A DNA stretch of 64,000 bases from Saprospiraceae bacterium (GCA_016714025.1 JADJOB010000001.1:405197-469196), one strand, 5' to 3'; shown: positions 1 to 64,000, counted from the first letter of the stretch. The notes: generated by a model from the letters alone, not told the origin. Program-made: numbers and translations.

Positions 1-2
1 CC

Positions 3-590
3 GAAATTACAAATCAATTCTTTGTAATAAAATCCCCTGAAATCATTAAAAGAATTACTCCAAAATTAAACTATATTTCTTTTCTCGAAAATAAAAAGCC
101 ATCAAGGTATGTGGCCGGAAAAATATTTGAATTAAATATTCTTAATAATGAAATTTGGAGAGATAGCCTATTGACTTTTCTTGCTTCTTGTTTTGAAAAT
201 GATAGAGATTATATCTTAACATTGCTTTCAAAATCTAAAAACAGTCTTGTGATCAACGAATGGCAATTAATCAACAAAACTAACCCTTCAATTTTATCTT
301 TACATTTTCCAAGAAGTTACCAGATCAAATGGAATGAGTTTATAATTAATGGATTTATAGAAAATAAACGAATAAGGTATTACTTAATTCGGGATTTAAT
401 TGGTGGACTAATTCAATCAAATTCTGTCGAGGATTTTTCAAAAGAATTTAGGAAGTTTATTGTAGAATTAACTAAATCATACTATGAAGAGTCAAATGTA
501 TTCATTAAGTCACTTTCTATCGAAGAGGTTTATTCAAATACAATTTCTAAGAAAGATGTAACTAAAGCTAAATTATATACCTATGAATAA
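3..590 (+). CDS. hypothetical protein, probably 5'-truncated by the window edge
   Basis: The frame of ORF 111..590 (GTG) stays open back to nt 3. That is 36 more codons with no stop and no ATG in very AT-rich DNA, so the CDS probably begins left of the window. No motif recognised. Confidence 0.55.
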   Translation, partial: EITNQFFVIKSPEIIKRITPKLNYISFLENKKPSRYVAGKIFELNILNNEIWRDSLLTFLASCFENDRDYILTLLSKSKNSLVINEWQLINKTNPSILSLHFPRSYQIKWNEFIINGFIENKRIRYYLIRDLIGGLIQSNSVEDFSKEFRKFIVELTKSYYEESNVFIKSLSIEEVYSNTISKKDVTKAKLYTYE

Positions 591-1578
591 ATTTTTTAGC
601 CAATTAATTGATAACCTATATCAAAAGGTTACTAATAAAAAATCCTGTTCGCTTCTTTTCGAAAAGGAAGAATTTGATGGCAAAGAATATTCTAATGATA
701 GTTTTCACGAGTTTTCAAAGCAGTATTTTAATTGGCCGGAGAATTTTTACAGAAAAAGTGAATTGCCAGATTATCTTTTTGATATTAAAGAAATAAATGA
801 AACGGCAAAGTGCAAATCATTTTCTTTCACTTCTCCTTTCTCTACGAAATTTCAAGAAAACACGAATTGCTACTATAAAATATTTAGTGAAGGTTCTGCG
901 AGCACTCTTTTAATCTTCTCTCCAGGATGGGCGAGGCCAAATTTAAAAATGGAACAAAATTTTTGCACAAAAGTTTCAAAAGCTGGCATTGATTGCATAC
1001 TCCCCATAAAACCATTTCATCAAGAAAGGACGCCAGATGGTTATTATTCGGGTGAGCTTTTTATTAGTGCCAATCAACTTTTTACTGTTGCAAACTTTAG
1101 GCAATATGTTTCAGAACTTAGACAGATTGTAAGTTATTATAGAAGTAAATATGAGAAACTAGGAATTGTTGGAATGAGCAGTGGCGGGTTTCAAGCTGGA
1201 CTATTAGCTACGGTTGAAGAATTAGATTTTTACCTTCCCTTTATTACAGGTGCAGAGCTTGGAGGTATAACTTGGAATGGGAGCCTGACAAGGTTTGTAA
1301 AAAAAGATTTACTAAAAAAAAATGTAACAGAGAAACAATTAAATGATATTTGGGCAATTGCTGACCAAAAATATCTTGGCAATAACTGTAAAGCAAAGTA
1401 TATAAAACAATACATCAGTAAATATGATGAAGTTGTCCCAACTAAGTATCAGTTAATCCTTAATGATATTTATAAAAAACCGCCAATTTTTTATATCAAT
1501 AGTGCTCACACTTCCGTATTTTTTAGTCTCAACTCTATTTTAGCAGACATGATAAAGGAAATAAAATCCTTAACTTAA
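583..1578 (+). CDS. alpha/beta-hydrolase-fold protein (putative serine hydrolase)
   Basis: 331-aa ORF with the nucleophile-elbow motif 'GIVGMSSGGFQAG' (GxSxG). Its ATG overlaps the stop of the upstream ORF (ATGAATAA), which suggests translational coupling. Confidence 0.6.
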   Translation: MNKFFSQLIDNLYQKVTNKKSCSLLFEKEEFDGKEYSNDSFHEFSKQYFNWPENFYRKSELPDYLFDIKEINETAKCKSFSFTSPFSTKFQENTNCYYKIFSEGSASTLLIFSPGWARPNLKMEQNFCTKVSKAGIDCILPIKPFHQERTPDGYYSGELFISANQLFTVANFRQYVSELRQIVSYYRSKYEKLGIVGMSSGGFQAGLLATVEELDFYLPFITGAELGGITWNGSLTRFVKKDLLKKNVTEKQLNDIWAIADQKYLGNNCKAKYIKQYISKYDEVVPTKYQLILNDIYKKPPIFYINSAHTSVFFSLNSILADMIKEIKSLT

Positions 1579-1624
1579 AATTGAAAGACAAACTCATCAT
1601 GTTGGCCATACTGTTAACAACATA

Positions 1625-1803
1625 GGTATTGCCAAAATGCAGGCTGGAGGAAGCCGTGTTTCATCTTTCTTTGCATTATGCATCTGCATATCCAGCATAA
1701 TCTTTAATATTTAACTATGTCTAGATCATCATCTTTTATATCTTTATTCAGCAGTGGTCAGCTGCGACAGGCGGAATTCTATTTCCTGCACTTTGGCAAT
1801 ACC
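1625..1803. repeat. 179-bp unit bounded by 19-bp inverted repeats
   Basis: ggtattgccaaaatgcagg (1625-1643) versus cctgcactttggcaatacc (1785-1803): 18 of 19 positions complementary. It lies in the 500-bp non-coding gap before hsdM. Confidence 0.6.
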
Positions 1804-2090
1804 AACTCTATAAAATCATGTGTAACGTCTTTATCGATAGAATCAAACAGACAACTAAAACTAGCAAAAAATAAACCATTTTGAATGGTGATCACAGACA
1901 TACAAACAATATTAAAAACGGACAGCTACTAAACCAACACTCCTTGCCAACCCACCTGTACTTCTTATTTTCCTTCAAGTTTATCCCGCAAAAAGCTGGA
2001 CACATCGTTTTTAATTCTATATTAGCCAACTGGACAAATGGCAACGACAAGAATCTTAACTTTACAAATTGATAAAAACTAAGATAAATA

Positions 2091-3608
2091 ATGTTCGAGC
2101 AGACCTTTAAAAATATAGACGACATACTTCACAAAGATGCCGGTTGTGGCAGTGAATTGGATTATGTGGAGCAAACCAGTTGGATTTTGTTCCTCAAATA
2201 TTTGGACGACTTGGAGAAAGACCGAGCCACAGCTGCGGAACTCACAGGCAAGACTTACACGCCCATAATTGACAAAGATTACCAATGGACAGTTTGGGCA
2301 ATGCCCCTTCGACAGGCTCAGGGGCCGAATTCTAAGACGAGAATGAAGGATGGTGAGCTTGTCGAACCAGACCACCACAAGGCAATGACAGGTGACGACC
2401 TCACCGACTTTGTAAACAACAAACTCTTTCCTTACCTCAAAAAATTTAAACAGAGTGCCGAAAGTGCCGCCACCATTGAATACAAGATAGGCGAGATTTT
2501 CAGTGAACTGAAAAATCGTATACAAAGCGGCTACAATTTACGAGAAGTGATTAACCGCATTGACGAGTTGCGGTTCCGCACCCATGCAGAGAAGCACGAA
2601 ATGAGCCATCTGTATGAAGACAAAATTAAAAACATGGGCAACGCAGGCCGAAACGGTGGAGAATACTACACACCCCGACCGCTCATTACCACCATTGTAA
2701 AAGTAGTTGCCCCAGAAATTGGAGACAAAATTTATGATGGCGCTGTGGGCTCTGCGGGCTTCTTGTGTGAAGCGTTCGACTACCTGAAAAATCCTTCGGC
2801 AAGCTCAGGACAGGTTAAATCACTTTCTACAAAAGATTGGGAGATCCTGCAAAAACGCACTTTTTATGGCAAAGAGAAAAAATCATTGGCGTATATCATT
2901 GGCATTATGAATATGATTTTGCACGGAGTAGAAGCCCCCAACATCATACACACTAATACCCTTGCCGAAAACCTTGCCGACATACAAGAAAAAGACCGTT
3001 ATGATGTAGTGCTTGCCAATCCACCTTTTGGCGGAAAGGAACGTGCCGAAGTGCAACAAAATTTCCCCATTAAAACAGGCGAAACCGCTTCGCTTTTTTT
3101 ACAGCACTTTATTAAAATTCTGAAAGCAGGTGGCAAAGCAGGTGTGGTAATTAAAAACACGTTTTTGAGCAATACCGACAATGCCACGGTTGCTATACGA
3201 AAAACTTTGTTGGAAAACTGCAACCTGCATACCGTATTGGATTTACCGGGCGGAACTTTTACCGGTGCAGGGGTAAAAACCGTGGTGCTGTTTTTTGAAA
3301 AAGGCAAGCCCACACAAAAGGTTTGGTTTTACCAGTTGAACCTTGATCGTAATTTAGGCAAGACCAACCCACTCAACGAAAACGACTTGGCAGAATTTGT
3401 AGCACTACAAAAAAACTTTGCCGATAGCGAAAACTCCTGGACAGTAAACATTAAAAACATTGACCAAAGCACTTTTGATTTAAGTGTTAAAAACCCCAAC
3501 AAAAAAGAAGCGGCTCGACTCCGTTCACCAAACGAGATATTGGAAGAAATGAAAGCCTTGGATGAAGAAAGTGCGGAAATATTAAACTCAATTTTGGAAT
3601 TGATATGA
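2091..3608 (+). CDS. hsdM: type I restriction-modification system, DNA methyltransferase subunit M
   Basis: 505 aa. It has an HsdM N-terminal region, the AdoMet motif 'YDGAVGSAGFL' and the catalytic 'LANPPFGG' (NPPF, N6-adenine methyltransferase). Its stop overlaps the hsdS start (ATGA). Confidence 0.95.
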   Translation: MFEQTFKNIDDILHKDAGCGSELDYVEQTSWILFLKYLDDLEKDRATAAELTGKTYTPIIDKDYQWTVWAMPLRQAQGPNSKTRMKDGELVEPDHHKAMTGDDLTDFVNNKLFPYLKKFKQSAESAATIEYKIGEIFSELKNRIQSGYNLREVINRIDELRFRTHAEKHEMSHLYEDKIKNMGNAGRNGGEYYTPRPLITTIVKVVAPEIGDKIYDGAVGSAGFLCEAFDYLKNPSASSGQVKSLSTKDWEILQKRTFYGKEKKSLAYIIGIMNMILHGVEAPNIIHTNTLAENLADIQEKDRYDVVLANPPFGGKERAEVQQNFPIKTGETASLFLQHFIKILKAGGKAGVVIKNTFLSNTDNATVAIRKTLLENCNLHTVLDLPGGTFTGAGVKTVVLFFEKGKPTQKVWFYQLNLDRNLGKTNPLNENDLAEFVALQKNFADSENSWTVNIKNIDQSTFDLSVKNPNKKEAARLRSPNEILEEMKALDEESAEILNSILELI

Positions 3609-4834
3609 CTTGGAGAAAGAAAAAATTGGGGGATATTCTAACTATTGAGCGTGGTGGTTCTCCTCGACCTATAGATAAATATTTAACGAACTCTCCCGAT
3701 GGTATTAATTGGATAAAAATTTCTGATGCAACAGCGTCCACAAAATATATTTATGAAACCAAAGAAAAGATTACAAAGGACGGACTGCATAAAACAAGAT
3801 TAGTAAATGAAGGTGATTTCATTCTTTCAAACTCAATGAGCTTTGGAAGACCATACATAATGAAAACAACAGGTTGTATTCACGATGGTTGGTTAGTATT
3901 AAAGCAAAACGGAAGTAAAGTATTTGATACAGAGTTTTTATACTACTTACTTTCATCACCTTACGTTTTTAAACAATTTGATTATTTAGCTGCAGGTTCA
4001 ACTGTTAGAAATTTAAATATTGCTCTTGTTAGTTCTGTTGAAGTCCCCCTTCCACCCCTCCCCGAACAACAACGCATTGTTTCCATTTTAGACGAGTGCT
4101 TTGCCGCCATAGATAAGGTAAAAGCCAATGCCGAACATAACTTATTAAATGCAAATGAACTTTTTGAAAATGCTGCACAGGCAATATTCACTCAAAAGGG
4201 AACTGATTGGGAACAAAAACTTTTAGGAGAATTTGCAACATTTAGGAATGGAATAAACTATACAAAAGGAAGCAAGGGGGAGAAAATAAAAATAGTTGGG
4301 GTCAAAGATTTTCAAGATAGTTATTGGGTTCCAGACAATGATTTGGTTGAAGTTTCTCTTGATGGTAAGATAAACGAAACTGACTTGCTAAAAAAAGGGG
4401 ACATTTTGGCTGTCCGTTCTAATGGTAATCCTCAATTAATTGGTCGGACGTTATTAGCAGGTAAAATCAATGAAAAAGTTTCTCATTCGGGTTTCACTAT
4501 AAGGATTAGGTTAGATTCAAAAATAGTTAATCCGAACTATCTCTGTCATTTTTTGAAAATTCAACAGACAAGAAAAACACTTGTAGAAAGTGGGAATGGA
4601 GTTGGAATTAGGAGTTTAAATCAGGGTTCACTTTCCTCATTGAAAATTCCTTTTCCGAAATCATTAAAAGAGCAGGAAATGATAATTGACAAGGTAGATT
4701 CAATAGCAGAGCAAAGTCAAAAGCTAAAAGACATATACCAAAGAAAAATCAACGATTTGGAAGAACTGAAAAAATCTATCCTACAAAAAGCATTTGCAGG
4801 AGAATTGAAAACTGAAAAAGCGGTTGCAGTATGA
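3605..4834 (+). CDS. hsdS: type I restriction-modification system, specificity subunit S
   Basis: 409 aa with two target-recognition halves. Each half is followed by a conserved helical spacer ('LPPLPEQQRIVSILDE...' and 'FPKSLKEQEMIIDKVD...'), as is typical of HsdS. It has ATGA overlaps with both neighbouring genes. Confidence 0.9.
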   Translation: MTWRKKKLGDILTIERGGSPRPIDKYLTNSPDGINWIKISDATASTKYIYETKEKITKDGLHKTRLVNEGDFILSNSMSFGRPYIMKTTGCIHDGWLVLKQNGSKVFDTEFLYYLLSSPYVFKQFDYLAAGSTVRNLNIALVSSVEVPLPPLPEQQRIVSILDECFAAIDKVKANAEHNLLNANELFENAAQAIFTQKGTDWEQKLLGEFATFRNGINYTKGSKGEKIKIVGVKDFQDSYWVPDNDLVEVSLDGKINETDLLKKGDILAVRSNGNPQLIGRTLLAGKINEKVSHSGFTIRIRLDSKIVNPNYLCHFLKIQQTRKTLVESGNGVGIRSLNQGSLSSLKIPFPKSLKEQEMIIDKVDSIAEQSQKLKDIYQRKINDLEELKKSILQKAFAGELKTEKAVAV

Positions 4835-6861
4835 AAAAGATAGACCTACATCTACATACAAAGCCATCACAATACAGTGATTCAGCATTTATATTTAGCC
4901 TTCCAAAGCTAAAAGAGTATGTTGAAAAGTTAGCTATTGATTGCATCGCAGTTACCAATCACAACTTATTTGATTTACCTCAATTCAATCAGATTTCAGC
5001 ACAACTTGGAATAAAAGTTTTGCCAGGAATAGAAATAAATTTAGAGAAAGGACATCTGCTATTGGTCTCAGAAAATGCGGAACTTGATGACTTTGAAGCC
5101 AAGTGCAACCAAGTTGAAAGTTTAATCACAAGTGAATCTGAATTTATTACTGTTCAAAAGCTAAATGAAATATTCATTGACCTAAGTCGATACCTTTTAA
5201 TTCCGCACTATGATAAAACTCCAATTATTCGACCTGAAATAATTGAAAAATTAAAACCACATATTACATCGGGAGAAGTAACCAGTGCAAAGAAATTCAA
5301 ATATTGTTTGAAAGATGCAAACAGCTTAGTTCCTGTTTTATTTAGTGATTTGAGATTTACAGAGAATATGACTGCATTCTCACCACGCCAAACTTTTATT
5401 GATATTGATGATACTTCTTTAAGGGCAATTAAAACGTGCTTGATGGATAAGCACAAAGTTTTTCTTCATCATACAGAAGGACATCGGTTTTTTCAGATTT
5501 TTGAAAATGGTCAAAAACTTTCAACAGGTTTGAATGTAATTTTAGGTGAAAGGTCATCAGGTAAAACCTATACACTTAAAACAATTGCTGCTATGTATGA
5601 CAATGTCATACACATTAAGCAATTTGAGCTATTGGAAACGGATGAAGAAAGAGACAAAAAGAAATTTGATGAATTGCTTACTACTAAACAAAGCAGTATT
5701 TCAGAACAATTCTTAAAAGAATTCAAAGAAGTTGTAGAAGATGTTTCAAAAATTGACAGAAAAGAAAATGAAAAACGGATTGAAAGTTATTTAACCTCAT
5801 TGTTAAAAGTTGCAGCAGAAGAAGAGAAAAAAGATGTTTACTCAAAATGCACTCTGTTTAATGAAAGCAAGTTCATTGAAACAAGCAACGATACATTAAA
5901 GCAATTAGTAACTGCAACCGAATTACTTATTGAGAATACTCAATACAGAACTCTAATAGATAGCCACATTTCTAAAAAGGTGTTGCAAGAGTTAGTTGTT
6001 GATTTAATGAAGAAATATGAAGAAGTGCAAGAGAAAAACTTGAAAGCAAGGTGGATAAATTCTCTTGTTTTTAATATTCAAAAGGAGTTGCAATCATCAA
6101 CAGCATCAGAACACATTAAAGATGTTGACTTCTATACAATTCTTCTTGAAAAAGATAAGCTAAGGAAATTTGAAAATATTGCAACTCAAATCAAGAGAGA
6201 AAAAGTAATTGAACAAACAGATGTCCGTAGGTTTAAGATTGTGGCATCAACAAGAAGATTTAACGGAGCACAAGAGCTAAAAAACAAAAGCGGCATTCAA
6301 CAAACTGCTTTCAGTATTGCTTATCCACTATACGATTCTCCTATTCAATATTTGGATGAACTAAAGAAAATGGAGCGTATACCAGAAACTGAATTTTATA
6401 AATATTTTGTAGATGTCAGTTATCGGATATTGAATGAATTTGATGCCGAAATTTCAGGTGGAGAAAGGTCAGAATTTAATCTACTTGAAAAAATTCAAAA
6501 TGCTCATCATTTTGATTTGCTTTTAGTGGATGAACCCGAATCATCATTTGATAATTTGTTTTTAAAAAATGAAGTGAATGAGCAAATCAGGCAAATTTCA
6601 AAGACAGTTCCTGTAATTGTTGTTACCCACAACAACACAGTAGGAGCATCTATTAAGCCTGATTATATTCTCTACACAAAGAAGGAAATTGTTGGTGGCA
6701 AAGCAGTTTATGAAGTTTATTCGGGTAATCCTGCTGACCCAATACTAAAATCTATTGATGGCGAAGAAATTAATAATTATAATATAATGCTTAATTGCCT
6801 TGAAGCAGGTGATTCAGCATACATTGAAAGAAAACAGTCCTATGATATACTTAAAAATTGA
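4831..6861 (+). CDS. PHP-domain phosphoesterase fused to an ABC/SMC-like ATPase (candidate defence protein, Ppl-like architecture)
   Basis: 676 aa. The N-terminal PHP motifs are 'IDLHLHT', 'AVTNHN', 'GIEIN', 'GHLLL' and 'IPHYD'. Walker A is 'GERSSGKT' (aa 239-246). A K/E-rich helical insert of about 290 aa follows. The C-terminal part carries the ABC signature-like 'ISGGERS', Walker B 'LLLVDEPESSFD' and H-loop 'VVTHNN'. Confidence 0.8.
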   Translation: MKKIDLHLHTKPSQYSDSAFIFSLPKLKEYVEKLAIDCIAVTNHNLFDLPQFNQISAQLGIKVLPGIEINLEKGHLLLVSENAELDDFEAKCNQVESLITSESEFITVQKLNEIFIDLSRYLLIPHYDKTPIIRPEIIEKLKPHITSGEVTSAKKFKYCLKDANSLVPVLFSDLRFTENMTAFSPRQTFIDIDDTSLRAIKTCLMDKHKVFLHHTEGHRFFQIFENGQKLSTGLNVILGERSSGKTYTLKTIAAMYDNVIHIKQFELLETDEERDKKKFDELLTTKQSSISEQFLKEFKEVVEDVSKIDRKENEKRIESYLTSLLKVAAEEEKKDVYSKCTLFNESKFIETSNDTLKQLVTATELLIENTQYRTLIDSHISKKVLQELVVDLMKKYEEVQEKNLKARWINSLVFNIQKELQSSTASEHIKDVDFYTILLEKDKLRKFENIATQIKREKVIEQTDVRRFKIVASTRRFNGAQELKNKSGIQQTAFSIAYPLYDSPIQYLDELKKMERIPETEFYKYFVDVSYRILNEFDAEISGGERSEFNLLEKIQNAHHFDLLLVDEPESSFDNLFLKNEVNEQIRQISKTVPVIVVTHNNTVGASIKPDYILYTKKEIVGGKAVYEVYSGNPADPILKSIDGEEINNYNIMLNCLEAGDSAYIERKQSYDILKN

Positions 6862-7156
6862 AAACGGTAAAGGCTACTTCTTCAAAGAGCCTGACCAGTG
6901 GATTGAAATAGACCAAATTGGTAAAGAAGATTTATTGACTTTACTCGATAAAGCAATTGCTGATGATTTTGAAATGAATGATTATGATGCAGGCTTGTTA
7001 CAAAACACGGCACATCAAATAATCTACAAACACCTTTTTCAAAAGTTCAATGAGCTAGTTGAAAATAAAAGTCGCTTCAAAGATGAAAGCGAACAGCTTT
7101 ACAAAAGTGCAATAGAAAAATACACAGAAGCCATTCAAGCAAGTGGTGTTGTTTAA
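6842..7156 (+). CDS. small acidic hypothetical protein (105 aa)
   Basis: The tracked ORF runs 6800..7156. The start I prefer is the ATG at 6842 (MIYLKIENGKG...), which overlaps the end of the upstream gene by 20 nt. The ORF ends 11 nt before hsdR. It is D/E-rich, with no motif recognised. Confidence 0.55.
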   Translation: MIYLKIENGKGYFFKEPDQWIEIDQIGKEDLLTLLDKAIADDFEMNDYDAGLLQNTAHQIIYKHLFQKFNELVENKSRFKDESEQLYKSAIEKYTEAIQASGVV

Positions 7157-7167
7157 ATGAATATAAA

Positions 7168-9516
7168 ATGAACGAAGCAGAAACAAGAGCAGAACTCATA
7201 GACCCCAAGTTAAAGGCATGTGGATGGGGCGTTGTAGAAGGTTCTAAAGTCCTTCGTGAATACCATATTACACTAGGAAAAATTCAAACAGGCGGTGGGA
7301 ATGGCAAAAAAGAAATTGCCGATTACGTGTTGGTTTACAAAGGCATCAAGTTAGCAATTGTAGAAGCAAAAAGCGATGAACTAGAAGTTGGCGAAGGTGT
7401 CATGCAAGCCAAGAAATACGCTCAAAAATTGCAATTGGAAACTACTTATAGCACCAACGGAAAAAACATTTACCAAATCTGTATGAAATCAGGTGAAGAA
7501 GGTTTGGTGCCAGACTTTTTAAGTCCTGAACAACTTTGGAATAAAACCTTCCCTCCGTCAGACTCAGAGCTGAATGCTGAAGCGGATTGGCGAGAAAAAT
7601 TTGCCAATGTGCCGTTTGAAGATAAAAGCGGAAGTTGGCAGTTAAGATATTACCAGGAAATAGCCGTTCAGAGAGCCGTTGAAGCCATTGCTCAAAGCAA
7701 AAACAGAATTTTACTTACACTTGCAACAGGCACAGGAAAAACGGCCATTGCATTTCAAATTGCCTGGAAATTGTTTCAAACCCGTTGGAATTTAAAACGA
7801 GACGGTAGCCGCAGGTCGAGAATTTTATTTTTAGCAGACAGAAATATTTTGGCAGATCAAGCCTACAATTCATTTGCAGCATTTCCCGAAGATGCTTTGG
7901 TGCGAATTAAACCCACTGAAATTAAAAAAAGCGGAAAAGTACCAACCAATGGCAGCATTTTCTTTACCATATTTCAAACCTTTATGAGTGGTACGGATGC
8001 AGACGGAAAACCTCTGCCCTATTTTGGCGAATACCCAGCCGACTACTTTGATTTCATCATCATAGACGAGTGCCATCGTGGCGGAGCAAATGACGAGAGT
8101 AATTGGCGGGGCATATTAGAATATTTCAGTCCTGCGGTTCAATTAGGTTTAACAGCCACACCCAAGCGAAAAGACAATGTGGATACATACAAATACTTTG
8201 GCGAACCAGTTTTTATCTATTCGCTTAAAGAAGGAATTAATGATGGTTTCTTAACGCCCTTCAAAGTAAAACGCATTAAAACAACCTTAGATGATTATCG
8301 CTATACTTCGGACGATACCATTGTGGAAGGTGAAATTGAAGAAGGTAAACTCTATGAAGAAAAAGACTTTAATCGCACCATTGAAATTGTAGAACGTGAA
8401 GCCAAGCGTGTAAACATCTTTTTAGAAGAAGCAAATCAGAATGAAAAGGCAATAATTTTCTGTGCCAATCAAGCACACGCAGCATTGATAAGGGATTTGG
8501 TAAACCAAAATGCAAAAAGCAAAGACCCATTTTATTGTGTTCGTGTAACTGCCAATGATGGAGAAGAAGGTGAAAGATTGTTGCGTGAATTTCAAGACAA
8601 CGAAAAAACATTGCCAACCATTCTGACAACTTCGCAAAAACTTTCTACAGGTGTTGATGCAAGAAACATTCGGAATATTGTTTTGCTTCGTCCAGTCAAT
8701 TCAATGATTGAGTTTAAACAAATTGTTGGACGTGGCACCCGACTGTTTGACGGCAAAGAGTTTTTTACCATTTACGACTTTGTAGATGCTTATAAACATT
8801 TCAGCGATCCCGAATGGGACGGTGAACCTTTGGAAGAAGAACCAAAAGAATCTAAACTATATCCAACACCTAAACCAACCGTACCACAAATTTTTTTAGA
8901 TACAGGTGAGCTAACTCTGAAGAAGCCGAAAATAAAAATCAAACTACGCAATGGAAAAGAAAGAGAAATACAATCTATGATTTCAACTTCTTTTTGGAGT
9001 GCCGATGGTAAACCCATTTCATCCGAAGAATTTTTAAATAATCTGTTTGGAGAATTGCCCAAACTTTTCAGGGACGAAGAAGAATTGCGAAAACTTTGGA
9101 GCAACCCATTAACAAGAAAAACCTTGCTAGAGAATTTAGATGCAGCAGGTTTCCCAAAAGACGATTTATTGACTTTGCAAAAGTTAGTAGATATGGAAAA
9201 AAGCGACTTGTATGATGTACTGGAATACGTTTTCAATGGCGACTATATCGCAATGACAAGAGAAGCCAGAGCCAAAGCAGCCGAAGCGACCATCTTTGCT
9301 TTACTCAACGACAAACAAAAAGAGTTTATCACGTTCGTATTGAGTAAATATATTGAAACAGGCGTTGACGAACTCGACCAAGAAAAACTTCCAATCTTAT
9401 TGACAAACAAGTATCAATCATTGGAAGACGCCAAAGAAATTTTAGGAGACGTAGCAAACATTAGTAGACTGTTCATAGAATTTCAAGAACATCTTTACAA
9501 ACAGAAAGCAGCGTAA
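7168..9516 (+). CDS. hsdR: type I restriction enzyme, endonuclease/helicase subunit R
   Basis: 782 aa. The N-terminal PD-(D/E)xK region includes 'ADYVL...AIVEAK'. Helicase motifs are I 'LATGTGKT', II 'IIIDECHR' and III 'GLTATP'. The C-terminal tail looks EcoEI-R-like. Confidence 0.95.
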   Translation: MNEAETRAELIDPKLKACGWGVVEGSKVLREYHITLGKIQTGGGNGKKEIADYVLVYKGIKLAIVEAKSDELEVGEGVMQAKKYAQKLQLETTYSTNGKNIYQICMKSGEEGLVPDFLSPEQLWNKTFPPSDSELNAEADWREKFANVPFEDKSGSWQLRYYQEIAVQRAVEAIAQSKNRILLTLATGTGKTAIAFQIAWKLFQTRWNLKRDGSRRSRILFLADRNILADQAYNSFAAFPEDALVRIKPTEIKKSGKVPTNGSIFFTIFQTFMSGTDADGKPLPYFGEYPADYFDFIIIDECHRGGANDESNWRGILEYFSPAVQLGLTATPKRKDNVDTYKYFGEPVFIYSLKEGINDGFLTPFKVKRIKTTLDDYRYTSDDTIVEGEIEEGKLYEEKDFNRTIEIVEREAKRVNIFLEEANQNEKAIIFCANQAHAALIRDLVNQNAKSKDPFYCVRVTANDGEEGERLLREFQDNEKTLPTILTTSQKLSTGVDARNIRNIVLLRPVNSMIEFKQIVGRGTRLFDGKEFFTIYDFVDAYKHFSDPEWDGEPLEEEPKESKLYPTPKPTVPQIFLDTGELTLKKPKIKIKLRNGKEREIQSMISTSFWSADGKPISSEEFLNNLFGELPKLFRDEEELRKLWSNPLTRKTLLENLDAAGFPKDDLLTLQKLVDMEKSDLYDVLEYVFNGDYIAMTREARAKAAEATIFALLNDKQKEFITFVLSKYIETGVDELDQEKLPILLTNKYQSLEDAKEILGDVANISRLFIEFQEHLYKQKAA

Positions 9517-9770
9517 TGAAAGGAATCCAAGTATATACAGGCAACGAACAAAAGTGATACACATAGCTAAGCTGCAAAAGCCCAAACACGGATCAATGCT
9601 TTGTCAAAGAGTTTGGAAAGCCAACGCAAGACAAAATTGCTTTAAAATATTTATCGACTCTTCAAAAAAATAGAAAAAGCAAAGCCGAAAATCCTTAGTA
9701 TTCATAAAACAACAACAGCGAAAGTGTTTTCATATATACATGAAAGACTAAATAATATAAACATGATAGA

Positions 9771-10325
9771 ATGAGAAAAGTAATTGCAGCAATCAATATG
9801 ACACTGGACGGATATTGCGACCACACAGCGATTAGTCCGGACGAAGAAATACATGATCATTATTCCGATTTGCTAAATGAATCGGGCGAAATCCTCTATG
9901 GTCGAATTACCTTTCAACTCATGCAATTTTGGCAAACGCTACTCATAAATCCTTCTGGAGACAAATCGATGGACGACTTTGCAATTGCAATAGACAAAGT
10001 TCCAAAACTTGTGTTTTCTAATACACTGAAAAGCACAGGATGGGAAAGTGCAAAGCTGGCGAATAAAACACTTGAGGAAGCGCTTTTAGAACTCAAAAAA
10101 CAAACAGGCAAAGCCATTTTTATTGGCAGCCGGAGCTTAATTATTCAACTAATGGAACTCAATTTGATTGACGAATATCAACTCATGGTTCACCCAGTGG
10201 TGGCCGGAAGCGGCTTGCCCTTGTTTGAAAATATGCAGGACAGAAAGATGCTTAATCTCTTAAAGACAAAAAACTTTAACAGCGGCCCGGTTATACTTTA
10301 TTACCAGCCTATAAAAAACGACTGA
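9771..10325 (+). CDS. dihydrofolate reductase-like (RibD C-terminal domain) family protein
   Basis: 184 aa. The N-terminus 'MRKVIAAINMTLDGY' and the overall pattern are typical of the RibD_C/YwjB family. Confidence 0.7.
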   Translation: MRKVIAAINMTLDGYCDHTAISPDEEIHDHYSDLLNESGEILYGRITFQLMQFWQTLLINPSGDKSMDDFAIAIDKVPKLVFSNTLKSTGWESAKLANKTLEEALLELKKQTGKAIFIGSRSLIIQLMELNLIDEYQLMVHPVVAGSGLPLFENMQDRKMLNLLKTKNFNSGPVILYYQPIKND

Positions 10326-10666
10326 CAATTTAGAATTTTATGACATTGGATAGCCAGATGTATGAATCGCTCATCGGGCAGTAGGTACTACCTAATACAT
10401 GCTGACAGGATCCGTCTCACACTATTTATACATAAGCAAATGAAAGAAATTATTTTGCTTCCAGTCTATACCAATCGATTTGCCCCATTTTGAAATGCTT
10501 AAAAGTTTAACAAAAAAGCCAGGGTCCAGGTAGATTCTGCAATGTACCTTTATCAAAATTTGCAATTAATGAGTCGATCCCACATTATGACCCAACAGTT
10601 TTTACAAGCCTTAAATCGTTCAAAAAAATACAAAAGGCTGGTGCAATAAATAATTATACAAATACA

Positions 10667-11854
10667 ATGAATGGAATAATCACACTTGTATTTTTGACTT
10701 CGTTCACCTTAAGCATTGGACAATCACAGTTTATCACTAAGCTTGATGGGAGCAAAGTTTCGATTAACGAAATTGATAAATCCATCACACGATTAATGAA
10801 CGAAGCAAATATTGACGGCTTAAGCCTGTCCGTACTAAACAATAATAAAACTGTTTTTATAAAATCCTATGGCTATAGAAATAAACCTAAAAATGAATTG
10901 CTTGACCCTGGTACGATTATGTATGGAGCTTCTTTTAGTAAAGCTGTATTTGGTTTTCTTATAATGAAATTAGTTCAACAAAATAAATTGGATCTTGACA
11001 AACCGCTTTACCTGTATTTAAACAAACCAATCCCTGAATACGACTATTTTTCCGATTTAACGAATGATGATAATTGGAAATTAATAACCGCAAGAATGTG
11101 TTTAAGCCATACTACTGGACTGCCTAATGTAAGATGGTTTAATCCAATCACCTCAGAACAAGATACCTTGGGTATTATGAAAATCTACTTTAGCCCCGGA
11201 ACAAAATACGCCTATTCCGGTGAAGGTTTTAAACTCTTGCAATTGGTTGTAGAAGAAATTACAAATAAAAAAATTGATGAATTAGCTATTGAAAATGTTT
11301 TTAAGCCTATTGGAATGTCCCGAACAGGGTATGTTTGGCACAATTCATTTGGTGATGACAATGTAGCTGTAGGCCATATGAGCAATGGCGACATTGATAA
11401 AAAACGTAAACGCACAGAAGCAGTTGCAGGAGGCTCTTTGGTAACAACTTTAGCAGATTATTCTAAGTTTATAGAATATATCATGCAAAAAAAAGGATTA
11501 AAAAAGAAATGGTTTAATGAAATGATTACACCCCAAATTGAAATCCATTCAGTTACCCAATTTCCACCGATAACATTTGAAAAATCATCAGAATATAAAG
11601 AAATTAAATTGTCTTATGGTTTGGGATGGGGAATTTTACATTGTCCAAACGGTAAAGCCATCTTCAAAGAAGGCAATGGAGGGGCCTGGAGAAATTACAA
11701 TATAAATTTTATTGACAAAGGCATTTCTATTGTCATTTTAATCAATAGTGAAAATGGTGAATCCATATATCAAGAACTTATAGAAACTTTAGTTGGCCCT
11801 ACGTGCATTCCCTGGAAATGGCATGGCTATATTCCATACAATAATAAAAAATAA
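10667..11854 (+). CDS. serine hydrolase, beta-lactamase/transpeptidase-like family
   Basis: 395 aa with a signal peptide, the SxxK motif 'ASFSKAV' and a downstream 'YSGEG' (YxN-like) motif. Confidence 0.8.
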   Translation: MNGIITLVFLTSFTLSIGQSQFITKLDGSKVSINEIDKSITRLMNEANIDGLSLSVLNNNKTVFIKSYGYRNKPKNELLDPGTIMYGASFSKAVFGFLIMKLVQQNKLDLDKPLYLYLNKPIPEYDYFSDLTNDDNWKLITARMCLSHTTGLPNVRWFNPITSEQDTLGIMKIYFSPGTKYAYSGEGFKLLQLVVEEITNKKIDELAIENVFKPIGMSRTGYVWHNSFGDDNVAVGHMSNGDIDKKRKRTEAVAGGSLVTTLADYSKFIEYIMQKKGLKKKWFNEMITPQIEIHSVTQFPPITFEKSSEYKEIKLSYGLGWGILHCPNGKAIFKEGNGGAWRNYNINFIDKGISIVILINSENGESIYQELIETLVGPTCIPWKWHGYIPYNNKK

Positions 11855-12005
11855 TAAGTCTGTACAAATACAGCTGTGAGAATACCGGATTTTGTAGAGA
11901 TCACCTTCTCTCTGGCTCAGGATCCATACATTTTCAGATTTGGCATTTCCCCTGCCAGCTTCGTATCTTTACACTTTATTCTATTTAACAGTTTAAAACA
12001 TTGAA

Positions 12006-12536
12006 ATGAAAATTCTACTGATAATTTTGTTGACTATCGTTGGTATCATCGCATTGCTTTTAATCCTGGCACTTTTCATGAAAAAAGAACATTATGTAAA
12101 ATGTGAAATCACGATCAATGCGCCACGTCAAAAAGTATTTGACTACATCAAGCTGCTTAAAAACCAGGACTATTTCAACAAAAATGCGATGGCGGGTTCA
12201 GATCGGATTAGAGAATATAAAGGCACAGATGGGACAGAAGGATTTATTTATGCCTGGAGCGGGAACAAAGATGCCGGTCAGGGAGAAAAGGAAATTAAAA
12301 AGCTCATCGAAGGCCAGAGAATGGAAGCAGAAATTCGTTTTATAAAACCTATGAAAACGTCTTCTTATATTATAATGGAATTAGAATCTATCGCTGACAA
12401 TCAAACCAAAGTATCCTGGAGCAATGCAGGTACCTTAAACTATCCAGTAAACATCATGATCCCCATGATGGAAAAAATGCTTCCTAAGGATATGGACATC
12501 AGTTTGACTAATTTGAAAAACATACTTGAAAACTAG
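12006..12536 (+). CDS. SRPBCC (polyketide cyclase/START-like) family protein with N-terminal TM anchor
   Basis: 176 aa. It has a hydrophobic N-terminus, then an 'INAPRQKVFDYI...' start typical of SRPBCC proteins. Confidence 0.6.
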   Translation: MKILLIILLTIVGIIALLLILALFMKKEHYVKCEITINAPRQKVFDYIKLLKNQDYFNKNAMAGSDRIREYKGTDGTEGFIYAWSGNKDAGQGEKEIKKLIEGQRMEAEIRFIKPMKTSSYIIMELESIADNQTKVSWSNAGTLNYPVNIMIPMMEKMLPKDMDISLTNLKNILEN

Positions 12537-12621
12537 TTTGTCAATACCTATCAACCAGCAATTGAATTGATTTTACAGCCAGTTTGTTTATGCAGCTGCA
12601 ATGATTAAAAAAGTTGTGCCT

Positions 12622-13896
12622 TTATTTATCTTTATACACCCCCCGAATCTTCTTGGTTTCATTGAGTATCTGTCCAAAATGTTCCTGGTATTTTCCGGAT
12701 TGCAATTCAGCATCAAACGTATCGGCAATTTTATTTACCAGCAATCCATATTTGGTTGAATTTTCAACATATAAATTCTTACTGAATGACAAGCTTTGTT
12801 CGTCTTCTTTAAACCGTATATCCAATTTGGTATTTTCAAACTCAAGATCTAAACAATGACCGGTGTATTCATGGGTTTCATCCCGGACTATGTTTGCTTT
12901 CGTCCAACCCAATTGATTTAAAACAAAATCTAAAAAAACTGGCAGCATGGATGGCTTTACCGGATACAAGGTATAATAAGCATCTGTCGAATCAAATCGC
13001 CCGGTCCAATTGGGAGGTTTTTGATGTTGGATCAATTCCAGATGATAGCCATCTTGCGTTTTGCGCCATTCAAAAAATCGATTGAACCATTCAAGATTTG
13101 CTTCCTTTATGTTGATCAATCGGGTCGCTGTATTATCAAATTTAACAACATATCCCGTATCATTTAAATAATTATAAACCACCAGGGCATTTTCAGATTC
13201 AGGCAAATCTTCATCCTGTGCATTCCAGGATTGAAATTCTGCAAGAAAGACGATGCTTTTTTGATCGGGTGCAAATGCCAATGCACCGTGTGGAGCCGGA
13301 AATGAATAATTTTCAATGGCATCATTGTTAACATGAAAATTCCATTTCTCAAAAGTTTGAATATCAAGAACCGTTTGTTCACCAATCATTAAATAACGGC
13401 CACCGACCAAACGATTCAATTGCTCCAGATTGGCGGTGTCGCTTTTAGAAAATACTTCTTCATAAAGACCAGGCTGACCCTGATTGCTATCTAAAAATTG
13501 CAAGGAAGCAAAATCGTGGGATTGTTTTAACAAAGGCTCAACGACAGGAGTTCCCTCGTTGATATAAATTAAATAGAGATTCTGACTGCCTGCTATCAGG
13601 CTGGGTTGCCGCGCACCTTCTAAAGCATAGACATTCCATAAAAAAGCTAAGCCGGTATTGCTTTGTAAACCGTCTGGAAATTCAATGGCTTTGCCTTGGT
13701 ATAATATGGAATAGGCAACCTGAGTTCGGTCAACCATCCCATAATTCATGTTGAGCTCGCGACCCGTATTTGCCGTAGCACGGATTGTAAAGGGTCCATA
13801 GGAAATATCCTTTTCAATCGTTCGAAAAGATTTTCTGCCATAAAACCAATAAATACAAGCGATTAAGCTGATCCCAATGAGGAGCACAATTTTCAT
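12622..13896 (-). CDS. hypothetical membrane-anchored protein
   Basis: 424-aa ORF with an N-terminal TM or signal segment 'MKIVLLIGISLIACIYWF'. No motif recognised. Confidence 0.6.
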   Translation of the reverse strand: MKIVLLIGISLIACIYWFYGRKSFRTIEKDISYGPFTIRATANTGRELNMNYGMVDRTQVAYSILYQGKAIEFPDGLQSNTGLAFLWNVYALEGARQPSLIAGSQNLYLIYINEGTPVVEPLLKQSHDFASLQFLDSNQGQPGLYEEVFSKSDTANLEQLNRLVGGRYLMIGEQTVLDIQTFEKWNFHVNNDAIENYSFPAPHGALAFAPDQKSIVFLAEFQSWNAQDEDLPESENALVVYNYLNDTGYVVKFDNTATRLINIKEANLEWFNRFFEWRKTQDGYHLELIQHQKPPNWTGRFDSTDAYYTLYPVKPSMLPVFLDFVLNQLGWTKANIVRDETHEYTGHCLDLEFENTKLDIRFKEDEQSLSFSKNLYVENSTKYGLLVNKIADTFDAELQSGKYQEHFGQILNETKKIRGVYKDK

Positions 13897-14085
13897 GAAT
13901 TCAATTATAAAAGCAAATTAACAGAAAAAAATACGTAACCCAAGAAATATCCAACTCCGAGATTTTTCATTTAAGCAATTCCTACAAGAATTTAGAATGA
14001 TACTTACCTCAAAAGAAATTTCTTTCAGGATTATACAATAATACGCTTTAAATGCGTTTACTTTGCATTACAAAGTACTTTTGCA

Positions 14086-14724
14086 ATGAACGAACAAGAC
14101 CATTTAAAAACACTTTCTGAGATCAAACAGCTCATGGAACGCTCTTCCCGATTCCTTTCCCTCAGCGGACTTTCCAGTATCTGCATTGGAATTTACGCAC
14201 TTGTTGGTGCTGCTGTTGGTTATTGGTATCTTCAAGATCAATCCCTTAATTTAAACAGCTATTTTAAACAATTTGCAAGTGCTTCAGAGGAATCTACCCA
14301 TAGCATAACCGTTTTTTTAACAATCGACGCCTTGTTGGTTTTACTGCTGTCCATTTTAAGCACCTACCTATTTACCCAACGGCTGGCTAAAAAGCAAGGA
14401 ATGCAACATTGGGATGCCACAGCAAAACGTTTGTTGATCAACTTATTAATCCCATTCTTAACCGGTGCCCTTTTTTGCCTGATACTCATCGTGCACCAAC
14501 AAATCGAATGGATCCTTCCTTCCATGCTGATTTTTTACGGGCTTGCCTTATTAAATGCAAGTCATTATACCCGAACTGAAATTCGCCATCTGGGATTAAT
14601 GGAAATTCTTCTTGGATTGATTGCTGCCCTAGTTCCAGCTTATGGATTGCTGTGCTGGGCCATTGGATTTGGAGTATTGCACATCGCTTACGGAATTCGC
14701 TTTTATTATAATTATGAACGATGA
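14086..14724 (+). CDS. hypothetical integral membrane protein
   Basis: 212 aa with about five hydrophobic segments. Its stop overlaps the start of the next gene (ATGA). Confidence 0.65.
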   Translation: MNEQDHLKTLSEIKQLMERSSRFLSLSGLSSICIGIYALVGAAVGYWYLQDQSLNLNSYFKQFASASEESTHSITVFLTIDALLVLLLSILSTYLFTQRLAKKQGMQHWDATAKRLLINLLIPFLTGALFCLILIVHQQIEWILPSMLIFYGLALLNASHYTRTEIRHLGLMEILLGLIAALVPAYGLLCWAIGFGVLHIAYGIRFYYNYER

Positions 14725-15017
14725 AAGAATTGATCTATGGCCTGAATCGCGAATTTGAAAGTCGAATCCGTTTAGGGATCATGTCCATACTGATGGTCAA
14801 CGATAAAGTCGAATTTAAAAGCTTAAAAGAATTGCTTGAACTAACGGACGGCAATCTCGCAAGCCATCTGTCAGCGCTTGAAAAAGCAGGTTATCTGAAA
14901 GTAAAAAAACAATTTATAGATCGAAAACCAAACACCAGCTACAGTGCCACCAGTGAAGGAAAAAAAGCCTTTAATGCACATTTAAAATTGTTGGAAAAAT
15001 TCTTAAAAAAACAATAA
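14721..15017 (+). CDS. winged-helix transcriptional regulator (HTH_34-like)
   Basis: 98 aa. 'FKSLKELLELTDGNLASHLSALEKAGYLKVKKQF' is a typical winged-helix DNA-binding region. Confidence 0.75.
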   Translation: MKELIYGLNREFESRIRLGIMSILMVNDKVEFKSLKELLELTDGNLASHLSALEKAGYLKVKKQFIDRKPNTSYSATSEGKKAFNAHLKLLEKFLKKQ

Positions 15018-15042
15018 ACCCGTCAACGTAAAATACAAGATC

Positions 15043-16281
15043 ATGGACATACAATCACACCTTGACAATCCAAAACAATTGGAAAAAATGTACCGCGACA
15101 ATAAATCCGAATTTAAAGCAGCCTTGAAATTGCTTAAGCCCCAGCAGATGGACCAAAAATTGTTTGCTTATTGGAATGAACGAATTAACTATGATCGACC
15201 CGACATATCCTGGGGCAATCGAAATGAACTTATCTTTTTATTGATTGCATCACTTGTTGCGGGCTTATTGGCTAAAATACCATCGCTATTTAATTTAAAT
15301 CCGGAGTTGTTTTATCAGAGAAACATCGGATTTATTGTCTTTCCAATGCTAACTTGTTATTTCGCATGGAACAAAGGGCTTTCCATAAAAAAAACAATCT
15401 TTGCCGGCCTTGTTTTCCTTCTTAGTGTCGTGTATATAAATTTATTGCCGTCCGCTGATAAAAGTGATAGCTTGATTTTAGCTTGCATCCACCTGCCTTT
15501 ATTGTTGTGGGCTGTCGTAGGATTTTCCTATGCATGCGGGGAATTTAAAAACACATCCAAAATTCTTGAGTTTCTGCGCTACAATGGGGACTTACTCATT
15601 ATAACAGGCTTGATCTTAATATCAGGTGGAATGCTTACGGGCATTACCATTGGATTGTTTTCAGTCATTGGAATTCAAATTGAGGATTTATATTTTAATT
15701 ACTTTGGTATTTTCGGACTTGCCGCTGCTCCAATACTTGGTACGTATTTAACACAAACAAATCCACAACTGGTAAATAAAATTTCTCCTGTCATTGCGGG
15801 GATTTTTAGTCCGCTGGTATTCATCATGCTGCTAATTTACTTAGTGGCTATTTTCTATTCAGGAAAAGATCCCTACAATGACCGCGAGTTTTTAATGATC
15901 TTTAATGCACTCTTAATTGGTGTCATGGCTATTATCCTGTTTTCAATTTCAGAAACCGGTAAACAACGCACGGGTAAACTAGGAAGCTATATCCTTTTGG
16001 GATTGTCCCTTGTAACCATAATTGTAAATGGAATCGCACTTTCTGCCATTTTATATAGAATTTCAGAATGGGGAATTACACCCAACCGATTGGCTGTGTT
16101 GGGTGCAAATACTTTGATGCTGATTCACCTGGTTTTTATAACGATTCAACTTACGAGACATGTATTTAAAAAAGTTGAAATTCAACGGGTGGAATATTCC
16201 ATCGTTCTTTTTATTCCGGTTTACATTTTGTGGATCTGTTTGGTTACTTTTATATTTCCATTTATTTTTCAATTCAACTAA
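15043..16281 (+). CDS. polytopic membrane protein (DUF4153-like)
   Basis: 412 aa with about ten TM segments. It is co-directional with the preceding membrane-protein and regulator pair. Confidence 0.6.
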   Translation: MDIQSHLDNPKQLEKMYRDNKSEFKAALKLLKPQQMDQKLFAYWNERINYDRPDISWGNRNELIFLLIASLVAGLLAKIPSLFNLNPELFYQRNIGFIVFPMLTCYFAWNKGLSIKKTIFAGLVFLLSVVYINLLPSADKSDSLILACIHLPLLLWAVVGFSYACGEFKNTSKILEFLRYNGDLLIITGLILISGGMLTGITIGLFSVIGIQIEDLYFNYFGIFGLAAAPILGTYLTQTNPQLVNKISPVIAGIFSPLVFIMLLIYLVAIFYSGKDPYNDREFLMIFNALLIGVMAIILFSISETGKQRTGKLGSYILLGLSLVTIIVNGIALSAILYRISEWGITPNRLAVLGANTLMLIHLVFITIQLTRHVFKKVEIQRVEYSIVLFIPVYILWICLVTFIFPFIFQFN

Positions 16282-16436
16282 TGCATAAAGCACATGATGG
16301 CATAAACTGAGCCAATGGACTTTACAGCTTGTAAAACTTTAAAACAAATAGTATAGACACCAGATTTAAAAATAAAAATCAAGAAAGTACTGTAGACAGC
16401 CTTGTTGAAGTTTGCAGCTGGATTGCGCTTCTTGCG

Positions 16437-16850
16437 ATGTGGGTTTTTCTTCTTGCAAATTTTTCCGATTTGCCAGAAGTAATACCTCAACATTACAATG
16501 CATATGGAAAAGCAGATGGTTTTGGAAGTAAATCAAATTTATTTATTTTGGCCGGTATTGCTAGCATACTCAATATAGGACTTAGCATACTAAAAAAATA
16601 TCCGCATCGCTTTAATTATCCGGTTGAAATTACGAAAGAAAATGAATTCAGACAATATGCAATCGCTACCAGAATGCTTCGCTTTGTAAAATTAATCCTG
16701 GTTTTGATTTTTAGTTCGCTAATAATTAAAACCATACTTATTGCAAAAGGAGGAACTCATGAACTTGGCTTTTGGTTTTTACCCATTGCTTTAGTTTGTT
16801 TGATTGGGAGTATTGCTTATTTTTTAATTTTATCTTTTAGATCAAAATAA
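16437..16850 (+). CDS. DUF1648-like membrane protein (start uncertain)
   Basis: 'LPEVIPQHYNAYGKADGFGSK' resembles the DUF1648 signature. The first TM helix appears to continue upstream of the ATG, where the frame is open from 16335 but holds no ATG, GTG or TTG. Confidence 0.55.
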   Translation: MWVFLLANFSDLPEVIPQHYNAYGKADGFGSKSNLFILAGIASILNIGLSILKKYPHRFNYPVEITKENEFRQYAIATRMLRFVKLILVLIFSSLIIKTILIAKGGTHELGFWFLPIALVCLIGSIAYFLILSFRSK

Positions 16851-16860
16851 ATACAAACAC

Positions 16861-17244
16861 ATGCAAGCTAAACAGCATATTCAGTCCATTAATTTAATGC
16901 AAAAATTTTCATTGTTTGATAAACTTTGGACTCCACATATTATTGGCGAACTAAACGGCCAATACGTTAAATTATGCAAACTTAAAGGCGACTTTGTCTG
17001 GCACAGTCATGAACATGAAGATGAATTGTTTATGGTTTTTAAAGGAACCTTGTTGATGGATTTTAGAGATGGTACAACAGTAGCAGTTCATGAAGGAGAA
17101 ATTTTGATCGTCCCAAAAGGTGTTGAACACCGACCCCATACAGATGGTGAACTGGTTTTTAATCTATTGTTTGAACCCAAAGAAACTGCACATACCGGAA
17201 CAGTGAAAAGTGAGATGACAATAAACGAATTGGAATGGATCTGA
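16861..17244 (+). CDS. cupin domain protein
   Basis: 127 aa with cupin motifs 'WHSHEHEDELFMVFKG' and 'VPKGVEHRP'. Confidence 0.8.
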   Translation: MQAKQHIQSINLMQKFSLFDKLWTPHIIGELNGQYVKLCKLKGDFVWHSHEHEDELFMVFKGTLLMDFRDGTTVAVHEGEILIVPKGVEHRPHTDGELVFNLLFEPKETAHTGTVKSEMTINELEWI

Positions 17245-17265
17245 TTTATTGTAAAAGAATTATTT

Positions 17266-17784
17266 TTGATCATGCAATTCCTGGAAACAGAACGCACTGT
17301 GCTGCGACCCTTTATTATTGAAGATGGCATTGCTCTTTTTAATTTAAATCAAGATCCGGAAGTACTAAAATATACCGGGGATGTTCCATTCCAATCGGTG
17401 GAGGAAGCAAACCATTTTATAATGCAATACATCAAAACCCAGGCGCCTGGATTGGGGCGATGGGCTGTAATCCATAAAACAACCGATCAATTTTTAGGAT
17501 GGTGTGGTATAAAATACAATCCGGATCTCAATGAATATGATCTAGGTTTTAGATTTTTTAAAATGTACTGGGGACAAGGATTTGCAACTGAAGTTTCAAG
17601 AGCAAGTTTGAATTATGGATTTCTACATTTGAAACTGGAAATCATTTTAGGAAGGGCCATGAAACAAAATGTAAACTCAATACATGTATTGCAAAAAATC
17701 GGCATGCACTATGCTAATTCATTTTTAATAAATGGTGAAGAATGGTTTGTTTATAAAGCAGCAAGAAAGACCATAACAAGCTGA
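17266..17784 (+). CDS. GNAT family N-acetyltransferase (RimJ/RimL-like)
   Basis: 172 aa. The 'LETERTVLRPF' N-terminus and 'YWGQGFATE' motif A region are typical of this family. Confidence 0.8.
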   Translation: MIMQFLETERTVLRPFIIEDGIALFNLNQDPEVLKYTGDVPFQSVEEANHFIMQYIKTQAPGLGRWAVIHKTTDQFLGWCGIKYNPDLNEYDLGFRFFKMYWGQGFATEVSRASLNYGFLHLKLEIILGRAMKQNVNSIHVLQKIGMHYANSFLINGEEWFVYKAARKTITS

Positions 17785-17907
17785 GAATTTTCTATGCATT
17801 CAAAGTGTACATCAATTAAATAATATCTCCTTTTTAAAAAACCTCAGGCAACATTTTTGTATCTTGTACAGTCTTGTTGAATAAGCCTTAGCCTCAAATC
17901 AAAATAA

Positions 17908-19947
17908 ATGAAACTGAATACGTACTACAAACACCTTACTTGCTTATGCTTCCTATTGGTTTTTATTACTGCATTTTCGCAAACTCCAATGATCAGTATA
18001 TCTACGAATACAAAATACCAGTTTATTGATGGATTTGGAGCCCATCAGGGCGATGCTTCCGTAAATCAAACCTGGTGGAATCAATTGTATTTCGATGATA
18101 TGGGCTGCAGCATTTATAGAGTGGATCTGACTCCCAGTTTAATTGCTCCCTATTCAGATCTCAGTTATTTCTCACCCTGGTTTATGGGTTCATCCGTAAA
18201 AAGCGTATTTAACTTTGAAGACCCTGCCAATCCGGATGGTCCTGAAGGAAATCGGGTGAGAACGTATACAAATCCTACAGATTACTCAAGAACTTTTGGA
18301 GGGCGAAATGCACCCATTGCCGTAATGGGTCCGGATTTAGAAAAAAACATCAGCTATTTTCGATATCAGACGGATGGAGCCATTACAAATGGAAAAGCCA
18401 AGATCCCGCAATTGGGTGACTTCAAATTGGTAGGATCTATCTGGTCGCCGCTCCCCTGGTTGAAAGTAAGTTCCGGAAATCGCTACAATCAAAACTGGTG
18501 GCCTGGACCGGTTGCCAATACTCCTTGGCCTTTTGTATGGGGCGGTAATTTTGCAGGAGGTCGTTTGGATGTTTCAGGGACACCCCTTGCAGTATTTAAT
18601 GATCTATCTCAGGGCGGAACCGGACCTACTTCTTCACTGACTCAATTTGCACGCAGTACGGCTGCATACATTGCCGGATATCAACGATTTCATAAGATGA
18701 ATTTTTATGCAATCAGCATTCAAAATGAATTAAATTTTGAAGAGTATTATTCCAGCATGACCTATCCCCTTTCATTGCAATACATAGCCGCACTTAAAGC
18801 TGTTCGAAATGAATTTGATAAATATCCTGAACTAAAATCCATCCGCATCATGGGGCCTGAGGATTTATTGGGCGGTGATTCCTATGGACTATGGGAATAC
18901 GGTGGCCCTACTCATAAAAATTTACAATACCTGCGATCCATCGGACAAGATCCCGATGCATTAAAAGCCATTGACTTTTTCTGCATTCACGGATATGCAA
19001 ATGATGGTGTAACAGCTGCGGGTGCCAATCCAAATTTATGGAATTGGTGGGTCAATGGATGGAATGCCAGTCCCGCACCAGGAATTCCTGCAAACATCAA
19101 AGGATTTTCTTCCTTCAATAAAAAATCCTGGATGACCGAAACGTCTGGAGAAAGTCCGGAATGGTTATTTCCGGCAAATGGATTTCCAGGAGACGGTGCT
19201 TTTGGAATTGGAATTCGCATTCATCAGGCTTTAACAACCGGCATGGAAAGTGCATGGATATATTGGACATTTACAACGGCTGACAACAATGGCAATGTTA
19301 CAAATTATGGATTAACCAATTCAAATGCTTCTACCAATTCGCCAAAATACAATGCAGCTAAACATTATTATAAATTCATTCGTCCGGGAGCTCAACGCAT
19401 TTCCTGCATTACAAATGGTTCAACAGATTTATTGGGCAGTGCTTATTTGCATGAAACCGACCATAGCTTGACCATCGTCCTCATCAATACACGAAATTCC
19501 GTTCAAACTGCTTTATTAAATTTACCTTATAGCGGATTGCAATTCGATCAATATACCTCCTATTTAAATAATTATTGGAAATCCAGCAACTTGAATGTAA
19601 GTGGTATGCAAACTAACATTTCCTTACCAGCATACAGCATCATTACCTTGAAAGCATCCATTCCTGTAACTGCAACCAACGAATCAACATCTAATAGTAA
19701 ATTCCAAATCATACCAAATCCTGCCAGTACACAGACATTTGTAAATTTTGAATTGAATGAATCCCAGGATGTTTCATTATCTATTTTTGATATTCACGGA
19801 ACAAAGATTCAATCTTTTATAAACGGAACCTTGGCTTCCGGTTTGCACAAAATACCGTTGACAGTTTCCAATTTGGTGAAAGGTGTTTATATAATTGAGC
19901 TCGTTCATGGGCATGATCAAATATCAAAAAAACTGATTGTTGAATAA
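17908..19947 (+). CDS. glycoside hydrolase family 30-like protein with T9SS C-terminal sorting domain
   Basis: 679 aa with a signal peptide. 'YAISIQNELNFE' is a candidate acid/base Glu region and 'SWMTETSG' a candidate nucleophile Glu region. The C-terminal 'FQIIPNPAS...VYIIELV...KKLIVE' is a Por/T9SS tail. Confidence 0.7.
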   Translation: MKLNTYYKHLTCLCFLLVFITAFSQTPMISISTNTKYQFIDGFGAHQGDASVNQTWWNQLYFDDMGCSIYRVDLTPSLIAPYSDLSYFSPWFMGSSVKSVFNFEDPANPDGPEGNRVRTYTNPTDYSRTFGGRNAPIAVMGPDLEKNISYFRYQTDGAITNGKAKIPQLGDFKLVGSIWSPLPWLKVSSGNRYNQNWWPGPVANTPWPFVWGGNFAGGRLDVSGTPLAVFNDLSQGGTGPTSSLTQFARSTAAYIAGYQRFHKMNFYAISIQNELNFEEYYSSMTYPLSLQYIAALKAVRNEFDKYPELKSIRIMGPEDLLGGDSYGLWEYGGPTHKNLQYLRSIGQDPDALKAIDFFCIHGYANDGVTAAGANPNLWNWWVNGWNASPAPGIPANIKGFSSFNKKSWMTETSGESPEWLFPANGFPGDGAFGIGIRIHQALTTGMESAWIYWTFTTADNNGNVTNYGLTNSNASTNSPKYNAAKHYYKFIRPGAQRISCITNGSTDLLGSAYLHETDHSLTIVLINTRNSVQTALLNLPYSGLQFDQYTSYLNNYWKSSNLNVSGMQTNISLPAYSIITLKASIPVTATNESTSNSKFQIIPNPASTQTFVNFELNESQDVSLSIFDIHGTKIQSFINGTLASGLHKIPLTVSNLVKGVYIIELVHGHDQISKKLIVE

Positions 19948-19963
19948 ATATAATTTATAACTC

Positions 19964-20013
19964 AACTTTAAAATCGCCTGGACTAAGCAGGTAGTCCAGG
20001 CGATCTTAAAGTT
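19964..20013. terminator. bidirectional intrinsic terminator hairpin between convergent genes
   Basis: There is a perfect 12-bp stem, atcgcctggact / agtccaggcgat (about 19973-19984 and 19993-20004), with an 8-nt loop. Flanking AT pairs extend the stem. Confidence 0.7.
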
Positions 20014-20024
20014 TCCAATATATT

Positions 20025-22616
20025 TTAATTGGAATTTATCTTGATAAGTTTAACTGTTTTAATTTTATCATTTGAAATCCAATGCAAAGAATAAATTCCA
20101 TTGCTTAAACCATTTAATTGAACAATGGCTGTATTGCTTCCAGAAACATAAGCATGCTGAAATTCTTGTAATAATGTCCCCTTAAAATCTGTTATCTGAA
20201 TGAGCCCTGTCCCAAATTTTGTCTCATTAAAACTTAGGTGAACCGATTCATTGCATGGATTGGGATAAACAGATAAGCTCAAGCCCATATCATCCGGCTG
20301 TTTAATACTTTGACATGGAACCGTTATTGTAAGTTTTTTAATTGGACCATTACCACATGCATTTTTTGCAATTACTGAAACATCACCTCCATTTGCACCA
20401 ATTAATACTTTGATGTTATTGGTATTGCTTCCTGAAATTATTACAGATCCGGTAGGAACCGTCCATTGGTATGATGTTGCACCGGTAACTGCCGCAATGT
20501 AATAGTTCTGTGTTGTACCTGCGCATGGCGAGGTATTTCCATAAATTGTTCCTGCAACTGAAGGAACGCCATATACAAGCAATTTTCTGGGGGCACTGGA
20601 ACCACAATTATTATTCGCGGAGACTTGTATGTACCCACTATAAAATTGTTGAAACTTTATACTCACAGCGGTATCTCCCGGACTTTGAAATGTGGTAATT
20701 TCTGCACCTGGAATGTCCGTAGTCCAGGTATAATTTAAAGCCGATTCAACAGTTCGTATTGAATAACTGGAAGTCGCATTGCAATTTGCATACACTTTTC
20801 CAACGATTGAACCAGGCACGGCTGGAACAGAGCTTATCGTTATTTTTCTTTTTGGACCTAAACCACAGGCATTATACATTAACACACTTAAACTTCCACC
20901 TATAAAATTGCCGTTGAAGTTTATACTAATTGAATTCGTTCCCTGTCCTTGGGTAATAGTTGATCCAGGTGGAGGAGTCCAATAATATTGCACATCATTT
21001 ACTTGGGTCACGGAATACGTTCCACTTGAATTTGCGCACACGGCAAATGTTTGTCCAACAATTGGATCCGGCATTCCAGGAATTGTTATAACTTTTACGG
21101 TAGTTGGATTGGATACAGCCTTACATCCATAAGAATTAGTTACCGTTACAATATAATTTCCAGCAGTTGCCACTTCAATGCTTTGTGTTTTGGCAGCTGT
21201 ATTCCAAAGATATGAACTGGCTTGATTTGCAGTTAACACCACTTTGCTTCCTTGACAAATTGTTGTTGGGCCATTTGCGGTAATAATGGCATTGGGCATT
21301 GGATTTACAGTGATTGCTAATTTTGCGATAGCTCCTTCTCCATAATCATTTACACCCCGTACGCTTATCATTCCGGAAACTGCATTTGATCCAAAATGAA
21401 CATTGATACTGTTCGTTGTACTAAAGCCTTGTGCTCCATCAGGCAAGGTCCATAGATAACTCGTTGCATTTTTAATAGCCGGTACGGTATAGACTACATT
21501 CGATTGTCCCTGGCAAACTGTAGTCAATCCAGAGATTAAACCTGGACAAGCTGGTAAATAATCTACCAATACCTGATACAATGATGCCGTGATTCCATCA
21601 GATGCCGAAGGAAAAGAGTTTGAAAGTCCACAAACTACCGCTTTCATGCAAGGATCATAAATCATACGTGTTTTATAACCCAGTGTTTGCCCTCCGTGTC
21701 CCCAACAGAGATTTCCAAAGAAAGTATATTTTGCAAAACCCAATCCGTAATTTCCAGGAGTGAGAAAATTAGTCAGCTCAGCTAAAGAACTTGGTGATAA
21801 GATATTTCCATCCAACAATGCATGATACCATTGTGCCATTTCATTTACAGTTGAAAATATAGCACCTGCAGGCCCGCCAGCGCTATTTAAAGACAATCTG
21901 GACGTATCGTGAAAATCAATTTCATTATACCATCGATGCGAAATCGTTCCAACCGGTGCTTCTTCAACATCAAAGAATGTGCTGTCTAATTGCAGTGGAG
22001 TCAATAAGCTATCTCTGATGAGCTTTGCGATTGATTGTCCGGTGGCACTTTTGACAATTAAACCTGCCAGGATGTAATTTGTATTTGAATAATAAAAATT
22101 CGTACCAGGAGTAAATCGCATGGGGCCTATCCATTTTAAAACTTCCTCTGGTTTCCAAATCCGGTCATGCTTTTTTAATATAGAATCCAAATGCGCCTGT
22201 GTAGAAAACATATCATCGATGCCACTTCGATGATTCAATAGTTGACGAATTGTGACATTTGGATTGATGTTATTATAATTTGGCAACCATTCATGGAGTG
22301 AATCCTCCAATGATAACACGTGTTGCTCCGCAAGCTTTAACAACATTACCGAAGTAAATAATTTAGAATTACTGGCCAGTCCAAACTCCATGTCCGCCGT
22401 AATTGGATGTCCACTGTACGACAGGCCGCTTGCTCCCGTCCATATCCCTTGACCAGGATAATAGACACTTGCAGCCATCCCTTTCGTGTTGGGATTTGAC
22501 GACACCAATGCATCCAATTTCTGTTGCAACTTAGAAGCCAAATTAGGATTAAAAGACTGCCCAATTGCATTTGCAAATGTGAAAAACACAATAACCAATT
22601 GAATTAATTTTTTCAT
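20025..22616 (-). CDS. secreted beta-lactamase-fold serine hydrolase with about five PKD-like/Ig-like repeats and T9SS C-terminal domain
   Basis: It has a signal peptide and the SxxK motif 'ASNSKLF'. The central part repeats a 'C.G....Y.V......Y.WT.P.G...' module. The C-terminal tail is 'LSVYPNPCNE...IYSLHWIS...VKLIKI'. The preferred start is MKKLIQ (22616); the tracked ORF starts at 22625. Confidence 0.75.
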   Translation of the reverse strand: MKKLIQLVIVFFTFANAIGQSFNPNLASKLQQKLDALVSSNPNTKGMAASVYYPGQGIWTGASGLSYSGHPITADMEFGLASNSKLFTSVMLLKLAEQHVLSLEDSLHEWLPNYNNINPNVTIRQLLNHRSGIDDMFSTQAHLDSILKKHDRIWKPEEVLKWIGPMRFTPGTNFYYSNTNYILAGLIVKSATGQSIAKLIRDSLLTPLQLDSTFFDVEEAPVGTISHRWYNEIDFHDTSRLSLNSAGGPAGAIFSTVNEMAQWYHALLDGNILSPSSLAELTNFLTPGNYGLGFAKYTFFGNLCWGHGGQTLGYKTRMIYDPCMKAVVCGLSNSFPSASDGITASLYQVLVDYLPACPGLISGLTTVCQGQSNVVYTVPAIKNATSYLWTLPDGAQGFSTTNSINVHFGSNAVSGMISVRGVNDYGEGAIAKLAITVNPMPNAIITANGPTTICQGSKVVLTANQASSYLWNTAAKTQSIEVATAGNYIVTVTNSYGCKAVSNPTTVKVITIPGMPDPIVGQTFAVCANSSGTYSVTQVNDVQYYWTPPPGSTITQGQGTNSISINFNGNFIGGSLSVLMYNACGLGPKRKITISSVPAVPGSIVGKVYANCNATSSYSIRTVESALNYTWTTDIPGAEITTFQSPGDTAVSIKFQQFYSGYIQVSANNNCGSSAPRKLLVYGVPSVAGTIYGNTSPCAGTTQNYYIAAVTGATSYQWTVPTGSVIISGSNTNNIKVLIGANGGDVSVIAKNACGNGPIKKLTITVPCQSIKQPDDMGLSLSVYPNPCNESVHLSFNETKFGTGLIQITDFKGTLLQEFQHAYVSGSNTAIVQLNGLSNGIYSLHWISNDKIKTVKLIKINSN

Positions 22617-22950
22617 AGTTAGCATTATAAGTAAATAATAATTTAATTTATTCTAATAAAACCTAGCAGTCATTGAAGTACCGTCAAAAGACCCTTTAAT
22701 GACTTTACAAACCAATTGCCCGGCACACAGGTCCTATGACAATCATTAAAATAAAATAACCCACTGAACTAAAAAGTCAGAAGTAAAAAGTATTGAATAA
22801 ATAAATAGGTAAGGTTAAAGCTTGATTGTAGATTAAATAAAAATCAACTTATTTAATCCTTCACAAATATGTATCAATTAGAAAACCTGTAAAGCGAGAA
22901 TTGACTTGTGGCAGAAACTAATATACAACTGGCATCCGGAAAAACACAAA

Positions 22951-23700
22951 TTATCTCCGAATGAAATTACTTAAAAAATCGTCTTTTCTTCGTTTGGCAA
23001 CTTCAATTTGTTCGCCATTACTCATAACCACCGAACCACCTTCACCCCGCAAATATTTTCTTACTTCTGCAATATTTACGATTGATGAATGATGCACTCT
23101 AAAAAAATTATTCTCCGATAATAATTCTTCATATTCACCCAGGTTTTTTGAAGTTACCAATTTCTCCCCTGAATTCAAATAAAAGATAGTATACTGGCGA
23201 TCTGATCGCAAATACATAATTTCATTGACCCGAACAATAGTCAATCCATCAATTGAAGGAAGTGCCAATTGATATACTTCAGATTTAGATTCATTCAAAT
23301 TTTGCTTTAATACGGCTATTTTTTTATTGGATTTACTGGTTGCTGTGGCATTCTTAATTTTACCAACTGCCAATTGCATTTCATCAATATCGATGGGTTT
23401 TAATAAATAATCCAGAGCACATGCCTTAATTGCTTTCAGCGCATACTGTTCAAAAGCAGTAGTAAAAATAATTTCAAACTGGATGTCAACAAACTTATTC
23501 AATAAATCAAATCCGGACTCTCGTTGCAACTCAATGTCCAAAAAAATAACATCAGGTTGATGTTGCATGATGCAATGGTAACCTTCCTCAACGCTTTGAG
23601 CCTCACCAACGACAAGGACTTCCGGACAATACTCAAACAACAAATTTTTAAGCAGCTTGATGCTTCTGGGTTCATTTTCTATAATAATTGCTTTGATCAT
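22951..23700 (-). CDS. LytTR-family two-component response regulator
   Basis: 249 aa. It has a receiver domain ('VIFLDIELQRESG') and a C-terminal LytTR DNA-binding domain ('FFRVHHSSIVNI'). Confidence 0.9.
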   Translation of the reverse strand: MIKAIIIENEPRSIKLLKNLLFEYCPEVLVVGEAQSVEEGYHCIMQHQPDVIFLDIELQRESGFDLLNKFVDIQFEIIFTTAFEQYALKAIKACALDYLLKPIDIDEMQLAVGKIKNATATSKSNKKIAVLKQNLNESKSEVYQLALPSIDGLTIVRVNEIMYLRSDRQYTIFYLNSGEKLVTSKNLGEYEELLSENNFFRVHHSSIVNIAEVRKYLRGEGGSVVMSNGEQIEVAKRRKDDFLSNFIRR

Positions 23701-23702
23701 AA

Positions 23703-26700
23703 TTATAAATCTAATGGAATCTCAATCGTTACGCAAGTTCCAATTATCGTACCTTGTGCATCTTTTATATCATTAATTTCAATGGATACTTTATGATTGC
23801 TCAATCTGGCCAACATGTCAACACGTTCGGTACTTAGCCGGACAGCCATCGACTCATGAACGAGCCCTTTCTGCTTTTGAATGATGGCAGCAGCTTCTCT
23901 TCCAATCCCGTTGTCAGTAATTGAACAGATCAGAAACTTCTCGTTTTTAATCAAACGAATTTCAACATATCCTGCTGCTTCTTTATGGAGCAATCCATGG
24001 ACCAAAGCATTTTCGACAAAAGGCTGAATAAGCATTGATGGAATTTCGATCGTATCGATAGTTAGTTTTGGGTCAATGTCAAAATGATAGGAGAATTTTG
24101 GAGAAAACCGAAGAGACTCTAACTCCAAATAATACTCCAAAATCTTTAATTCTTCTGCGATCGTATGGGTATTCTTATTTGCATTTTTTAAAATTAGCCT
24201 GATCAGTTTTGAAAATTTCGAAAGATATCTAAGTGCGAGTTCACTTTCTGATTCTGAAATGAGATGTTGAATCGCATTTAAGGAATTAAAAATAAAATGT
24301 GGGTTCATTTGTGCCCTTAGTGCTATTAATCGAGCTTCTGCAATTTGCCGCACGGTATCTGAATTCAACTGCTCTAACTTCTTTATTGAATTGATTCTTC
24401 TGGTGTAAATAAAGTATCCGATGCTGATTGCAAGTAAACCCAGCAATGATCTAAACCAATTTGTTTTCCAATAGGGAGCGGATATCGTTATGTGTAATTG
24501 ACGACCTTGCTTATTCCATATACCGTCATTGTTTGAGGCAGTTACATGCAATGTATATTTTCCAGGAGGTACATTGTTGATACTTACGAAGCGATAGGTA
24601 CCGGTATGCACCCAGTTTTCATGAAAACCCACCAATTGATAGGCATATTGATTTTTCTCCGGATGGTTGTAATTAAGGGAAGTCATTTCAAAAGAAAATG
24701 AATTCTGAGTATGGTTCAAGTTCAACTCAGTCATGCCATTTTGATTTACTATATCATACGCTTGATTTCCTATTTTAAAAGATTCAATTTGTACTTTAGG
24801 TATGTATTGATTGGATCGGATCTGCTCCGGATTAAAAATATTAAAACCATTTATCCCCCCAAAACACAGGGCTCCTGATTTTAATTTGATTCCTGCAAAT
24901 GTGTTAAACGCATTGCTTTGAAGTCCATCACTGCTGGTAAATCTCGTAAACGTATCCATGGTATAATCTGGAAGCATTTTGACCTGATACAATCCTTGAT
25001 GCGTACCTACCCAAAGGTTTGAATTGCTGGCTAAGACAATGGATCGAATGTCCCCTTTTAAAATGGGATCATTGGTTTCGATAGGGAGTATTTTTCCACT
25101 GGATCTAATCCAAATATAAATTCCTTTATCAGAAGCCATCCAAATATTTCCGATTGAATCTTCTGTAAATTGATGTACCATGCTTGCTTTAAAATCAGTA
25201 GTATGGAAACGCGAATACAGAATTCTAAATGAATCATTCACATTCAATATTCCGGCACGTGCAGTGGATAGCCACAGCGTTTTTCTGCTATCTTCAAAGA
25301 TTGTTATATAAAAAGAATGCCGCAACTTTTCAATGATTGGATTATTGTATCGATTCTCAAAAAATCCCTGTTTGGATTTTAGTCGACAAACAAGACTGTT
25401 GCTTGCAACCCAAACTTCGCCATTTTTACGTACTTCAACATCAAAAGCAATTCTTCCTGGTAAAGAATTCGGATTGCTTTTTGAATACAAATAACGATTC
25501 CAAATTTTAGACTTCGGATTGTACGAATTAAGTCCATTTTCTGTTGCAATCCAGATCGTTTCTGACGAATCCATATCAACCCCATAGATGTAATTATCTG
25601 AAAGCGAATTTCGATCATTCAAATCATGTTTGAAACAGCTAAACGCATTTGATTTAAAGTCGAAATACATCAAGCCGTTTTTAGTCCCAATCCATAAATT
25701 TGACTTTTTATCTTCACAAAAACTGGTGATATCATTTTCACACATGGAGAATTGTTTTCCAGGTTGTAAGACATACAGGTCAAACGGTTCGCCTGATAAA
25801 TTTACCCGATCAATACCCCTGCTTGAAGTACCAATCCAAATCATTCCTGCGTCATCCTCAAATATTGAAGTCGTTTTATCATCTGACAAACTAGTTATGT
25901 TGAATGGATCGTGTGTATAATGTTGCCATTCTTTTAAATTATTATTATAAAACAAAACTCCATTGAACGTAGTGGCGACCCAGGTATTTCCATTCGAATC
26001 ACAAAATAGATCACTGATCCGTTTTGAAGCATTTTGCATCGCAATCGTTGGAAAGTGGATGCGTTCATAGTTCTTTCGAACGGTGTCAAATAAATAGATT
26101 CCCTTTGAATAATAATTGATCCAAATGCTTCCTTTTTTATCGAGACTTAAAAACGTACTGTGATTTTCAATTTCAGAAGTCCTGTTTATGGGATCCAACA
26201 GATATTCATCAAAGGTTTTTGTCGCAATTGAAAAACGATATAATCCAGATAAGGTGGTCATCCATAAAGACCCATTTTGGTCGGCCACCATGTCGATGAT
26301 GCGATTCTTAGCATGAATTTCAGATGCAGTCCCAATAGTATCATGAACATAATTTATAAAATCATGTGATTGCTCATTGTATTTCAATAATCCTTTTCTG
26401 GTGCCTACCCAAATCGTATGGTACTCGTCTTCAACTATTACAAATACATCGTTGTGAGGTAAACTGTTGACATTTCCTTTTTCATGTCGAAACATTTTAC
26501 AGTCTTTTGAAATCGGATCAAATAAAATCAAACCAACAGAGCCATACCACATTCTCCCTTTGCTATCTTTAAAGACACAAGCAATTCGCAAATTGCTGCC
26601 TTCGGATGTATCTTTTTGACAAGCTTGTACTAAACGGGAGCTATACCCATTGAATTTTGACAAACCATAATCTCCACCAATCCAAATAAAACCCTCATCA

Positions 26701-26867
26701 TCTTGTGTTGCACAATTTATAGAATTATCGGTGAGTCCATTTTCAATATTTAAGTGTTGGAAGCTGAGTCGATGTTGTTGACCCATCAGATTAAAGGAGC
26801 CCAGCAAACCCATTATTACACACACCCATAAACTGACAAAGGGGTTTACTTTAGCATAAGTTGACAT
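23703..26867 (-). CDS. sensor histidine kinase with periplasmic beta-propeller/Y_Y_Y-type domain (LytS/YehU class)
   Basis: 1054 aa. A long repeat region has recurring 'W.GT..GL' blades, followed by a TM segment. It then carries the His_kinase motif 'NPHFIFNSLNAI' and an HATPase region. It lies immediately upstream of the LytTR regulator. Confidence 0.85.
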   Translation of the reverse strand: MSTYAKVNPFVSLWVCVIMGLLGSFNLMGQQHRLSFQHLNIENGLTDNSINCATQDDEGFIWIGGDYGLSKFNGYSSRLVQACQKDTSEGSNLRIACVFKDSKGRMWYGSVGLILFDPISKDCKMFRHEKGNVNSLPHNDVFVIVEDEYHTIWVGTRKGLLKYNEQSHDFINYVHDTIGTASEIHAKNRIIDMVADQNGSLWMTTLSGLYRFSIATKTFDEYLLDPINRTSEIENHSTFLSLDKKGSIWINYYSKGIYLFDTVRKNYERIHFPTIAMQNASKRISDLFCDSNGNTWVATTFNGVLFYNNNLKEWQHYTHDPFNITSLSDDKTTSIFEDDAGMIWIGTSSRGIDRVNLSGEPFDLYVLQPGKQFSMCENDITSFCEDKKSNLWIGTKNGLMYFDFKSNAFSCFKHDLNDRNSLSDNYIYGVDMDSSETIWIATENGLNSYNPKSKIWNRYLYSKSNPNSLPGRIAFDVEVRKNGEVWVASNSLVCRLKSKQGFFENRYNNPIIEKLRHSFYITIFEDSRKTLWLSTARAGILNVNDSFRILYSRFHTTDFKASMVHQFTEDSIGNIWMASDKGIYIWIRSSGKILPIETNDPILKGDIRSIVLASNSNLWVGTHQGLYQVKMLPDYTMDTFTRFTSSDGLQSNAFNTFAGIKLKSGALCFGGINGFNIFNPEQIRSNQYIPKVQIESFKIGNQAYDIVNQNGMTELNLNHTQNSFSFEMTSLNYNHPEKNQYAYQLVGFHENWVHTGTYRFVSINNVPPGKYTLHVTASNNDGIWNKQGRQLHITISAPYWKTNWFRSLLGLLAISIGYFIYTRRINSIKKLEQLNSDTVRQIAEARLIALRAQMNPHFIFNSLNAIQHLISESESELALRYLSKFSKLIRLILKNANKNTHTIAEELKILEYYLELESLRFSPKFSYHFDIDPKLTIDTIEIPSMLIQPFVENALVHGLLHKEAAGYVEIRLIKNEKFLICSITDNGIGREAAAIIQKQKGLVHESMAVRLSTERVDMLARLSNHKVSIEINDIKDAQGTIIGTCVTIEIPLDL

Positions 26868-27061
26868 TCCTTGTAAAATTACTAAAATAATGAGTCAATA
26901 AAAATCCATTTACTTTAAAGAATTGACCCAATGCGATTTTCAATTGACCGGTGGACAATTAAATTCAGAAATCGTATTACAATGAATGTCCGGCTTGACA
27001 AATGAATGGCTGAGATTCAGATTCAGCCCATTTATACCTACACATGTTTTGTAAATTTAAT

Positions 27062-27092
27062 AAAAAAAAAAACTTAAAGCATGGTGCTTTAA
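27062..27092 (-). terminator. intrinsic terminator of the MlaD-like gene
   Basis: The hairpin ttaaagca-tgg-tgctttaa overlaps the stop codon. On the minus strand it is followed by a run of about 10 T. Coordinates are approximate. Confidence 0.7.
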
Positions 27093-28117
27093 CGTTTCTC
27101 TGCCGGATCGTTTTCAGGTAAGCTGTATTCTTTTGCTTTTTTTCCAAATACTGAAACGTGGATATAACGCTTTGGATTGAGACGTAAATCCTGCATCAAC
27201 AGACTTAAGTTATGCGAGGTGCTATTTAGATTTTGGTATAAAGCAGGATCTTTGATTAATTTAGTAAGACTGCCATTGCCTGATTGTACTTCAGTTAAAA
27301 TAGAATTTAAAGTGGCGATGCTCGCTTTACTATCACGAAGCGTCTTATTGAGCTCTTGCATGGTCTCTTCTGTTGATTTTACCAATTTGCCAGGATCCGA
27401 TTGGTTGATATTGGAAGAAATTTTTTCAATATTCTGTAAAGTCTTGGAAACAGAATTTGCATTATTTGCTAAACTCGTGGTCAATACATCCAGATTTGAA
27501 AGTGTTTTATCCAAATGTACCGTGGAGGCATTTAGCAATTGATTTAAACTTTTAGTAGCCTTTGCAAGATTGTCTAATATGAAATGTATATTTTTTACGG
27601 TGGCAGCAACCTGAACATTTTGATTTACATTGCTTGTATCCAAAATATGATTTAATTCTTCACCAAATGTTTGCGTATAATCCTTTAATTCATCTTTACT
27701 AAACATACTGGAGAGCGTGCCGGCGATTTCAGCATTTGCAATTATGGAATTATTCGCCAAACAATCATCGGTACAATACTCTTCAAATTGAAGCACGATT
27801 GCTTTTCCTCCAATTAATCCCTGACTTACTAAAATTGCCTTAACCGATTTTGGAATGTTTATTTCATTTTTAACTTCAATGGTAACCAGGATCATTTTAG
27901 GATTGTCTGGATCCAATTGCAACTTAGTAACCGTCCCCACTTTATATCCTCTGGTTAATACCGGTGAGGAAGGGTCCATTTGTCCAACATCCGGATATTT
28001 GATGTAATAGGTTTTGGAACGATCCAGCAAATTGCTGCCTTTTAAATATTTATAACCAAAAATCAACAAGGCTAGGGTAACAATACCTAATATTCCGACT
28101 TTAACTTCGTTGCGCAA
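27089..28117 (-). CDS. MlaD/MCE family protein
   Basis: 342 aa. It has an N-terminal TM segment 'VKVGILGIVTLALLIFGY', an MCE-like domain and a helical C-terminal region. The start codon is TTG. Confidence 0.75.
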   Translation of the reverse strand: MRNEVKVGILGIVTLALLIFGYKYLKGSNLLDRSKTYYIKYPDVGQMDPSSPVLTRGYKVGTVTKLQLDPDNPKMILVTIEVKNEINIPKSVKAILVSQGLIGGKAIVLQFEEYCTDDCLANNSIIANAEIAGTLSSMFSKDELKDYTQTFGEELNHILDTSNVNQNVQVAATVKNIHFILDNLAKATKSLNQLLNASTVHLDKTLSNLDVLTTSLANNANSVSKTLQNIEKISSNINQSDPGKLVKSTEETMQELNKTLRDSKASIATLNSILTEVQSGNGSLTKLIKDPALYQNLNSTSHNLSLLMQDLRLNPKRYIHVSVFGKKAKEYSLPENDPAEKR

Positions 28118-28193
28118 GGCTCTGAATTTATTTTTTTAAAAAGAGGTGCTAATTTACGTATTTTATATCAGGCGACCCCGAGGCATTATCAGA

Positions 28194-29309
28194 CTATTTC
28201 GTTTGTTTCTGATCTTCTTTAAACTTAATGATAAAAGCATCTTTAAAACCTTGCTGTTTCATTCGTTCCTTTTCCTCGTTTGCATCTTCCTGGCTTATAA
28301 AACTTCCATAAACCAATTTGTATGCACCGTCCTCCTGAAGAATTTCGTAATTAGGATCCGAATACCAAACAGATCCCTGGGCTGGTTTGTTCTTGGCAGC
28401 AGCAAGTTGAATTTTATAAATAACCAAGGACTCCTCTGAAACAGACTTTACAGCTGCTTTGGATTGAATGTCCTGCATAGCAATGCTAGGATAGATCGGG
28501 TTGACTGAGAAATACCGCACAATGCCTCGTGCAATCATTTCGGCGAGTTCCTGTTGGCCTTTGGCTGAGCACAAATACGATACTTCCTCCGGATGGGTCA
28601 TGTAACCGCACTCAATCAAAACCGCGGGCATACTCACTTGATGCAATACGTGAAATCCTGCCTGTTTGACCCCTTTACTATGCCCAGGATGCTCTAAATC
28701 GAACTCGGATTCAATGGATTTTGCCAAAGTGATGCTTTTTTGCAAATGCTGATCCTGGATATGATTGAGTACAATAAAGGACTCCGGTGATTCGAAATCA
28801 ATGCCTTTATAGTGAATATCACTGGCATGTTCTAAAGCAATTGCATTGTTTTCCCTTCTGGCTACTTCCAGGTTCTCCCTGGCCTTATGCAATCCCATCA
28901 CATAAGTTTCTGTTCCCCTGACCTTTGACTGATTTGATGGCACTGCATTGCAATGGACAGAAATAAACAGCTCGGCATCAAGGTCATTCGCAATCCGGGC
29001 GCGTTCATGCAAAGCGACAAAGACATCCGATTCCCGGGTAAAATAGACAGCAGCCTTGGGAAGTTTTTCAGCCAGAATACCCTGCACTTTTTTACAAACA
29101 GCCAGGGTTATTTGCTTTTCAGAGCAATCCTTCCCCTTTGCACCGTCATCCTGCCCCCCGTGTCCGGGATCTAAAACGATGGTCGGTCCACCGTAATATG
29201 ACAAATTTTGAGCCGTGGATATAAATGGACCAAAATAAAGCGTTAAGCTTATTAAATTATAGACAATAAATTGCATTGCAAGGCATGCCCTGTTATCGTA
29301 GTTTTGCAT
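28194..29309 (-). CDS. N-acetylmuramoyl-L-alanine amidase (Amidase_3) with C-terminal SPOR-like domain
   Basis: 'IVLDPGHGGQDDGA' and 'LFISVHCNA' are Amidase_3 zinc-site motifs. The C-terminal 'YKIQLAAAKN...YKLVYGSF' region is SPOR-like. Confidence 0.85.
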   Translation of the reverse strand: MQNYDNRACLAMQFIVYNLISLTLYFGPFISTAQNLSYYGGPTIVLDPGHGGQDDGAKGKDCSEKQITLAVCKKVQGILAEKLPKAAVYFTRESDVFVALHERARIANDLDAELFISVHCNAVPSNQSKVRGTETYVMGLHKARENLEVARRENNAIALEHASDIHYKGIDFESPESFIVLNHIQDQHLQKSITLAKSIESEFDLEHPGHSKGVKQAGFHVLHQVSMPAVLIECGYMTHPEEVSYLCSAKGQQELAEMIARGIVRYFSVNPIYPSIAMQDIQSKAAVKSVSEESLVIYKIQLAAAKNKPAQGSVWYSDPNYEILQEDGAYKLVYGSFISQEDANEEKERMKQQGFKDAFIIKFKEDQKQTK

Positions 29310-29374
29310 TTTGAGTTTTCTTAGTACAAATATACATATTAAATAATTTAATATATATAAATTTATATCTTTTT

Positions 29375-31993
29375 TTGAATAAAGTATTTATTTTTTTTAT
29401 AATATATAGTTTACACTATAATTTACCAGCCCAGATTCTGGACAGTTTGCCCAATCCGGAAAGGCCGTCCACTCGTATTCCCAGATCGGATTCCCTGGTC
29501 ATTCGAAATGGTGCATTGTATCTGGTTTCTCCTGATAGCATCGATGTTCCGGTGGATTATGGGGCAGACGACCGGGTGCGGTTTGACTACAAAGAACGGG
29601 TCATTCATTTATACAAAAATGCATTCATCCATTATAAAACCATGGACATTCGGGCAGATTACATTCGTATTGAATTGAATACGAATCTTGCAATCGCCTT
29701 ACCGCAAACAGATTCTAGTGGAAATTTGACCGGAGTTCCTCAATTTAAAGAAACAGATCAATCTTTTAAAGCTAAAAAAATCACTTACAATTTTAAATCT
29801 AAAAAAGGTTTGATTGAGGAAGTGGTAACCCATGAAGAAGATTTATACATCCATGGCAGTCAAACCAAATTTATCTCCAAACAAAGTAGCGGCAGCCAGG
29901 GGGATGACATCATTTACAATAAACATGCATTAATCACGACCTGCGATGCAGAAAAACCCCATTTTGGCATAGCAAGTACCCGACAAAAAATAATTCCAAA
30001 TAAATTGGTGGTGGTCGGTCCTTCCAATATAGAAATTGAAGGAATACCCACGCCCATCTGGTTACCTTTTGGTTTTTTTCCAATTTCCAGAGACGCACAA
30101 TCCGGGATTTTATTTCCCAAAGAATATCAATACGATGATCGCGGTTTTGGGCTAGCCGGTATCGGGTATTATCTGCCTTTAAATGATCATGTGGATTTGA
30201 AATTTTTAACGGACATCTTTTTTAAAGGTTCATTTAAAATAAATGTCAGTGGAAATTACAAATGGCGTTACCGTTACAATGGCAATTTTTCACTTCAGTT
30301 CGAAAATCGGATTCAGGAAATTTCCGGCGATTATAAAAAGAATATAAACCGTCCCATAAGTCTCCGTTGGAGCCACAATCAGGAAGCCGGTGCACATCCG
30401 TATCAAACCTTTGGTGGTAGCATGAACATCGAAACCAAGGGTTTTAGTAAAACAGTCTATTCGGATACCAGACAGTCCTTACAAAATGTCTTGCGATCAA
30501 ATTTTAACTACGGATATACTTTTCCAAACAGTCCGTTTAGTTTATCTGCTGCAATGAGTCACTCACAGAATTTAATTACCCACGAATTAAATCTGACACT
30601 TCCTGAATTAAACGTACAAATGCGTACCATCAATCCCTTTAAAAATAAAAATCGCATTTCTCAATCTGAAAAATGGTATGACCGGATTAACTTAAGTTAT
30701 GGTGCTCAATTTCAGAATACATTAAACACAACCGATACCAGTATATTTCAAAAGGGCTTTGAAAAAGATTTAGTTTATGGAATAAAACACCGCGCTGATA
30801 TCAATGCAACATTCAAAGTATTAAAATATTTTAATCTTACACCGAGCATCAATTACAATGAAGAATTTTTCTTTCATAAACAAGAAAAAATTTTACTGGA
30901 CACCATATTAAAGGATACTTTAGGGATAGATTCTTTGTTTGGTCTGACCCAAACTAAATATAAATCCGGATTTTATCCATTTCGTACGTTCAGCACCGGC
31001 GCAAGTTTGGGAACTCAGATCTTTGGACAAATCCAATCCTCCAAATCCTGGTTTAGAGGAATAAGACATCAAGTAACTCCTACCATTTCTATGAGTTATG
31101 CTCCAGACTACCATAAAAATCCATTCAATTATTTTAAGCAAGTTGACTCTGACTTACGTGATTCATTTAACCGCAGGTATGAATACTTGATTTATGGAAA
31201 AAGTCCATTTGGAACATCCTCTGTGCCTTCAGAAAATTTTAATATAAATTTCAACATTGGCAATCGGGTTGAACTAAAATACTATTCCAAAAAAGATTCT
31301 ACCGCTAAAAAAATTGCATTGCTGGAAGGTTTCAATTTTTCAGCGAATTACAATGTGTTTGCAGACTCCTTCAAACTTAGCTTGATATCCGGTAGTGGAA
31401 GCAGTCGCATATTTAAGGGATACACTACCTTGTATTATGGAATTACGATGGATCCTTATGGTCGGACCCTATTAAATGGAAATGAAATTCGGAGTCAATC
31501 GTATGCACTCAACTTAAATAAAAAACTTGTGTACCTCACGAGTTCGTTTATTAATATTAACACAAACATCAATATTGGACAGTTAATTGGACTGTTTAAT
31601 AAAGAAATTTTAAATAAAAAAGACAATGGACAAGCAGCCTTGCCTGAACTGTTTTACAATTTTAACATACAGCATATTATTAATTTCAGACATACCCGCT
31701 TAGCTACAGGAAAAGACACCTTTGAACGAACGCTGCATAACATTACTTTAACTGGTAGCATTGCGCTTACCAATAAATGGAGGATCAATATCAACAACAT
31801 CAGTTATAATTTTGATAAAAAAGGAATTCAATATCCAAGTTTTGGACTTGAACGCGATTTACATTGCTGGTTAATGAAATTTGATTGGTCTCCCCAATTT
31901 GGCTATTATTCTTTTACTTTAGGAGTCAAACCAGGATCACTGGAATTTATCCGATTGCCAAGCAATCAATCGTTTTCAGGAGCCCGAAGGTAG
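29375..31993 (+). CDS. lptD: putative LPS-assembly outer-membrane protein (LptD/OstA-like)
   Basis: 872 aa, beta-rich and aromatic-rich. 'ITTCDAEKPHFGI' is typical of Bacteroidota LptD-like proteins. It is divergent from the amidase gene, a common arrangement. The start codon is TTG. Confidence 0.6.
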   Translation: MNKVFIFFIIYSLHYNLPAQILDSLPNPERPSTRIPRSDSLVIRNGALYLVSPDSIDVPVDYGADDRVRFDYKERVIHLYKNAFIHYKTMDIRADYIRIELNTNLAIALPQTDSSGNLTGVPQFKETDQSFKAKKITYNFKSKKGLIEEVVTHEEDLYIHGSQTKFISKQSSGSQGDDIIYNKHALITTCDAEKPHFGIASTRQKIIPNKLVVVGPSNIEIEGIPTPIWLPFGFFPISRDAQSGILFPKEYQYDDRGFGLAGIGYYLPLNDHVDLKFLTDIFFKGSFKINVSGNYKWRYRYNGNFSLQFENRIQEISGDYKKNINRPISLRWSHNQEAGAHPYQTFGGSMNIETKGFSKTVYSDTRQSLQNVLRSNFNYGYTFPNSPFSLSAAMSHSQNLITHELNLTLPELNVQMRTINPFKNKNRISQSEKWYDRINLSYGAQFQNTLNTTDTSIFQKGFEKDLVYGIKHRADINATFKVLKYFNLTPSINYNEEFFFHKQEKILLDTILKDTLGIDSLFGLTQTKYKSGFYPFRTFSTGASLGTQIFGQIQSSKSWFRGIRHQVTPTISMSYAPDYHKNPFNYFKQVDSDLRDSFNRRYEYLIYGKSPFGTSSVPSENFNINFNIGNRVELKYYSKKDSTAKKIALLEGFNFSANYNVFADSFKLSLISGSGSSRIFKGYTTLYYGITMDPYGRTLLNGNEIRSQSYALNLNKKLVYLTSSFININTNINIGQLIGLFNKEILNKKDNGQAALPELFYNFNIQHIINFRHTRLATGKDTFERTLHNITLTGSIALTNKWRININNISYNFDKKGIQYPSFGLERDLHCWLMKFDWSPQFGYYSFTLGVKPGSLEFIRLPSNQSFSGARR

Positions 31994-32009
31994 TTTCAAT
32001 GAATTTCCA

Positions 32010-33509
32010 CTATACGTTTCGTTTGCTTGAAATCAATCTGAGTGCTTTTTCTGAAAATTCTTGAATCAATTGATTTAAATCATAAGATATTTTACTGAAA
32101 TACACCAAACCTAAAAAGACAATTGTTGTGAGTGTAGATTGAATTGCAAGTGACCACAGCGGAGATAGTTCAAGATGGATTTGGGACATCAATTCATAAC
32201 AAAAGCCGATGAGCAACACCAACTTTAGCCAGGATTTCGAAAATGGCTGCATGCCTGTTTTCCAATAGACTACCAGGGTTTTGAGGATGTTATAAATCGC
32301 AACCGACAAAAAGGTTGCCAATGCAGCTCCCTCAATCCCTAACTGTGGAATAAGCCAGAAATTAAATGCGATATTAAGTACAGCCATCAAAACCAATAAA
32401 TACAATTCCAACACATAGTATTTTGAATAGGCTAAAATGTAATGATTAATTCCTGTTGCAGCATCTACAATGCGTGCCAGCAAAAGCCAGGCTAACAATC
32501 GTTCGATTTTTATCAGCTCATCCGGATTAGGCATCAATTGACTTAAATAAATGAATCCTGTGTAAATGCATAATGCGATCCATACCGTTGGAATTAACAT
32601 ATTTACGGATGATTTTGAATACACCGATTTAAGATCATGTTGATTCTTTTCCTTGGAATGTGCCGCAACCATTGCATTCAACCCATCGGTCAATGCTGCA
32701 GCAGGAATAAACGCAACATTGCTGATAAAAACAGCCAGGGTAAACAAACCATTTGCCTTAGCGCCTATAAACGAAGTCACTAAAATCGAATCGATCCTCA
32801 AGGCCAAAATGGCACTGGCTCCACCTAAGATGGAAAACAGTGCAAATCGAACCATCGCATCACGTTGTTGAATACGAAATACAAATTGCTTTAAAGGAAA
32901 TTTAAACTGAGAGGTGCCCGATAGTTTATAATATAAAAATCCAATAGCAAATACATAATAAAGACAAATCAACCAGGTAAATTGAATGTCAGAGATATAA
33001 TCCTTAAAACTCAGTATAAATAAAAATGGCAAAAACAACTTCATCAAAAAAACAAGGAATGCAGGTAAAGCCAGTCGTTTAAAATTGATAAATAGAATTG
33101 AAAACAAATCAAATACAACGTACAAAATCCCTATGGGCAAAATAAATAGTACAAAGGGCACTATATAAGTATCATTTGAACTTAAAATGTCTTGAATCCA
33201 TGGAAACAACATTAAAAACAAACATGCAAATACAAGGATCCCCAGAGTATATGCAGAAAAAATAAAACTAAAAAATCGGGATGAATTTTCTTCTGAATTA
33301 CTAAAATGTGGATAATACCGCAACAAAACCGTACCAAAGCCCAAACTAATAAATGGAACCAACAAAGAAGCCGTATTGGTTAAAAATCCATAAAGACCGT
33401 ACAATCTAAGTTCATTTGGATAAATAAAAATCGTACTGAGTCCTCCTAAAACTGCACCTGCAATCTGTATAATAGAACTGAGAAGGCTTTGTTTGCGAAT
33501 AAACTCCAT
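32010..33509 (-). CDS. polysaccharide/oligosaccharide flippase (MOP superfamily, Wzx-like)
   Basis: 499 aa with about 12-14 TM segments and a polysaccharide-biosynthesis-protein-like pattern. Confidence 0.65.
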   Translation of the reverse strand: MEFIRKQSLLSSIIQIAGAVLGGLSTIFIYPNELRLYGLYGFLTNTASLLVPFISLGFGTVLLRYYPHFSNSEENSSRFFSFIFSAYTLGILVFACLFLMLFPWIQDILSSNDTYIVPFVLFILPIGILYVVFDLFSILFINFKRLALPAFLVFLMKLFLPFLFILSFKDYISDIQFTWLICLYYVFAIGFLYYKLSGTSQFKFPLKQFVFRIQQRDAMVRFALFSILGGASAILALRIDSILVTSFIGAKANGLFTLAVFISNVAFIPAAALTDGLNAMVAAHSKEKNQHDLKSVYSKSSVNMLIPTVWIALCIYTGFIYLSQLMPNPDELIKIERLLAWLLLARIVDAATGINHYILAYSKYYVLELYLLVLMAVLNIAFNFWLIPQLGIEGAALATFLSVAIYNILKTLVVYWKTGMQPFSKSWLKLVLLIGFCYELMSQIHLELSPLWSLAIQSTLTTIVFLGLVYFSKISYDLNQLIQEFSEKALRLISSKRNV

Positions 33510-33610
33510 GAACTCTTAGAAAAATTGTATGATTGAATTAATTAAATTACAAAACCAAGATCAGTTTAGAATGTTTTACATTTACAGCGAAAGTAAGCAA
33601 TCATTTGGAA

Positions 33611-34750
33611 ATGCAGTCCGCCCACAACATCCCATTTCATATCGCCTATCAATCGACGCATGCAGCGAACTATCTGGATGAGGTGCTGAAAATAAATAAT
33701 GCTTCCAGCGATGGAGTTTTTCACCATAAATGCAAAGGCTGGTTTAAACAAAATCAACAAATTTCAAATGTATTTCTGTGCGGCTCATGTACAGATGCAT
33801 TGGAATTTTCAGGATTGCTCGCTGGATTAAATACCGGAGATGAAATTATTCTACCAAGCTTCACCTTTGCCTCCACTGCAAATGCTTTTCTGCTCCGCGG
33901 ATGCACAATTCGCTTTGCAGATACCTCTTCATTAAGACCGAATGTTGAATTAGAGCAAATTCTTCCGCAAGTAACAGCACAAACAAAAGCAATTGTTTTA
34001 ATACATTATGCAGGCATCGCCATCAATATGGATCCAATTCTTGCTTTTGCGAAAGCAAATAACATTTTAGTTATCGAAGATGCAGCACAATGCATCGGCG
34101 CCCGTTATAAAGATCAATATTTAGGAAGTATAGCTCCGCTGGGATGCTTGTCTTTCCACCCTTCCAAAATAATACATTGCGGCGAAGGGGGTGCACTATT
34201 CGTTAATCAGTCAGCCTATTTAACTCAAGCTGAGCTAATATTTGAAAAAGGAACCAACCGAAAAGCTTTTCAAAATCATGAAACCAGTTTTTATGAATGG
34301 CAAACCCTCGGTTCTTCCTATGGCATGTCAGAATTTCAAGCCGCTGTGTTGTTATCTCAATTAGAAGAACTTACCATGGTGCTTAACTACCAAATGAAAC
34401 TTTGGAATCTGTATCAACAAAATCTAAATGAATTACTTGTAAATGGCATGTTGCGTTTACCCGATGTACCCGATTATGCTCACATAAATGGAAGTGAATT
34501 TTACATTGTATTAAATGATGAATCTCAACGGATTCAATTGCAACAAATGCTTGCATCCCAAAACATTCAAACCAGAACCCACTATAGAGCCTTGCACAGA
34601 AGCAGTTTTTATAAAAATAAATTAAATCAAACCTTGATCAACACCGATATTTTTGAAGCTTGCTTACTAAGATTGCCTTTACATTTCTATCTAACAGAAT
34701 CTGATGTGTTGATAGTCTGTGACCGAATTACTCAATTTTTTAAAAAATAA
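33611..34750 (+). CDS. DegT/DnrJ/EryC1/StrS aminotransferase (WecE-like dTDP-4-amino-4,6-dideoxyhexose transaminase)
   Basis: By eye it aligns along its length with E. coli WecE, for example 'LPSFTFASTANAFLLRG', 'VIEDAAQ' and 'SFHPSK' (PLP lysine). The preferred start is MQSAHNIPF (33611); the tracked ORF starts at 33605. Confidence 0.8.
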   Translation: MQSAHNIPFHIAYQSTHAANYLDEVLKINNASSDGVFHHKCKGWFKQNQQISNVFLCGSCTDALEFSGLLAGLNTGDEIILPSFTFASTANAFLLRGCTIRFADTSSLRPNVELEQILPQVTAQTKAIVLIHYAGIAINMDPILAFAKANNILVIEDAAQCIGARYKDQYLGSIAPLGCLSFHPSKIIHCGEGGALFVNQSAYLTQAELIFEKGTNRKAFQNHETSFYEWQTLGSSYGMSEFQAAVLLSQLEELTMVLNYQMKLWNLYQQNLNELLVNGMLRLPDVPDYAHINGSEFYIVLNDESQRIQLQQMLASQNIQTRTHYRALHRSSFYKNKLNQTLINTDIFEACLLRLPLHFYLTESDVLIVCDRITQFFKK

Positions 34751-34761
34751 ATTGTTTTTTG

Positions 34762-36027
34762 CTATCTATTCCAAATGCTCCGAACGATCTGCGTCCGTTG
34801 CTTTTTATAATTTTTATTGGACTTAGTTAAAAAAGGAACTTTTAAGTAGGCCGCAAAATCCATAAACAGTCCAAATGCATACAAAGAAAGTATTAAGAAC
34901 CAATACAACAGGAAGGTTTCAATCCAATTATAATAGGAATGTAACCAAATCACTATGAGTATTGAAAATAAAAAATGAAAAACCATGGTGATTGCCAGAC
35001 GAACCGGTGGATAAAATTCTAAACTCTTGATTTTGCGTTTGGAAAATGACTTAGCAAGTACCAATGGAATCCCAAAAGCTAGTATTCCCGGTAATCCAAT
35101 CAGAAAACAGATAAAACATGCTATGAATTGGATAATTCGTTGTGCGCTATTAAAATAAACAGCTGCATCAAACGAATTAAAATTTACATTTTTGGGCACA
35201 TAAGCATGAATTGCATTATTAATTTCTGTCAATGCATGCGTTGGTTTGCTATTGAGTGCTGCAATAAATTTTGACAATTGTTGATGCGGCGCCTTATGAT
35301 AAAAAACACCTGATCCATTGTAAGGATTTAATTGCTTTTCGATCATTTCAAATGCAAGGTTATAAACCCCCTCCTGATGATGATGCGAAATGGATGGCAC
35401 CACTTCCTGCATTTTTTCTTGAAATAAATTGGTTAATAAACCCAATTTGTCATCTGCCTGCTCATTCAAACGATACCATTCAACAACATCAATCGGTTCA
35501 CCAAATTCCAAATACACATCTTTTCGGCTTTTGGTTGGATTTATATAATAGATTCCGGTCGGCACCACATAAAGTTCATCTACGTTTTTCTCTTCAATCG
35601 TTCCAATCGCCAATCGCGCAGCACCTTTTTGCAAAGGGCGTAAATATTTTACCAATTGCGAACTCGCCTCAGGAAACATGAGTACAACTTCCTGTTGAGC
35701 CAATACTTCAAAACTTTGATCAAACGTGCTTTTGTTGTTGCGCAATTTACCAAAGCCATCTTTAAATCTGTAGATAGGAATTTGGTTGGTGGATCGCAAA
35801 ATTGGCAAGAGCCATTTCTTTTCAAACATGTCACCCCGAACTAAAAAATGCAAATCACGGTGCTGGTTGGATGCTATGATACAAGCTTCTAAAAAAGTAC
35901 TCGGATGGTTTACAAGAAAAATTACGGGTCCCTTTTTGGGTATGCGTTCCCTGCCGAAAATGAACATCCGTCGGAAGTACAATCTGAATGCAAGATGCGC
36001 CCAGACCTTTAGTAATTTATAAAACAT
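34762..36027 (-). CDS. lysophospholipid/glycerol-3-phosphate acyltransferase family protein (PlsC-like) with C-terminal TM region
   Basis: It has the acyltransferase motifs 'VNHPSTFLE' (Hx4[D/E]) and 'MFPEASS', plus TM helices at the C-terminus. Confidence 0.7.
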   Translation of the reverse strand: MFYKLLKVWAHLAFRLYFRRMFIFGRERIPKKGPVIFLVNHPSTFLEACIIASNQHRDLHFLVRGDMFEKKWLLPILRSTNQIPIYRFKDGFGKLRNNKSTFDQSFEVLAQQEVVLMFPEASSQLVKYLRPLQKGAARLAIGTIEEKNVDELYVVPTGIYYINPTKSRKDVYLEFGEPIDVVEWYRLNEQADDKLGLLTNLFQEKMQEVVPSISHHHQEGVYNLAFEMIEKQLNPYNGSGVFYHKAPHQQLSKFIAALNSKPTHALTEINNAIHAYVPKNVNFNSFDAAVYFNSAQRIIQFIACFICFLIGLPGILAFGIPLVLAKSFSKRKIKSLEFYPPVRLAITMVFHFLFSILIVIWLHSYYNWIETFLLYWFLILSLYAFGLFMDFAAYLKVPFLTKSNKNYKKQRTQIVRSIWNR

Positions 36028-36071
36028 ACTGAATGTTCATTAATTGGAATCTGTAAAAATAAACAATTGTT

Positions 36072-36079
36072 TACTTTTG
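36072..36079 (+). promoter_or_regulatory. Bacteroidota -7 promoter box (TAnnTTTG) upstream of miaA
   Basis: 'tacttttg' lies 10 nt upstream of the miaA ATG. Confidence 0.45.
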
Positions 36080-36089
36080 ACGGCAGAAC

Positions 36090-37004
36090 ATGAAGAATAC
36101 TTTACTGGTAATAGATGGTCCAACAGCAGCCGGCAAAACAGACTTAGCATACCATTGGGCTGTCGAACTGAATTGTCCGATTCTCTCTGCTGACAGCCGA
36201 CAACTGTTTTGCGATGTCAATATAGGCACGTGCAAACCATCAAATGAAATGCTTCAATCGGTTAAACACTACTTCATTAATCACATCCCAATTGATGGAA
36301 CTTACAGTGTAGGCCACTACGAACAGGAAGTCCATGTACTCTTGAGTGAATTATTTAAACAACATCCGGTCTTGATTCTGTGTGGTGGAACCGGACTCTA
36401 TATAAAAGCAATCCTAAAAGGGATTGATCAAATTCCTTTATCTTCAACAGAAGTAAAACTTCAAAGTCAAACACTCCTGGATGAAAAGGGCATAGAAGCT
36501 TGTCGCAATATGTTAGCAGAAGTCGATCCCGAATATTACGCAACAGTCGATTTAAACAATTCAAGACGAATATTAAGAGCATTGGAAGTCTATTTTGAAA
36601 GCGGAAAACCATTTTCAAGTTTTTTGAATAAACCAAACATTCCCAAACCCTTTGATATTAAAGAAATTTGTCTGATTCCGGAAAGAAGCCTGCTATATCA
36701 AAGAATTGAACATCGCGTTGATCAAATGATTGAAGCTGGATTGTTTGATGAAGCAAAATCTCTTGAACAATATCGTTCGTGCCAGGCATTAAACACGGTT
36801 GGCTATCGTGAAACGTATGAATATCTCGATGGACGCATTACTAAAGATCGTTGCATCGAACTCATTAAACAAAATTCCCGTAATTATGCAAAGCGGCAAA
36901 TTACCTGGTTTAAAAAGGAACTTAACGGAATTCAAATTAATGCTACAGATCCCTTAACATTAAAGAATATCAGAACACAATTCAGTGAACTATTCCCTCG
37001 GTAG
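36090..37004 (+). CDS. miaA: tRNA dimethylallyltransferase
   Basis: 304 aa with the P-loop 'GPTAAGKT'. The MiaA pattern is seen throughout ('SADSRQ', 'TKDRCIELIKQNSRNYAKRQITWF'). Confidence 0.93.
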   Translation: MKNTLLVIDGPTAAGKTDLAYHWAVELNCPILSADSRQLFCDVNIGTCKPSNEMLQSVKHYFINHIPIDGTYSVGHYEQEVHVLLSELFKQHPVLILCGGTGLYIKAILKGIDQIPLSSTEVKLQSQTLLDEKGIEACRNMLAEVDPEYYATVDLNNSRRILRALEVYFESGKPFSSFLNKPNIPKPFDIKEICLIPERSLLYQRIEHRVDQMIEAGLFDEAKSLEQYRSCQALNTVGYRETYEYLDGRITKDRCIELIKQNSRNYAKRQITWFKKELNGIQINATDPLTLKNIRTQFSELFPR

Positions 37005-37736
37005 AATTTTCAAATTATTATTTACACTCCGTATTCCTGGACGCATCCGCAACATAATGAGCATTTCATAGCGATTTATTTTTGTTTCATCGTATTTAAA
37101 ACTCCATAAATTCATTTCATTGGAAAGTCTCTTTTTTGATTTTAAATCATACAAATAAAATTCATTTTCCAATTGCGTTGCAGTCAATGTGCTATCCATA
37201 TCAACAATAAACTCATCACTGATGATTTCTGGATTTGTCAGATCCGATTTTTTTTGGATTTGAGTCCATTTTTCAGACTTGATCAATGCTGCCATGGTTT
37301 TTGTCAATTCATCCAAAGCATTCGGAAGGTTTGAATTGCTTTTAATAAATTTATTCTTTGCTCCATTTTCATCAAAGTAAGTAAGTTCCGTAAGCGGTAG
37401 ATCCGGAATGTTTATTAAATATTCTGCCTGATAACTTTCCCAGTTTAATGCATCACTCATTCTTTTGAAACTTCTGATTTTATCTTGGCTCAACTGACTA
37501 AAATAAACACCGGTTTTTTCTAAATGCTCCTTCCCCTCCAGTATCACTAATCCATTGCGATACATACTCAATTTATAAACATGGCAATGTCCGAAACATG
37601 GATATTTTTGAAGGGTAAGCCAATGTTTCAATTCAACATGCTTAGGCTTTGCCGCATCTTTTGCACTTTTACAGGCATTTAAGCTAAATAAAGCAATTAA
37701 AAAATACAGAACATATTTAATTCCCTTCCAATTCAT
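36990..37736 (-). CDS. hypothetical lipoprotein
   Basis: The preferred start, MNWKGIKYVLYFLIALFSLNAC (a lipobox), lies directly after the stop of the upstream gene. No enzymatic motif recognised. Confidence 0.6.
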   Translation of the reverse strand: MNWKGIKYVLYFLIALFSLNACKSAKDAAKPKHVELKHWLTLQKYPCFGHCHVYKLSMYRNGLVILEGKEHLEKTGVYFSQLSQDKIRSFKRMSDALNWESYQAEYLINIPDLPLTELTYFDENGAKNKFIKSNSNLPNALDELTKTMAALIKSEKWTQIQKKSDLTNPEIISDEFIVDMDSTLTATQLENEFYLYDLKSKKRLSNEMNLWSFKYDETKINRYEMLIMLRMRPGIRSVNNNLKILPRE

Positions 37737-38914
37737 CTTACTAATATTAATTTGTAACATAGTTTCTCTTCCTTATTTGACACTAACAAAAAATATACAC
37801 CAGGGTTTACACCCAAAATTTCCGCGGACAAGCTAATGCTTAATGCCGCTTTTACCTGTTGCTTCCAACGAAGTCGGCCATTCATATCATACAACTCAAG
37901 ATTGCTGTCAAAAAGTTTGTGATTTTTAGTCAGCAATTGCCAATCCATTTGATCTTGCCGTATAAAAATTTGCTCTAAACCGGATTGTGAACCAATAGCA
38001 CAATTCATATTACCAATTTCCGGGCGATATAATTGAATTTGTTCGTTCATTCTGTTTACTTGTCCTTTTGTAAACATATGCATGCAGGCATCATCCACTA
38101 AACTCATAAAGTTCATGTATTGACTCGATTGTCCGCAGCGTATTTGTGGAAACCCAGGGCATCCATAATATTCAAGATCCTGTACGGGGGTATCTGAAAC
38201 ACCATCGTCTCCTGTACATTCCGATTTATCCCCGGAAAGGTGTAACAAACCAAAATAATGACCCATTTCGTGCACCAAGGTTTTCCCTTGATGAAAAGGT
38301 TTGTTTCCATAGGCACTGCCAATTGCTCCAACGCTCCGATAATCAATGAAAATTCCATCCTCATCAAGCGTTGCATCCCAGGGATAGATGGCTTCACCCA
38401 ATACAGGACATTGGTTTCTATTGATCACAAAAATATTGATATAGGTTTTGGGATCCCAAACGTCAACACCACCCAAATTTTTATGCATCAAATTGCGCTT
38501 TCCAAATTCTGATTTACAGGCAATAGACAAATCATTGATTGCAATCCATTCGATTCCAATTGTCTGCTCTCCCGCCGGAGTGGTGTCTGCCAGGCAAAAT
38601 TGGATGTTTGGATTAGCTTTTAAAGATCTGAATGGTTCCGGAATGTTAAAATCCTCTGAATTCACGGCTTCATGGAAATACCGATTCAATACTTCCATCT
38701 GCGAATAGATTTGAAGGCTGCTTAGCTTTTCTTCAGGAGTTGAATAAAACACATGAAAAACTAATCTGCATTGCAAGGCTTCCCTGAATTGAAACTTATA
38801 TATTTGATCTGAATTGTTTGCAGGTTCATAAATGGAACTGTATGCCTTACACCGCTGGCAATCCACTGCTTGACTGTAAACGAGTAATAAAAATATCCAG
38901 ACCCACCTGCTCAT
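37733..38914 (-). CDS. M43-family (pappalysin-like) zinc metalloprotease with T9SS C-terminal domain
   Basis: It has the metzincin motif 'HEMGHYFGLLH', a signal peptide and a C-terminal beta-sandwich tail ('LELYDMNGR...VYFLLVS...YKLILV'). Confidence 0.8.
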   Translation of the reverse strand: MSRWVWIFLLLVYSQAVDCQRCKAYSSIYEPANNSDQIYKFQFREALQCRLVFHVFYSTPEEKLSSLQIYSQMEVLNRYFHEAVNSEDFNIPEPFRSLKANPNIQFCLADTTPAGEQTIGIEWIAINDLSIACKSEFGKRNLMHKNLGGVDVWDPKTYINIFVINRNQCPVLGEAIYPWDATLDEDGIFIDYRSVGAIGSAYGNKPFHQGKTLVHEMGHYFGLLHLSGDKSECTGDDGVSDTPVQDLEYYGCPGFPQIRCGQSSQYMNFMSLVDDACMHMFTKGQVNRMNEQIQLYRPEIGNMNCAIGSQSGLEQIFIRQDQMDWQLLTKNHKLFDSNLELYDMNGRLRWKQQVKAALSISLSAEILGVNPGVYFLLVSNKEEKLCYKLILVR

Positions 38915-38923
38915 CTCTGTGTT

Positions 38924-40861
38924 TTATTCAGTATAAACGATCAGAACCACCTGATCCGTATTGGTAGTCCATTTTAAACTTACCGGAACCTCTGAATTTT
39001 CATTGATTTGATTTTGCGATACGCCATATACCTGCATTAACTTTTTTAAAGTATGAATTCTCTTGTCTGTTGAAACTACATCAGTTGGGCTTTGTGTCCC
39101 TTTTACAAATGAAATGCGTAATTTTCTGTTTTGCTTAACAGTCGTACTAAGCAGAGCCATGAGATTTGCCCCCGATCCCTTTATAGCATAACTGCCGGAA
39201 TCAAATAAGTCTGCCCATGGAATCTGTATAAATCCCTGTTCTTTAGAGGAAGTGGTTTCAAATTCGAGCTTAGGATTGGTTTTTATCAATGTTTTTAGTT
39301 GAGCTATAACAGGTTCACCCAATCTCTTTTTACTTGCATCCCCGGTTGGTTTCTGAACAGGCTGTTGCTCCACTTCATCAACATGAATTTCTTTTTGCTC
39401 TTGCTTGGCTTCAACACGGGGTGCTGCTTCTTTTTGATTATTCGTTGTGTTTTGTGGGGTAATATGTTGTTGCAATTGCTTGTTAGACTCCTCTAGCTTC
39501 TTGATTTTTACATTCAAACTATCCAGACTGGATTGTTTGTTTTTTAATCTCGAATTGGCTATACTTAATTCTTCTGAATGCATTTTCTTCAAACGAAGCA
39601 ATTCGGCTTGTTGTAATTGAATACTGTCCTTCATTCGATCGAATGATTTTAATTCAAGTTTCAATTGCTTTAGTTGCTGTTGCGCTTGCTCCTTTTCTTG
39701 TGCAAGGATTTCCATCTTATCTAGCAATTCTTGATTCTTTCTTTTTAATGCCATTAAATCCATCTCCTGGATTTTCCTGATCGAATCGGCTTGCTCTAAA
39801 TTCATAGACCTGTCAGACTCCACATGAATTTGTGCTTCCGCTTTCATCAATTTGTTTTCCAAGGCTGCACGATCGGTCTGTTGTTTTTGAATTTGTTGAT
39901 TTTTATCTTCTATGATTTCATTTAAGACCTTAATCGTGCTGAGCTGTTGATTAAGTTCTTCCTGAACTGATTTCAAGCTTGCTTCATTGACTGAAGTGGA
40001 TTTCACAGCTTTTAAATTCTTTAATTCTTGTTGCGTTTGTTCGTTTTCAGTTTTAATTGCCGCCAGAGCTTCCTGCGATTTTTGAATTTCCTTGTCTTTC
40101 AATTGAACGGTTTCAAGCATTTGTGCATTGAGTCGATTCAGTTCATCTAAATTCGCTTTCAACTGGTTGATTTCAGTCTTTAACTCAGATTCCTGTAACT
40201 TTTGATCAATACCTTTGGATGCATTTAATGCTTCTGATTCTTGTTTTGCTTCATTCAATTCGTATTGCAATTGTTTAATCCGAACTTCCCCATACTGAAT
40301 TTGTGAAGTCATTGAATCCAGCAGACTATTGGATGCTGCCAATTTCTTATCTTGTATAACCTGGTTTGCTTTTTCTTTTGCAACTGCATTTTTTAAAGCG
40401 ACGATTTCCTTATTTAAACTGTCTAATTTTTTAGCGGTTGACTTCTTTGGTTCTTTTGATTTTAACAGTTTTTCGTATTTTTCATTCAATTGTTCATAAT
40501 TAATTCTTGCTTGAACTAACTGGTCATTGAGCCGTTTCATCTCAAGCATTTGGCTTTCCTGAATGGTGGATTCTTGTTGTTCGTTTACTAATGGATTGGT
40601 TTTGGCAATTGAATCTGATTTCTCAGAACCCTGATTGTACTTCAAATAAAATTCAATCAATACATTTTCTGTTTTTTGCAATTGAAGCTTGGTCGTTTCA
40701 AGATCCTGAGCAATTACTTCAAAGCTATCCTTATTTATTTGACTTTCCTTGAGTTGTATTGCCAATTGATCCCGTTCAGATCGTACTGAATGATAACGGG
40801 AACTTGAAACACAAGCCCATAAATTCAATCCTGCACATAAAAGGAATAGTTTGGAATACAT
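38924..40861 (-). CDS. coiled-coil lipoprotein with degenerate OmpA-like C-terminal domain
   Basis: 645 aa with the lipobox 'LCAGLNLWAC' and about 450 aa of Q/E/K/L-rich heptad-type sequence. The C-terminal 'LFDSGSYAIKGSGANLMALLS' is OmpA_C-like. Confidence 0.6.
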   Translation of the reverse strand: MYSKLFLLCAGLNLWACVSSSRYHSVRSERDQLAIQLKESQINKDSFEVIAQDLETTKLQLQKTENVLIEFYLKYNQGSEKSDSIAKTNPLVNEQQESTIQESQMLEMKRLNDQLVQARINYEQLNEKYEKLLKSKEPKKSTAKKLDSLNKEIVALKNAVAKEKANQVIQDKKLAASNSLLDSMTSQIQYGEVRIKQLQYELNEAKQESEALNASKGIDQKLQESELKTEINQLKANLDELNRLNAQMLETVQLKDKEIQKSQEALAAIKTENEQTQQELKNLKAVKSTSVNEASLKSVQEELNQQLSTIKVLNEIIEDKNQQIQKQQTDRAALENKLMKAEAQIHVESDRSMNLEQADSIRKIQEMDLMALKRKNQELLDKMEILAQEKEQAQQQLKQLKLELKSFDRMKDSIQLQQAELLRLKKMHSEELSIANSRLKNKQSSLDSLNVKIKKLEESNKQLQQHITPQNTTNNQKEAAPRVEAKQEQKEIHVDEVEQQPVQKPTGDASKKRLGEPVIAQLKTLIKTNPKLEFETTSSKEQGFIQIPWADLFDSGSYAIKGSGANLMALLSTTVKQNRKLRISFVKGTQSPTDVVSTDKRIHTLKKLMQVYGVSQNQINENSEVPVSLKWTTNTDQVVLIVYTE

Positions 40862-40966
40862 AATCTAATAGCGGATGATTCCACAAATTTACCAGCTTTA
40901 GGCTAATTTTTTTGACATTCCGAATCGACCGTATGAACTATTCCTTTCATTTTCAGTTATTTTGTA

Positions 40967-42193
40967 TTGAAAATACAGACTTGCTTGGAAGTTGTTTTAT
41001 CTAAATCCCCGTATACATTTAAAATGTTTGATGCCATATCAAGCATTTCTGCTATTTGGGATCAAATTCCTGCAACCAGCCGTCTTTTAAGTTCGGAGTA
41101 CCTGGACATCCTCGAGCGATTTCCCCCGGAATCCATGAAATTCCGCTATGTTTTGGTTTATAAAAGCTCCAAATTGGTGGCCTGCCTCTATTTTCAAATT
41201 GTACCATTTAAAGCAGCAGATCGCTTAAAAATGGAAAATGCGCCTAAAAAAAGTTTGGTTTCTTGTTTTTATACGCAAATCAAAAAACTTGTTGCCAAAC
41301 AAGTAGATTTTGTAACCCTGATCAATGGCAATTTACTATCAACCGGCCCGTATGGTTTTAAATTACACCCTGATTTAGCTAATTCTGAATTTCAACAAAT
41401 TTTTGATTCGCTATTACAGGTACTTTTTAAACAACACGAACACATTGATTATGCCAATCTCTGCTTGTTAAAAGAATTGCCACCCCAACAGGCCTTTAAC
41501 ACCAATGCAGAAGACTGTTTTTCAAATTTACATCCGTTTTTAATTCAACCTTCCATGATGCTTCATTTAAATGCTGAATGGAAATCACTCAACGATTACA
41601 TTGCAGCATTGCAATCCAAATACAGACTGCGTATTAAAAAAGCACTTCAGGCCGGAGCATCCCTCACTCATAAAGAATTTGATCTCGAACAACTAGCTGA
41701 TTACCATTCAGCCATTTATCAACTCTATTTAAACACTGCTGATGGCGCAGATTTTAATTTGGTAAAATTGAATCCAAATTATTTTCTTGAGTTAAAACGT
41801 CAATTGGGAACTCGTTATCGCATCTTTGGTTTTTTTCATGACAACGAACTCATTGCATTTTATTCTTTGATTGATGATGGCCAACAGCTTTTAGGACATT
41901 TTCTCGGAACGATGAAAGAGAATAACCTGCGTTATCAGGTTTATTTTAATATCTTAATTAAATTTATTGAAATAGCCATTCAAGGGAATTTTAAAGAAAT
42001 CAATCTTGCACGAACTGCCATTGAAATTAAAAGTTCGGTCGGTGCGGTGCCCGTTGACCTTGTATGCTATTTGACACATCGCAATCGAATTGTAAATCAT
42101 TTAGTTCCTAACCTTATCCAATATTTAAAACCGGATGAACAATTTACAATTCGAAAGCCTTTCAAAAAAGCATCTGATACCCCATCATCGTAA
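40967..42193 (+). CDS. hypothetical protein, possibly GNAT/FemAB-like acyltransferase fold
   Basis: 408-aa ORF that starts at TTG; the true start may be the downstream ATG (MFDAISS). The family assignment rests only on a weak overall resemblance. Confidence 0.35.
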   Translation: MKIQTCLEVVLSKSPYTFKMFDAISSISAIWDQIPATSRLLSSEYLDILERFPPESMKFRYVLVYKSSKLVACLYFQIVPFKAADRLKMENAPKKSLVSCFYTQIKKLVAKQVDFVTLINGNLLSTGPYGFKLHPDLANSEFQQIFDSLLQVLFKQHEHIDYANLCLLKELPPQQAFNTNAEDCFSNLHPFLIQPSMMLHLNAEWKSLNDYIAALQSKYRLRIKKALQAGASLTHKEFDLEQLADYHSAIYQLYLNTADGADFNLVKLNPNYFLELKRQLGTRYRIFGFFHDNELIAFYSLIDDGQQLLGHFLGTMKENNLRYQVYFNILIKFIEIAIQGNFKEINLARTAIEIKSSVGAVPVDLVCYLTHRNRIVNHLVPNLIQYLKPDEQFTIRKPFKKASDTPSS

Positions 42194-42214
42194 TTTATGA
42201 TTCCACGCTGCTTT

Positions 42215-42450
42215 ATCTCCTCTTCCTCTGTGTTCCTCACTCTGTGATCTTAGTGTGCAATAAATTAGTTGATAGGTGATAGGTGATAGGTGATAGTTGA
42301 TAGTAAGAACATACATTTTTCTTGCGTCTCTGCGTCTCTGCGTCTCTGCGTGAAAATTCTTTAAACCAAAGACCACGAAGAAAATACACACGAAGAAATA
42401 CAAAGTTAATCTCCTCCTCTTCCGTTTTCCTCCCTCTGTGATTTTCGCGT
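42215..42450. repeat. composite short-tandem-repeat region
   Basis: Direct repeats of about 43 bp lie at 42215-42257 and 42408-42450. They flank (GGTGATA/GTTGATA)x5 at about 42268-42304, (TGCGTCTC)x3.5 at about 42323-42352, and cacgaagaaa(a)taca x2 at about 42374-42403. Confidence 0.85.
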
Positions 42451-42542
42451 TAAACTCTTCTATCACAAAGTCCACAATCAATTTGTTGCGTTAATCTCCT
42501 GTTAAATGAAGGATTCCCACCCTTTTAGTTTTTTTAGACCGG

Positions 42543-42550
42543 TACTTTTG
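42543..42550 (+). promoter_or_regulatory. Bacteroidota -7 promoter box (TAnnTTTG)
   Basis: 'tacttttg' lies 19 nt upstream of the ATG at 42570. Confidence 0.45.
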
Positions 42551-42569
42551 TAAACGATTCTCTAAGTCC

Positions 42570-43151
42570 ATGAATAAAACCAATTGTTTACTTTCCGTTT
42601 TCCTGAGCTTGTTTCTGAATTTGCTTTCCGCCCAAGAAACGGTCACCGGACTGTTACACTTTAAAAATCAACGATTTCAATTTGAAAATGGGGATTCCCT
42701 GGTTTTAGATCCCGATAAACAGTTAATCGTATTGCTGTTTCATGCCGAACAAGATACGATTGGCTTGGATCCCGGTTTGTCAACCGAAGGACGATGGCGA
42801 GCAATAAATTTGTTGCGCATCATGAAAACCATTGATTTTGGCGCATTTTTCACAACCCCATTTCGCAACAACATCCTCACTTTACAACCCCTGGTGGATT
42901 ACAAGAAAACCCAGCCAAGATATTACGATCAATCTGATATTCAGGTACTTATAAAGGAAATAGCGAATTTATCTCCTTATCCAATCATGGTGATGGTTCA
43001 TCCGGAAACAGTTGGCCTTATATTTGAGCGTATTACGCAATCTAAGTTAACTATGGACTTAAGTACAAATCGATCTGATAAAATCATCCTGATTCAGCGA
43101 GACCGGAAACAGGGAATTTTGTGGAAAGCTTGTACCTACAAGGTCCGTTAA
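42570..43151 (+). CDS. hypothetical secreted protein (possibly degenerate histidine-phosphatase fold)
   Basis: 193 aa with a signal peptide. 'LLFHAEQD' sits where an RHG-type motif would be, but it lacks the Arg. The gene is 10 nt upstream of valS. Confidence 0.4.
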   Translation: MNKTNCLLSVFLSLFLNLLSAQETVTGLLHFKNQRFQFENGDSLVLDPDKQLIVLLFHAEQDTIGLDPGLSTEGRWRAINLLRIMKTIDFGAFFTTPFRNNILTLQPLVDYKKTQPRYYDQSDIQVLIKEIANLSPYPIMVMVHPETVGLIFERITQSKLTMDLSTNRSDKIILIQRDRKQGILWKACTYKVR

Positions 43152-43161
43152 TAAAAATTTT

Positions 43162-45795
43162 ATGGAATTAGAAACCCGATTTAAACCGGGGAGCATTGAA
43201 TCAAAATGGTATGATTGGTGGCTTCAACGGAATTATTTTTCATCCAAACCAGATGAACGGGTCCCGTTTTCAATAGTGATCCCACCTCCCAATGTGACGG
43301 GAGTGCTCCACATGGGTCACATGCTCAACAATACAATTCAAGATGTCTTGATACGGCGAGCCCGTCAAAATGGAATGAATGCCTGTTGGGTACCCGGAAC
43401 CGACCATGCTTCCATTGCAACCGAAGCGAAAGTAGTCCAAATGCTTCGTGAAAAAGGAATCAAAAAATCTGACATTACCAGAGATGAGTTCATGAAATAT
43501 GCCTGGGAATGGAAAGAAAAATACGGGGGCATCATACTCGAGCAATTAAAAAAACTTGGTGCATCCTGCGACTGGGATCGGACTTCATTTACCATGGATC
43601 CGGTGCGCTCAGAAGCTGTAATCAGTGCTTTTGTCGATTTATATAACAAAGGAAAACTATACCGCGGCAAACGCATGGTTCACTGGGATCCGGAAGCAAA
43701 AACCGTTTTGTCCAGCGAAGAAGTCTTGCATCATGACGAACAAGCGAGTTTGTTTCACATCCTGTATAAACTGGAAGGTTCGGATACAGAAGGAATTGTA
43801 ATCGCAACACAACGTCCGGAAACCATCATGGCAGATACTGCTGTGTGTGTGCATCCGGATGATCCACGATACACTGCCTTTCATGGCAAAAAAGTGATTT
43901 TACCTTTATTAAACAAAGCCATTCCGGTAATAACAGATACGTACATTGATCGTGAATTTGGAACCGGCGCATTAAAAGTGACTCCTGCTCATGATCCCAA
44001 CGATTATGAAATTGGATTGCGTCATGGATTGGAAGTCATTGATTGTTTGAATGAAGATGGAACACTAAGCAAAGAAGCCATCATCCTGGTCGGTGAAGAC
44101 CGCTTTGTTGCACGTAAAAAAATAAAACCGCTGCTTGAAGAAGCCGGTGTCTTAATTAAAATTGAAAACTACACCACCAGCATTGGTCGAAGTGAACGCA
44201 CGAATGCAGTGGTCGAACCACGATTGAGTTTGCAGTGGTATGTTAAAATGGGCGAATTGGCCAAACCTGCATTGGAAGCAGTTATGGACGATTCCATCCA
44301 GTTTACTCCAGAACATTTTAAAAATACTTATAGACATTGGATGGATACCATCCGCGATTGGTGCATTTCACGTCAATTGTGGTGGGGCCATCGGATTCCA
44401 GCCTGGTATTATGGGGAAGAAGTCTTCGTTGCAAAAACAGCAGAAGAAGCATTGGCCCAGGCTCAGCAAAAGACTGGCAATTTATCACTTCAACTTTCCG
44501 ATTTACAGCAAGATGAGGATGTGTTGGATACCTGGTTTTCATCCTGGCTTTGGCCTATTTCTGTATTTGATGGAAATAATAATTCAGAGGATTTTAAATA
44601 CTATTATCCTACTTCGGTGTTAGTGACCGGATGGGATATTATTTTTCTGTGGGTTGCACGGATGGTTATGGCCGGTTATGAATGGAAAGGACAATTGCCT
44701 TTTCACAAAGTTTATTTTACCGGGATGGTACGCGATAAACTGCGCAGAAAGATGAGTAAGTCATTGGGAAATTCACCCGATGCACTGCAACTGATTGAAG
44801 ATTTTGGTGCCGATGGCGTGCGATTTGGAATGTTGGCTTGTTCGCCGGCAGGTGGGGATTTATTGTTTGATGAAAAACTGTGCGAACAAGGACGCAATTT
44901 TTCCAATAAGATGTGGAATGCACTTCGACTGATAAAAGGTTGGACTCCTGATAATTCAAAACAAGCAAATGATGGAGATCAACTGCTGATGGAATGGATG
45001 GAGAGCAAATTGAATGCTGTATTGCTAGAGCAAAAGCAGTATTTCGAACAACTTAAATTATCAGAAGCAATTAAAACCCTTTACAATTTCATCTGGGAAG
45101 ATTTTTGTGGATTTTTATTAGAGGCTGCAAAGCCTGCCAGTCAAGAAAACATTTCCGGGGAATTGTACACTAAAATCATTGAAGTGTATGAAAAAATCTG
45201 CATCGTCCTACATCCGTTTATGCCATTCATCACCGAAGAAATCTGGCACGGATTAAAAACCAGAAACGAAGGCGAAGATTGCATTGTAGCATCGATGCCA
45301 AGCCAGGGAGCAGTCAACGCAGAACTACTTGCAAACATGACCGAATTGCGAACTGTCCTCAGTCAAATTCGCGAATTGCGAAATAAATACGGTGTGAAAA
45401 TGAATATCTCCGTTCCCTTGCACATCATGAAAAACGACCAAACCAATTTATTAGCAATCTCCGGAGCCTCCAGTTTATTGAAAAAGATGGCAGTATTAAC
45501 GGAGATCCTGCAAACCGATCAGGAAATAGAAGCAGCCCAATCCTTTATGGGAATGCGCCAAAAGTATTTTGTACAACTCCCCGTTGAATTAGACATAGAA
45601 GCTGAAAAAACTGAATTGCTAAAAGAGATCAGCTATCAGGAAGGATTTATAAACAGCGTCCTCAAAAAATTAGAAAATGAACGCTTCGTTGCCTCTGCAC
45701 CAAAAGACCTGGTAGCTAAAGAACGCAAAAAACTGGAAGACGGACAAAGCCGATTGATTGCGTTGAAAGAAAGACTGGAGTCAATTACGAATTAA
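43162..45795 (+). CDS. valS: valine--tRNA ligase
   Basis: 877 aa with the HIGH region 'PPPNVTGVLHMGH', the motif 'KMSKSLGN' and a C-terminal coiled coil. Confidence 0.97.
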   Translation: MELETRFKPGSIESKWYDWWLQRNYFSSKPDERVPFSIVIPPPNVTGVLHMGHMLNNTIQDVLIRRARQNGMNACWVPGTDHASIATEAKVVQMLREKGIKKSDITRDEFMKYAWEWKEKYGGIILEQLKKLGASCDWDRTSFTMDPVRSEAVISAFVDLYNKGKLYRGKRMVHWDPEAKTVLSSEEVLHHDEQASLFHILYKLEGSDTEGIVIATQRPETIMADTAVCVHPDDPRYTAFHGKKVILPLLNKAIPVITDTYIDREFGTGALKVTPAHDPNDYEIGLRHGLEVIDCLNEDGTLSKEAIILVGEDRFVARKKIKPLLEEAGVLIKIENYTTSIGRSERTNAVVEPRLSLQWYVKMGELAKPALEAVMDDSIQFTPEHFKNTYRHWMDTIRDWCISRQLWWGHRIPAWYYGEEVFVAKTAEEALAQAQQKTGNLSLQLSDLQQDEDVLDTWFSSWLWPISVFDGNNNSEDFKYYYPTSVLVTGWDIIFLWVARMVMAGYEWKGQLPFHKVYFTGMVRDKLRRKMSKSLGNSPDALQLIEDFGADGVRFGMLACSPAGGDLLFDEKLCEQGRNFSNKMWNALRLIKGWTPDNSKQANDGDQLLMEWMESKLNAVLLEQKQYFEQLKLSEAIKTLYNFIWEDFCGFLLEAAKPASQENISGELYTKIIEVYEKICIVLHPFMPFITEEIWHGLKTRNEGEDCIVASMPSQGAVNAELLANMTELRTVLSQIRELRNKYGVKMNISVPLHIMKNDQTNLLAISGASSLLKKMAVLTEILQTDQEIEAAQSFMGMRQKYFVQLPVELDIEAEKTELLKEISYQEGFINSVLKKLENERFVASAPKDLVAKERKKLEDGQSRLIALKERLESITN

Positions 45796-46061
45796 GAATT
45801 AAGAATTATGAATGAAGAATTATGGGAGCGTAGCATACATCCCGTGTACCCGTTAGGATAATTAAGAATTAATAATTATGGGAACTTAGCGTATATCTAG
45901 TGAGCTGTCGGGAAGAATACGATGAACAGATTGGACCTTAACCATAATTTGCAAAAGTAATATAGGCCACCAAGTGGAAATTTGGTAAACATAAAAAACA
46001 GGATTAAGGATAATACACTAAGGAAAAATAATTCTTAATTTTTAATTCTTAATTCTTAATT
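45789..46061. repeat. MITE-like composite repeat bounded by 18-bp perfect inverted heptad arrays
   Basis: The sequence aattaagaattaagaatt at 45790-45807 overlaps the valS stop. Its exact reverse complement lies at 46044-46061. Inside are the core 'gggagcgtagcatacatcccgtgtac' (about 45824-45849) and a degenerate second copy (about 45879-45905). Confidence 0.8.
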
Positions 46062-46065
46062 AAAA

Positions 46066-46087
46066 AAGGACTTCTTTCGAAGTCCTT
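46066..46087. terminator. hairpin terminator (either orientation)
   Basis: The hairpin is aaggacttc-tttc-gaagtcctt, a 9-bp stem. An A-run lies upstream (a T-run on the minus strand) and T-rich sequence lies downstream. Confidence 0.6.
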
Positions 46088-46447
46088 TCTATGTTGTTTA
46101 GGGTGCTCTACAGTTCTTATCTGTGAGATTGGTGTTTCTTGATTAATTACCTTACAAAGATTGTACGATTGCATACAGAAAACAATCGGTAAAAAGGCCC
46201 ATTTTTCAAAATGGTTATTTTGGACTATTGCATACTCTAAAAGCTGTTTTAAATTATATGGGGAATAAATTCACTCCGAATTTGAACCCGTGTTTCTATG
46301 TGAATTTTAAGCTCATTTGAATTGTTTCGTCCAAATGGACCAATTGCACTACTCCTTTAGGAGTATTTTAAAAGATTCTAAATGACTTAGAATGCAATTT
46401 TACAGGTTTTTACATATTACAATAATATATATGTAAAAATACTTAGA

Positions 46448-46478
46448 TTGCAATGCCAAATTTTTATAGCTATATTTG
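46448..46478 (+). promoter_or_regulatory. putative promoter of the 46.5-kb cassette (-33 TTG / -7 TAnnTTTG)
   Basis: 'tatatttg' is at about 46471-46478, with 'ttg' about 20 nt upstream. The site is 43 nt before the ATG at 46522. Confidence 0.45.
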
Positions 46479-46521
46479 GAATTGTTAAACCATTTTTCAA
46501 TAACCAAATAAAAAAAATAAT

Positions 46522-47025
46522 ATGGCTAAAATTGTTGAATTAAATGAATGTTATGGGCGATCCCCATCAATTACTGATCCAAAACAAGTACGAGGTTCAG
46601 TAAAAATTATTAAAGTTGAATTAGATTTTAGTAATACAAGTAAGATATTAGGTGGAGAATTTATTTCTCAAGATGATGCCACTTCATACATGTCTCAATG
46701 GAAAGAATTCAGAAATGACTTTAATGAATTTATAGAAATGTCAAAAGTCCCTTCAAGGTATACAGATTGGCAAAATGATATTCATCAAATTAGAGATCGA
46801 TTAAGTGAATACGAATTAATTGATTACGAATCATTTGAACCTAGTTTTGTAAAAAATTTTATTAATCTTCTTGACAAGAAAAAAAATCAAAAAATTCGTA
46901 TTTGCAATGGAATAAAAAGATTAGATCAAATTACTTCACAAGAAACCAGAGATTACTTGTGTAAACGAAAAAAGAATAAAATGAGTTGTATTGTAATTGT
47001 AGTTTCAAATATTAAAAAAATTTAA
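46522..47025 (+). CDS. hypothetical protein (167 aa)
   Basis: This ATG-initiated ORF in an AT-rich cassette has a K-rich C-terminus. No motif recognised. Confidence 0.55.
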   Translation: MAKIVELNECYGRSPSITDPKQVRGSVKIIKVELDFSNTSKILGGEFISQDDATSYMSQWKEFRNDFNEFIEMSKVPSRYTDWQNDIHQIRDRLSEYELIDYESFEPSFVKNFINLLDKKKNQKIRICNGIKRLDQITSQETRDYLCKRKKNKMSCIVIVVSNIKKI

Positions 47026-47037
47026 TAAATAAAAATC

Positions 47038-47427
47038 ATGAAAAACAATATTAATAATAATATTTCACTTCCAGATGCACAAAGGATGATTGAAGATTAT
47101 AAATATCTTCACGGTACCGATTCTGATTTCCTAGCTTCAGAATATTATAATCTAGAATTTTTAAAATCCATAATAAATCATCCTCGTTGTAAGGGAATAC
47201 GCGTTTTTAATGCCATCAAAACAGAAGGAGAAAAAAAACAAAACCGACTGATTGTGGTAGGCGTTGATGAACACGAAAAAATCATTGTTCCAAAAAACAA
47301 TAACATAGCAGGAGTATCTGCTGCTGGTTTAGGTCTGAGTTTAGGTTTTGTTGAAACGGTTGTTGGAGTTGCTGAACACGGACGTCCTTGTCCTCCAGAT
47401 TGCCTTAAAGCAGAAAAAATATTCTAG
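47038..47427 (+). CDS. hypothetical protein (129 aa)
   Basis: ORF located 12 nt after the previous gene. It has a Gly/Ala/Val-rich hydrophobic segment 'GVSAAGLGLSLGFVETVVGVA' followed by 'HGRPCPPDC'. No family recognised. Confidence 0.55.
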   Translation: MKNNINNNISLPDAQRMIEDYKYLHGTDSDFLASEYYNLEFLKSIINHPRCKGIRVFNAIKTEGEKKQNRLIVVGVDEHEKIIVPKNNNIAGVSAAGLGLSLGFVETVVGVAEHGRPCPPDCLKAEKIF

Positions 47428-47434
47428 AATCCAA

Positions 47435-48079
47435 ATGGATATTCTTGATATTTCTACCTATTCTCAATATTTGTCTTTCCTTTTAGGTATTTATGCATAT
47501 TTCAAAAAGAATATGCATAAATACCTAAATTTTTTACTTGTTGCAATTACGATTGGCACAATAGCGGAAATTGTAAACCCTATCTTACGAAATCTAGGTA
47601 TGAAAAATATCTTAAGTATGAATATTTACACTTTTCTTAATTGTCTTGTATTCATATTTTTATATAAAAAAACAAAAACAATCTCAGAAAAATGGTTTTG
47701 GATACTTAATTCAGTTTTTATAATAGGAAGTTGCTATTCCATTTATTTCCAGGGTGTGCTAAACCAATTGAACACTATTTTAATTGTATTTGCCAATTTT
47801 ATTCTGATGTTTCTTTCAGCAAAATCTTTGATCAAAATGACAAATGGAGACGTTGAACATTTATTTCTTCAACCATTGTTTTGGTTATCTGCAAATCTAT
47901 TAATGTTTAGTACAGCCTCCAATATTGTTTACAGCATTTTTCCAAACAGTTTGTATTATGACAATAATTTATTCTATAATCAGATCTGGACAGTTTTTAG
48001 TGTACTTAATATAATCTACAATTTACTTTTCGCTTACGTATTTATATGTCATCTCAGGAATCCCTCTTATACCCAATAA
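47435..48079 (+). CDS. polytopic membrane protein (putative sensor module)
   Basis: The preferred start is MDILDIS (47435); the tracked ORF begins at 47348, inside the previous gene. It is about 214 aa with 6-7 TM helices. Its 3' end overlaps the kinase gene by 34 nt. Confidence 0.6.
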   Translation: MDILDISTYSQYLSFLLGIYAYFKKNMHKYLNFLLVAITIGTIAEIVNPILRNLGMKNILSMNIYTFLNCLVFIFLYKKTKTISEKWFWILNSVFIIGSCYSIYFQGVLNQLNTILIVFANFILMFLSAKSLIKMTNGDVEHLFLQPLFWLSANLLMFSTASNIVYSIFPNSLYYDNNLFYNQIWTVFSVLNIIYNLLFAYVFICHLRNPSYTQ

Positions 48080-48795
48080 TCGCATCCACCTTCTCCCTTG
48101 TATTCCTCGTAGGATTTTTCATCTACCTGATTTACAAGTACAATAAAAACATGATTCGAAAAAACAATGAGATGTTTAAAGCGGTCATTGATGCTGGTGA
48201 ACGGGAGAAACTGGAGTTATCCAGAAACCTGCACGACCAGGTCATTCCTTTGATTGCAATTTCTAAATTGCAAGTGGAGTCTTTTGATTATCCGGAATCC
48301 GTGGAGTCGGAAGAACATAAAAAAGAGCTGACGGGTATTTTGGCACAGTCCATTTCTGAAATTCGTGGAATCTGTCACAGCAACTCTCCCATCTTGTTTA
48401 AGGATTTGGGGTTAAAAAAGTCTCTACAAAATTTCTTCAAACAAATGGCTTCAGTCGAATCCGCTCCGAAAATTGATTTTCAGTTTGACGATAACATCCA
48501 TATTTCAGATGACAACGGCTTATCTGTTTACAGGATATTACTCGAACTATTCAATAACTCTCTAAAATATGCCCGCTGTAAAAACATTAAGATCTCGAGT
48601 CAGCTGGGGCCCAAAAAAGAAATTATAATCCATTTTTCGGATGATGGGATGGGCACAGATGTGCTAAAACCAGGTCATGGCATGTTGAGTATTAAATCCA
48701 GAGTCACCCTGTTGGAAGGGGAAGTACAATTTAAAAGTAAAATGCAGGAAGGCTTCCAATGTATGATTAAATTGCCATCTAAATTACTGATATGA
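48046..48795 (+). CDS. sensor histidine kinase, HisKA_3 class, single TM
   Basis: 249 aa with one TM helix. It has the H-box 'LSRNLHDQV', the N-box 'ELFNNSLKYA' and the G-box 'SDDGMG'. Its stop overlaps the regulator start (ATGA). Confidence 0.85.
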   Translation: MSSQESLLYPIIASTFSLVFLVGFFIYLIYKYNKNMIRKNNEMFKAVIDAGEREKLELSRNLHDQVIPLIAISKLQVESFDYPESVESEEHKKELTGILAQSISEIRGICHSNSPILFKDLGLKKSLQNFFKQMASVESAPKIDFQFDDNIHISDDNGLSVYRILLELFNNSLKYARCKNIKISSQLGPKKEIIIHFSDDGMGTDVLKPGHGMLSIKSRVTLLEGEVQFKSKMQEGFQCMIKLPSKLLI

Positions 48796-49460
48796 GTGAA
48801 CAGAAAATCAACATTCTGATTTGTGATGATCATACCATCTTCCGGACCGGTATGAAAAACATCGTCCGCAAATTACCCGTTACAGATCATATCTATGAGG
48901 CTTCCAATGGAAATGAAGCCATTGCAGTAGCAGAAACCAATAAAGTTGATCTAATCCTTTTAGACATCGAAATGCCTTATCTCAATGGCGTAGATACAGC
49001 TAAATATTTCAAAAAAAATCATCCCGAGATTCGCATCATCATGATTTCCTTTCACAATGACAAGGAATTGTTTTTACAACTTTATAAAATAGGCGTCGAA
49101 GGATATTTAGTAAAAAATACTTCGCTGGAAGATTTAAAACGAGGCATCGTACATGTGTTGGAAGGCAATCAGTTCTTCTCTGCAGAGTTAGGCGCCACCG
49201 TCATCCACGGATTAATCAATGAAAAATTACAAACTCCTAAAGATCCACTAGAACTCTTATCTGAACGGGAAGTAGAAATCCTTTTACTCATTTGTCAACA
49301 ACTTACTACCGACGAAATCGCTGCACAACTTTTCATCTCTCCTCTTACAGTCAAAAGACACCGCCAAAACTTATTGGATAAAACCAATTCCAAAAACATC
49401 GTTGGACTAATTTTATATGCAATCCGTAATGATTTGCTGGATGCAGCCACGATTAAATAG
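48792..49460 (+). CDS. LuxR/NarL-family two-component response regulator
   Basis: 222 aa. It has a receiver domain ('ILICDDH', 'LILLDIEMP') and a LuxR HTH ('LSEREVEILLLICQQLTTDEIAAQLFISPLTVKRH'). Confidence 0.92.
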   Translation: MSEQKINILICDDHTIFRTGMKNIVRKLPVTDHIYEASNGNEAIAVAETNKVDLILLDIEMPYLNGVDTAKYFKKNHPEIRIIMISFHNDKELFLQLYKIGVEGYLVKNTSLEDLKRGIVHVLEGNQFFSAELGATVIHGLINEKLQTPKDPLELLSEREVEILLLICQQLTTDEIAAQLFISPLTVKRHRQNLLDKTNSKNIVGLILYAIRNDLLDAATIK

Positions 49461-49477
49461 GATTTGGAAAGGAGGGA

Positions 49478-49549
49478 GGGCTGTTGGACTGTTGGGCTGT
49501 TAGACTGTTAGACTGTTAGACTGTTGGGCTGTTGGGCTGTTGGGCTGTT
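49478..49549. repeat. octamer tandem array (GGGCTGTT/AGACTGTT) x9
   Basis: Direct reading gives GGGCTGTT GGACTGTT GGGCTGTT AGACTGTT x3 GGGCTGTT x3. The array starts about 18 nt after the regulator stop. Confidence 0.9.
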
Positions 49550-49800
49550 GGGGAGGAGGGCTATTTGAATGTTGAGCATTTTTGAATTTTTAATTACTGA
49601 CTCCTTTCTGCTGACCACTGATTCCCTTGCTGGGCGTAGGCTTGGCCTACGTCAAATTTCAATCGAAGCATAATTAAGGAAATTTTCTATAAGAAGTGAG
49701 ACATGCATAGCTTTTAGCTATAGAGAAAATTTCTTGCTATGAATCATGTTTTAATGATCAAAATATAATTGGAATGCTGGGCATTTTTGAATTTGTACCA

Positions 49801-49849
49801 CTGACCCCTAACTACTGACCCCTGACCCCTGACTGCTAACTGCTAAAAA
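49801..49849. repeat. heptamer tandem array (CTGACCC/CTAACTG) x7
   Basis: Direct reading gives CTGACCC CTAACTA CTGACCC CTGACCC CTGACTG CTAACTG CTAAAAA. Confidence 0.9.
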
Positions 49850-49877
49850 AAAACCCGGAGTCAATGACCCCGGGTTT
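49845..49877 (-). terminator. intrinsic terminator of the 628-aa T9SS cargo gene
   Basis: The stem is aaacccgg / ccgggttt. On the minus strand it is followed by T9. It lies about 27 nt downstream of the stop at 49904. Confidence 0.75.
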
Positions 49878-49903
49878 AGTATCAATCAATGATTGATAAA
49901 TTA

Positions 49904-51790
49904 TTATTTTACAACTGTAAATTGTTTTGTACTGGTTCCTTCATTGGTAGAAACACGGATCAAATAAGAACCTGCATTTAATGCAGATGTACTGATTTTA
50001 AATACATCTTTAGTTACTTGTTTGTGTGATTCAAAATTCAGGATTTTTCCATTGATATCTGCAATGGTTAAGTTAGCATCTGTTGGGTTAGAGAAATTCA
50101 AACCAACATTCAGGTTGTCATTAACAACTGGATTTGGATATAAACTCATTACATTGTCAGCCAATGGTTTTTCGTCAGTTTTAGTAACAAACTCAAGGAT
50201 TAATTCCAAAATCGGAGTATTAACTCCCTGGAATCCATTGAACCATTCGCCAGCCTGGTCAATTACAAACGTTGAAAATGGTTGAGAGTTATATGATTTT
50301 TCATTGCTGATTGAGTGGAATGTTGGTACTGCGCCTGTTGGAGTTGCAGGGTGATCCACACCAATGAAATAACGAGAACTCTTTTGTAATAAAATTCCAT
50401 TATCACCTGTATTGAAATCGGTAAGATCCACAGTGATTGGGTCGTAATTTTTCTCAGTAGTACCGCTAAATGCTTCAGCAGATAAAATATCTACAGAAGG
50501 TGAAGCGATTCCGCCTGATCCATCAAAATTGGTGAATCCACCATCTACATCGTCTTTAACTTTCATTAAATAGATAGAAACTGCATATCCATCAAGCGTT
50601 CCCCCTTGATTGGTTACCATACTGAATCTGGCTTGTTTTGCAAACCATTTATCATTGTCATTCCAACAATCTGAAGTGCGGTATTGGTTACCAAAAACAT
50701 AAGCAGCACCACCACCTGCACGAACACCACTGGTTGCTCTTGGAGCTTTAGCAAACTCATTTAAGGAAATCTCAAAAGAGTCAACACGGGTATTGTCGTT
50801 TCTGTTAAAATCAGCAGTAGTTGCATCTTTACTGTAAACAGACCAACGGAGGAAATATTTACCGAAGTCTAAATTGTTTGGTACAAATAAATTAGCTACA
50901 TTAAATGCAGTGTCATCATCTGTAGTTTCCAAACGATCAATGATAACTGAATCTGCAAAAACAACTGTTTTGCGATCAATACCAATAACCTCTCCTTTTA
51001 AAACCACATTGGTTTGTGCTTTTCCACCTTTGTTATTAAGGTTTGCCTGAAATAAAAAGCTGTCTGTACAAATCATTGCTTTTGGCTGTCTGTAAGCAGC
51101 TGGTGTATAAAAATGACTGTTTAAAGCCAAGTCATAATCTGGTACTGAAACCAATTGAACATCATCTACAATCCAGAAATAATATTCGCCATCAAAACGA
51201 AAACGAAATTGAACAGTCGCTTGATTTGCTGCATCAGCAGAAATATCAATCAAAACACTATTGTTTGTAGTCGTTTCAGCATTGCTTGCGATATCCTGAT
51301 TTAACTGGTAACTATTCCAGTTTACACCACCGTCATTGGAAACATCTACAAAACAAGTAGAATTAAAATTCCGATAGTACTGATTAAACTTCAATGCAAC
51401 GCCGCCGAAAGCTGCGCAATTGATTACAGGGCTAGTTAATACACCTGAATGCAATGAAGGGCATTTGCCACCGCCAAAATTTCCGACAACTCCAGCATTA
51501 TCTAATAAATCGGAGTTGAAAACCATGGCTCCATTTGCTCTTGAAGGAGAGTTAATTGCACCTCTTGTACCATAATATGCGCCGCCTGCTGCAGATGCCG
51601 CAGCACTATAATACCAGCGTGCACTATCCGCTTTTGCAGGGTCGTCTGAACTTAAACCCTGGGTAGTCCAATCGTTAAATCCACCAGCAAACGTGGAATT
51701 TGGATCATTAGGTCCTCCCCATAAGATCTGGGAGTTTACCCAGCTTACGCTAAGTCCTAAGAAAAATAAAATTGTAAAAATTTTTTGCAT
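49904..51790 (-). CDS. secreted protein of unknown function with T9SS C-terminal sorting domain
   Basis: 628 aa with a signal peptide. The C-terminal tail is 'LYPNPVVNDNLNV...GSYLIRVSTNEGTSTKQFTVVK'. Confidence 0.75.
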   Translation of the reverse strand: MQKIFTILFFLGLSVSWVNSQILWGGPNDPNSTFAGGFNDWTTQGLSSDDPAKADSARWYYSAAASAAGGAYYGTRGAINSPSRANGAMVFNSDLLDNAGVVGNFGGGKCPSLHSGVLTSPVINCAAFGGVALKFNQYYRNFNSTCFVDVSNDGGVNWNSYQLNQDIASNAETTTNNSVLIDISADAANQATVQFRFRFDGEYYFWIVDDVQLVSVPDYDLALNSHFYTPAAYRQPKAMICTDSFLFQANLNNKGGKAQTNVVLKGEVIGIDRKTVVFADSVIIDRLETTDDDTAFNVANLFVPNNLDFGKYFLRWSVYSKDATTADFNRNDNTRVDSFEISLNEFAKAPRATSGVRAGGGAAYVFGNQYRTSDCWNDNDKWFAKQARFSMVTNQGGTLDGYAVSIYLMKVKDDVDGGFTNFDGSGGIASPSVDILSAEAFSGTTEKNYDPITVDLTDFNTGDNGILLQKSSRYFIGVDHPATPTGAVPTFHSISNEKSYNSQPFSTFVIDQAGEWFNGFQGVNTPILELILEFVTKTDEKPLADNVMSLYPNPVVNDNLNVGLNFSNPTDANLTIADINGKILNFESHKQVTKDVFKISTSALNAGSYLIRVSTNEGTSTKQFTVVK

Positions 51791-51876
51791 AAATTCTGAA
51801 AATTGATGATTGTGAATAAATTTTTTTCAAAAAAGCCCACAAATATATAAAACCGTATTATATAATTGGTCGATTT

Positions 51877-52872
51877 TTAGCAGATAATCTCCTCCAGTTC
51901 TTTTAATAATTCGTCTTTCCGAACTGGAATCACTCCCGACCGCTCACAGACCTGCCCTCCGCCGATATTACAGCACACTGCCATAAACTCATCAGATAAC
52001 GAATAAGCAGCGCAAATCGCTGCCAGGCTGATTACAGTATCTCCCGCTCCACTGACATCCGCCACTTTCCGGGGCCTCGTTTTGTAAATCTGTCCTTTAT
52101 TTTTTCCCTCAATCCAAATACCATCTGCGGCCAATGTAATCATCACTTTATCACACAACAACTTGTTTTTCAAGAATTTAGACAAATGGGGAAGGTCGTC
52201 GTGGTGCTTGGAGACCCATTCCGTGGCTTGTACAGCTTCCCGTAAATTAGGCTTAAATAAATGTACACCCTTGTAATCAAAAAAATGATTTTTTTTAGGA
52301 TCGACAACCACTTTGACCCCTTGTAAGCGCGCCATTTCAATGATTCGAGCGATCCAGTCCTTATTTAAAAATCCTTTATTGTAGTCCTGTAATATCAATA
52401 CTTTAACGTCCTGGTTTTTTAAAATTGAATACAAGGACTGTAAACAATGTTCCTGGATGTCTTTACCTATTTCTGCCTCGGTCTCCTGATCTACCCGTAC
52501 AATCTGGTGCTGGTCTGCTACAATTCGGGTTTTAACCGTGGTCGGCCTTTTGGGATCTTTTACTATGTACAATTGGTCACAGCAAATTTCTTTCAATAAA
52601 CGTTCTAGAATTAAGCCATCTGCATCTTCGCCACAAAGGCCCATCAAACTGGTTTTACAACCCATAGATTTTAAATTGGCTACAACATTAGAGGCACCTC
52701 CCAATTTATTCTCCGTTTCCTTCCACAAGACCACTGGTACCGGCGCCTCTGGTGAAATGCGGGTGGCTTGACCCCTCATGTAGCGATCGATCATAATATC
52801 CCCCAAAACTAAAATATGGAGGTCTTTATGGTCTTTTTGCATTTGACCGATTTCAATTTCAAACTTTTTCAA
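51877..52872 (-). CDS. PfkB-family sugar kinase, D-glycero-beta-D-manno-heptose-7-phosphate kinase-like (RfaE domain I)
   Basis: 331 aa with the PfkB motif 'DVSGAGDT' and an RfaE-I-like N-terminus 'ILVLGDIMIDRY'. It has a TTG start that overlaps the waaA stop. Confidence 0.75.
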   Translation of the reverse strand: MKKFEIEIGQMQKDHKDLHILVLGDIMIDRYMRGQATRISPEAPVPVVLWKETENKLGGASNVVANLKSMGCKTSLMGLCGEDADGLILERLLKEICCDQLYIVKDPKRPTTVKTRIVADQHQIVRVDQETEAEIGKDIQEHCLQSLYSILKNQDVKVLILQDYNKGFLNKDWIARIIEMARLQGVKVVVDPKKNHFFDYKGVHLFKPNLREAVQATEWVSKHHDDLPHLSKFLKNKLLCDKVMITLAADGIWIEGKNKGQIYKTRPRKVADVSGAGDTVISLAAICAAYSLSDEFMAVCCNIGGGQVCERSGVIPVRKDELLKELEEIIC

Positions 52873-54110
52873 ACCAGTTTATTTTCTTTCAAATAGTCAT
52901 AAATGCGTGTGCTGGCACCCAGATTTTCCACAAAATAAGCATCAAAATGGGTCTTGTCTTCATTTTTTTGCTGGGCCTGACTATGTAAAAATTTAACAAA
53001 ATCCCTGGATGAATTTATTACAAAACCCATTCCGCTTTTGATACTTTGGCCAGCCTCCGGAAACTTGTGAAATCTTGGTCCAAAACAAACTGGTATTTTA
53101 TAAATTAATGCTTCCAGAATATTGTGAATTCCAACTCCAAATCCACCTCCGATATAGGCAAATTGTGCAAAGCGATACAAAGCAGCTAAATACCCAATTT
53201 GATCCATTATGAGAACCGGAACTGCTGTTTTGGAATTCAGTTGACTGTATCGTATCGTTTGATTTGAAAAATTGGTTTCAATGGATTGAATACTTTCTTC
53301 ATCCGTTTTATGGGGAACTAAAATAATTTTCCATCCGGATTGAATGGATTCATAAACCCCCTCACGTAATATGCTTAAATCATGAGGCCAGATACTGCCA
53401 GCTATCCAAATTTTTTCTGATTCACTAAAAAAATGCAACCCAGGTATGGGTTTATTTTCCCGGGCAATTTGATCTACACGGTCCCATCTGGTATCTCCTG
53501 CAATTTGGATATTTGAAAATGATTGGTCCTTTAATAAATTATAGGTTTCTTGATTTTGTAAAAACAATTGATGGGCCGGCTTCAGTTTATTTAAAAGTGA
53601 AGTATTTAATGCATTTAATAAAAAATGATCCGGACGCAAAATCATGGACACAAAGCAAAATGGAATTTTTCTTTGATGAAGTACATCGAGACAATTAAAC
53701 CAAAAATCATACTTGACAAACAAAACCAATGTTGGATTTAAGCAAGCTATAAAATCACGAATTTCCCAATAACAATCTGATGGGAAATAACACACATAAT
53801 CTACCTTATCGTACTTTTTTTGTTTGTTATAACCCGATGGTGAAAAAAAACTCAATACAATCTGGTGTTCCGGATGTTTCAAACGAATGGACTCTAAAAG
53901 AACCCGACCCTGCTCAAACTCACCCAAAGATGCTACGTGCATCCAAATGCGTTTTGAATTTGGCAAGGGATTGATTTCTGTAAATTGAAGTAAATCGCGC
54001 TTCCAATTTTTTCGTCCTTCAACCCATTCCTTAGCATCTGTTCTAAACCAGGCTGCTATGCGCAGCACAAAAAAATAAACCGGAATCAGATGTCGATAAA
54101 GAAGGTACAC
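52869..54110 (-). CDS. waaA: 3-deoxy-D-manno-octulosonic acid (Kdo) transferase
   Basis: 413 aa. 'IWMHVASLGEFEQGRVL' is the Kdo-transferase N-domain motif, and the C-terminal half is GT-B-like. Confidence 0.85.
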   Translation of the reverse strand: MYLLYRHLIPVYFFVLRIAAWFRTDAKEWVEGRKNWKRDLLQFTEINPLPNSKRIWMHVASLGEFEQGRVLLESIRLKHPEHQIVLSFFSPSGYNKQKKYDKVDYVCYFPSDCYWEIRDFIACLNPTLVLFVKYDFWFNCLDVLHQRKIPFCFVSMILRPDHFLLNALNTSLLNKLKPAHQLFLQNQETYNLLKDQSFSNIQIAGDTRWDRVDQIARENKPIPGLHFFSESEKIWIAGSIWPHDLSILREGVYESIQSGWKIILVPHKTDEESIQSIETNFSNQTIRYSQLNSKTAVPVLIMDQIGYLAALYRFAQFAYIGGGFGVGIHNILEALIYKIPVCFGPRFHKFPEAGQSIKSGMGFVINSSRDFVKFLHSQAQQKNEDKTHFDAYFVENLGASTRIYDYLKENKLV

Positions 54111-54120
54111 GGAAGATGCA

Positions 54121-54215
54121 AATTAAGAAATAAGAATTAAAAATTACGGATTACGAATTACGGATTACGAATTTAGGATTAAGGATTATGGGAGCGTAAC
54201 GTACATCCCGCGTAC
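54121..54215. repeat. heptamer array x10 followed by a second copy of the conserved core
   Basis: The array reads AATTAAG AAATAAG AATTAAA AATTACG GATTACG AATTACG GATTACG AATTTAG GATTAAG GATTATG. It is followed by 'ggagcgtaacgtacatcccgcgtac', which is near-identical to the core at 45824-45849. Confidence 0.85.
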
Positions 54216-54260
54216 TCGGGGGATGAATTAAATGTATAAATTGTTGCTCCTGCATATAAA

Positions 54261-55019
54261 TTAATATTCAATTTCTTCACCGGTATTTCCTAAATAAAAT
54301 GGTAAATAAATACCCATTTTGAAATTGATTAAAAAATCATTTCGGTTGATGCCATATTCTGATTGATTGGTATCGTAATTTAATTTCCTTTGATTTTTTG
54401 TAAATCCAAAAACGGGGTCTATTCCACTGTAAAACGATAGCCAGTTTTTTCTTGAAATGTATTCATATCCTATAAATGGTATTATTGCAAATCCATTACT
54501 CAATCGATCCAAACCTTGCAGGTAATCGGTTGTGAATTGATTCAGTGCCCGCGCATCATCCACAAACCGAATGTGGTGTTGAATAAAACCTGCGCCTAAT
54601 TGCAGTTTTAAACTTTGGCGGGCCTTTTCCTGACTCCCGATGGAGACCAGTCCACCACAATACAGTTGCATAAAATACCCGCGCTCCCGAAGTTTTAGTT
54701 CACTTAAATACTGGTCTGAACCAATCAACAATCCTTCATAAGAAGTTTGAAATGGTTTAAGTACATTTTCATCTACCTGGCTGCCAAAAAAATAACTAAA
54801 CCTGGCGCCAAAATTTATCCAATTCCTGGCAGGTTGATAGGTCGCTCCGGCTCCGAGAACCAGATGATTCCCAAATCGTTCCGATAAATCTTGTAAAGGA
54901 AGCCCGATTCCATAATTAAAATCCAATAATAAAGCCGGCTTTTCCTGGGCAAACAGCTCACTGAATTGAAGCCACCATGCAAAGCAAAAAAATAGTATGA
55001 TCCGATTCATATCGCTCAA
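54261..55019 (-). CDS. hypothetical outer-membrane/secreted protein
   Basis: 252 aa with a signal peptide. Alternating aromatic/Gly-rich composition suggests a beta-barrel. No family recognised. Confidence 0.5.
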   Translation of the reverse strand: MSDMNRIILFFCFAWWLQFSELFAQEKPALLLDFNYGIGLPLQDLSERFGNHLVLGAGATYQPARNWINFGARFSYFFGSQVDENVLKPFQTSYEGLLIGSDQYLSELKLRERGYFMQLYCGGLVSIGSQEKARQSLKLQLGAGFIQHHIRFVDDARALNQFTTDYLQGLDRLSNGFAIIPFIGYEYISRKNWLSFYSGIDPVFGFTKNQRKLNYDTNQSEYGINRNDFLINFKMGIYLPFYLGNTGEEIEY

Positions 55020-55598
55020 AATTACCAGAAAAACGTTTAAAATGAGTTTAATGTGATTTAGAGTAAAGAGTGAAAATAATATGGAGAATAGCTTGGCCTA
55101 TGACCATGGACCAAAAGACCAAGTTCGATAAGCCATTTGTCAGTATCAACTGGTTGAATTCTCATTGAAACGCAGAGGCGCTAAAGTGTAATAGGAAGAC
55201 CCTGGACCAAGGATCATTAAAAAATAGCTCTTACCTATATTTTTAATGTGCAATCAACAATGTGCAAGGCGCAAAGGATTCGTGTACATTTGATTAATCA
55301 TCTCTCTCACAATTAATTGCGTTTATGCAAAAGCATTTAGAATAAAAATGCATTTATCCCGATCAGTCGTCCAGACCTGCAGACGTCCAGACCTTCATCC
55401 ACCCCATTAGAACCTAGGTATTCAACTTTCTACCCATTGAAAAATCAAGTAATTTTTAGACAATTTCTCGATTCAAATACCAGCTTTCATTATTTATAAT
55501 TTATTAATATTTAGGTTGATAAGTATATATAAAAAATAACATATATATTTTATTTATTGTATTCTTCATTGATTATCAACTATTTCATTCTGAATTTT

Positions 55599-55606
55599 TA
55601 TATTTG
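55599..55606 (+). promoter_or_regulatory. Bacteroidota -7 promoter box (TAnnTTTG)
   Basis: 'tatatttg' lies just upstream of the ATG at 55615, which implies a very short leader. Confidence 0.45.
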
Positions 55607-55614
55607 TGGCAGCT

Positions 55615-56559
55615 ATGGCTACAAAACGAATATTAATCACCGGAGCGGCAGGATTCATCGGTTCGCATCTTTCTGACCGTTTTATTAAAGAAGGCTATCA
55701 GGTTATCGGTATGGACAATTTGATAACCGGCAATCTGGCCAATATCGAACATTTGTTTCGCTTAAAGGAATTTGAATTTTATCATCACGATGTAAGCCGT
55801 TTTGTCCATGTGCCGGGTAAACTGGATTATATCCTGCATTTTGCATCGCCGGCCTCTCCAATCGATTATTTAAAAATGCCCATTCAGACCTTAAAAGTCG
55901 GTTCATTAGGGACTCATAATTTACTGGGTTTGGCAAAAGATAAAAAATCTCGTTTGCTGATAGCCTCTACTTCTGAAGTCTATGGTGACCCCTTGGTACA
56001 CCCACAACGGGAAGATTATTGGGGGAATGTAAATCCTATCGGACCGCGCGGCGTTTATGATGAAGCCAAACGATTTCAGGAAGCGATTACCATGGCTTAC
56101 CATCGTTACCACAATCTGGAAACGCGCATTGTTCGAATTTTCAATACCTACGGTCCTCGCATGCGGGTTGAAGATGGCAGAGTATTGCCCGCATTTTTTA
56201 GTCAGGCAATAAAAGGAAATGACTTGAGTGTTTTTGGCGATGGATCTCAAACGCGTTCGTTTTGTTTTGTTGATGATTTGGTTGAAGGAATTTATCGACT
56301 TCTATTAAGTGATTACAGTTATCCGGTAAATCTGGGAAATCCGGAAGAAATTACGGTCAAAGAATTTGCAGAAGAAATTTTAAAATTAGTTGAAGGCACA
56401 AAATCTAAGATCGCTTACCACCCCTTACCGGAAGATGATCCTAAACAAAGAAGACCGGATATCAGCATCGCACAAAAGGTATTGCAATGGGAACCCAAAG
56501 TAGGCCGGAAAGAAGGTTTAGCCATGACCTACGAATATTTTAAACAAGTTGTCGTTTAA
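55615..56559 (+). CDS. UDP-glucuronate decarboxylase (UDP-xylose synthase), SDR family
   Basis: It has '[14 protein letters not shown]' (Rossmann), 'YDEAKR' (YxxxK) and a UXS-like pattern throughout. The preferred ATG is at 55615; the tracked ORF starts at the GTG at 55606. Confidence 0.85.
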
Positions 56560-56563
56560 TTTC

Positions 56564-57630
56564 ATGAGCTATTCTAAAAAACGATCTTAATAACCGGAGG
56601 TGCAGGATTTATTGGTTCGCATTTGGTGCGACGTTTTGTTAACACATATCCTGAATATACCATTTACAATTTAGACGTATTGAGTTATGCCGGAAATCTT
56701 GAAAATTTAAAAGACATCCAGCATGCTTCCAATTACCATTTTGTAAAAGCAGATATTGTTGATTTTGATAATTTAAAAACTTTATTTGAATCCATACAAC
56801 CGGATGCGGTAATTCATCTTGCGGCTGAATCCCATGTCGATCGTTCCATTTCGGATCCGACAGCATTTATTAAAACCAATGTGTTGGGTACACTCAATTT
56901 ATTGTTGTGCGCTAAAACCATTTGGACAGATCCAACGAAAGCAAATCGCTTTTATCATGTAAGCACGGATGAAGTATATGGCTCCCTGGGTGCGGAAGGA
57001 TATTTTACTGAAAAGACCGCTTATGATCCTCGTTCACCGTATTCTGCATCTAAAGCCGGATCAGATCATTTAGTAAGATCATTTTTTCACACCTATAAAT
57101 TTCCCGCATTAATTTCAAATTGTTCTAATAATTATGGACCCAATCAATTTCCTGAAAAACTAATTCCATTAATTATTAACAACATCCTCAATCAAAACCC
57201 ATTGCCTGTTTATGGTAAAGGAGAAAATGTCCGGGATTGGCTGTGGGTTGAAGATCATGTAGCTGCCATTGATTTAATCTTTCATCAGGGCATCCCCGGA
57301 CAGACATACAACATTGGCGGTGCATCCGAAATGAAAAACATTGACCTGGTCTTATTACTCTGTGAATTGATGGATGAAAAATTGGGCAGACCGGCTGGAA
57401 GTTCAGCAAGTCGTATTCAATTTGTAAGCGATCGCCCGGGACATGATTTGCGCTATGCGATTGATTTTAGTTATCTGACACACCAACTCGGTTGGCAGCC
57501 GAGCTGTTCCTTGCGGGATGGATTACAAAAAACCATTGACTGGTATTTAAACAATCCGGAATGGTTACAAAAAGTGAGTTCGGGTGATTATTTAAAATAC
57601 TATGAGCAACATTATTTGCAACGCGTTTAA
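56564..57630 (+). pseudogene. rfbB: dTDP-glucose 4,6-dehydratase with apparent 1-nt frameshift near the 5' end (or an assembly error)
   Basis: The body of the gene has 'YSASKAGSDHL' and 'NNYGPNQFPEKLIP'. The ATG at 56564 reads MSYSKKRS*. The Rossmann segment KTILITGGAGFIGSH lies in the frame of the main ORF, directly after an in-frame stop. One additional A in the A6 run (56576-56581) would fuse the two reading frames. Confidence 0.8.
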
Positions 57631-57642
57631 TAAACTCAACCA

Positions 57643-60462
57643 ATGAACCAGTTCGTGCGTTTTGATCTTTTTCTGAAAGCAGCCATCAATGCATTCCGGT
57701 TTATGACATATAGAACAATCCTATTGGGTTTTGTTTTTATTTTGGGTAATTTAACTTTTACAGCTCAGGCGCAGCAACGAAAGTTAATGGAAAATCAAGC
57801 CCTTGCTGAATTACAAAAAACCGGGATTAGCGAGCAAGAACTTCGGGACTATTTGCTGGAAAAAGGAATAGATATTGATCAGGCTAATTCCTTATCTGCT
57901 GAACAAGCCATCCAACTGCAAGCTGAAATTGAAACTGCTGTAAAAGAGTTGGAAGCAAAGAAAAAAAATGAAAACCGAACTAAAACTGCGCCCACTGCCA
58001 TTGATGATCATAAAATTCAAAATCGGATTCAGGCAAAAAACAAACAGCAAGAACCTTCAGTCATCCCAAATAAAGTTGGCGGTATTCAGTTGGATAGTTT
58101 GAAAGATCAGGAAGGAAAACTTCCAATCATAAACGATACTGTTGCAATTTGGGGTCAACATATCTTCAGAAATAAAAGTCTGGCACTCTACCGTCAGGCA
58201 AATGATATTAAACCGCCTTCATCCTATGTATTGGGAGTTGGCGATCAAATTACGGTAAGCATTTATGGCTACAGTCAATTAAATGAAACGTATGAACTCA
58301 ATGCAGAGGGTTATATTTTACCCACACGCATGCCCCGTATTTTTTTAAAAGGTGTGACGCTGGGTCGTGCAAAAACCATGTTGAATAATTATTTCAAGCG
58401 TTTTTATCGATTTACCAATAATCAATTTGATGTCAGTTTAAATTATTCCAGAACCATCAATGTCAATATTTTTGGTGAAGTATATCAATACGGCGGATTT
58501 ACTATTCCCGCCATCAATACCGCTTTTAATGCATTGATTGCTGCCGGTGGTCCGAATAATTTAGGTTCCGTGCGTCGAATTAAACTGATTCGTAATGGAA
58601 AAAGCAGTACGATAGATGTTTATAAATTCATGCAAAATCCGGGAGCTGATAAAGATTACTATCTTGAAAACAATGACATCATTCAGGTACCGGTTGCTGA
58701 TAAAGTCGTTCGAATTGAAGGCGCTATCAACCGTCCGTTTCAATATGAATTATTGGCAACAGAAGATTTAAATCATTTGATAAACTACGCCGGAGGATTT
58801 CAGGATAATGCCATTCTTAAAACCATTCAATTAGAACGAATACAGAATGATCGCAAAATAATTATTGACATCCCGTATCAGGAAATTTTAGCAAAAGGTG
58901 GTGATTTTATATTGAAAAAAGGAGATCGCTTGACCGTATTCTCCATTAAAACTCAGGTAGAAGATGTGGTTTTTGTTTCCGGTGAAGTCCGTGCTGAAGC
59001 TTCGTATCAATTAAAACCAGGTTTAAAATTATCCGATTTACTCAAACGCGTAGAATTTACTCCACAATCCAATGTACAATTTGCATTTTTAAAAAGACGC
59101 AATCCGAATTTAACCTACTCTTTGTTACGCATTGATCTTGAAGCCATTTTACGAGGAGATGCCAACGCTGATAAAGTATTGCAAGCACAAGATGTATTAA
59201 CCATTTACAAACAATCATTTTATGCAGATCGCACGCATGTAAACGTAGACGGTGCGGTTCGATTGCCCGGCAAATTTGATTTGAATCCAAATGATGATAT
59301 CCGCGTTCGGGATTTGGTATTATTGTCCGGAGGACTCAAACAGGAGGCGTTTCCTTATGCGTTTTTATTTCGAATGAAATCCAATAATACCAAAGATTAT
59401 GAAATCATTCGGATTGGCATTAAAGATGTGATGGAAAATCAGCAATCCGACCAGAATATTTTTGTAAAAGCATTTGATAGTTTGGTAGTCTTATCGCAAT
59501 CCAGTTTTACCGATCAGGCGTATGTTGAAATTTCAGGTGCTATCAAAGAACCCGGTCGATATACTTATGGTTCAGGAATGTCAGCCAATGATTTGATCAA
59601 TTTGGCAAAAGGTTTTACTTATTACGCCGCATCAAATAAAATTGATATTTTTCGAGTCGTCATCAAAAACAACGAACCAACTAAAACCATTGTAAAATCG
59701 ATTGTATCTTCCAGAGATATGGATGAACGGAATGCCTTGCCAGATTTTCAATTGGATCCTTATGATATCGTGGTGATACGCAGTCAACCCGAATTCCAAT
59801 TTCAACAAATGGTTTATCTCGAAGGAGAAGTGCGATATCCCGGACCCTATGCATTATTAAATCCCAATGAAAAAATTTCAGATATCATACAGCGAGCCGG
59901 TGGATTAACATTGGAAGCATTTCCGGAAGGGGCTACCTTGTATCGGGTTAAAGACAGCATTGGATATGTTGTTTTGGATTTAAAAGAGGCAATGAAAAAA
60001 CCGGATTCCCGATTTGATTTTATATTAAAAGAAAATGATCAGATCAATGTACCAAAACAAAAAGATCTGGTTCGAATTGCAGGAGCAACCAATGCAAAAG
60101 ATTTGTATCCTGATAAATTATTAGCCAATAACAACACGATTTCTGTTGCATATTTTGAAGGTAAAAATGCAAAATACTATGTTGATCATTATGCTGCAGG
60201 TATCTCAGGAAATGGAGATCCTAAAAAGATTACGGTAGAACATGCCAATGGAAAAATTGAACGAACCCGTCGGGTTTTATTTTTCAGAACCTATCCAAAA
60301 GTTTACAAAGGATCTGTGATCAATGTGGGTTATAAAGATGCAAAGCTTCAAAAAGAAAAGAAAGAACACAAAGATGTTGATTGGGCAAAAGTAGTTGCCG
60401 ATTCTATTGCGCAGGCAACTGCCATATTATCTTTAATATTATTAATTGACCGTTTGAATTAA
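57643..60462 (+). CDS. polysaccharide export protein (Wza-like Poly_export domain plus multiple SLBB domains)
   Basis: 939 aa. 'YVLGVGDQITVSIYG' is a Poly_export motif, SLBB-like modules repeat, and there is a C-terminal TM helix. The true start may be M21 (57703), just ahead of the signal peptide. Confidence 0.8.
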   Translation: MNQFVRFDLFLKAAINAFRFMTYRTILLGFVFILGNLTFTAQAQQRKLMENQALAELQKTGISEQELRDYLLEKGIDIDQANSLSAEQAIQLQAEIETAVKELEAKKKNENRTKTAPTAIDDHKIQNRIQAKNKQQEPSVIPNKVGGIQLDSLKDQEGKLPIINDTVAIWGQHIFRNKSLALYRQANDIKPPSSYVLGVGDQITVSIYGYSQLNETYELNAEGYILPTRMPRIFLKGVTLGRAKTMLNNYFKRFYRFTNNQFDVSLNYSRTINVNIFGEVYQYGGFTIPAINTAFNALIAAGGPNNLGSVRRIKLIRNGKSSTIDVYKFMQNPGADKDYYLENNDIIQVPVADKVVRIEGAINRPFQYELLATEDLNHLINYAGGFQDNAILKTIQLERIQNDRKIIIDIPYQEILAKGGDFILKKGDRLTVFSIKTQVEDVVFVSGEVRAEASYQLKPGLKLSDLLKRVEFTPQSNVQFAFLKRRNPNLTYSLLRIDLEAILRGDANADKVLQAQDVLTIYKQSFYADRTHVNVDGAVRLPGKFDLNPNDDIRVRDLVLLSGGLKQEAFPYAFLFRMKSNNTKDYEIIRIGIKDVMENQQSDQNIFVKAFDSLVVLSQSSFTDQAYVEISGAIKEPGRYTYGSGMSANDLINLAKGFTYYAASNKIDIFRVVIKNNEPTKTIVKSIVSSRDMDERNALPDFQLDPYDIVVIRSQPEFQFQQMVYLEGEVRYPGPYALLNPNEKISDIIQRAGGLTLEAFPEGATLYRVKDSIGYVVLDLKEAMKKPDSRFDFILKENDQINVPKQKDLVRIAGATNAKDLYPDKLLANNNTISVAYFEGKNAKYYVDHYAAGISGNGDPKKITVEHANGKIERTRRVLFFRTYPKVYKGSVINVGYKDAKLQKEKKEHKDVDWAKVVADSIAQATAILSLILLIDRLN

Positions 60463-61459
60463 TTTAAAATTGCTTGTACTCCGGGCAATTGTTTGCCTTC
60501 CAGCATTTCAAGCATCGCACCGCCACCGGTTGAAACAAAACTAACTTGATCCTGAAGTTGGTATTTATTGATGGCTGCCACTGAATCTCCACCTCCAATC
60601 AATGAATAAGCACCTTGTTGTGTTGCTTGTGCAACTGCTTCCGCAATGGTTTGGGTTCCTTTTGAAAAATGTTCCATTTCAAATACACCCATTGGACCAT
60701 TCCAGATGATGGTTTTTGAATTAAGTATAAGTTGCGTATATGTTTTAATGGTATTCGGACCAATATCCAAACCCATATAGCCATCCGGAATATTTTGATC
60801 CGCACTGATTTGAATGTTGGTATCATTAGCAAAACTTTGACCTGATACAGAATCTTCAGGCAACACCAATTGAACATTTTTTGCCTGTGCTTTTTCAATC
60901 AATGATTTTGCTAAATCCATTTTATCCAATTCGCACAAAGAATTGCCAATGCGATAGCCTAATGCATGTAAAAAAGTATAAGCCATGCCACCCCCAATTA
61001 GAATCTGATCACAAAAATCCATCAAACTGGAAATGAGTTCGATTTTATCTGAAACTTTCGCACCACCAATGATGGCCGTCATAGGACGTTGTGGATTTTG
61101 AAGCACCCGCAATCCGTTTTCAACTTCCTTTTGCATTAAAAAACCAAAGGCTTTATGTTCTTTATCAAAAAAACGGGCGATCGTTGCGGTACTGCAATGT
61201 TCCCGATGTGCCGCACCAAATGCGTCATTAATATAAAATGCACCCAGGGCTGCTAATTTGGAAGCCCAATCAACATCTCCTTTTTCTTCTTGCTTATAAA
61301 ACCGCGTGTTTTCACAGAGTAAAATTTCCCCAGATTGCAGATCTTGGATTTTTGCAAGGGTATCTGCGTCTCCGCAATCCTTTGCAAAGACCACTTTACA
61401 GTTTAGGAATCCACCCGGAGTATTACATTCCGGTCTTTTACTTGAAATGATTGCAACAT
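60459..61459 (-). pseudogene. pgk: phosphoglycerate kinase, disrupted (N-terminal 17 codons, then a frame break and about 60 codons missing)
   Basis: The ORF 60459..61394 matches PGK from about residue 88 onward. The ATG at about 61459 encodes MLQSFQVKDRNVILRVDS*, which is the PGK N-terminus up to 'RVD'. The 'FNVP...SHLGRP' segment is absent. Confidence 0.8.
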
Positions 61460-61463
61460 GGGT

Positions 61464-62461
61464 TTAACTTAAGTTTGCAAATTTAGCACACATCTCAGCG
61501 AATCGGGCTGAATAACCGGCTTCATTATCATACCAGGCGACAACTTTGACAAATTCATTGCCTACCTCTGTGAGTTGCGAATCAAAAATGGCACTGTGTG
61601 TATTGCCTATGATGTCTGAGGAAACCAAAGGAGCAGTGGCATACTCCAGAATATTTTTCAATTCATTATTGGAAGCCGCATTAAAAGTTGAATTAACCAG
61701 ATCGCGCGATACCGGTTTTTGAACTTTACAAACCAGCTCAATGATCGAACCTGTGATAATCGGTACCCGATAGGAGGAAGCCATCAGTTTCCCTTTAATG
61801 GCAGGATAAACGGCTTCAACTGCTTTTGCAGCTCCTGTGGAGGTTGGGATAATATTTTGAGCTGCAGCGCGAGCTCTTCTGAGGTCTTTGTGGGGTGCAT
61901 CCTGCAGTCGTTGATCCTGAGTATAGGAATGGATGGTATTCATGGTGGCAAACTGGATCCCAAACGCATCATCCAACACTTTTATAACGGTAGCCAGGCA
62001 ATTGGTGGTACAAGAAGCATTAGAAATAATCGTTTGATTATCAGTAATTTGATCATCGTTTACTCCTAATACATGGGTTGGAATGCTTTCATCTTTAGGC
62101 GGAGCAGAAAGTAAGACCTTTTAGCACCCGAGGTAAGGTGTGCAGCGGCTGTATCCCGGCTCAAATAGATGCCGGTACATTCCAAAACCAGATCAATTTG
62201 AAGCGAAGACCAGGGCAGTTGCAAGGGATCTTTGATCATGAACGCTTTAATTTCCTGGCCATTGATAATTAGTGCGTGGTCATTATAGTCAACGGTACCT
62301 TGAAATTTCCGGTGCGCGGTATCGTAGGTAAACAAATGAGCCAAAGTAGGGATGTCAGTTAAATCATTAATGGCCACGACCTGAACCTCCGGATTAAGTA
62401 ATAAACGCCTGAGTGTCAGCCGTCCAATTCGTCCAAAACCATTAATAGCGATGCGTTTCAT
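61464..62461 (-). pseudogene. gap: glyceraldehyde-3-phosphate dehydrogenase with 1-nt frameshift (or an assembly error)
   Basis: The N-terminal ORF (62066..62461, 'INGFGRIGR') leaves the GAPDH frame after 'TSGAK'. One extra A in 'gctaaaagg' (plus-strand T4 run, about 62119-62122) restores 'KKVLLSAP...SNASCTTNC...' and joins it to ORF 61464..61979. Confidence 0.85.
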
Positions 62462-62530
62462 GAAAATAAGATTGCGTACAAATAAAATAGAAAACGAACA
62501 AAAAGGTTCATCTAAACTAGAAAGCTTTTA

Positions 62531-62538
62531 TATATTTG
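62531..62538 (+). promoter_or_regulatory. Bacteroidota -7 promoter box (TAnnTTTG) upstream of tRNA-Glu
   Basis: 'tatatttg' lies 14 nt upstream of the tRNA 5' end. Confidence 0.5.
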
Positions 62539-62552
62539 CAGTCCTTTTTAAC

Positions 62553-62624
62553 GGCCCGTTCGTCTAGGGGTTAGGACACCAGATTTTCATTCTGGTAAGA
62601 GGGGTTCGATTCCCCTACGGGCTA
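62553..62624 (+). tRNA. tRNA-Glu(UUC): tRNA-Glu (anticodon UUC)
   Basis: It folds by hand into a cloverleaf. The acceptor stem is ggcccgt/acgggct, the anticodon stem is ccaga/tctgg with loop ttTTCat, and the T-arm is ggggttcgattcccc. No CCA is encoded. Confidence 0.9.
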
Positions 62625-62628
62625 CATA

Positions 62629-62656
62629 GAAATCCGCTTTTGGCGGATTTTTTTTT
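62629..62656 (+). terminator. intrinsic terminator after tRNA-Glu
   Basis: The hairpin is aaatccgc-ttttg-gcggattt, followed by a T-run. Confidence 0.8.
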
Positions 62657-62795
62657 GGAAGGATATTAAATTAATTTAATAAATTGCATTTAAAACTTAT
62701 TAAGAAAAAGTGAACTTTTTTGGCCTTTTCAAATTATAATTTTTATTCAATATTATAAAATTTGAATAGTTATTTTAATACTTATGAATTAATCA

Positions 62796-63305
62796 ATGCT
62801 AATTAAAGTTATCAATTATTTATTAAAAAAGGCATACCAATCTAATCGGTATTATATTAACTCAAAATTTAATAGAACATTACCTTTCAATGAATTATTA
62901 ATTGATCGTTGGGAAAAAGCAAAATTTATGGGCTTCGGTGAGGGCACTAGTATTTATGATAATTCATTAGTTTTTGGAAATGTTAAAGTTGGTAAAAATA
63001 CTTGGATTGGACCTTTTACAATACTTGATGGAACTGGAAATTTAAGCATTGGAGATAATTGTTCGATTTCAGCTTCAGTTCAAATTTACACTCATGATAC
63101 TGTTAAATGGGCAACATCTGGTGGATCTGAATTATATGAATATCTTCCAGTAAATATTGGAAATAATTGTTATATTGGACCAAATGTCGTTATATCAAAA
63201 GGTGTAACATTAGGTGATTGTTGCATAGTAGGTGCAAACAGCTTTGTTAATCAATCTTTCAATGCCAATTCCAAAATAGCAGGAAATCCAGCTAAATTAG
63301 TTTAA
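62796..63305 (+). CDS. hexapeptide-repeat (LbH) acetyl/acyltransferase
   Basis: 169 aa. Left-handed beta-helix repeats are seen in 'IGDNCSISASVQI' and 'IGNNCYIGPNVVISKGVTLGDCCIVGANSFV'. Confidence 0.8.
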   Translation: MLIKVINYLLKKAYQSNRYYINSKFNRTLPFNELLIDRWEKAKFMGFGEGTSIYDNSLVFGNVKVGKNTWIGPFTILDGTGNLSIGDNCSISASVQIYTHDTVKWATSGGSELYEYLPVNIGNNCYIGPNVVISKGVTLGDCCIVGANSFVNQSFNANSKIAGNPAKLV

Positions 63306-63313
63306 AATTTTAA

Positions 63314-64000
63314 TTGAATATAAAAATACTATACGCTCCATATAATATCGCGTCGATGCCAGCTATCACGCTAGATGAAATAAATAATAACAAATTATTT
63401 AGTGGTAAAGGAATAGCCATTTCATATCATAAATTTCAGGACTTTGGTCCAAACAAAACAAAAGTTTGGAAAATCTTTGATGTTTATACATCCTACCGAA
63501 ATCCAGTACGTTTATTAAAAAATATATTACTTTCCGAATACTATTTATGTAAAAGCATACTTTGGGCTGATATAATTATATGGCAGTGGGATGCAAGAAT
63601 ATTTTTACCTCATTATTGGTTTTTAAAAATCACAGGTAAAATCATATATATAGAATGGGTAGGAAGTGATATTCGTAAACCAAAATTACTTTCAAAAATA
63701 AATAAGTTCTATAAACAAGAGTTTGAATTAGGAACATATTCCTATTTAAATGAAAGTAATTTTAGAAGTTGGTTTAGACAAATAAAATTTAAATTTTTAA
63801 ATGCAATACCTTTACTTTGTCCTGAAATGTCCTTATACTTAGATAAGAAATTATTTCCGCAATATATTAAAACTATGCAAAGAATAAATTCTGACAAATA
63901 CATTGTAAACACCATTGAAGGTGCTAGAATTAGTGTAGTCCATGCCCCCAGTTCTATTGGAGCAAAGGGTACTTTACAAATAAGACAAATTGTAAATAAA
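63314..64000 (+). CDS. hypothetical protein, 3'-truncated by the window edge (possibly a glycosyltransferase-like enzyme)
   Basis: The frame is open from the TTG at 63314 (MNIKILYAPYNIASMP...) to the window end, 229 codons. It is not in the ORF track because no stop is reached. It lies in a glycan-gene context, and the family is not recognised with confidence. Confidence 0.5.
   Translation, partial: MNIKILYAPYNIASMPAITLDEINNNKLFSGKGIAISYHKFQDFGPNKTKVWKIFDVYTSYRNPVRLLKNILLSEYYLCKSILWADIIIWQWDARIFLPHYWFLKITGKIIYIEWVGSDIRKPKLLSKINKFYKQEFELGTYSYLNESNFRSWFRQIKFKFLNAIPLLCPEMSLYLDKKLFPQYIKTMQRINSDKYIVNTIEGARISVVHAPSSIGAKGTLQIRQIVNK

Follow-up and report, generated by a model that had tools for sequence, protein, structure and literature searches.

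PDC-M49 is one of the 145 bioinformatic PDC candidates of Payne, Hughes, Fineran & Jackson (Payne et al. 2024, bioRxiv 10.1101/2024.01.29.577857), and was defined through "guilt-by-embedding" in type I R-M, BREX and DISARM systems. Table S8 of that study gives it as two A>>B cassettes, FAM_00021>>FAM_01695 and FAM_00021>>FAM_02682; a literature search found no papers naming PDC-M49. Ppl (Gao et al. 2020), which is experimentally protective, for example against T7, is a single gene that places a PHP domain and an ATPase, classed as an ABC ATPase by Payne et al. (10.1101/2024.01.29.577857), in one polypeptide. TrlF, from the temperature-restriction locus of Photorhabdus, is annotated as a histidinol phosphatase and belongs to a small, conditionally toxic operon in which its partners are TrlG (Schlafen AlbA_2 plus HATPase_c_4) and TrlR. 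PrrC, which lies between hsdS and hsdR in the type IC system EcoprrI, and RloC join an ABC-type NTPase to a nuclease-type effector, in PrrC a C-terminal anticodon-nuclease domain. Lastly, SbcCD/Mre11-Rad50, OLD, Gabija GajA, PARIS AriAB, Septu/retron PtuAB and Wadjet JetCD all follow one logic, in which an ABC head split by a helical insert works with a metal-dependent nuclease or phosphoesterase.

The locus compared with these systems here is contained in the window, a 64,000-nucleotide stretch of DNA from a Saprospiraceae bacterium (GCA_016714025.1 JADJOB010000001.1:405197-469196). It comprises five genes:

2091-3608, + strand: hsdM, the 505-aa methyltransferase subunit of a type I R-M system (Pfam N6_Mtase, 3.7e-62, and HsdM_N; PADLOC MTase_I, 4.3e-162)
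3605-4834, + strand: hsdS, the 409-aa specificity subunit with two target-recognition domains (Pfam Methylase_S in two stretches, 5.2e-29; PADLOC Specificity_I, 3.7e-100)
4831-6861, + strand: A (PDC-M49A), 676 aa, in which a PHP phosphoesterase is fused to an SMC/Rad50-like ABC ATPase (PADLOC PDLC04680, 5.7e-286; AF2; Foldseek)
6842-7156, + strand: B (PDC-M49B), a 104-aa acidic partner, pI 4.65 (PADLOC PDLC04682, 7.5e-38)
7168-9516, + strand: hsdR, the 782-aa restriction subunit of the EcoAI/FtnUII (type IB) family (NCBIfam NF046051, 785 bits against a cut-off of 550; Pfam HSDR_N, ResIII, Helicase_C and EcoEI_R_C)

Gene A is the ATG-started open reading frame listed above, and its translation places every motif named in a preliminary description of this DNA exactly at the position given there. 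Direct reading of the sequence also bears out that the hsdS stop and the A start share an ATGA, and that A occupies the slot between hsdS and hsdR that prrC takes in EcoprrI. The start of B falls 20 nt inside the 3' end of A; B is 104 aa long, one residue fewer than first described, and public gene calls concur on the gene. By Pfam, PADLOC and NCBIfam the host R-M operon is complete, with HsdM, an HsdS carrying both target-recognition domains and an EcoAI-family HsdR, so that in this lineage A-B sits inside an intact type IB system, as opposed to the type IC system of EcoprrI. Because intergenic space is absent, A-B is probably co-transcribed with the R-M operon. The GC content of A-B is ~31%, versus ~43% for hsdM and ~39% for hsdR. 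When the operon is aligned to that of one close relative (L001), A-B and the 5' part of hsdR are 93% identical, compared with 74% for hsdM and 73% for the 3' part of hsdR. Both the base composition and these identities speak for insertion of A-B and a mosaic operon. The operon borders mark the end of similarity to relatives, among which the whole operon occupies differing genomic contexts.

Profile searches against PADLOC-DB v2.0.0 identify both genes. A matches the PDC-M49A model PDLC04680 over its full length (aa 1-676 on positions 1-674 of 674, E 5.7e-286) and a second PDC-M49 model, PDLC04678, at E 3.1e-98, while B matches PDLC04682 at E 7.5e-38 (aa 1-95 on 1-95 of 97). With these end-to-end matches, the same large-then-small gene order and embedding in type I R-M, the very context that defined the candidate, A and B make up one copy of the two-gene cassette PDC-M49, a predicted anti-phage candidate. 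The locus is another member of PDC-M49, from a Bacteroidota MAG, with nothing structurally different about it. An R-M-embedded PHP/ABC protein with a small partner had at first been thought new; the large and small pair was in fact already catalogued because of its embedding in R-M, BREX or DISARM systems. We consider it probable that A-B is an autonomous two-gene defence module, combining an ATPase with a nuclease, which entered a type IB R-M operon by insertion and has since moved along with that operon.

Pfam, AF2 and Foldseek agree with the initial reading of A, in which a PHP phosphoesterase is fused to a split ABC/SMC-type ATPase. A single polypeptide carries an N-terminal PHP phosphoesterase and a Rad50/SMC-like ABC ATPase whose head is split by a helical insert. 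Its parts are:

4831-5460, + strand: PHP metal-dependent phosphoesterase domain, aa 1-210, the putative effector (Pfam PHP at aa 5-84; pLDDT about 85-95; Foldseek 2anu; conservation)
5515-5616, + strand: N-terminal lobe of the ABC head, with Walker A G239-x4-GK245-T and Q-loop Q264 (motif positions; conservation)
5644-6195, + strand: helical, coiled-coil-like insert, aa 272-455, without a CxxC zinc hook (AF2 secondary structure)
6196-6648, + strand: C-terminal lobe of the ABC head, with signature S542GGER, Walker B D567-E568, D-loop and H-loop H600 (conservation; PDB sequence matches; Foldseek)
6649-6858, + strand: conserved C-terminal beta-and-helix module, aa 607-676 (AF2 strands 612-641 and helices 649-675; conservation)

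The PHP motifs DLHLHT, TNHN, GIEI, GHLLL and IPHYD start at aa 5, 42, 66, 74 and 124, and the ATPase motifs GERSSGKT, SGGERS, LLLVDEPE and VTHN at aa 239, 542, 563 and 598. The Pfam PHP model (PF02811) aligns at 33.0 bits, above its 26.4-bit cut-off, whereas SMC_N and ABC_tran match only weakly. Together, Walker A, Q-loop, signature, Walker B, D-loop, H-loop and the inter-lobe helices make up the motif set of SMC/Rad50-type proteins. The helical insert spans about 190-295 aa, the upper value being the distance between Walker A and signature, with AF2 helices at 272-305, 310-331, 354-368, 382-423 and 434-455; it holds 34 K+R and 39 D+E within 193 aa. No CxxC zinc hook is present in the translation of aa 266-455, where C340 is the sole cysteine, and the apex (aa 334-340) is modelled at low confidence. 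Mean pLDDT of the whole AF2 model is 77.9, and its pTM of 0.40 leaves inter-domain geometry uncertain.

Conservation was examined across 81 A sequences with identity down to about 45%. Residues conserved in at least 97% of them include D5, H7, H9, D17, H44, E68, H126, D173 and R175 in the PHP part, G239, G244, K245, Q264, S542GGER, D567, E568 and H600 in the ATPase, and G632, P634, L657, E658, A659, G660, Y664, R667 and Y671 in the C-terminal module; H75 reaches at least 90%. The preliminary description had credited A with a complete set of PHP metal ligands. H7, H9, H44, E68, H75, H126 and D173 are indeed conserved, and the exception is the terminal motif, which reads D173-x-R175 in place of the usual D-x-H, R175 being conserved as well. 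These patterns indicate strong purifying selection on both catalytic centers. Homologues keep a length of ~665-700 aa even at 28% identity. The same architecture recurs in at least 223 clusters (50% identity; E <= 1e-30), which shows that the gene is no chance product.

How closely A is related to other PHP-ATPase proteins was judged from profile matches. Ppl had been brought up for comparison; the PADLOC Ppl model gave no match to the whole protein at E <= 0.01, nor to its separate halves at E <= 10, and the relationship is at most distant or convergent. The TrlF model (NCBIfam NF045780) aligns aa 3-477 of A with positions 7-548 of 944 (E 2.8e-19, 69.4 bits), homology that runs from the PHP domain through the Walker A lobe into the insert. 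This score is far under the 350-bit cut-off; we rejected membership of the TrlF family and regard TrlF as a distant homologue, one whose partners include no B-like protein. The Spaf_1101 ("AAA-like ATPases") model aligns with the C-terminal 110 aa of A. As for SbcCD, OLD, Gabija, PARIS, Septu and Wadjet, A is not a member of any of these families at the sequence level: its nuclease belongs to the PHP type, where theirs are calcineurin-like, TOPRIM or HNH, and forms the N-terminal part of the same polypeptide, and the insert is short and lacks a zinc hook.

Structure searches resolve the two halves of A separately. In the PDB, Foldseek matches the PHP part to 2anu (TM0559 PHP phosphoesterase, the closest solved fold; probability 1.00, target TM-score 0.54) and the ATPase head to those of MukB, JetC, RecN, SMC, cohesin, Rad50 and retron-IA, and a sequence search aligns ABC nucleotide-binding domains with aa 500-640. 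A viral library returned Rad50-like recombination endonuclease subunits and Pol III PHP domains. That the head resembles the DNA-clamping SMC, MukB, JetC, RecN and Rad50, and that the viral matches are recombination nucleases and Pol III proofreading PHP domains, argues against a variant of the module in which the PHP domain acts on RNA (tRNA, rRNA, or 5' ends, as the PHP enzyme RNase AM does) or on the nucleotide pool instead of DNA, with defence through translation shutdown or metabolite depletion. The PHP superfamily does take in phosphatases, RNases and exoribonucleases; PrrC, PARIS and retron-Eco7 PtuAB, ABC/SMC-ATPase defences that look like DNA machines, are reported to cut tRNA; and Ppl, the other PHP-ATPase system, is countered by a phage Ro60-like protein. 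On balance we think an RNA or nucleotide target rather unlikely.

Partner B is obligate. Small and acidic, it adjoins A with overlapping reading frames in 79/79 testable loci, a strict pairing that also separates PDC-M49 from the single-gene Ppl. AF2 models B at pLDDT 86.7 as three strands, one helix and then a 46-residue helix; a structure search of the PDB yielded no fold match, and Pfam and further searches matched B to no known family. Strict pairing of overlapping genes, one of them small and acidic, is what would be expected of an addiction module resembling a toxin-antitoxin pair, with A as the toxic nuclease and B as a labile antidote; its main effect would be to keep the mobile element or R-M island around it stable, phage defence being secondary. 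The frequency of the pair on mobilizable and conjugative plasmids, beside toxin-antitoxin and recombinase genes, fits such a role, as does its sporadic distribution (328 pattern-positive loci among 185,579 species genomes). Yet a large-first, small-second order is atypical of classical type II toxin-antitoxin systems, B lacks the DNA-binding fold usual in antitoxins, and A-B neighbors are mainly defence genes. Moreover, A keeps its entire ATPase machinery, more in line with regulated sensing than with mere toxicity. We regard an addiction role as very unlikely.

The genomic contexts of homologues indicate that the A-B pair is self-contained and mobile, since it is found by itself on plasmids as well as in chromosomal islands that vary. 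The pair stands alone on plasmids of Enterococcus, Staphylococcus and Rhizobium, and on 56 plasmids no R-M accompanies A-B, whose flanks there hold recombinases, transposases, Abi and toxin-antitoxin genes. Context differs between loci, and many neighbors are defence or mobile-element genes, among them Shedu, GmrSD, PtuA, AriA, HNH, AAA_15/21 and further PDC candidates; others are housekeeping genes, e.g. beta-galactosidase and S9 peptidase. This variable context, with the PADLOC matches to PDC-M49A and PDC-M49B, makes the original proposal of a defence candidate credible. The likeness of the head to RecN, Rad50 and SMC could instead mean that A is a housekeeping DNA-repair machine, an analogue of SbcCD or RecN that lies in an R-M operon by happenstance. 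Against this, synteny is not conserved (the commonest neighbor family accounts for 6/136 upstream neighbors), some copies are on plasmids or flanked by transposases, and the family is already catalogued as a defence candidate. Occurrence is also patchy across at least 10 phyla, with 90-98% identity between different Bacteroidota families. A housekeeping repair function is exceedingly improbable.

The preliminary description proposed that A is coupled to R-M; for the family at large, the homologue survey does not sustain this. Type I R-M genes lie near A-B in 6/54 well-flanked loci (9/80 overall), and the 10 kb around ~89% of well-flanked homologues are free of type I R-M. Methylase_S accounts for 6/136 of the two nearest upstream genes and HSDR_N for 5/137 of the two nearest downstream. 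The R-M-associated copies span at least four A-protein clades and occupy four operon positions (hsdS-AB-hsdR, hsdR-hsdM-hsdS-AB, hsdR-YgjP-AB and hsdS-x-AB). The HsdR families beside them differ, being EcoAI-type in L001-L004 and L047 and HSDR_N/T1R_D3-type in L053 and L049. Their closest relatives are stand-alone cassettes, including the 56 plasmid copies.

These observations bear directly on whether A, with or without B, is a latent effector like PrrC, bound and silenced by HsdMSR and freed once restriction is disabled by a phage anti-restriction protein such as Ocr, ArdA or a Stp-like protein. The shared slot between hsdS and hsdR speaks for it. So does the close packing of the genes, since the four closest relatives (L001-L004), where A-B is placed as in the window, all keep both the ATGA shared with hsdS and a gap of 2-12 nt ahead of hsdR. 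Association with type I R-M is recurrent across several clades, and a review records that anti-restriction proteins trigger other known ABC-ATPase defences. However, PrrC itself is almost exclusively embedded (Payne et al., 10.1101/2024.01.29.577857), whereas most A homologues are unlinked to R-M, plasmid copies stand alone, and the associated copies take varied positions beside varied HsdR families and have nearest relatives without R-M. Neither PrrC nor RloC models were among the PADLOC matches of A, which further differs from PrrC in having its effector, the PHP domain, at the N-terminus, a coiled-coil insert and the obligate partner B. As a trait of the family, gating by the R-M complex finds no support here, and we judge a PrrC-like arrangement improbable.

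For the autonomous defence module that we favor, analogy with SbcCD/Mre11-Rad50, OLD/Gabija, PARIS and Septu/retron PtuAB suggests how it might work. A would dimerize through ATP-sandwiched heads, and the coiled-coil insert, B or both would detect a sign of infection, for example foreign DNA ends, replication intermediates or a protein of the phage. Binding or hydrolysis of ATP would then license the PHP domain to hydrolyze phosphodiester bonds in nucleic acid, either destroying that of the phage or aborting the infection. B, we infer, most likely keeps A inactive or bridges the A dimer. The R-M operon would serve as a landing site and vehicle that provides a second layer of defence, and not as a required regulator of A.

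Within the window clade (A at least 76% identical; order hsdM-hsdS-A-B-hsdR with overlaps kept), the retention of the hsdS-A overlap in all four relatives means that a lineage-specific functional link to R-M may nonetheless exist. We assign a small probability to the idea that PDC-M49 is there functionally wired to type IB R-M, acting as PrrC does, but with a PHP nuclease, once restriction has been neutralized. If so, it would represent a second, independently evolved R-M-guarded effector, and an example of an autonomous ABC-ATPase defence turning into the guard of another system.

The PHP phosphoesterase/ABC ATPase fusion protein (A) and its small acidic partner (B) are encoded within a complete type I restriction-modification (R-M) system, in a compact operon of five co-oriented genes that overlap or nearly abut:

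2091-3608, + strand: hsdM of the host type I R-M system
3605-4834, + strand: hsdS, with two target-recognition domains
4831-6861 (ATG to stop), + strand: A, a 676-aa ORF
6842-7156 (ATG to stop), + strand: B, 104 aa, pI 4.65
7168-9516, + strand: hsdR, EcoAI/FtnUII family (type IB; NCBIfam equivalog)

HsdR scores 785 bits against a 550-bit cut-off for the EcoAI/FtnUII model. The end of hsdS and the start of A share the bases ATGA; B begins 20 nt inside the 3' end of A, and its stop lies 11 nt upstream of hsdR. The same five genes appear in public gene calls (assembly GCA_016705665.1). A preliminary description of the A ORF, its ATGA overlap and its position between hsdS and hsdR was confirmed, and translation placed all nine of the A motifs listed there at their reported residues. 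The gap upstream of A is -3 in the clade that shares this gene order, versus usually 100-500 bp in stand-alone relatives, which leaves the latter room for a promoter of their own; from the -3 gap we infer that A-B is transcribed here from the R-M operon promoter. A promoter and terminator scan of the operon, made with a sigma-70 consensus that is unsuited to Bacteroidota, found 24 promoter-like sites, in line with a shuffled expectation of 24.9.

The locus is already catalogued. A matches PDC-M49A end to end (PADLOC-DB v2 PDLC04680, E 5.7e-286) and B matches PDC-M49B (PDLC04682, E ~1e-37); both defining HMM features are thus present, and by profile match the locus is a member of PDC-M49. PDC is short for "phage defence candidate": Payne et al. 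(bioRxiv 10.1101/2024.01.29.577857) collected genes lying inside BREX, DISARM and type I R-M systems, and after removal of known defense, mobility and housekeeping families 145 predicted single- or multi-gene candidates were left. In Table S8 of that study, PDC-M49 takes two forms, FAM_00021>>FAM_01695 and FAM_00021>>FAM_02682; in both cassettes the large protein precedes a small one, which comes from either of two families. The PHP/ATPase protein, its small partner and their embedding in type I R-M had therefore been recorded in PADLOC-DB v2 and by Payne et al. in 2024, contrary to the novelty first claimed for them, and the locus holds nothing beyond what is catalogued. Our literature search found no paper naming PDC-M49 or reporting its test. 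One of the three PDC-M49A HMMs, PDLC04679, has only 541 positions and aligns to A residues 147-674, so that one subfamily may be without the PHP catalytic core. Two representatives of ~530-560 aa (P0242 and P0265) start near residues 140-150 and could be fragments.

A is a PHP phosphoesterase fused to a Rad50/SMC-like ABC ATPase, and both active sites are conserved. Its AlphaFold2 model (mean pLDDT 77.9, ~90 over residues 1-210) has a pTM of 0.40, which makes the relative placement of the following domains uncertain:

A residues 1 to ~210: PHP barrel
between the PHP barrel and the Walker A lobe: low-confidence linker
A residues ~229-262: Walker A lobe
A residues 272-455: helical insert without a CxxC hook
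A residues ~456-606: lobe with signature, Walker B and H-loop
A residues 607-676: conserved C-terminal beta-and-helix module

Pfam PHP (PF02811) matches residues 5-84 above its gathering score, and matches to SMC_N and ABC_tran are weak because the ATPase head is split. In Foldseek searches against the PDB, the N-terminus resembles the PHP phosphoesterase TM0559 (2anu) and the rest resembles MukB, JetC, RecN, SMC and cohesin, Rad50, and the retron-IA SMC-family ATPase; matches in a viral library were Rad50-like recombination-nuclease subunits and Pol III PHP domains. Searches of PDB sequences (phmmer and profile) found no solved structure of an A relative; the hits were confined to generic ABC nucleotide-binding domains plus a single PHP protein at E ~0.1. 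Among 81 homologues, down to ~45% identity, residues conserved at 97% or above are D5, H7, H9, D17, H44, E68, H126, D173 and R175 in the PHP domain, and G239, G244, K245, Q264, S542-G-G-E-R, D567, E568 and H600 in the ATPase. The PHP ligand set, initially described as complete, is nearly so: its last D-x-H reads D173-x-R175, with the arginine conserved. In a confident model (pLDDT 86.7), B has three short strands and a helix, followed by a C-terminal helix of 46 residues; its homologues are acidic (median pI 4.9). It has no fold or family match in PDB fold, PDB sequence, Pfam or NCBIfam searches, the nearest Pfam/NCBIfam hit being DUF5363 at E 0.006, below its cut-off.

Known systems were compared with this pair. 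Membership in Ppl was rejected: no PADLOC Ppl HMM matched whole A at E ≤ 0.01 or its halves at E ≤ 10, and A-B is not a single-gene system. TrlF is a distant homologue, detectably related to A across the PHP, Walker A and insert regions, but membership in that family was rejected because A scores 69 bits against its 350-bit cut-off. For PrrC and RloC, PADLOC gave no match to A, and the likeness to PrrC is one of position only. The locus fits the well-known theme of an R-M-embedded ABC ATPase plus nuclease. TrlF belongs to a small operon with conditional toxicity, next to a gene for a Schlafen-like protein. In two relatives of A, a protein with SLFN_AlbA_2 and HATPase_c_4 domains, the architecture of Photorhabdus TrlG, is encoded just downstream of A-B, echoing the TrlF-TrlG pairing.

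A matches more than 2,000 proteins in a 90%-clustered database, and 655, 409 and 223 clusters of a 50%-clustered library at E ≤ 1e-3, 1e-10 and 1e-30, respectively; within that library, sequences as distant as 28% identity still measure ~665-700 aa. Pattern matching against a single genome for each of 185,579 GTDB species located 328 A loci, from which the 80 most similar to the query were kept for a survey of context. These include Bacteroidota, Bacillota, Pseudomonadota, Spirochaetota, Omnitrophota, Elusimicrobiota, Planctomycetota, Chloroflexota, Fibrobacterota and Nitrospirota; judged from such matches, PDC-M49 is moderately widespread across many phyla. B lies 3' of A in 79 of these 80 best loci; in the remaining one (L027) the sequence stops 100 nt beyond A. 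Stand-alone A-B pairs at 41-43% identity occur on 56 plasmids (Enterococcus, 45; Staphylococcus, 9; Rhizobium, 1; Phaeobacter, 1), flanked by genes for serine recombinases, Mu-type transposases, Abi and toxin-antitoxin systems including RelE/ParE. Two examples are:

L083, E. faecalis plasmid NZ_CP124933.1, 7001-9326: stand-alone A-B (the Enterococcus plasmid examined is rep9a)
L084, Rhizobium plasmid, 7001-9311: stand-alone A-B

A and B form a mobile, autonomous pair in which B is the obligate small acidic partner of A. The plasmid pairs are annotated as 'histidinol-phosphatase' plus a hypothetical protein. No A homologue was found in phage genomes.

Since single-seed detection could miss divergent Hsd families, HMMs for HsdM, HsdS and HsdR were iterated, and the outcome was compared with Pfam and PADLOC counts on 273 neighbor proteins and with a check of individual neighbors; these steps added L049 and showed a 1097-aa neighbor in L053 to be HsdR. 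Type I R-M genes lie near A-B in 9 of the 80 loci (6 of the 54 flanked on each side by 5 kb or more), which probably overestimates the family-wide rate because the 80 are the most query-similar. They adjoin A-B only in L001-L004 (the window's closest relatives), L047, L049, L053 and L068; in L031 they are on the opposite strand. Gene order differs among them: the window and L001-L004 have hsdM-hsdS-A-B-hsdR, L047 has hsdR-hsdM-hsdS-A-B, L053 and probably L049 have hsdR-YgjP-like peptidase-A-B, and L068 has hsdM-hsdS-x-A-B-x-AAA_15/21 ATPase. HsdR families also vary among these loci. The R-M-associated loci are spread over at least four clades of A, and their closest clade members lack the association: for example, L031 is 89% identical to the unassociated L036, and L005-L008, which share the window's cluster at 55% identity, have no R-M genes nearby. 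The preliminary description had suggested that A may act as a backup triggered when the R-M system is neutralised, with PrrC of EcoprrI as the parallel. This coupling model is weakly supported: rare association in varied arrangements lends a PrrC-like dependence on the R-M complex no support at the level of the family, and in the window clade, where the gene overlaps are kept, it is an unlikely reading.

Other neighbors of A-B include Shedu SduA, GmrSD, HNH, PtuA, AriA, AAA_15/21 proteins, type IIG enzymes, Fic, TrlG-like Schlafen proteins, other PDC candidates, relaxases and DUF932, and some are plainly housekeeping genes. The commonest family accounts for at most ~6 of 136 neighbors, so there is no conserved synteny. 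Defense and mobile-element neighbors, together with the PADLOC match, make the original reading of A as a predicted defense protein reasonable. In L053, a YgjP-like (SprT/WLM-type) metallopeptidase gene (9243-10001) lies between hsdR and A, overlapping A by 4 nt; a similar-sized gene (2669-3358) occupies this place in L049, and YgjP-like genes make up 3 of 136 upstream neighbors. L023, L024 and L025 (Formosa, an uncultured Flavobacteriaceae and Altibacter) share a block around A-B, with upstream ORFs of 855, 678 and ~526 aa and a 456-aa ORF 3 nt past B, which suggests a larger conserved mobile island or a multi-gene system with PDC-M49.

The window resembles L001-L004 at the DNA level only across the operon (window 2086-9517), which places the five-gene unit in different genomic backgrounds. 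The unit is a mosaic: relative to L001, the closest genome locus, A-B and the 5' part of hsdR are 93% identical, hsdM 74% and the 3' part of hsdR 73%. GC content is ~31% over A-B (4831-7156), ~43% in hsdM and ~39% in hsdR. The mosaic identity and low GC suggest that A-B is a foreign cassette that was inserted into R-M operons and later exchanged between them by recombination. Beyond the operon, the 64-kb window has the character of an ordinary Bacteroidota chromosome. Near the R-M island are two serine beta-lactamase-fold ORFs, at 10667-11854 and 20025-22625, the second also carrying PKD-like repeats and a T9SS C-terminal sorting domain. Short tandem arrays (42266-42402, 45783-45822, 46029-46061, 49478-49552 and 54122-54188), mostly between long ORFs, could be regulatory or phase-variable repeats; units of 7-8 nt are TAGGTGA (x5.4), TGCGTCTC (x3.6), AATTAAG (x5.7), TAATTCT (x4.7), GGGCTGTT (x9.4) and ATTAAGG/ATTACGG-like (x6.6).

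If SbcCD/Mre11-Rad50, OLD/Gabija, PARIS, Septu/retron PtuAB and Wadjet are a guide, A probably dimerizes through ATP-bound heads, and B probably restrains or bridges the dimer. The insert, B or both would read an infection cue, and the PHP domain would then hydrolyze nucleic acid; DNA is a somewhat more likely substrate than RNA or nucleotide, because the structural neighbors of A handle DNA. Literature searches on PHP-ATPase defense mechanisms yielded only a note on Ppl counter-defense and Ophion, an unrelated PHP protein; the mechanism is known for no PHP-plus-ABC-ATPase defense, Ppl included. Embedding in R-M would be best explained by insertion into a permissive defense locus, followed by co-transfer and co-expression, and the same options are discussed by Payne et al. 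(10.1101/2024.01.29.577857). The case is easy to test, and the locus keeps its value as an experimental handle: the operon described here is a natural construct for asking whether embedding brings functional coupling or only co-transfer.
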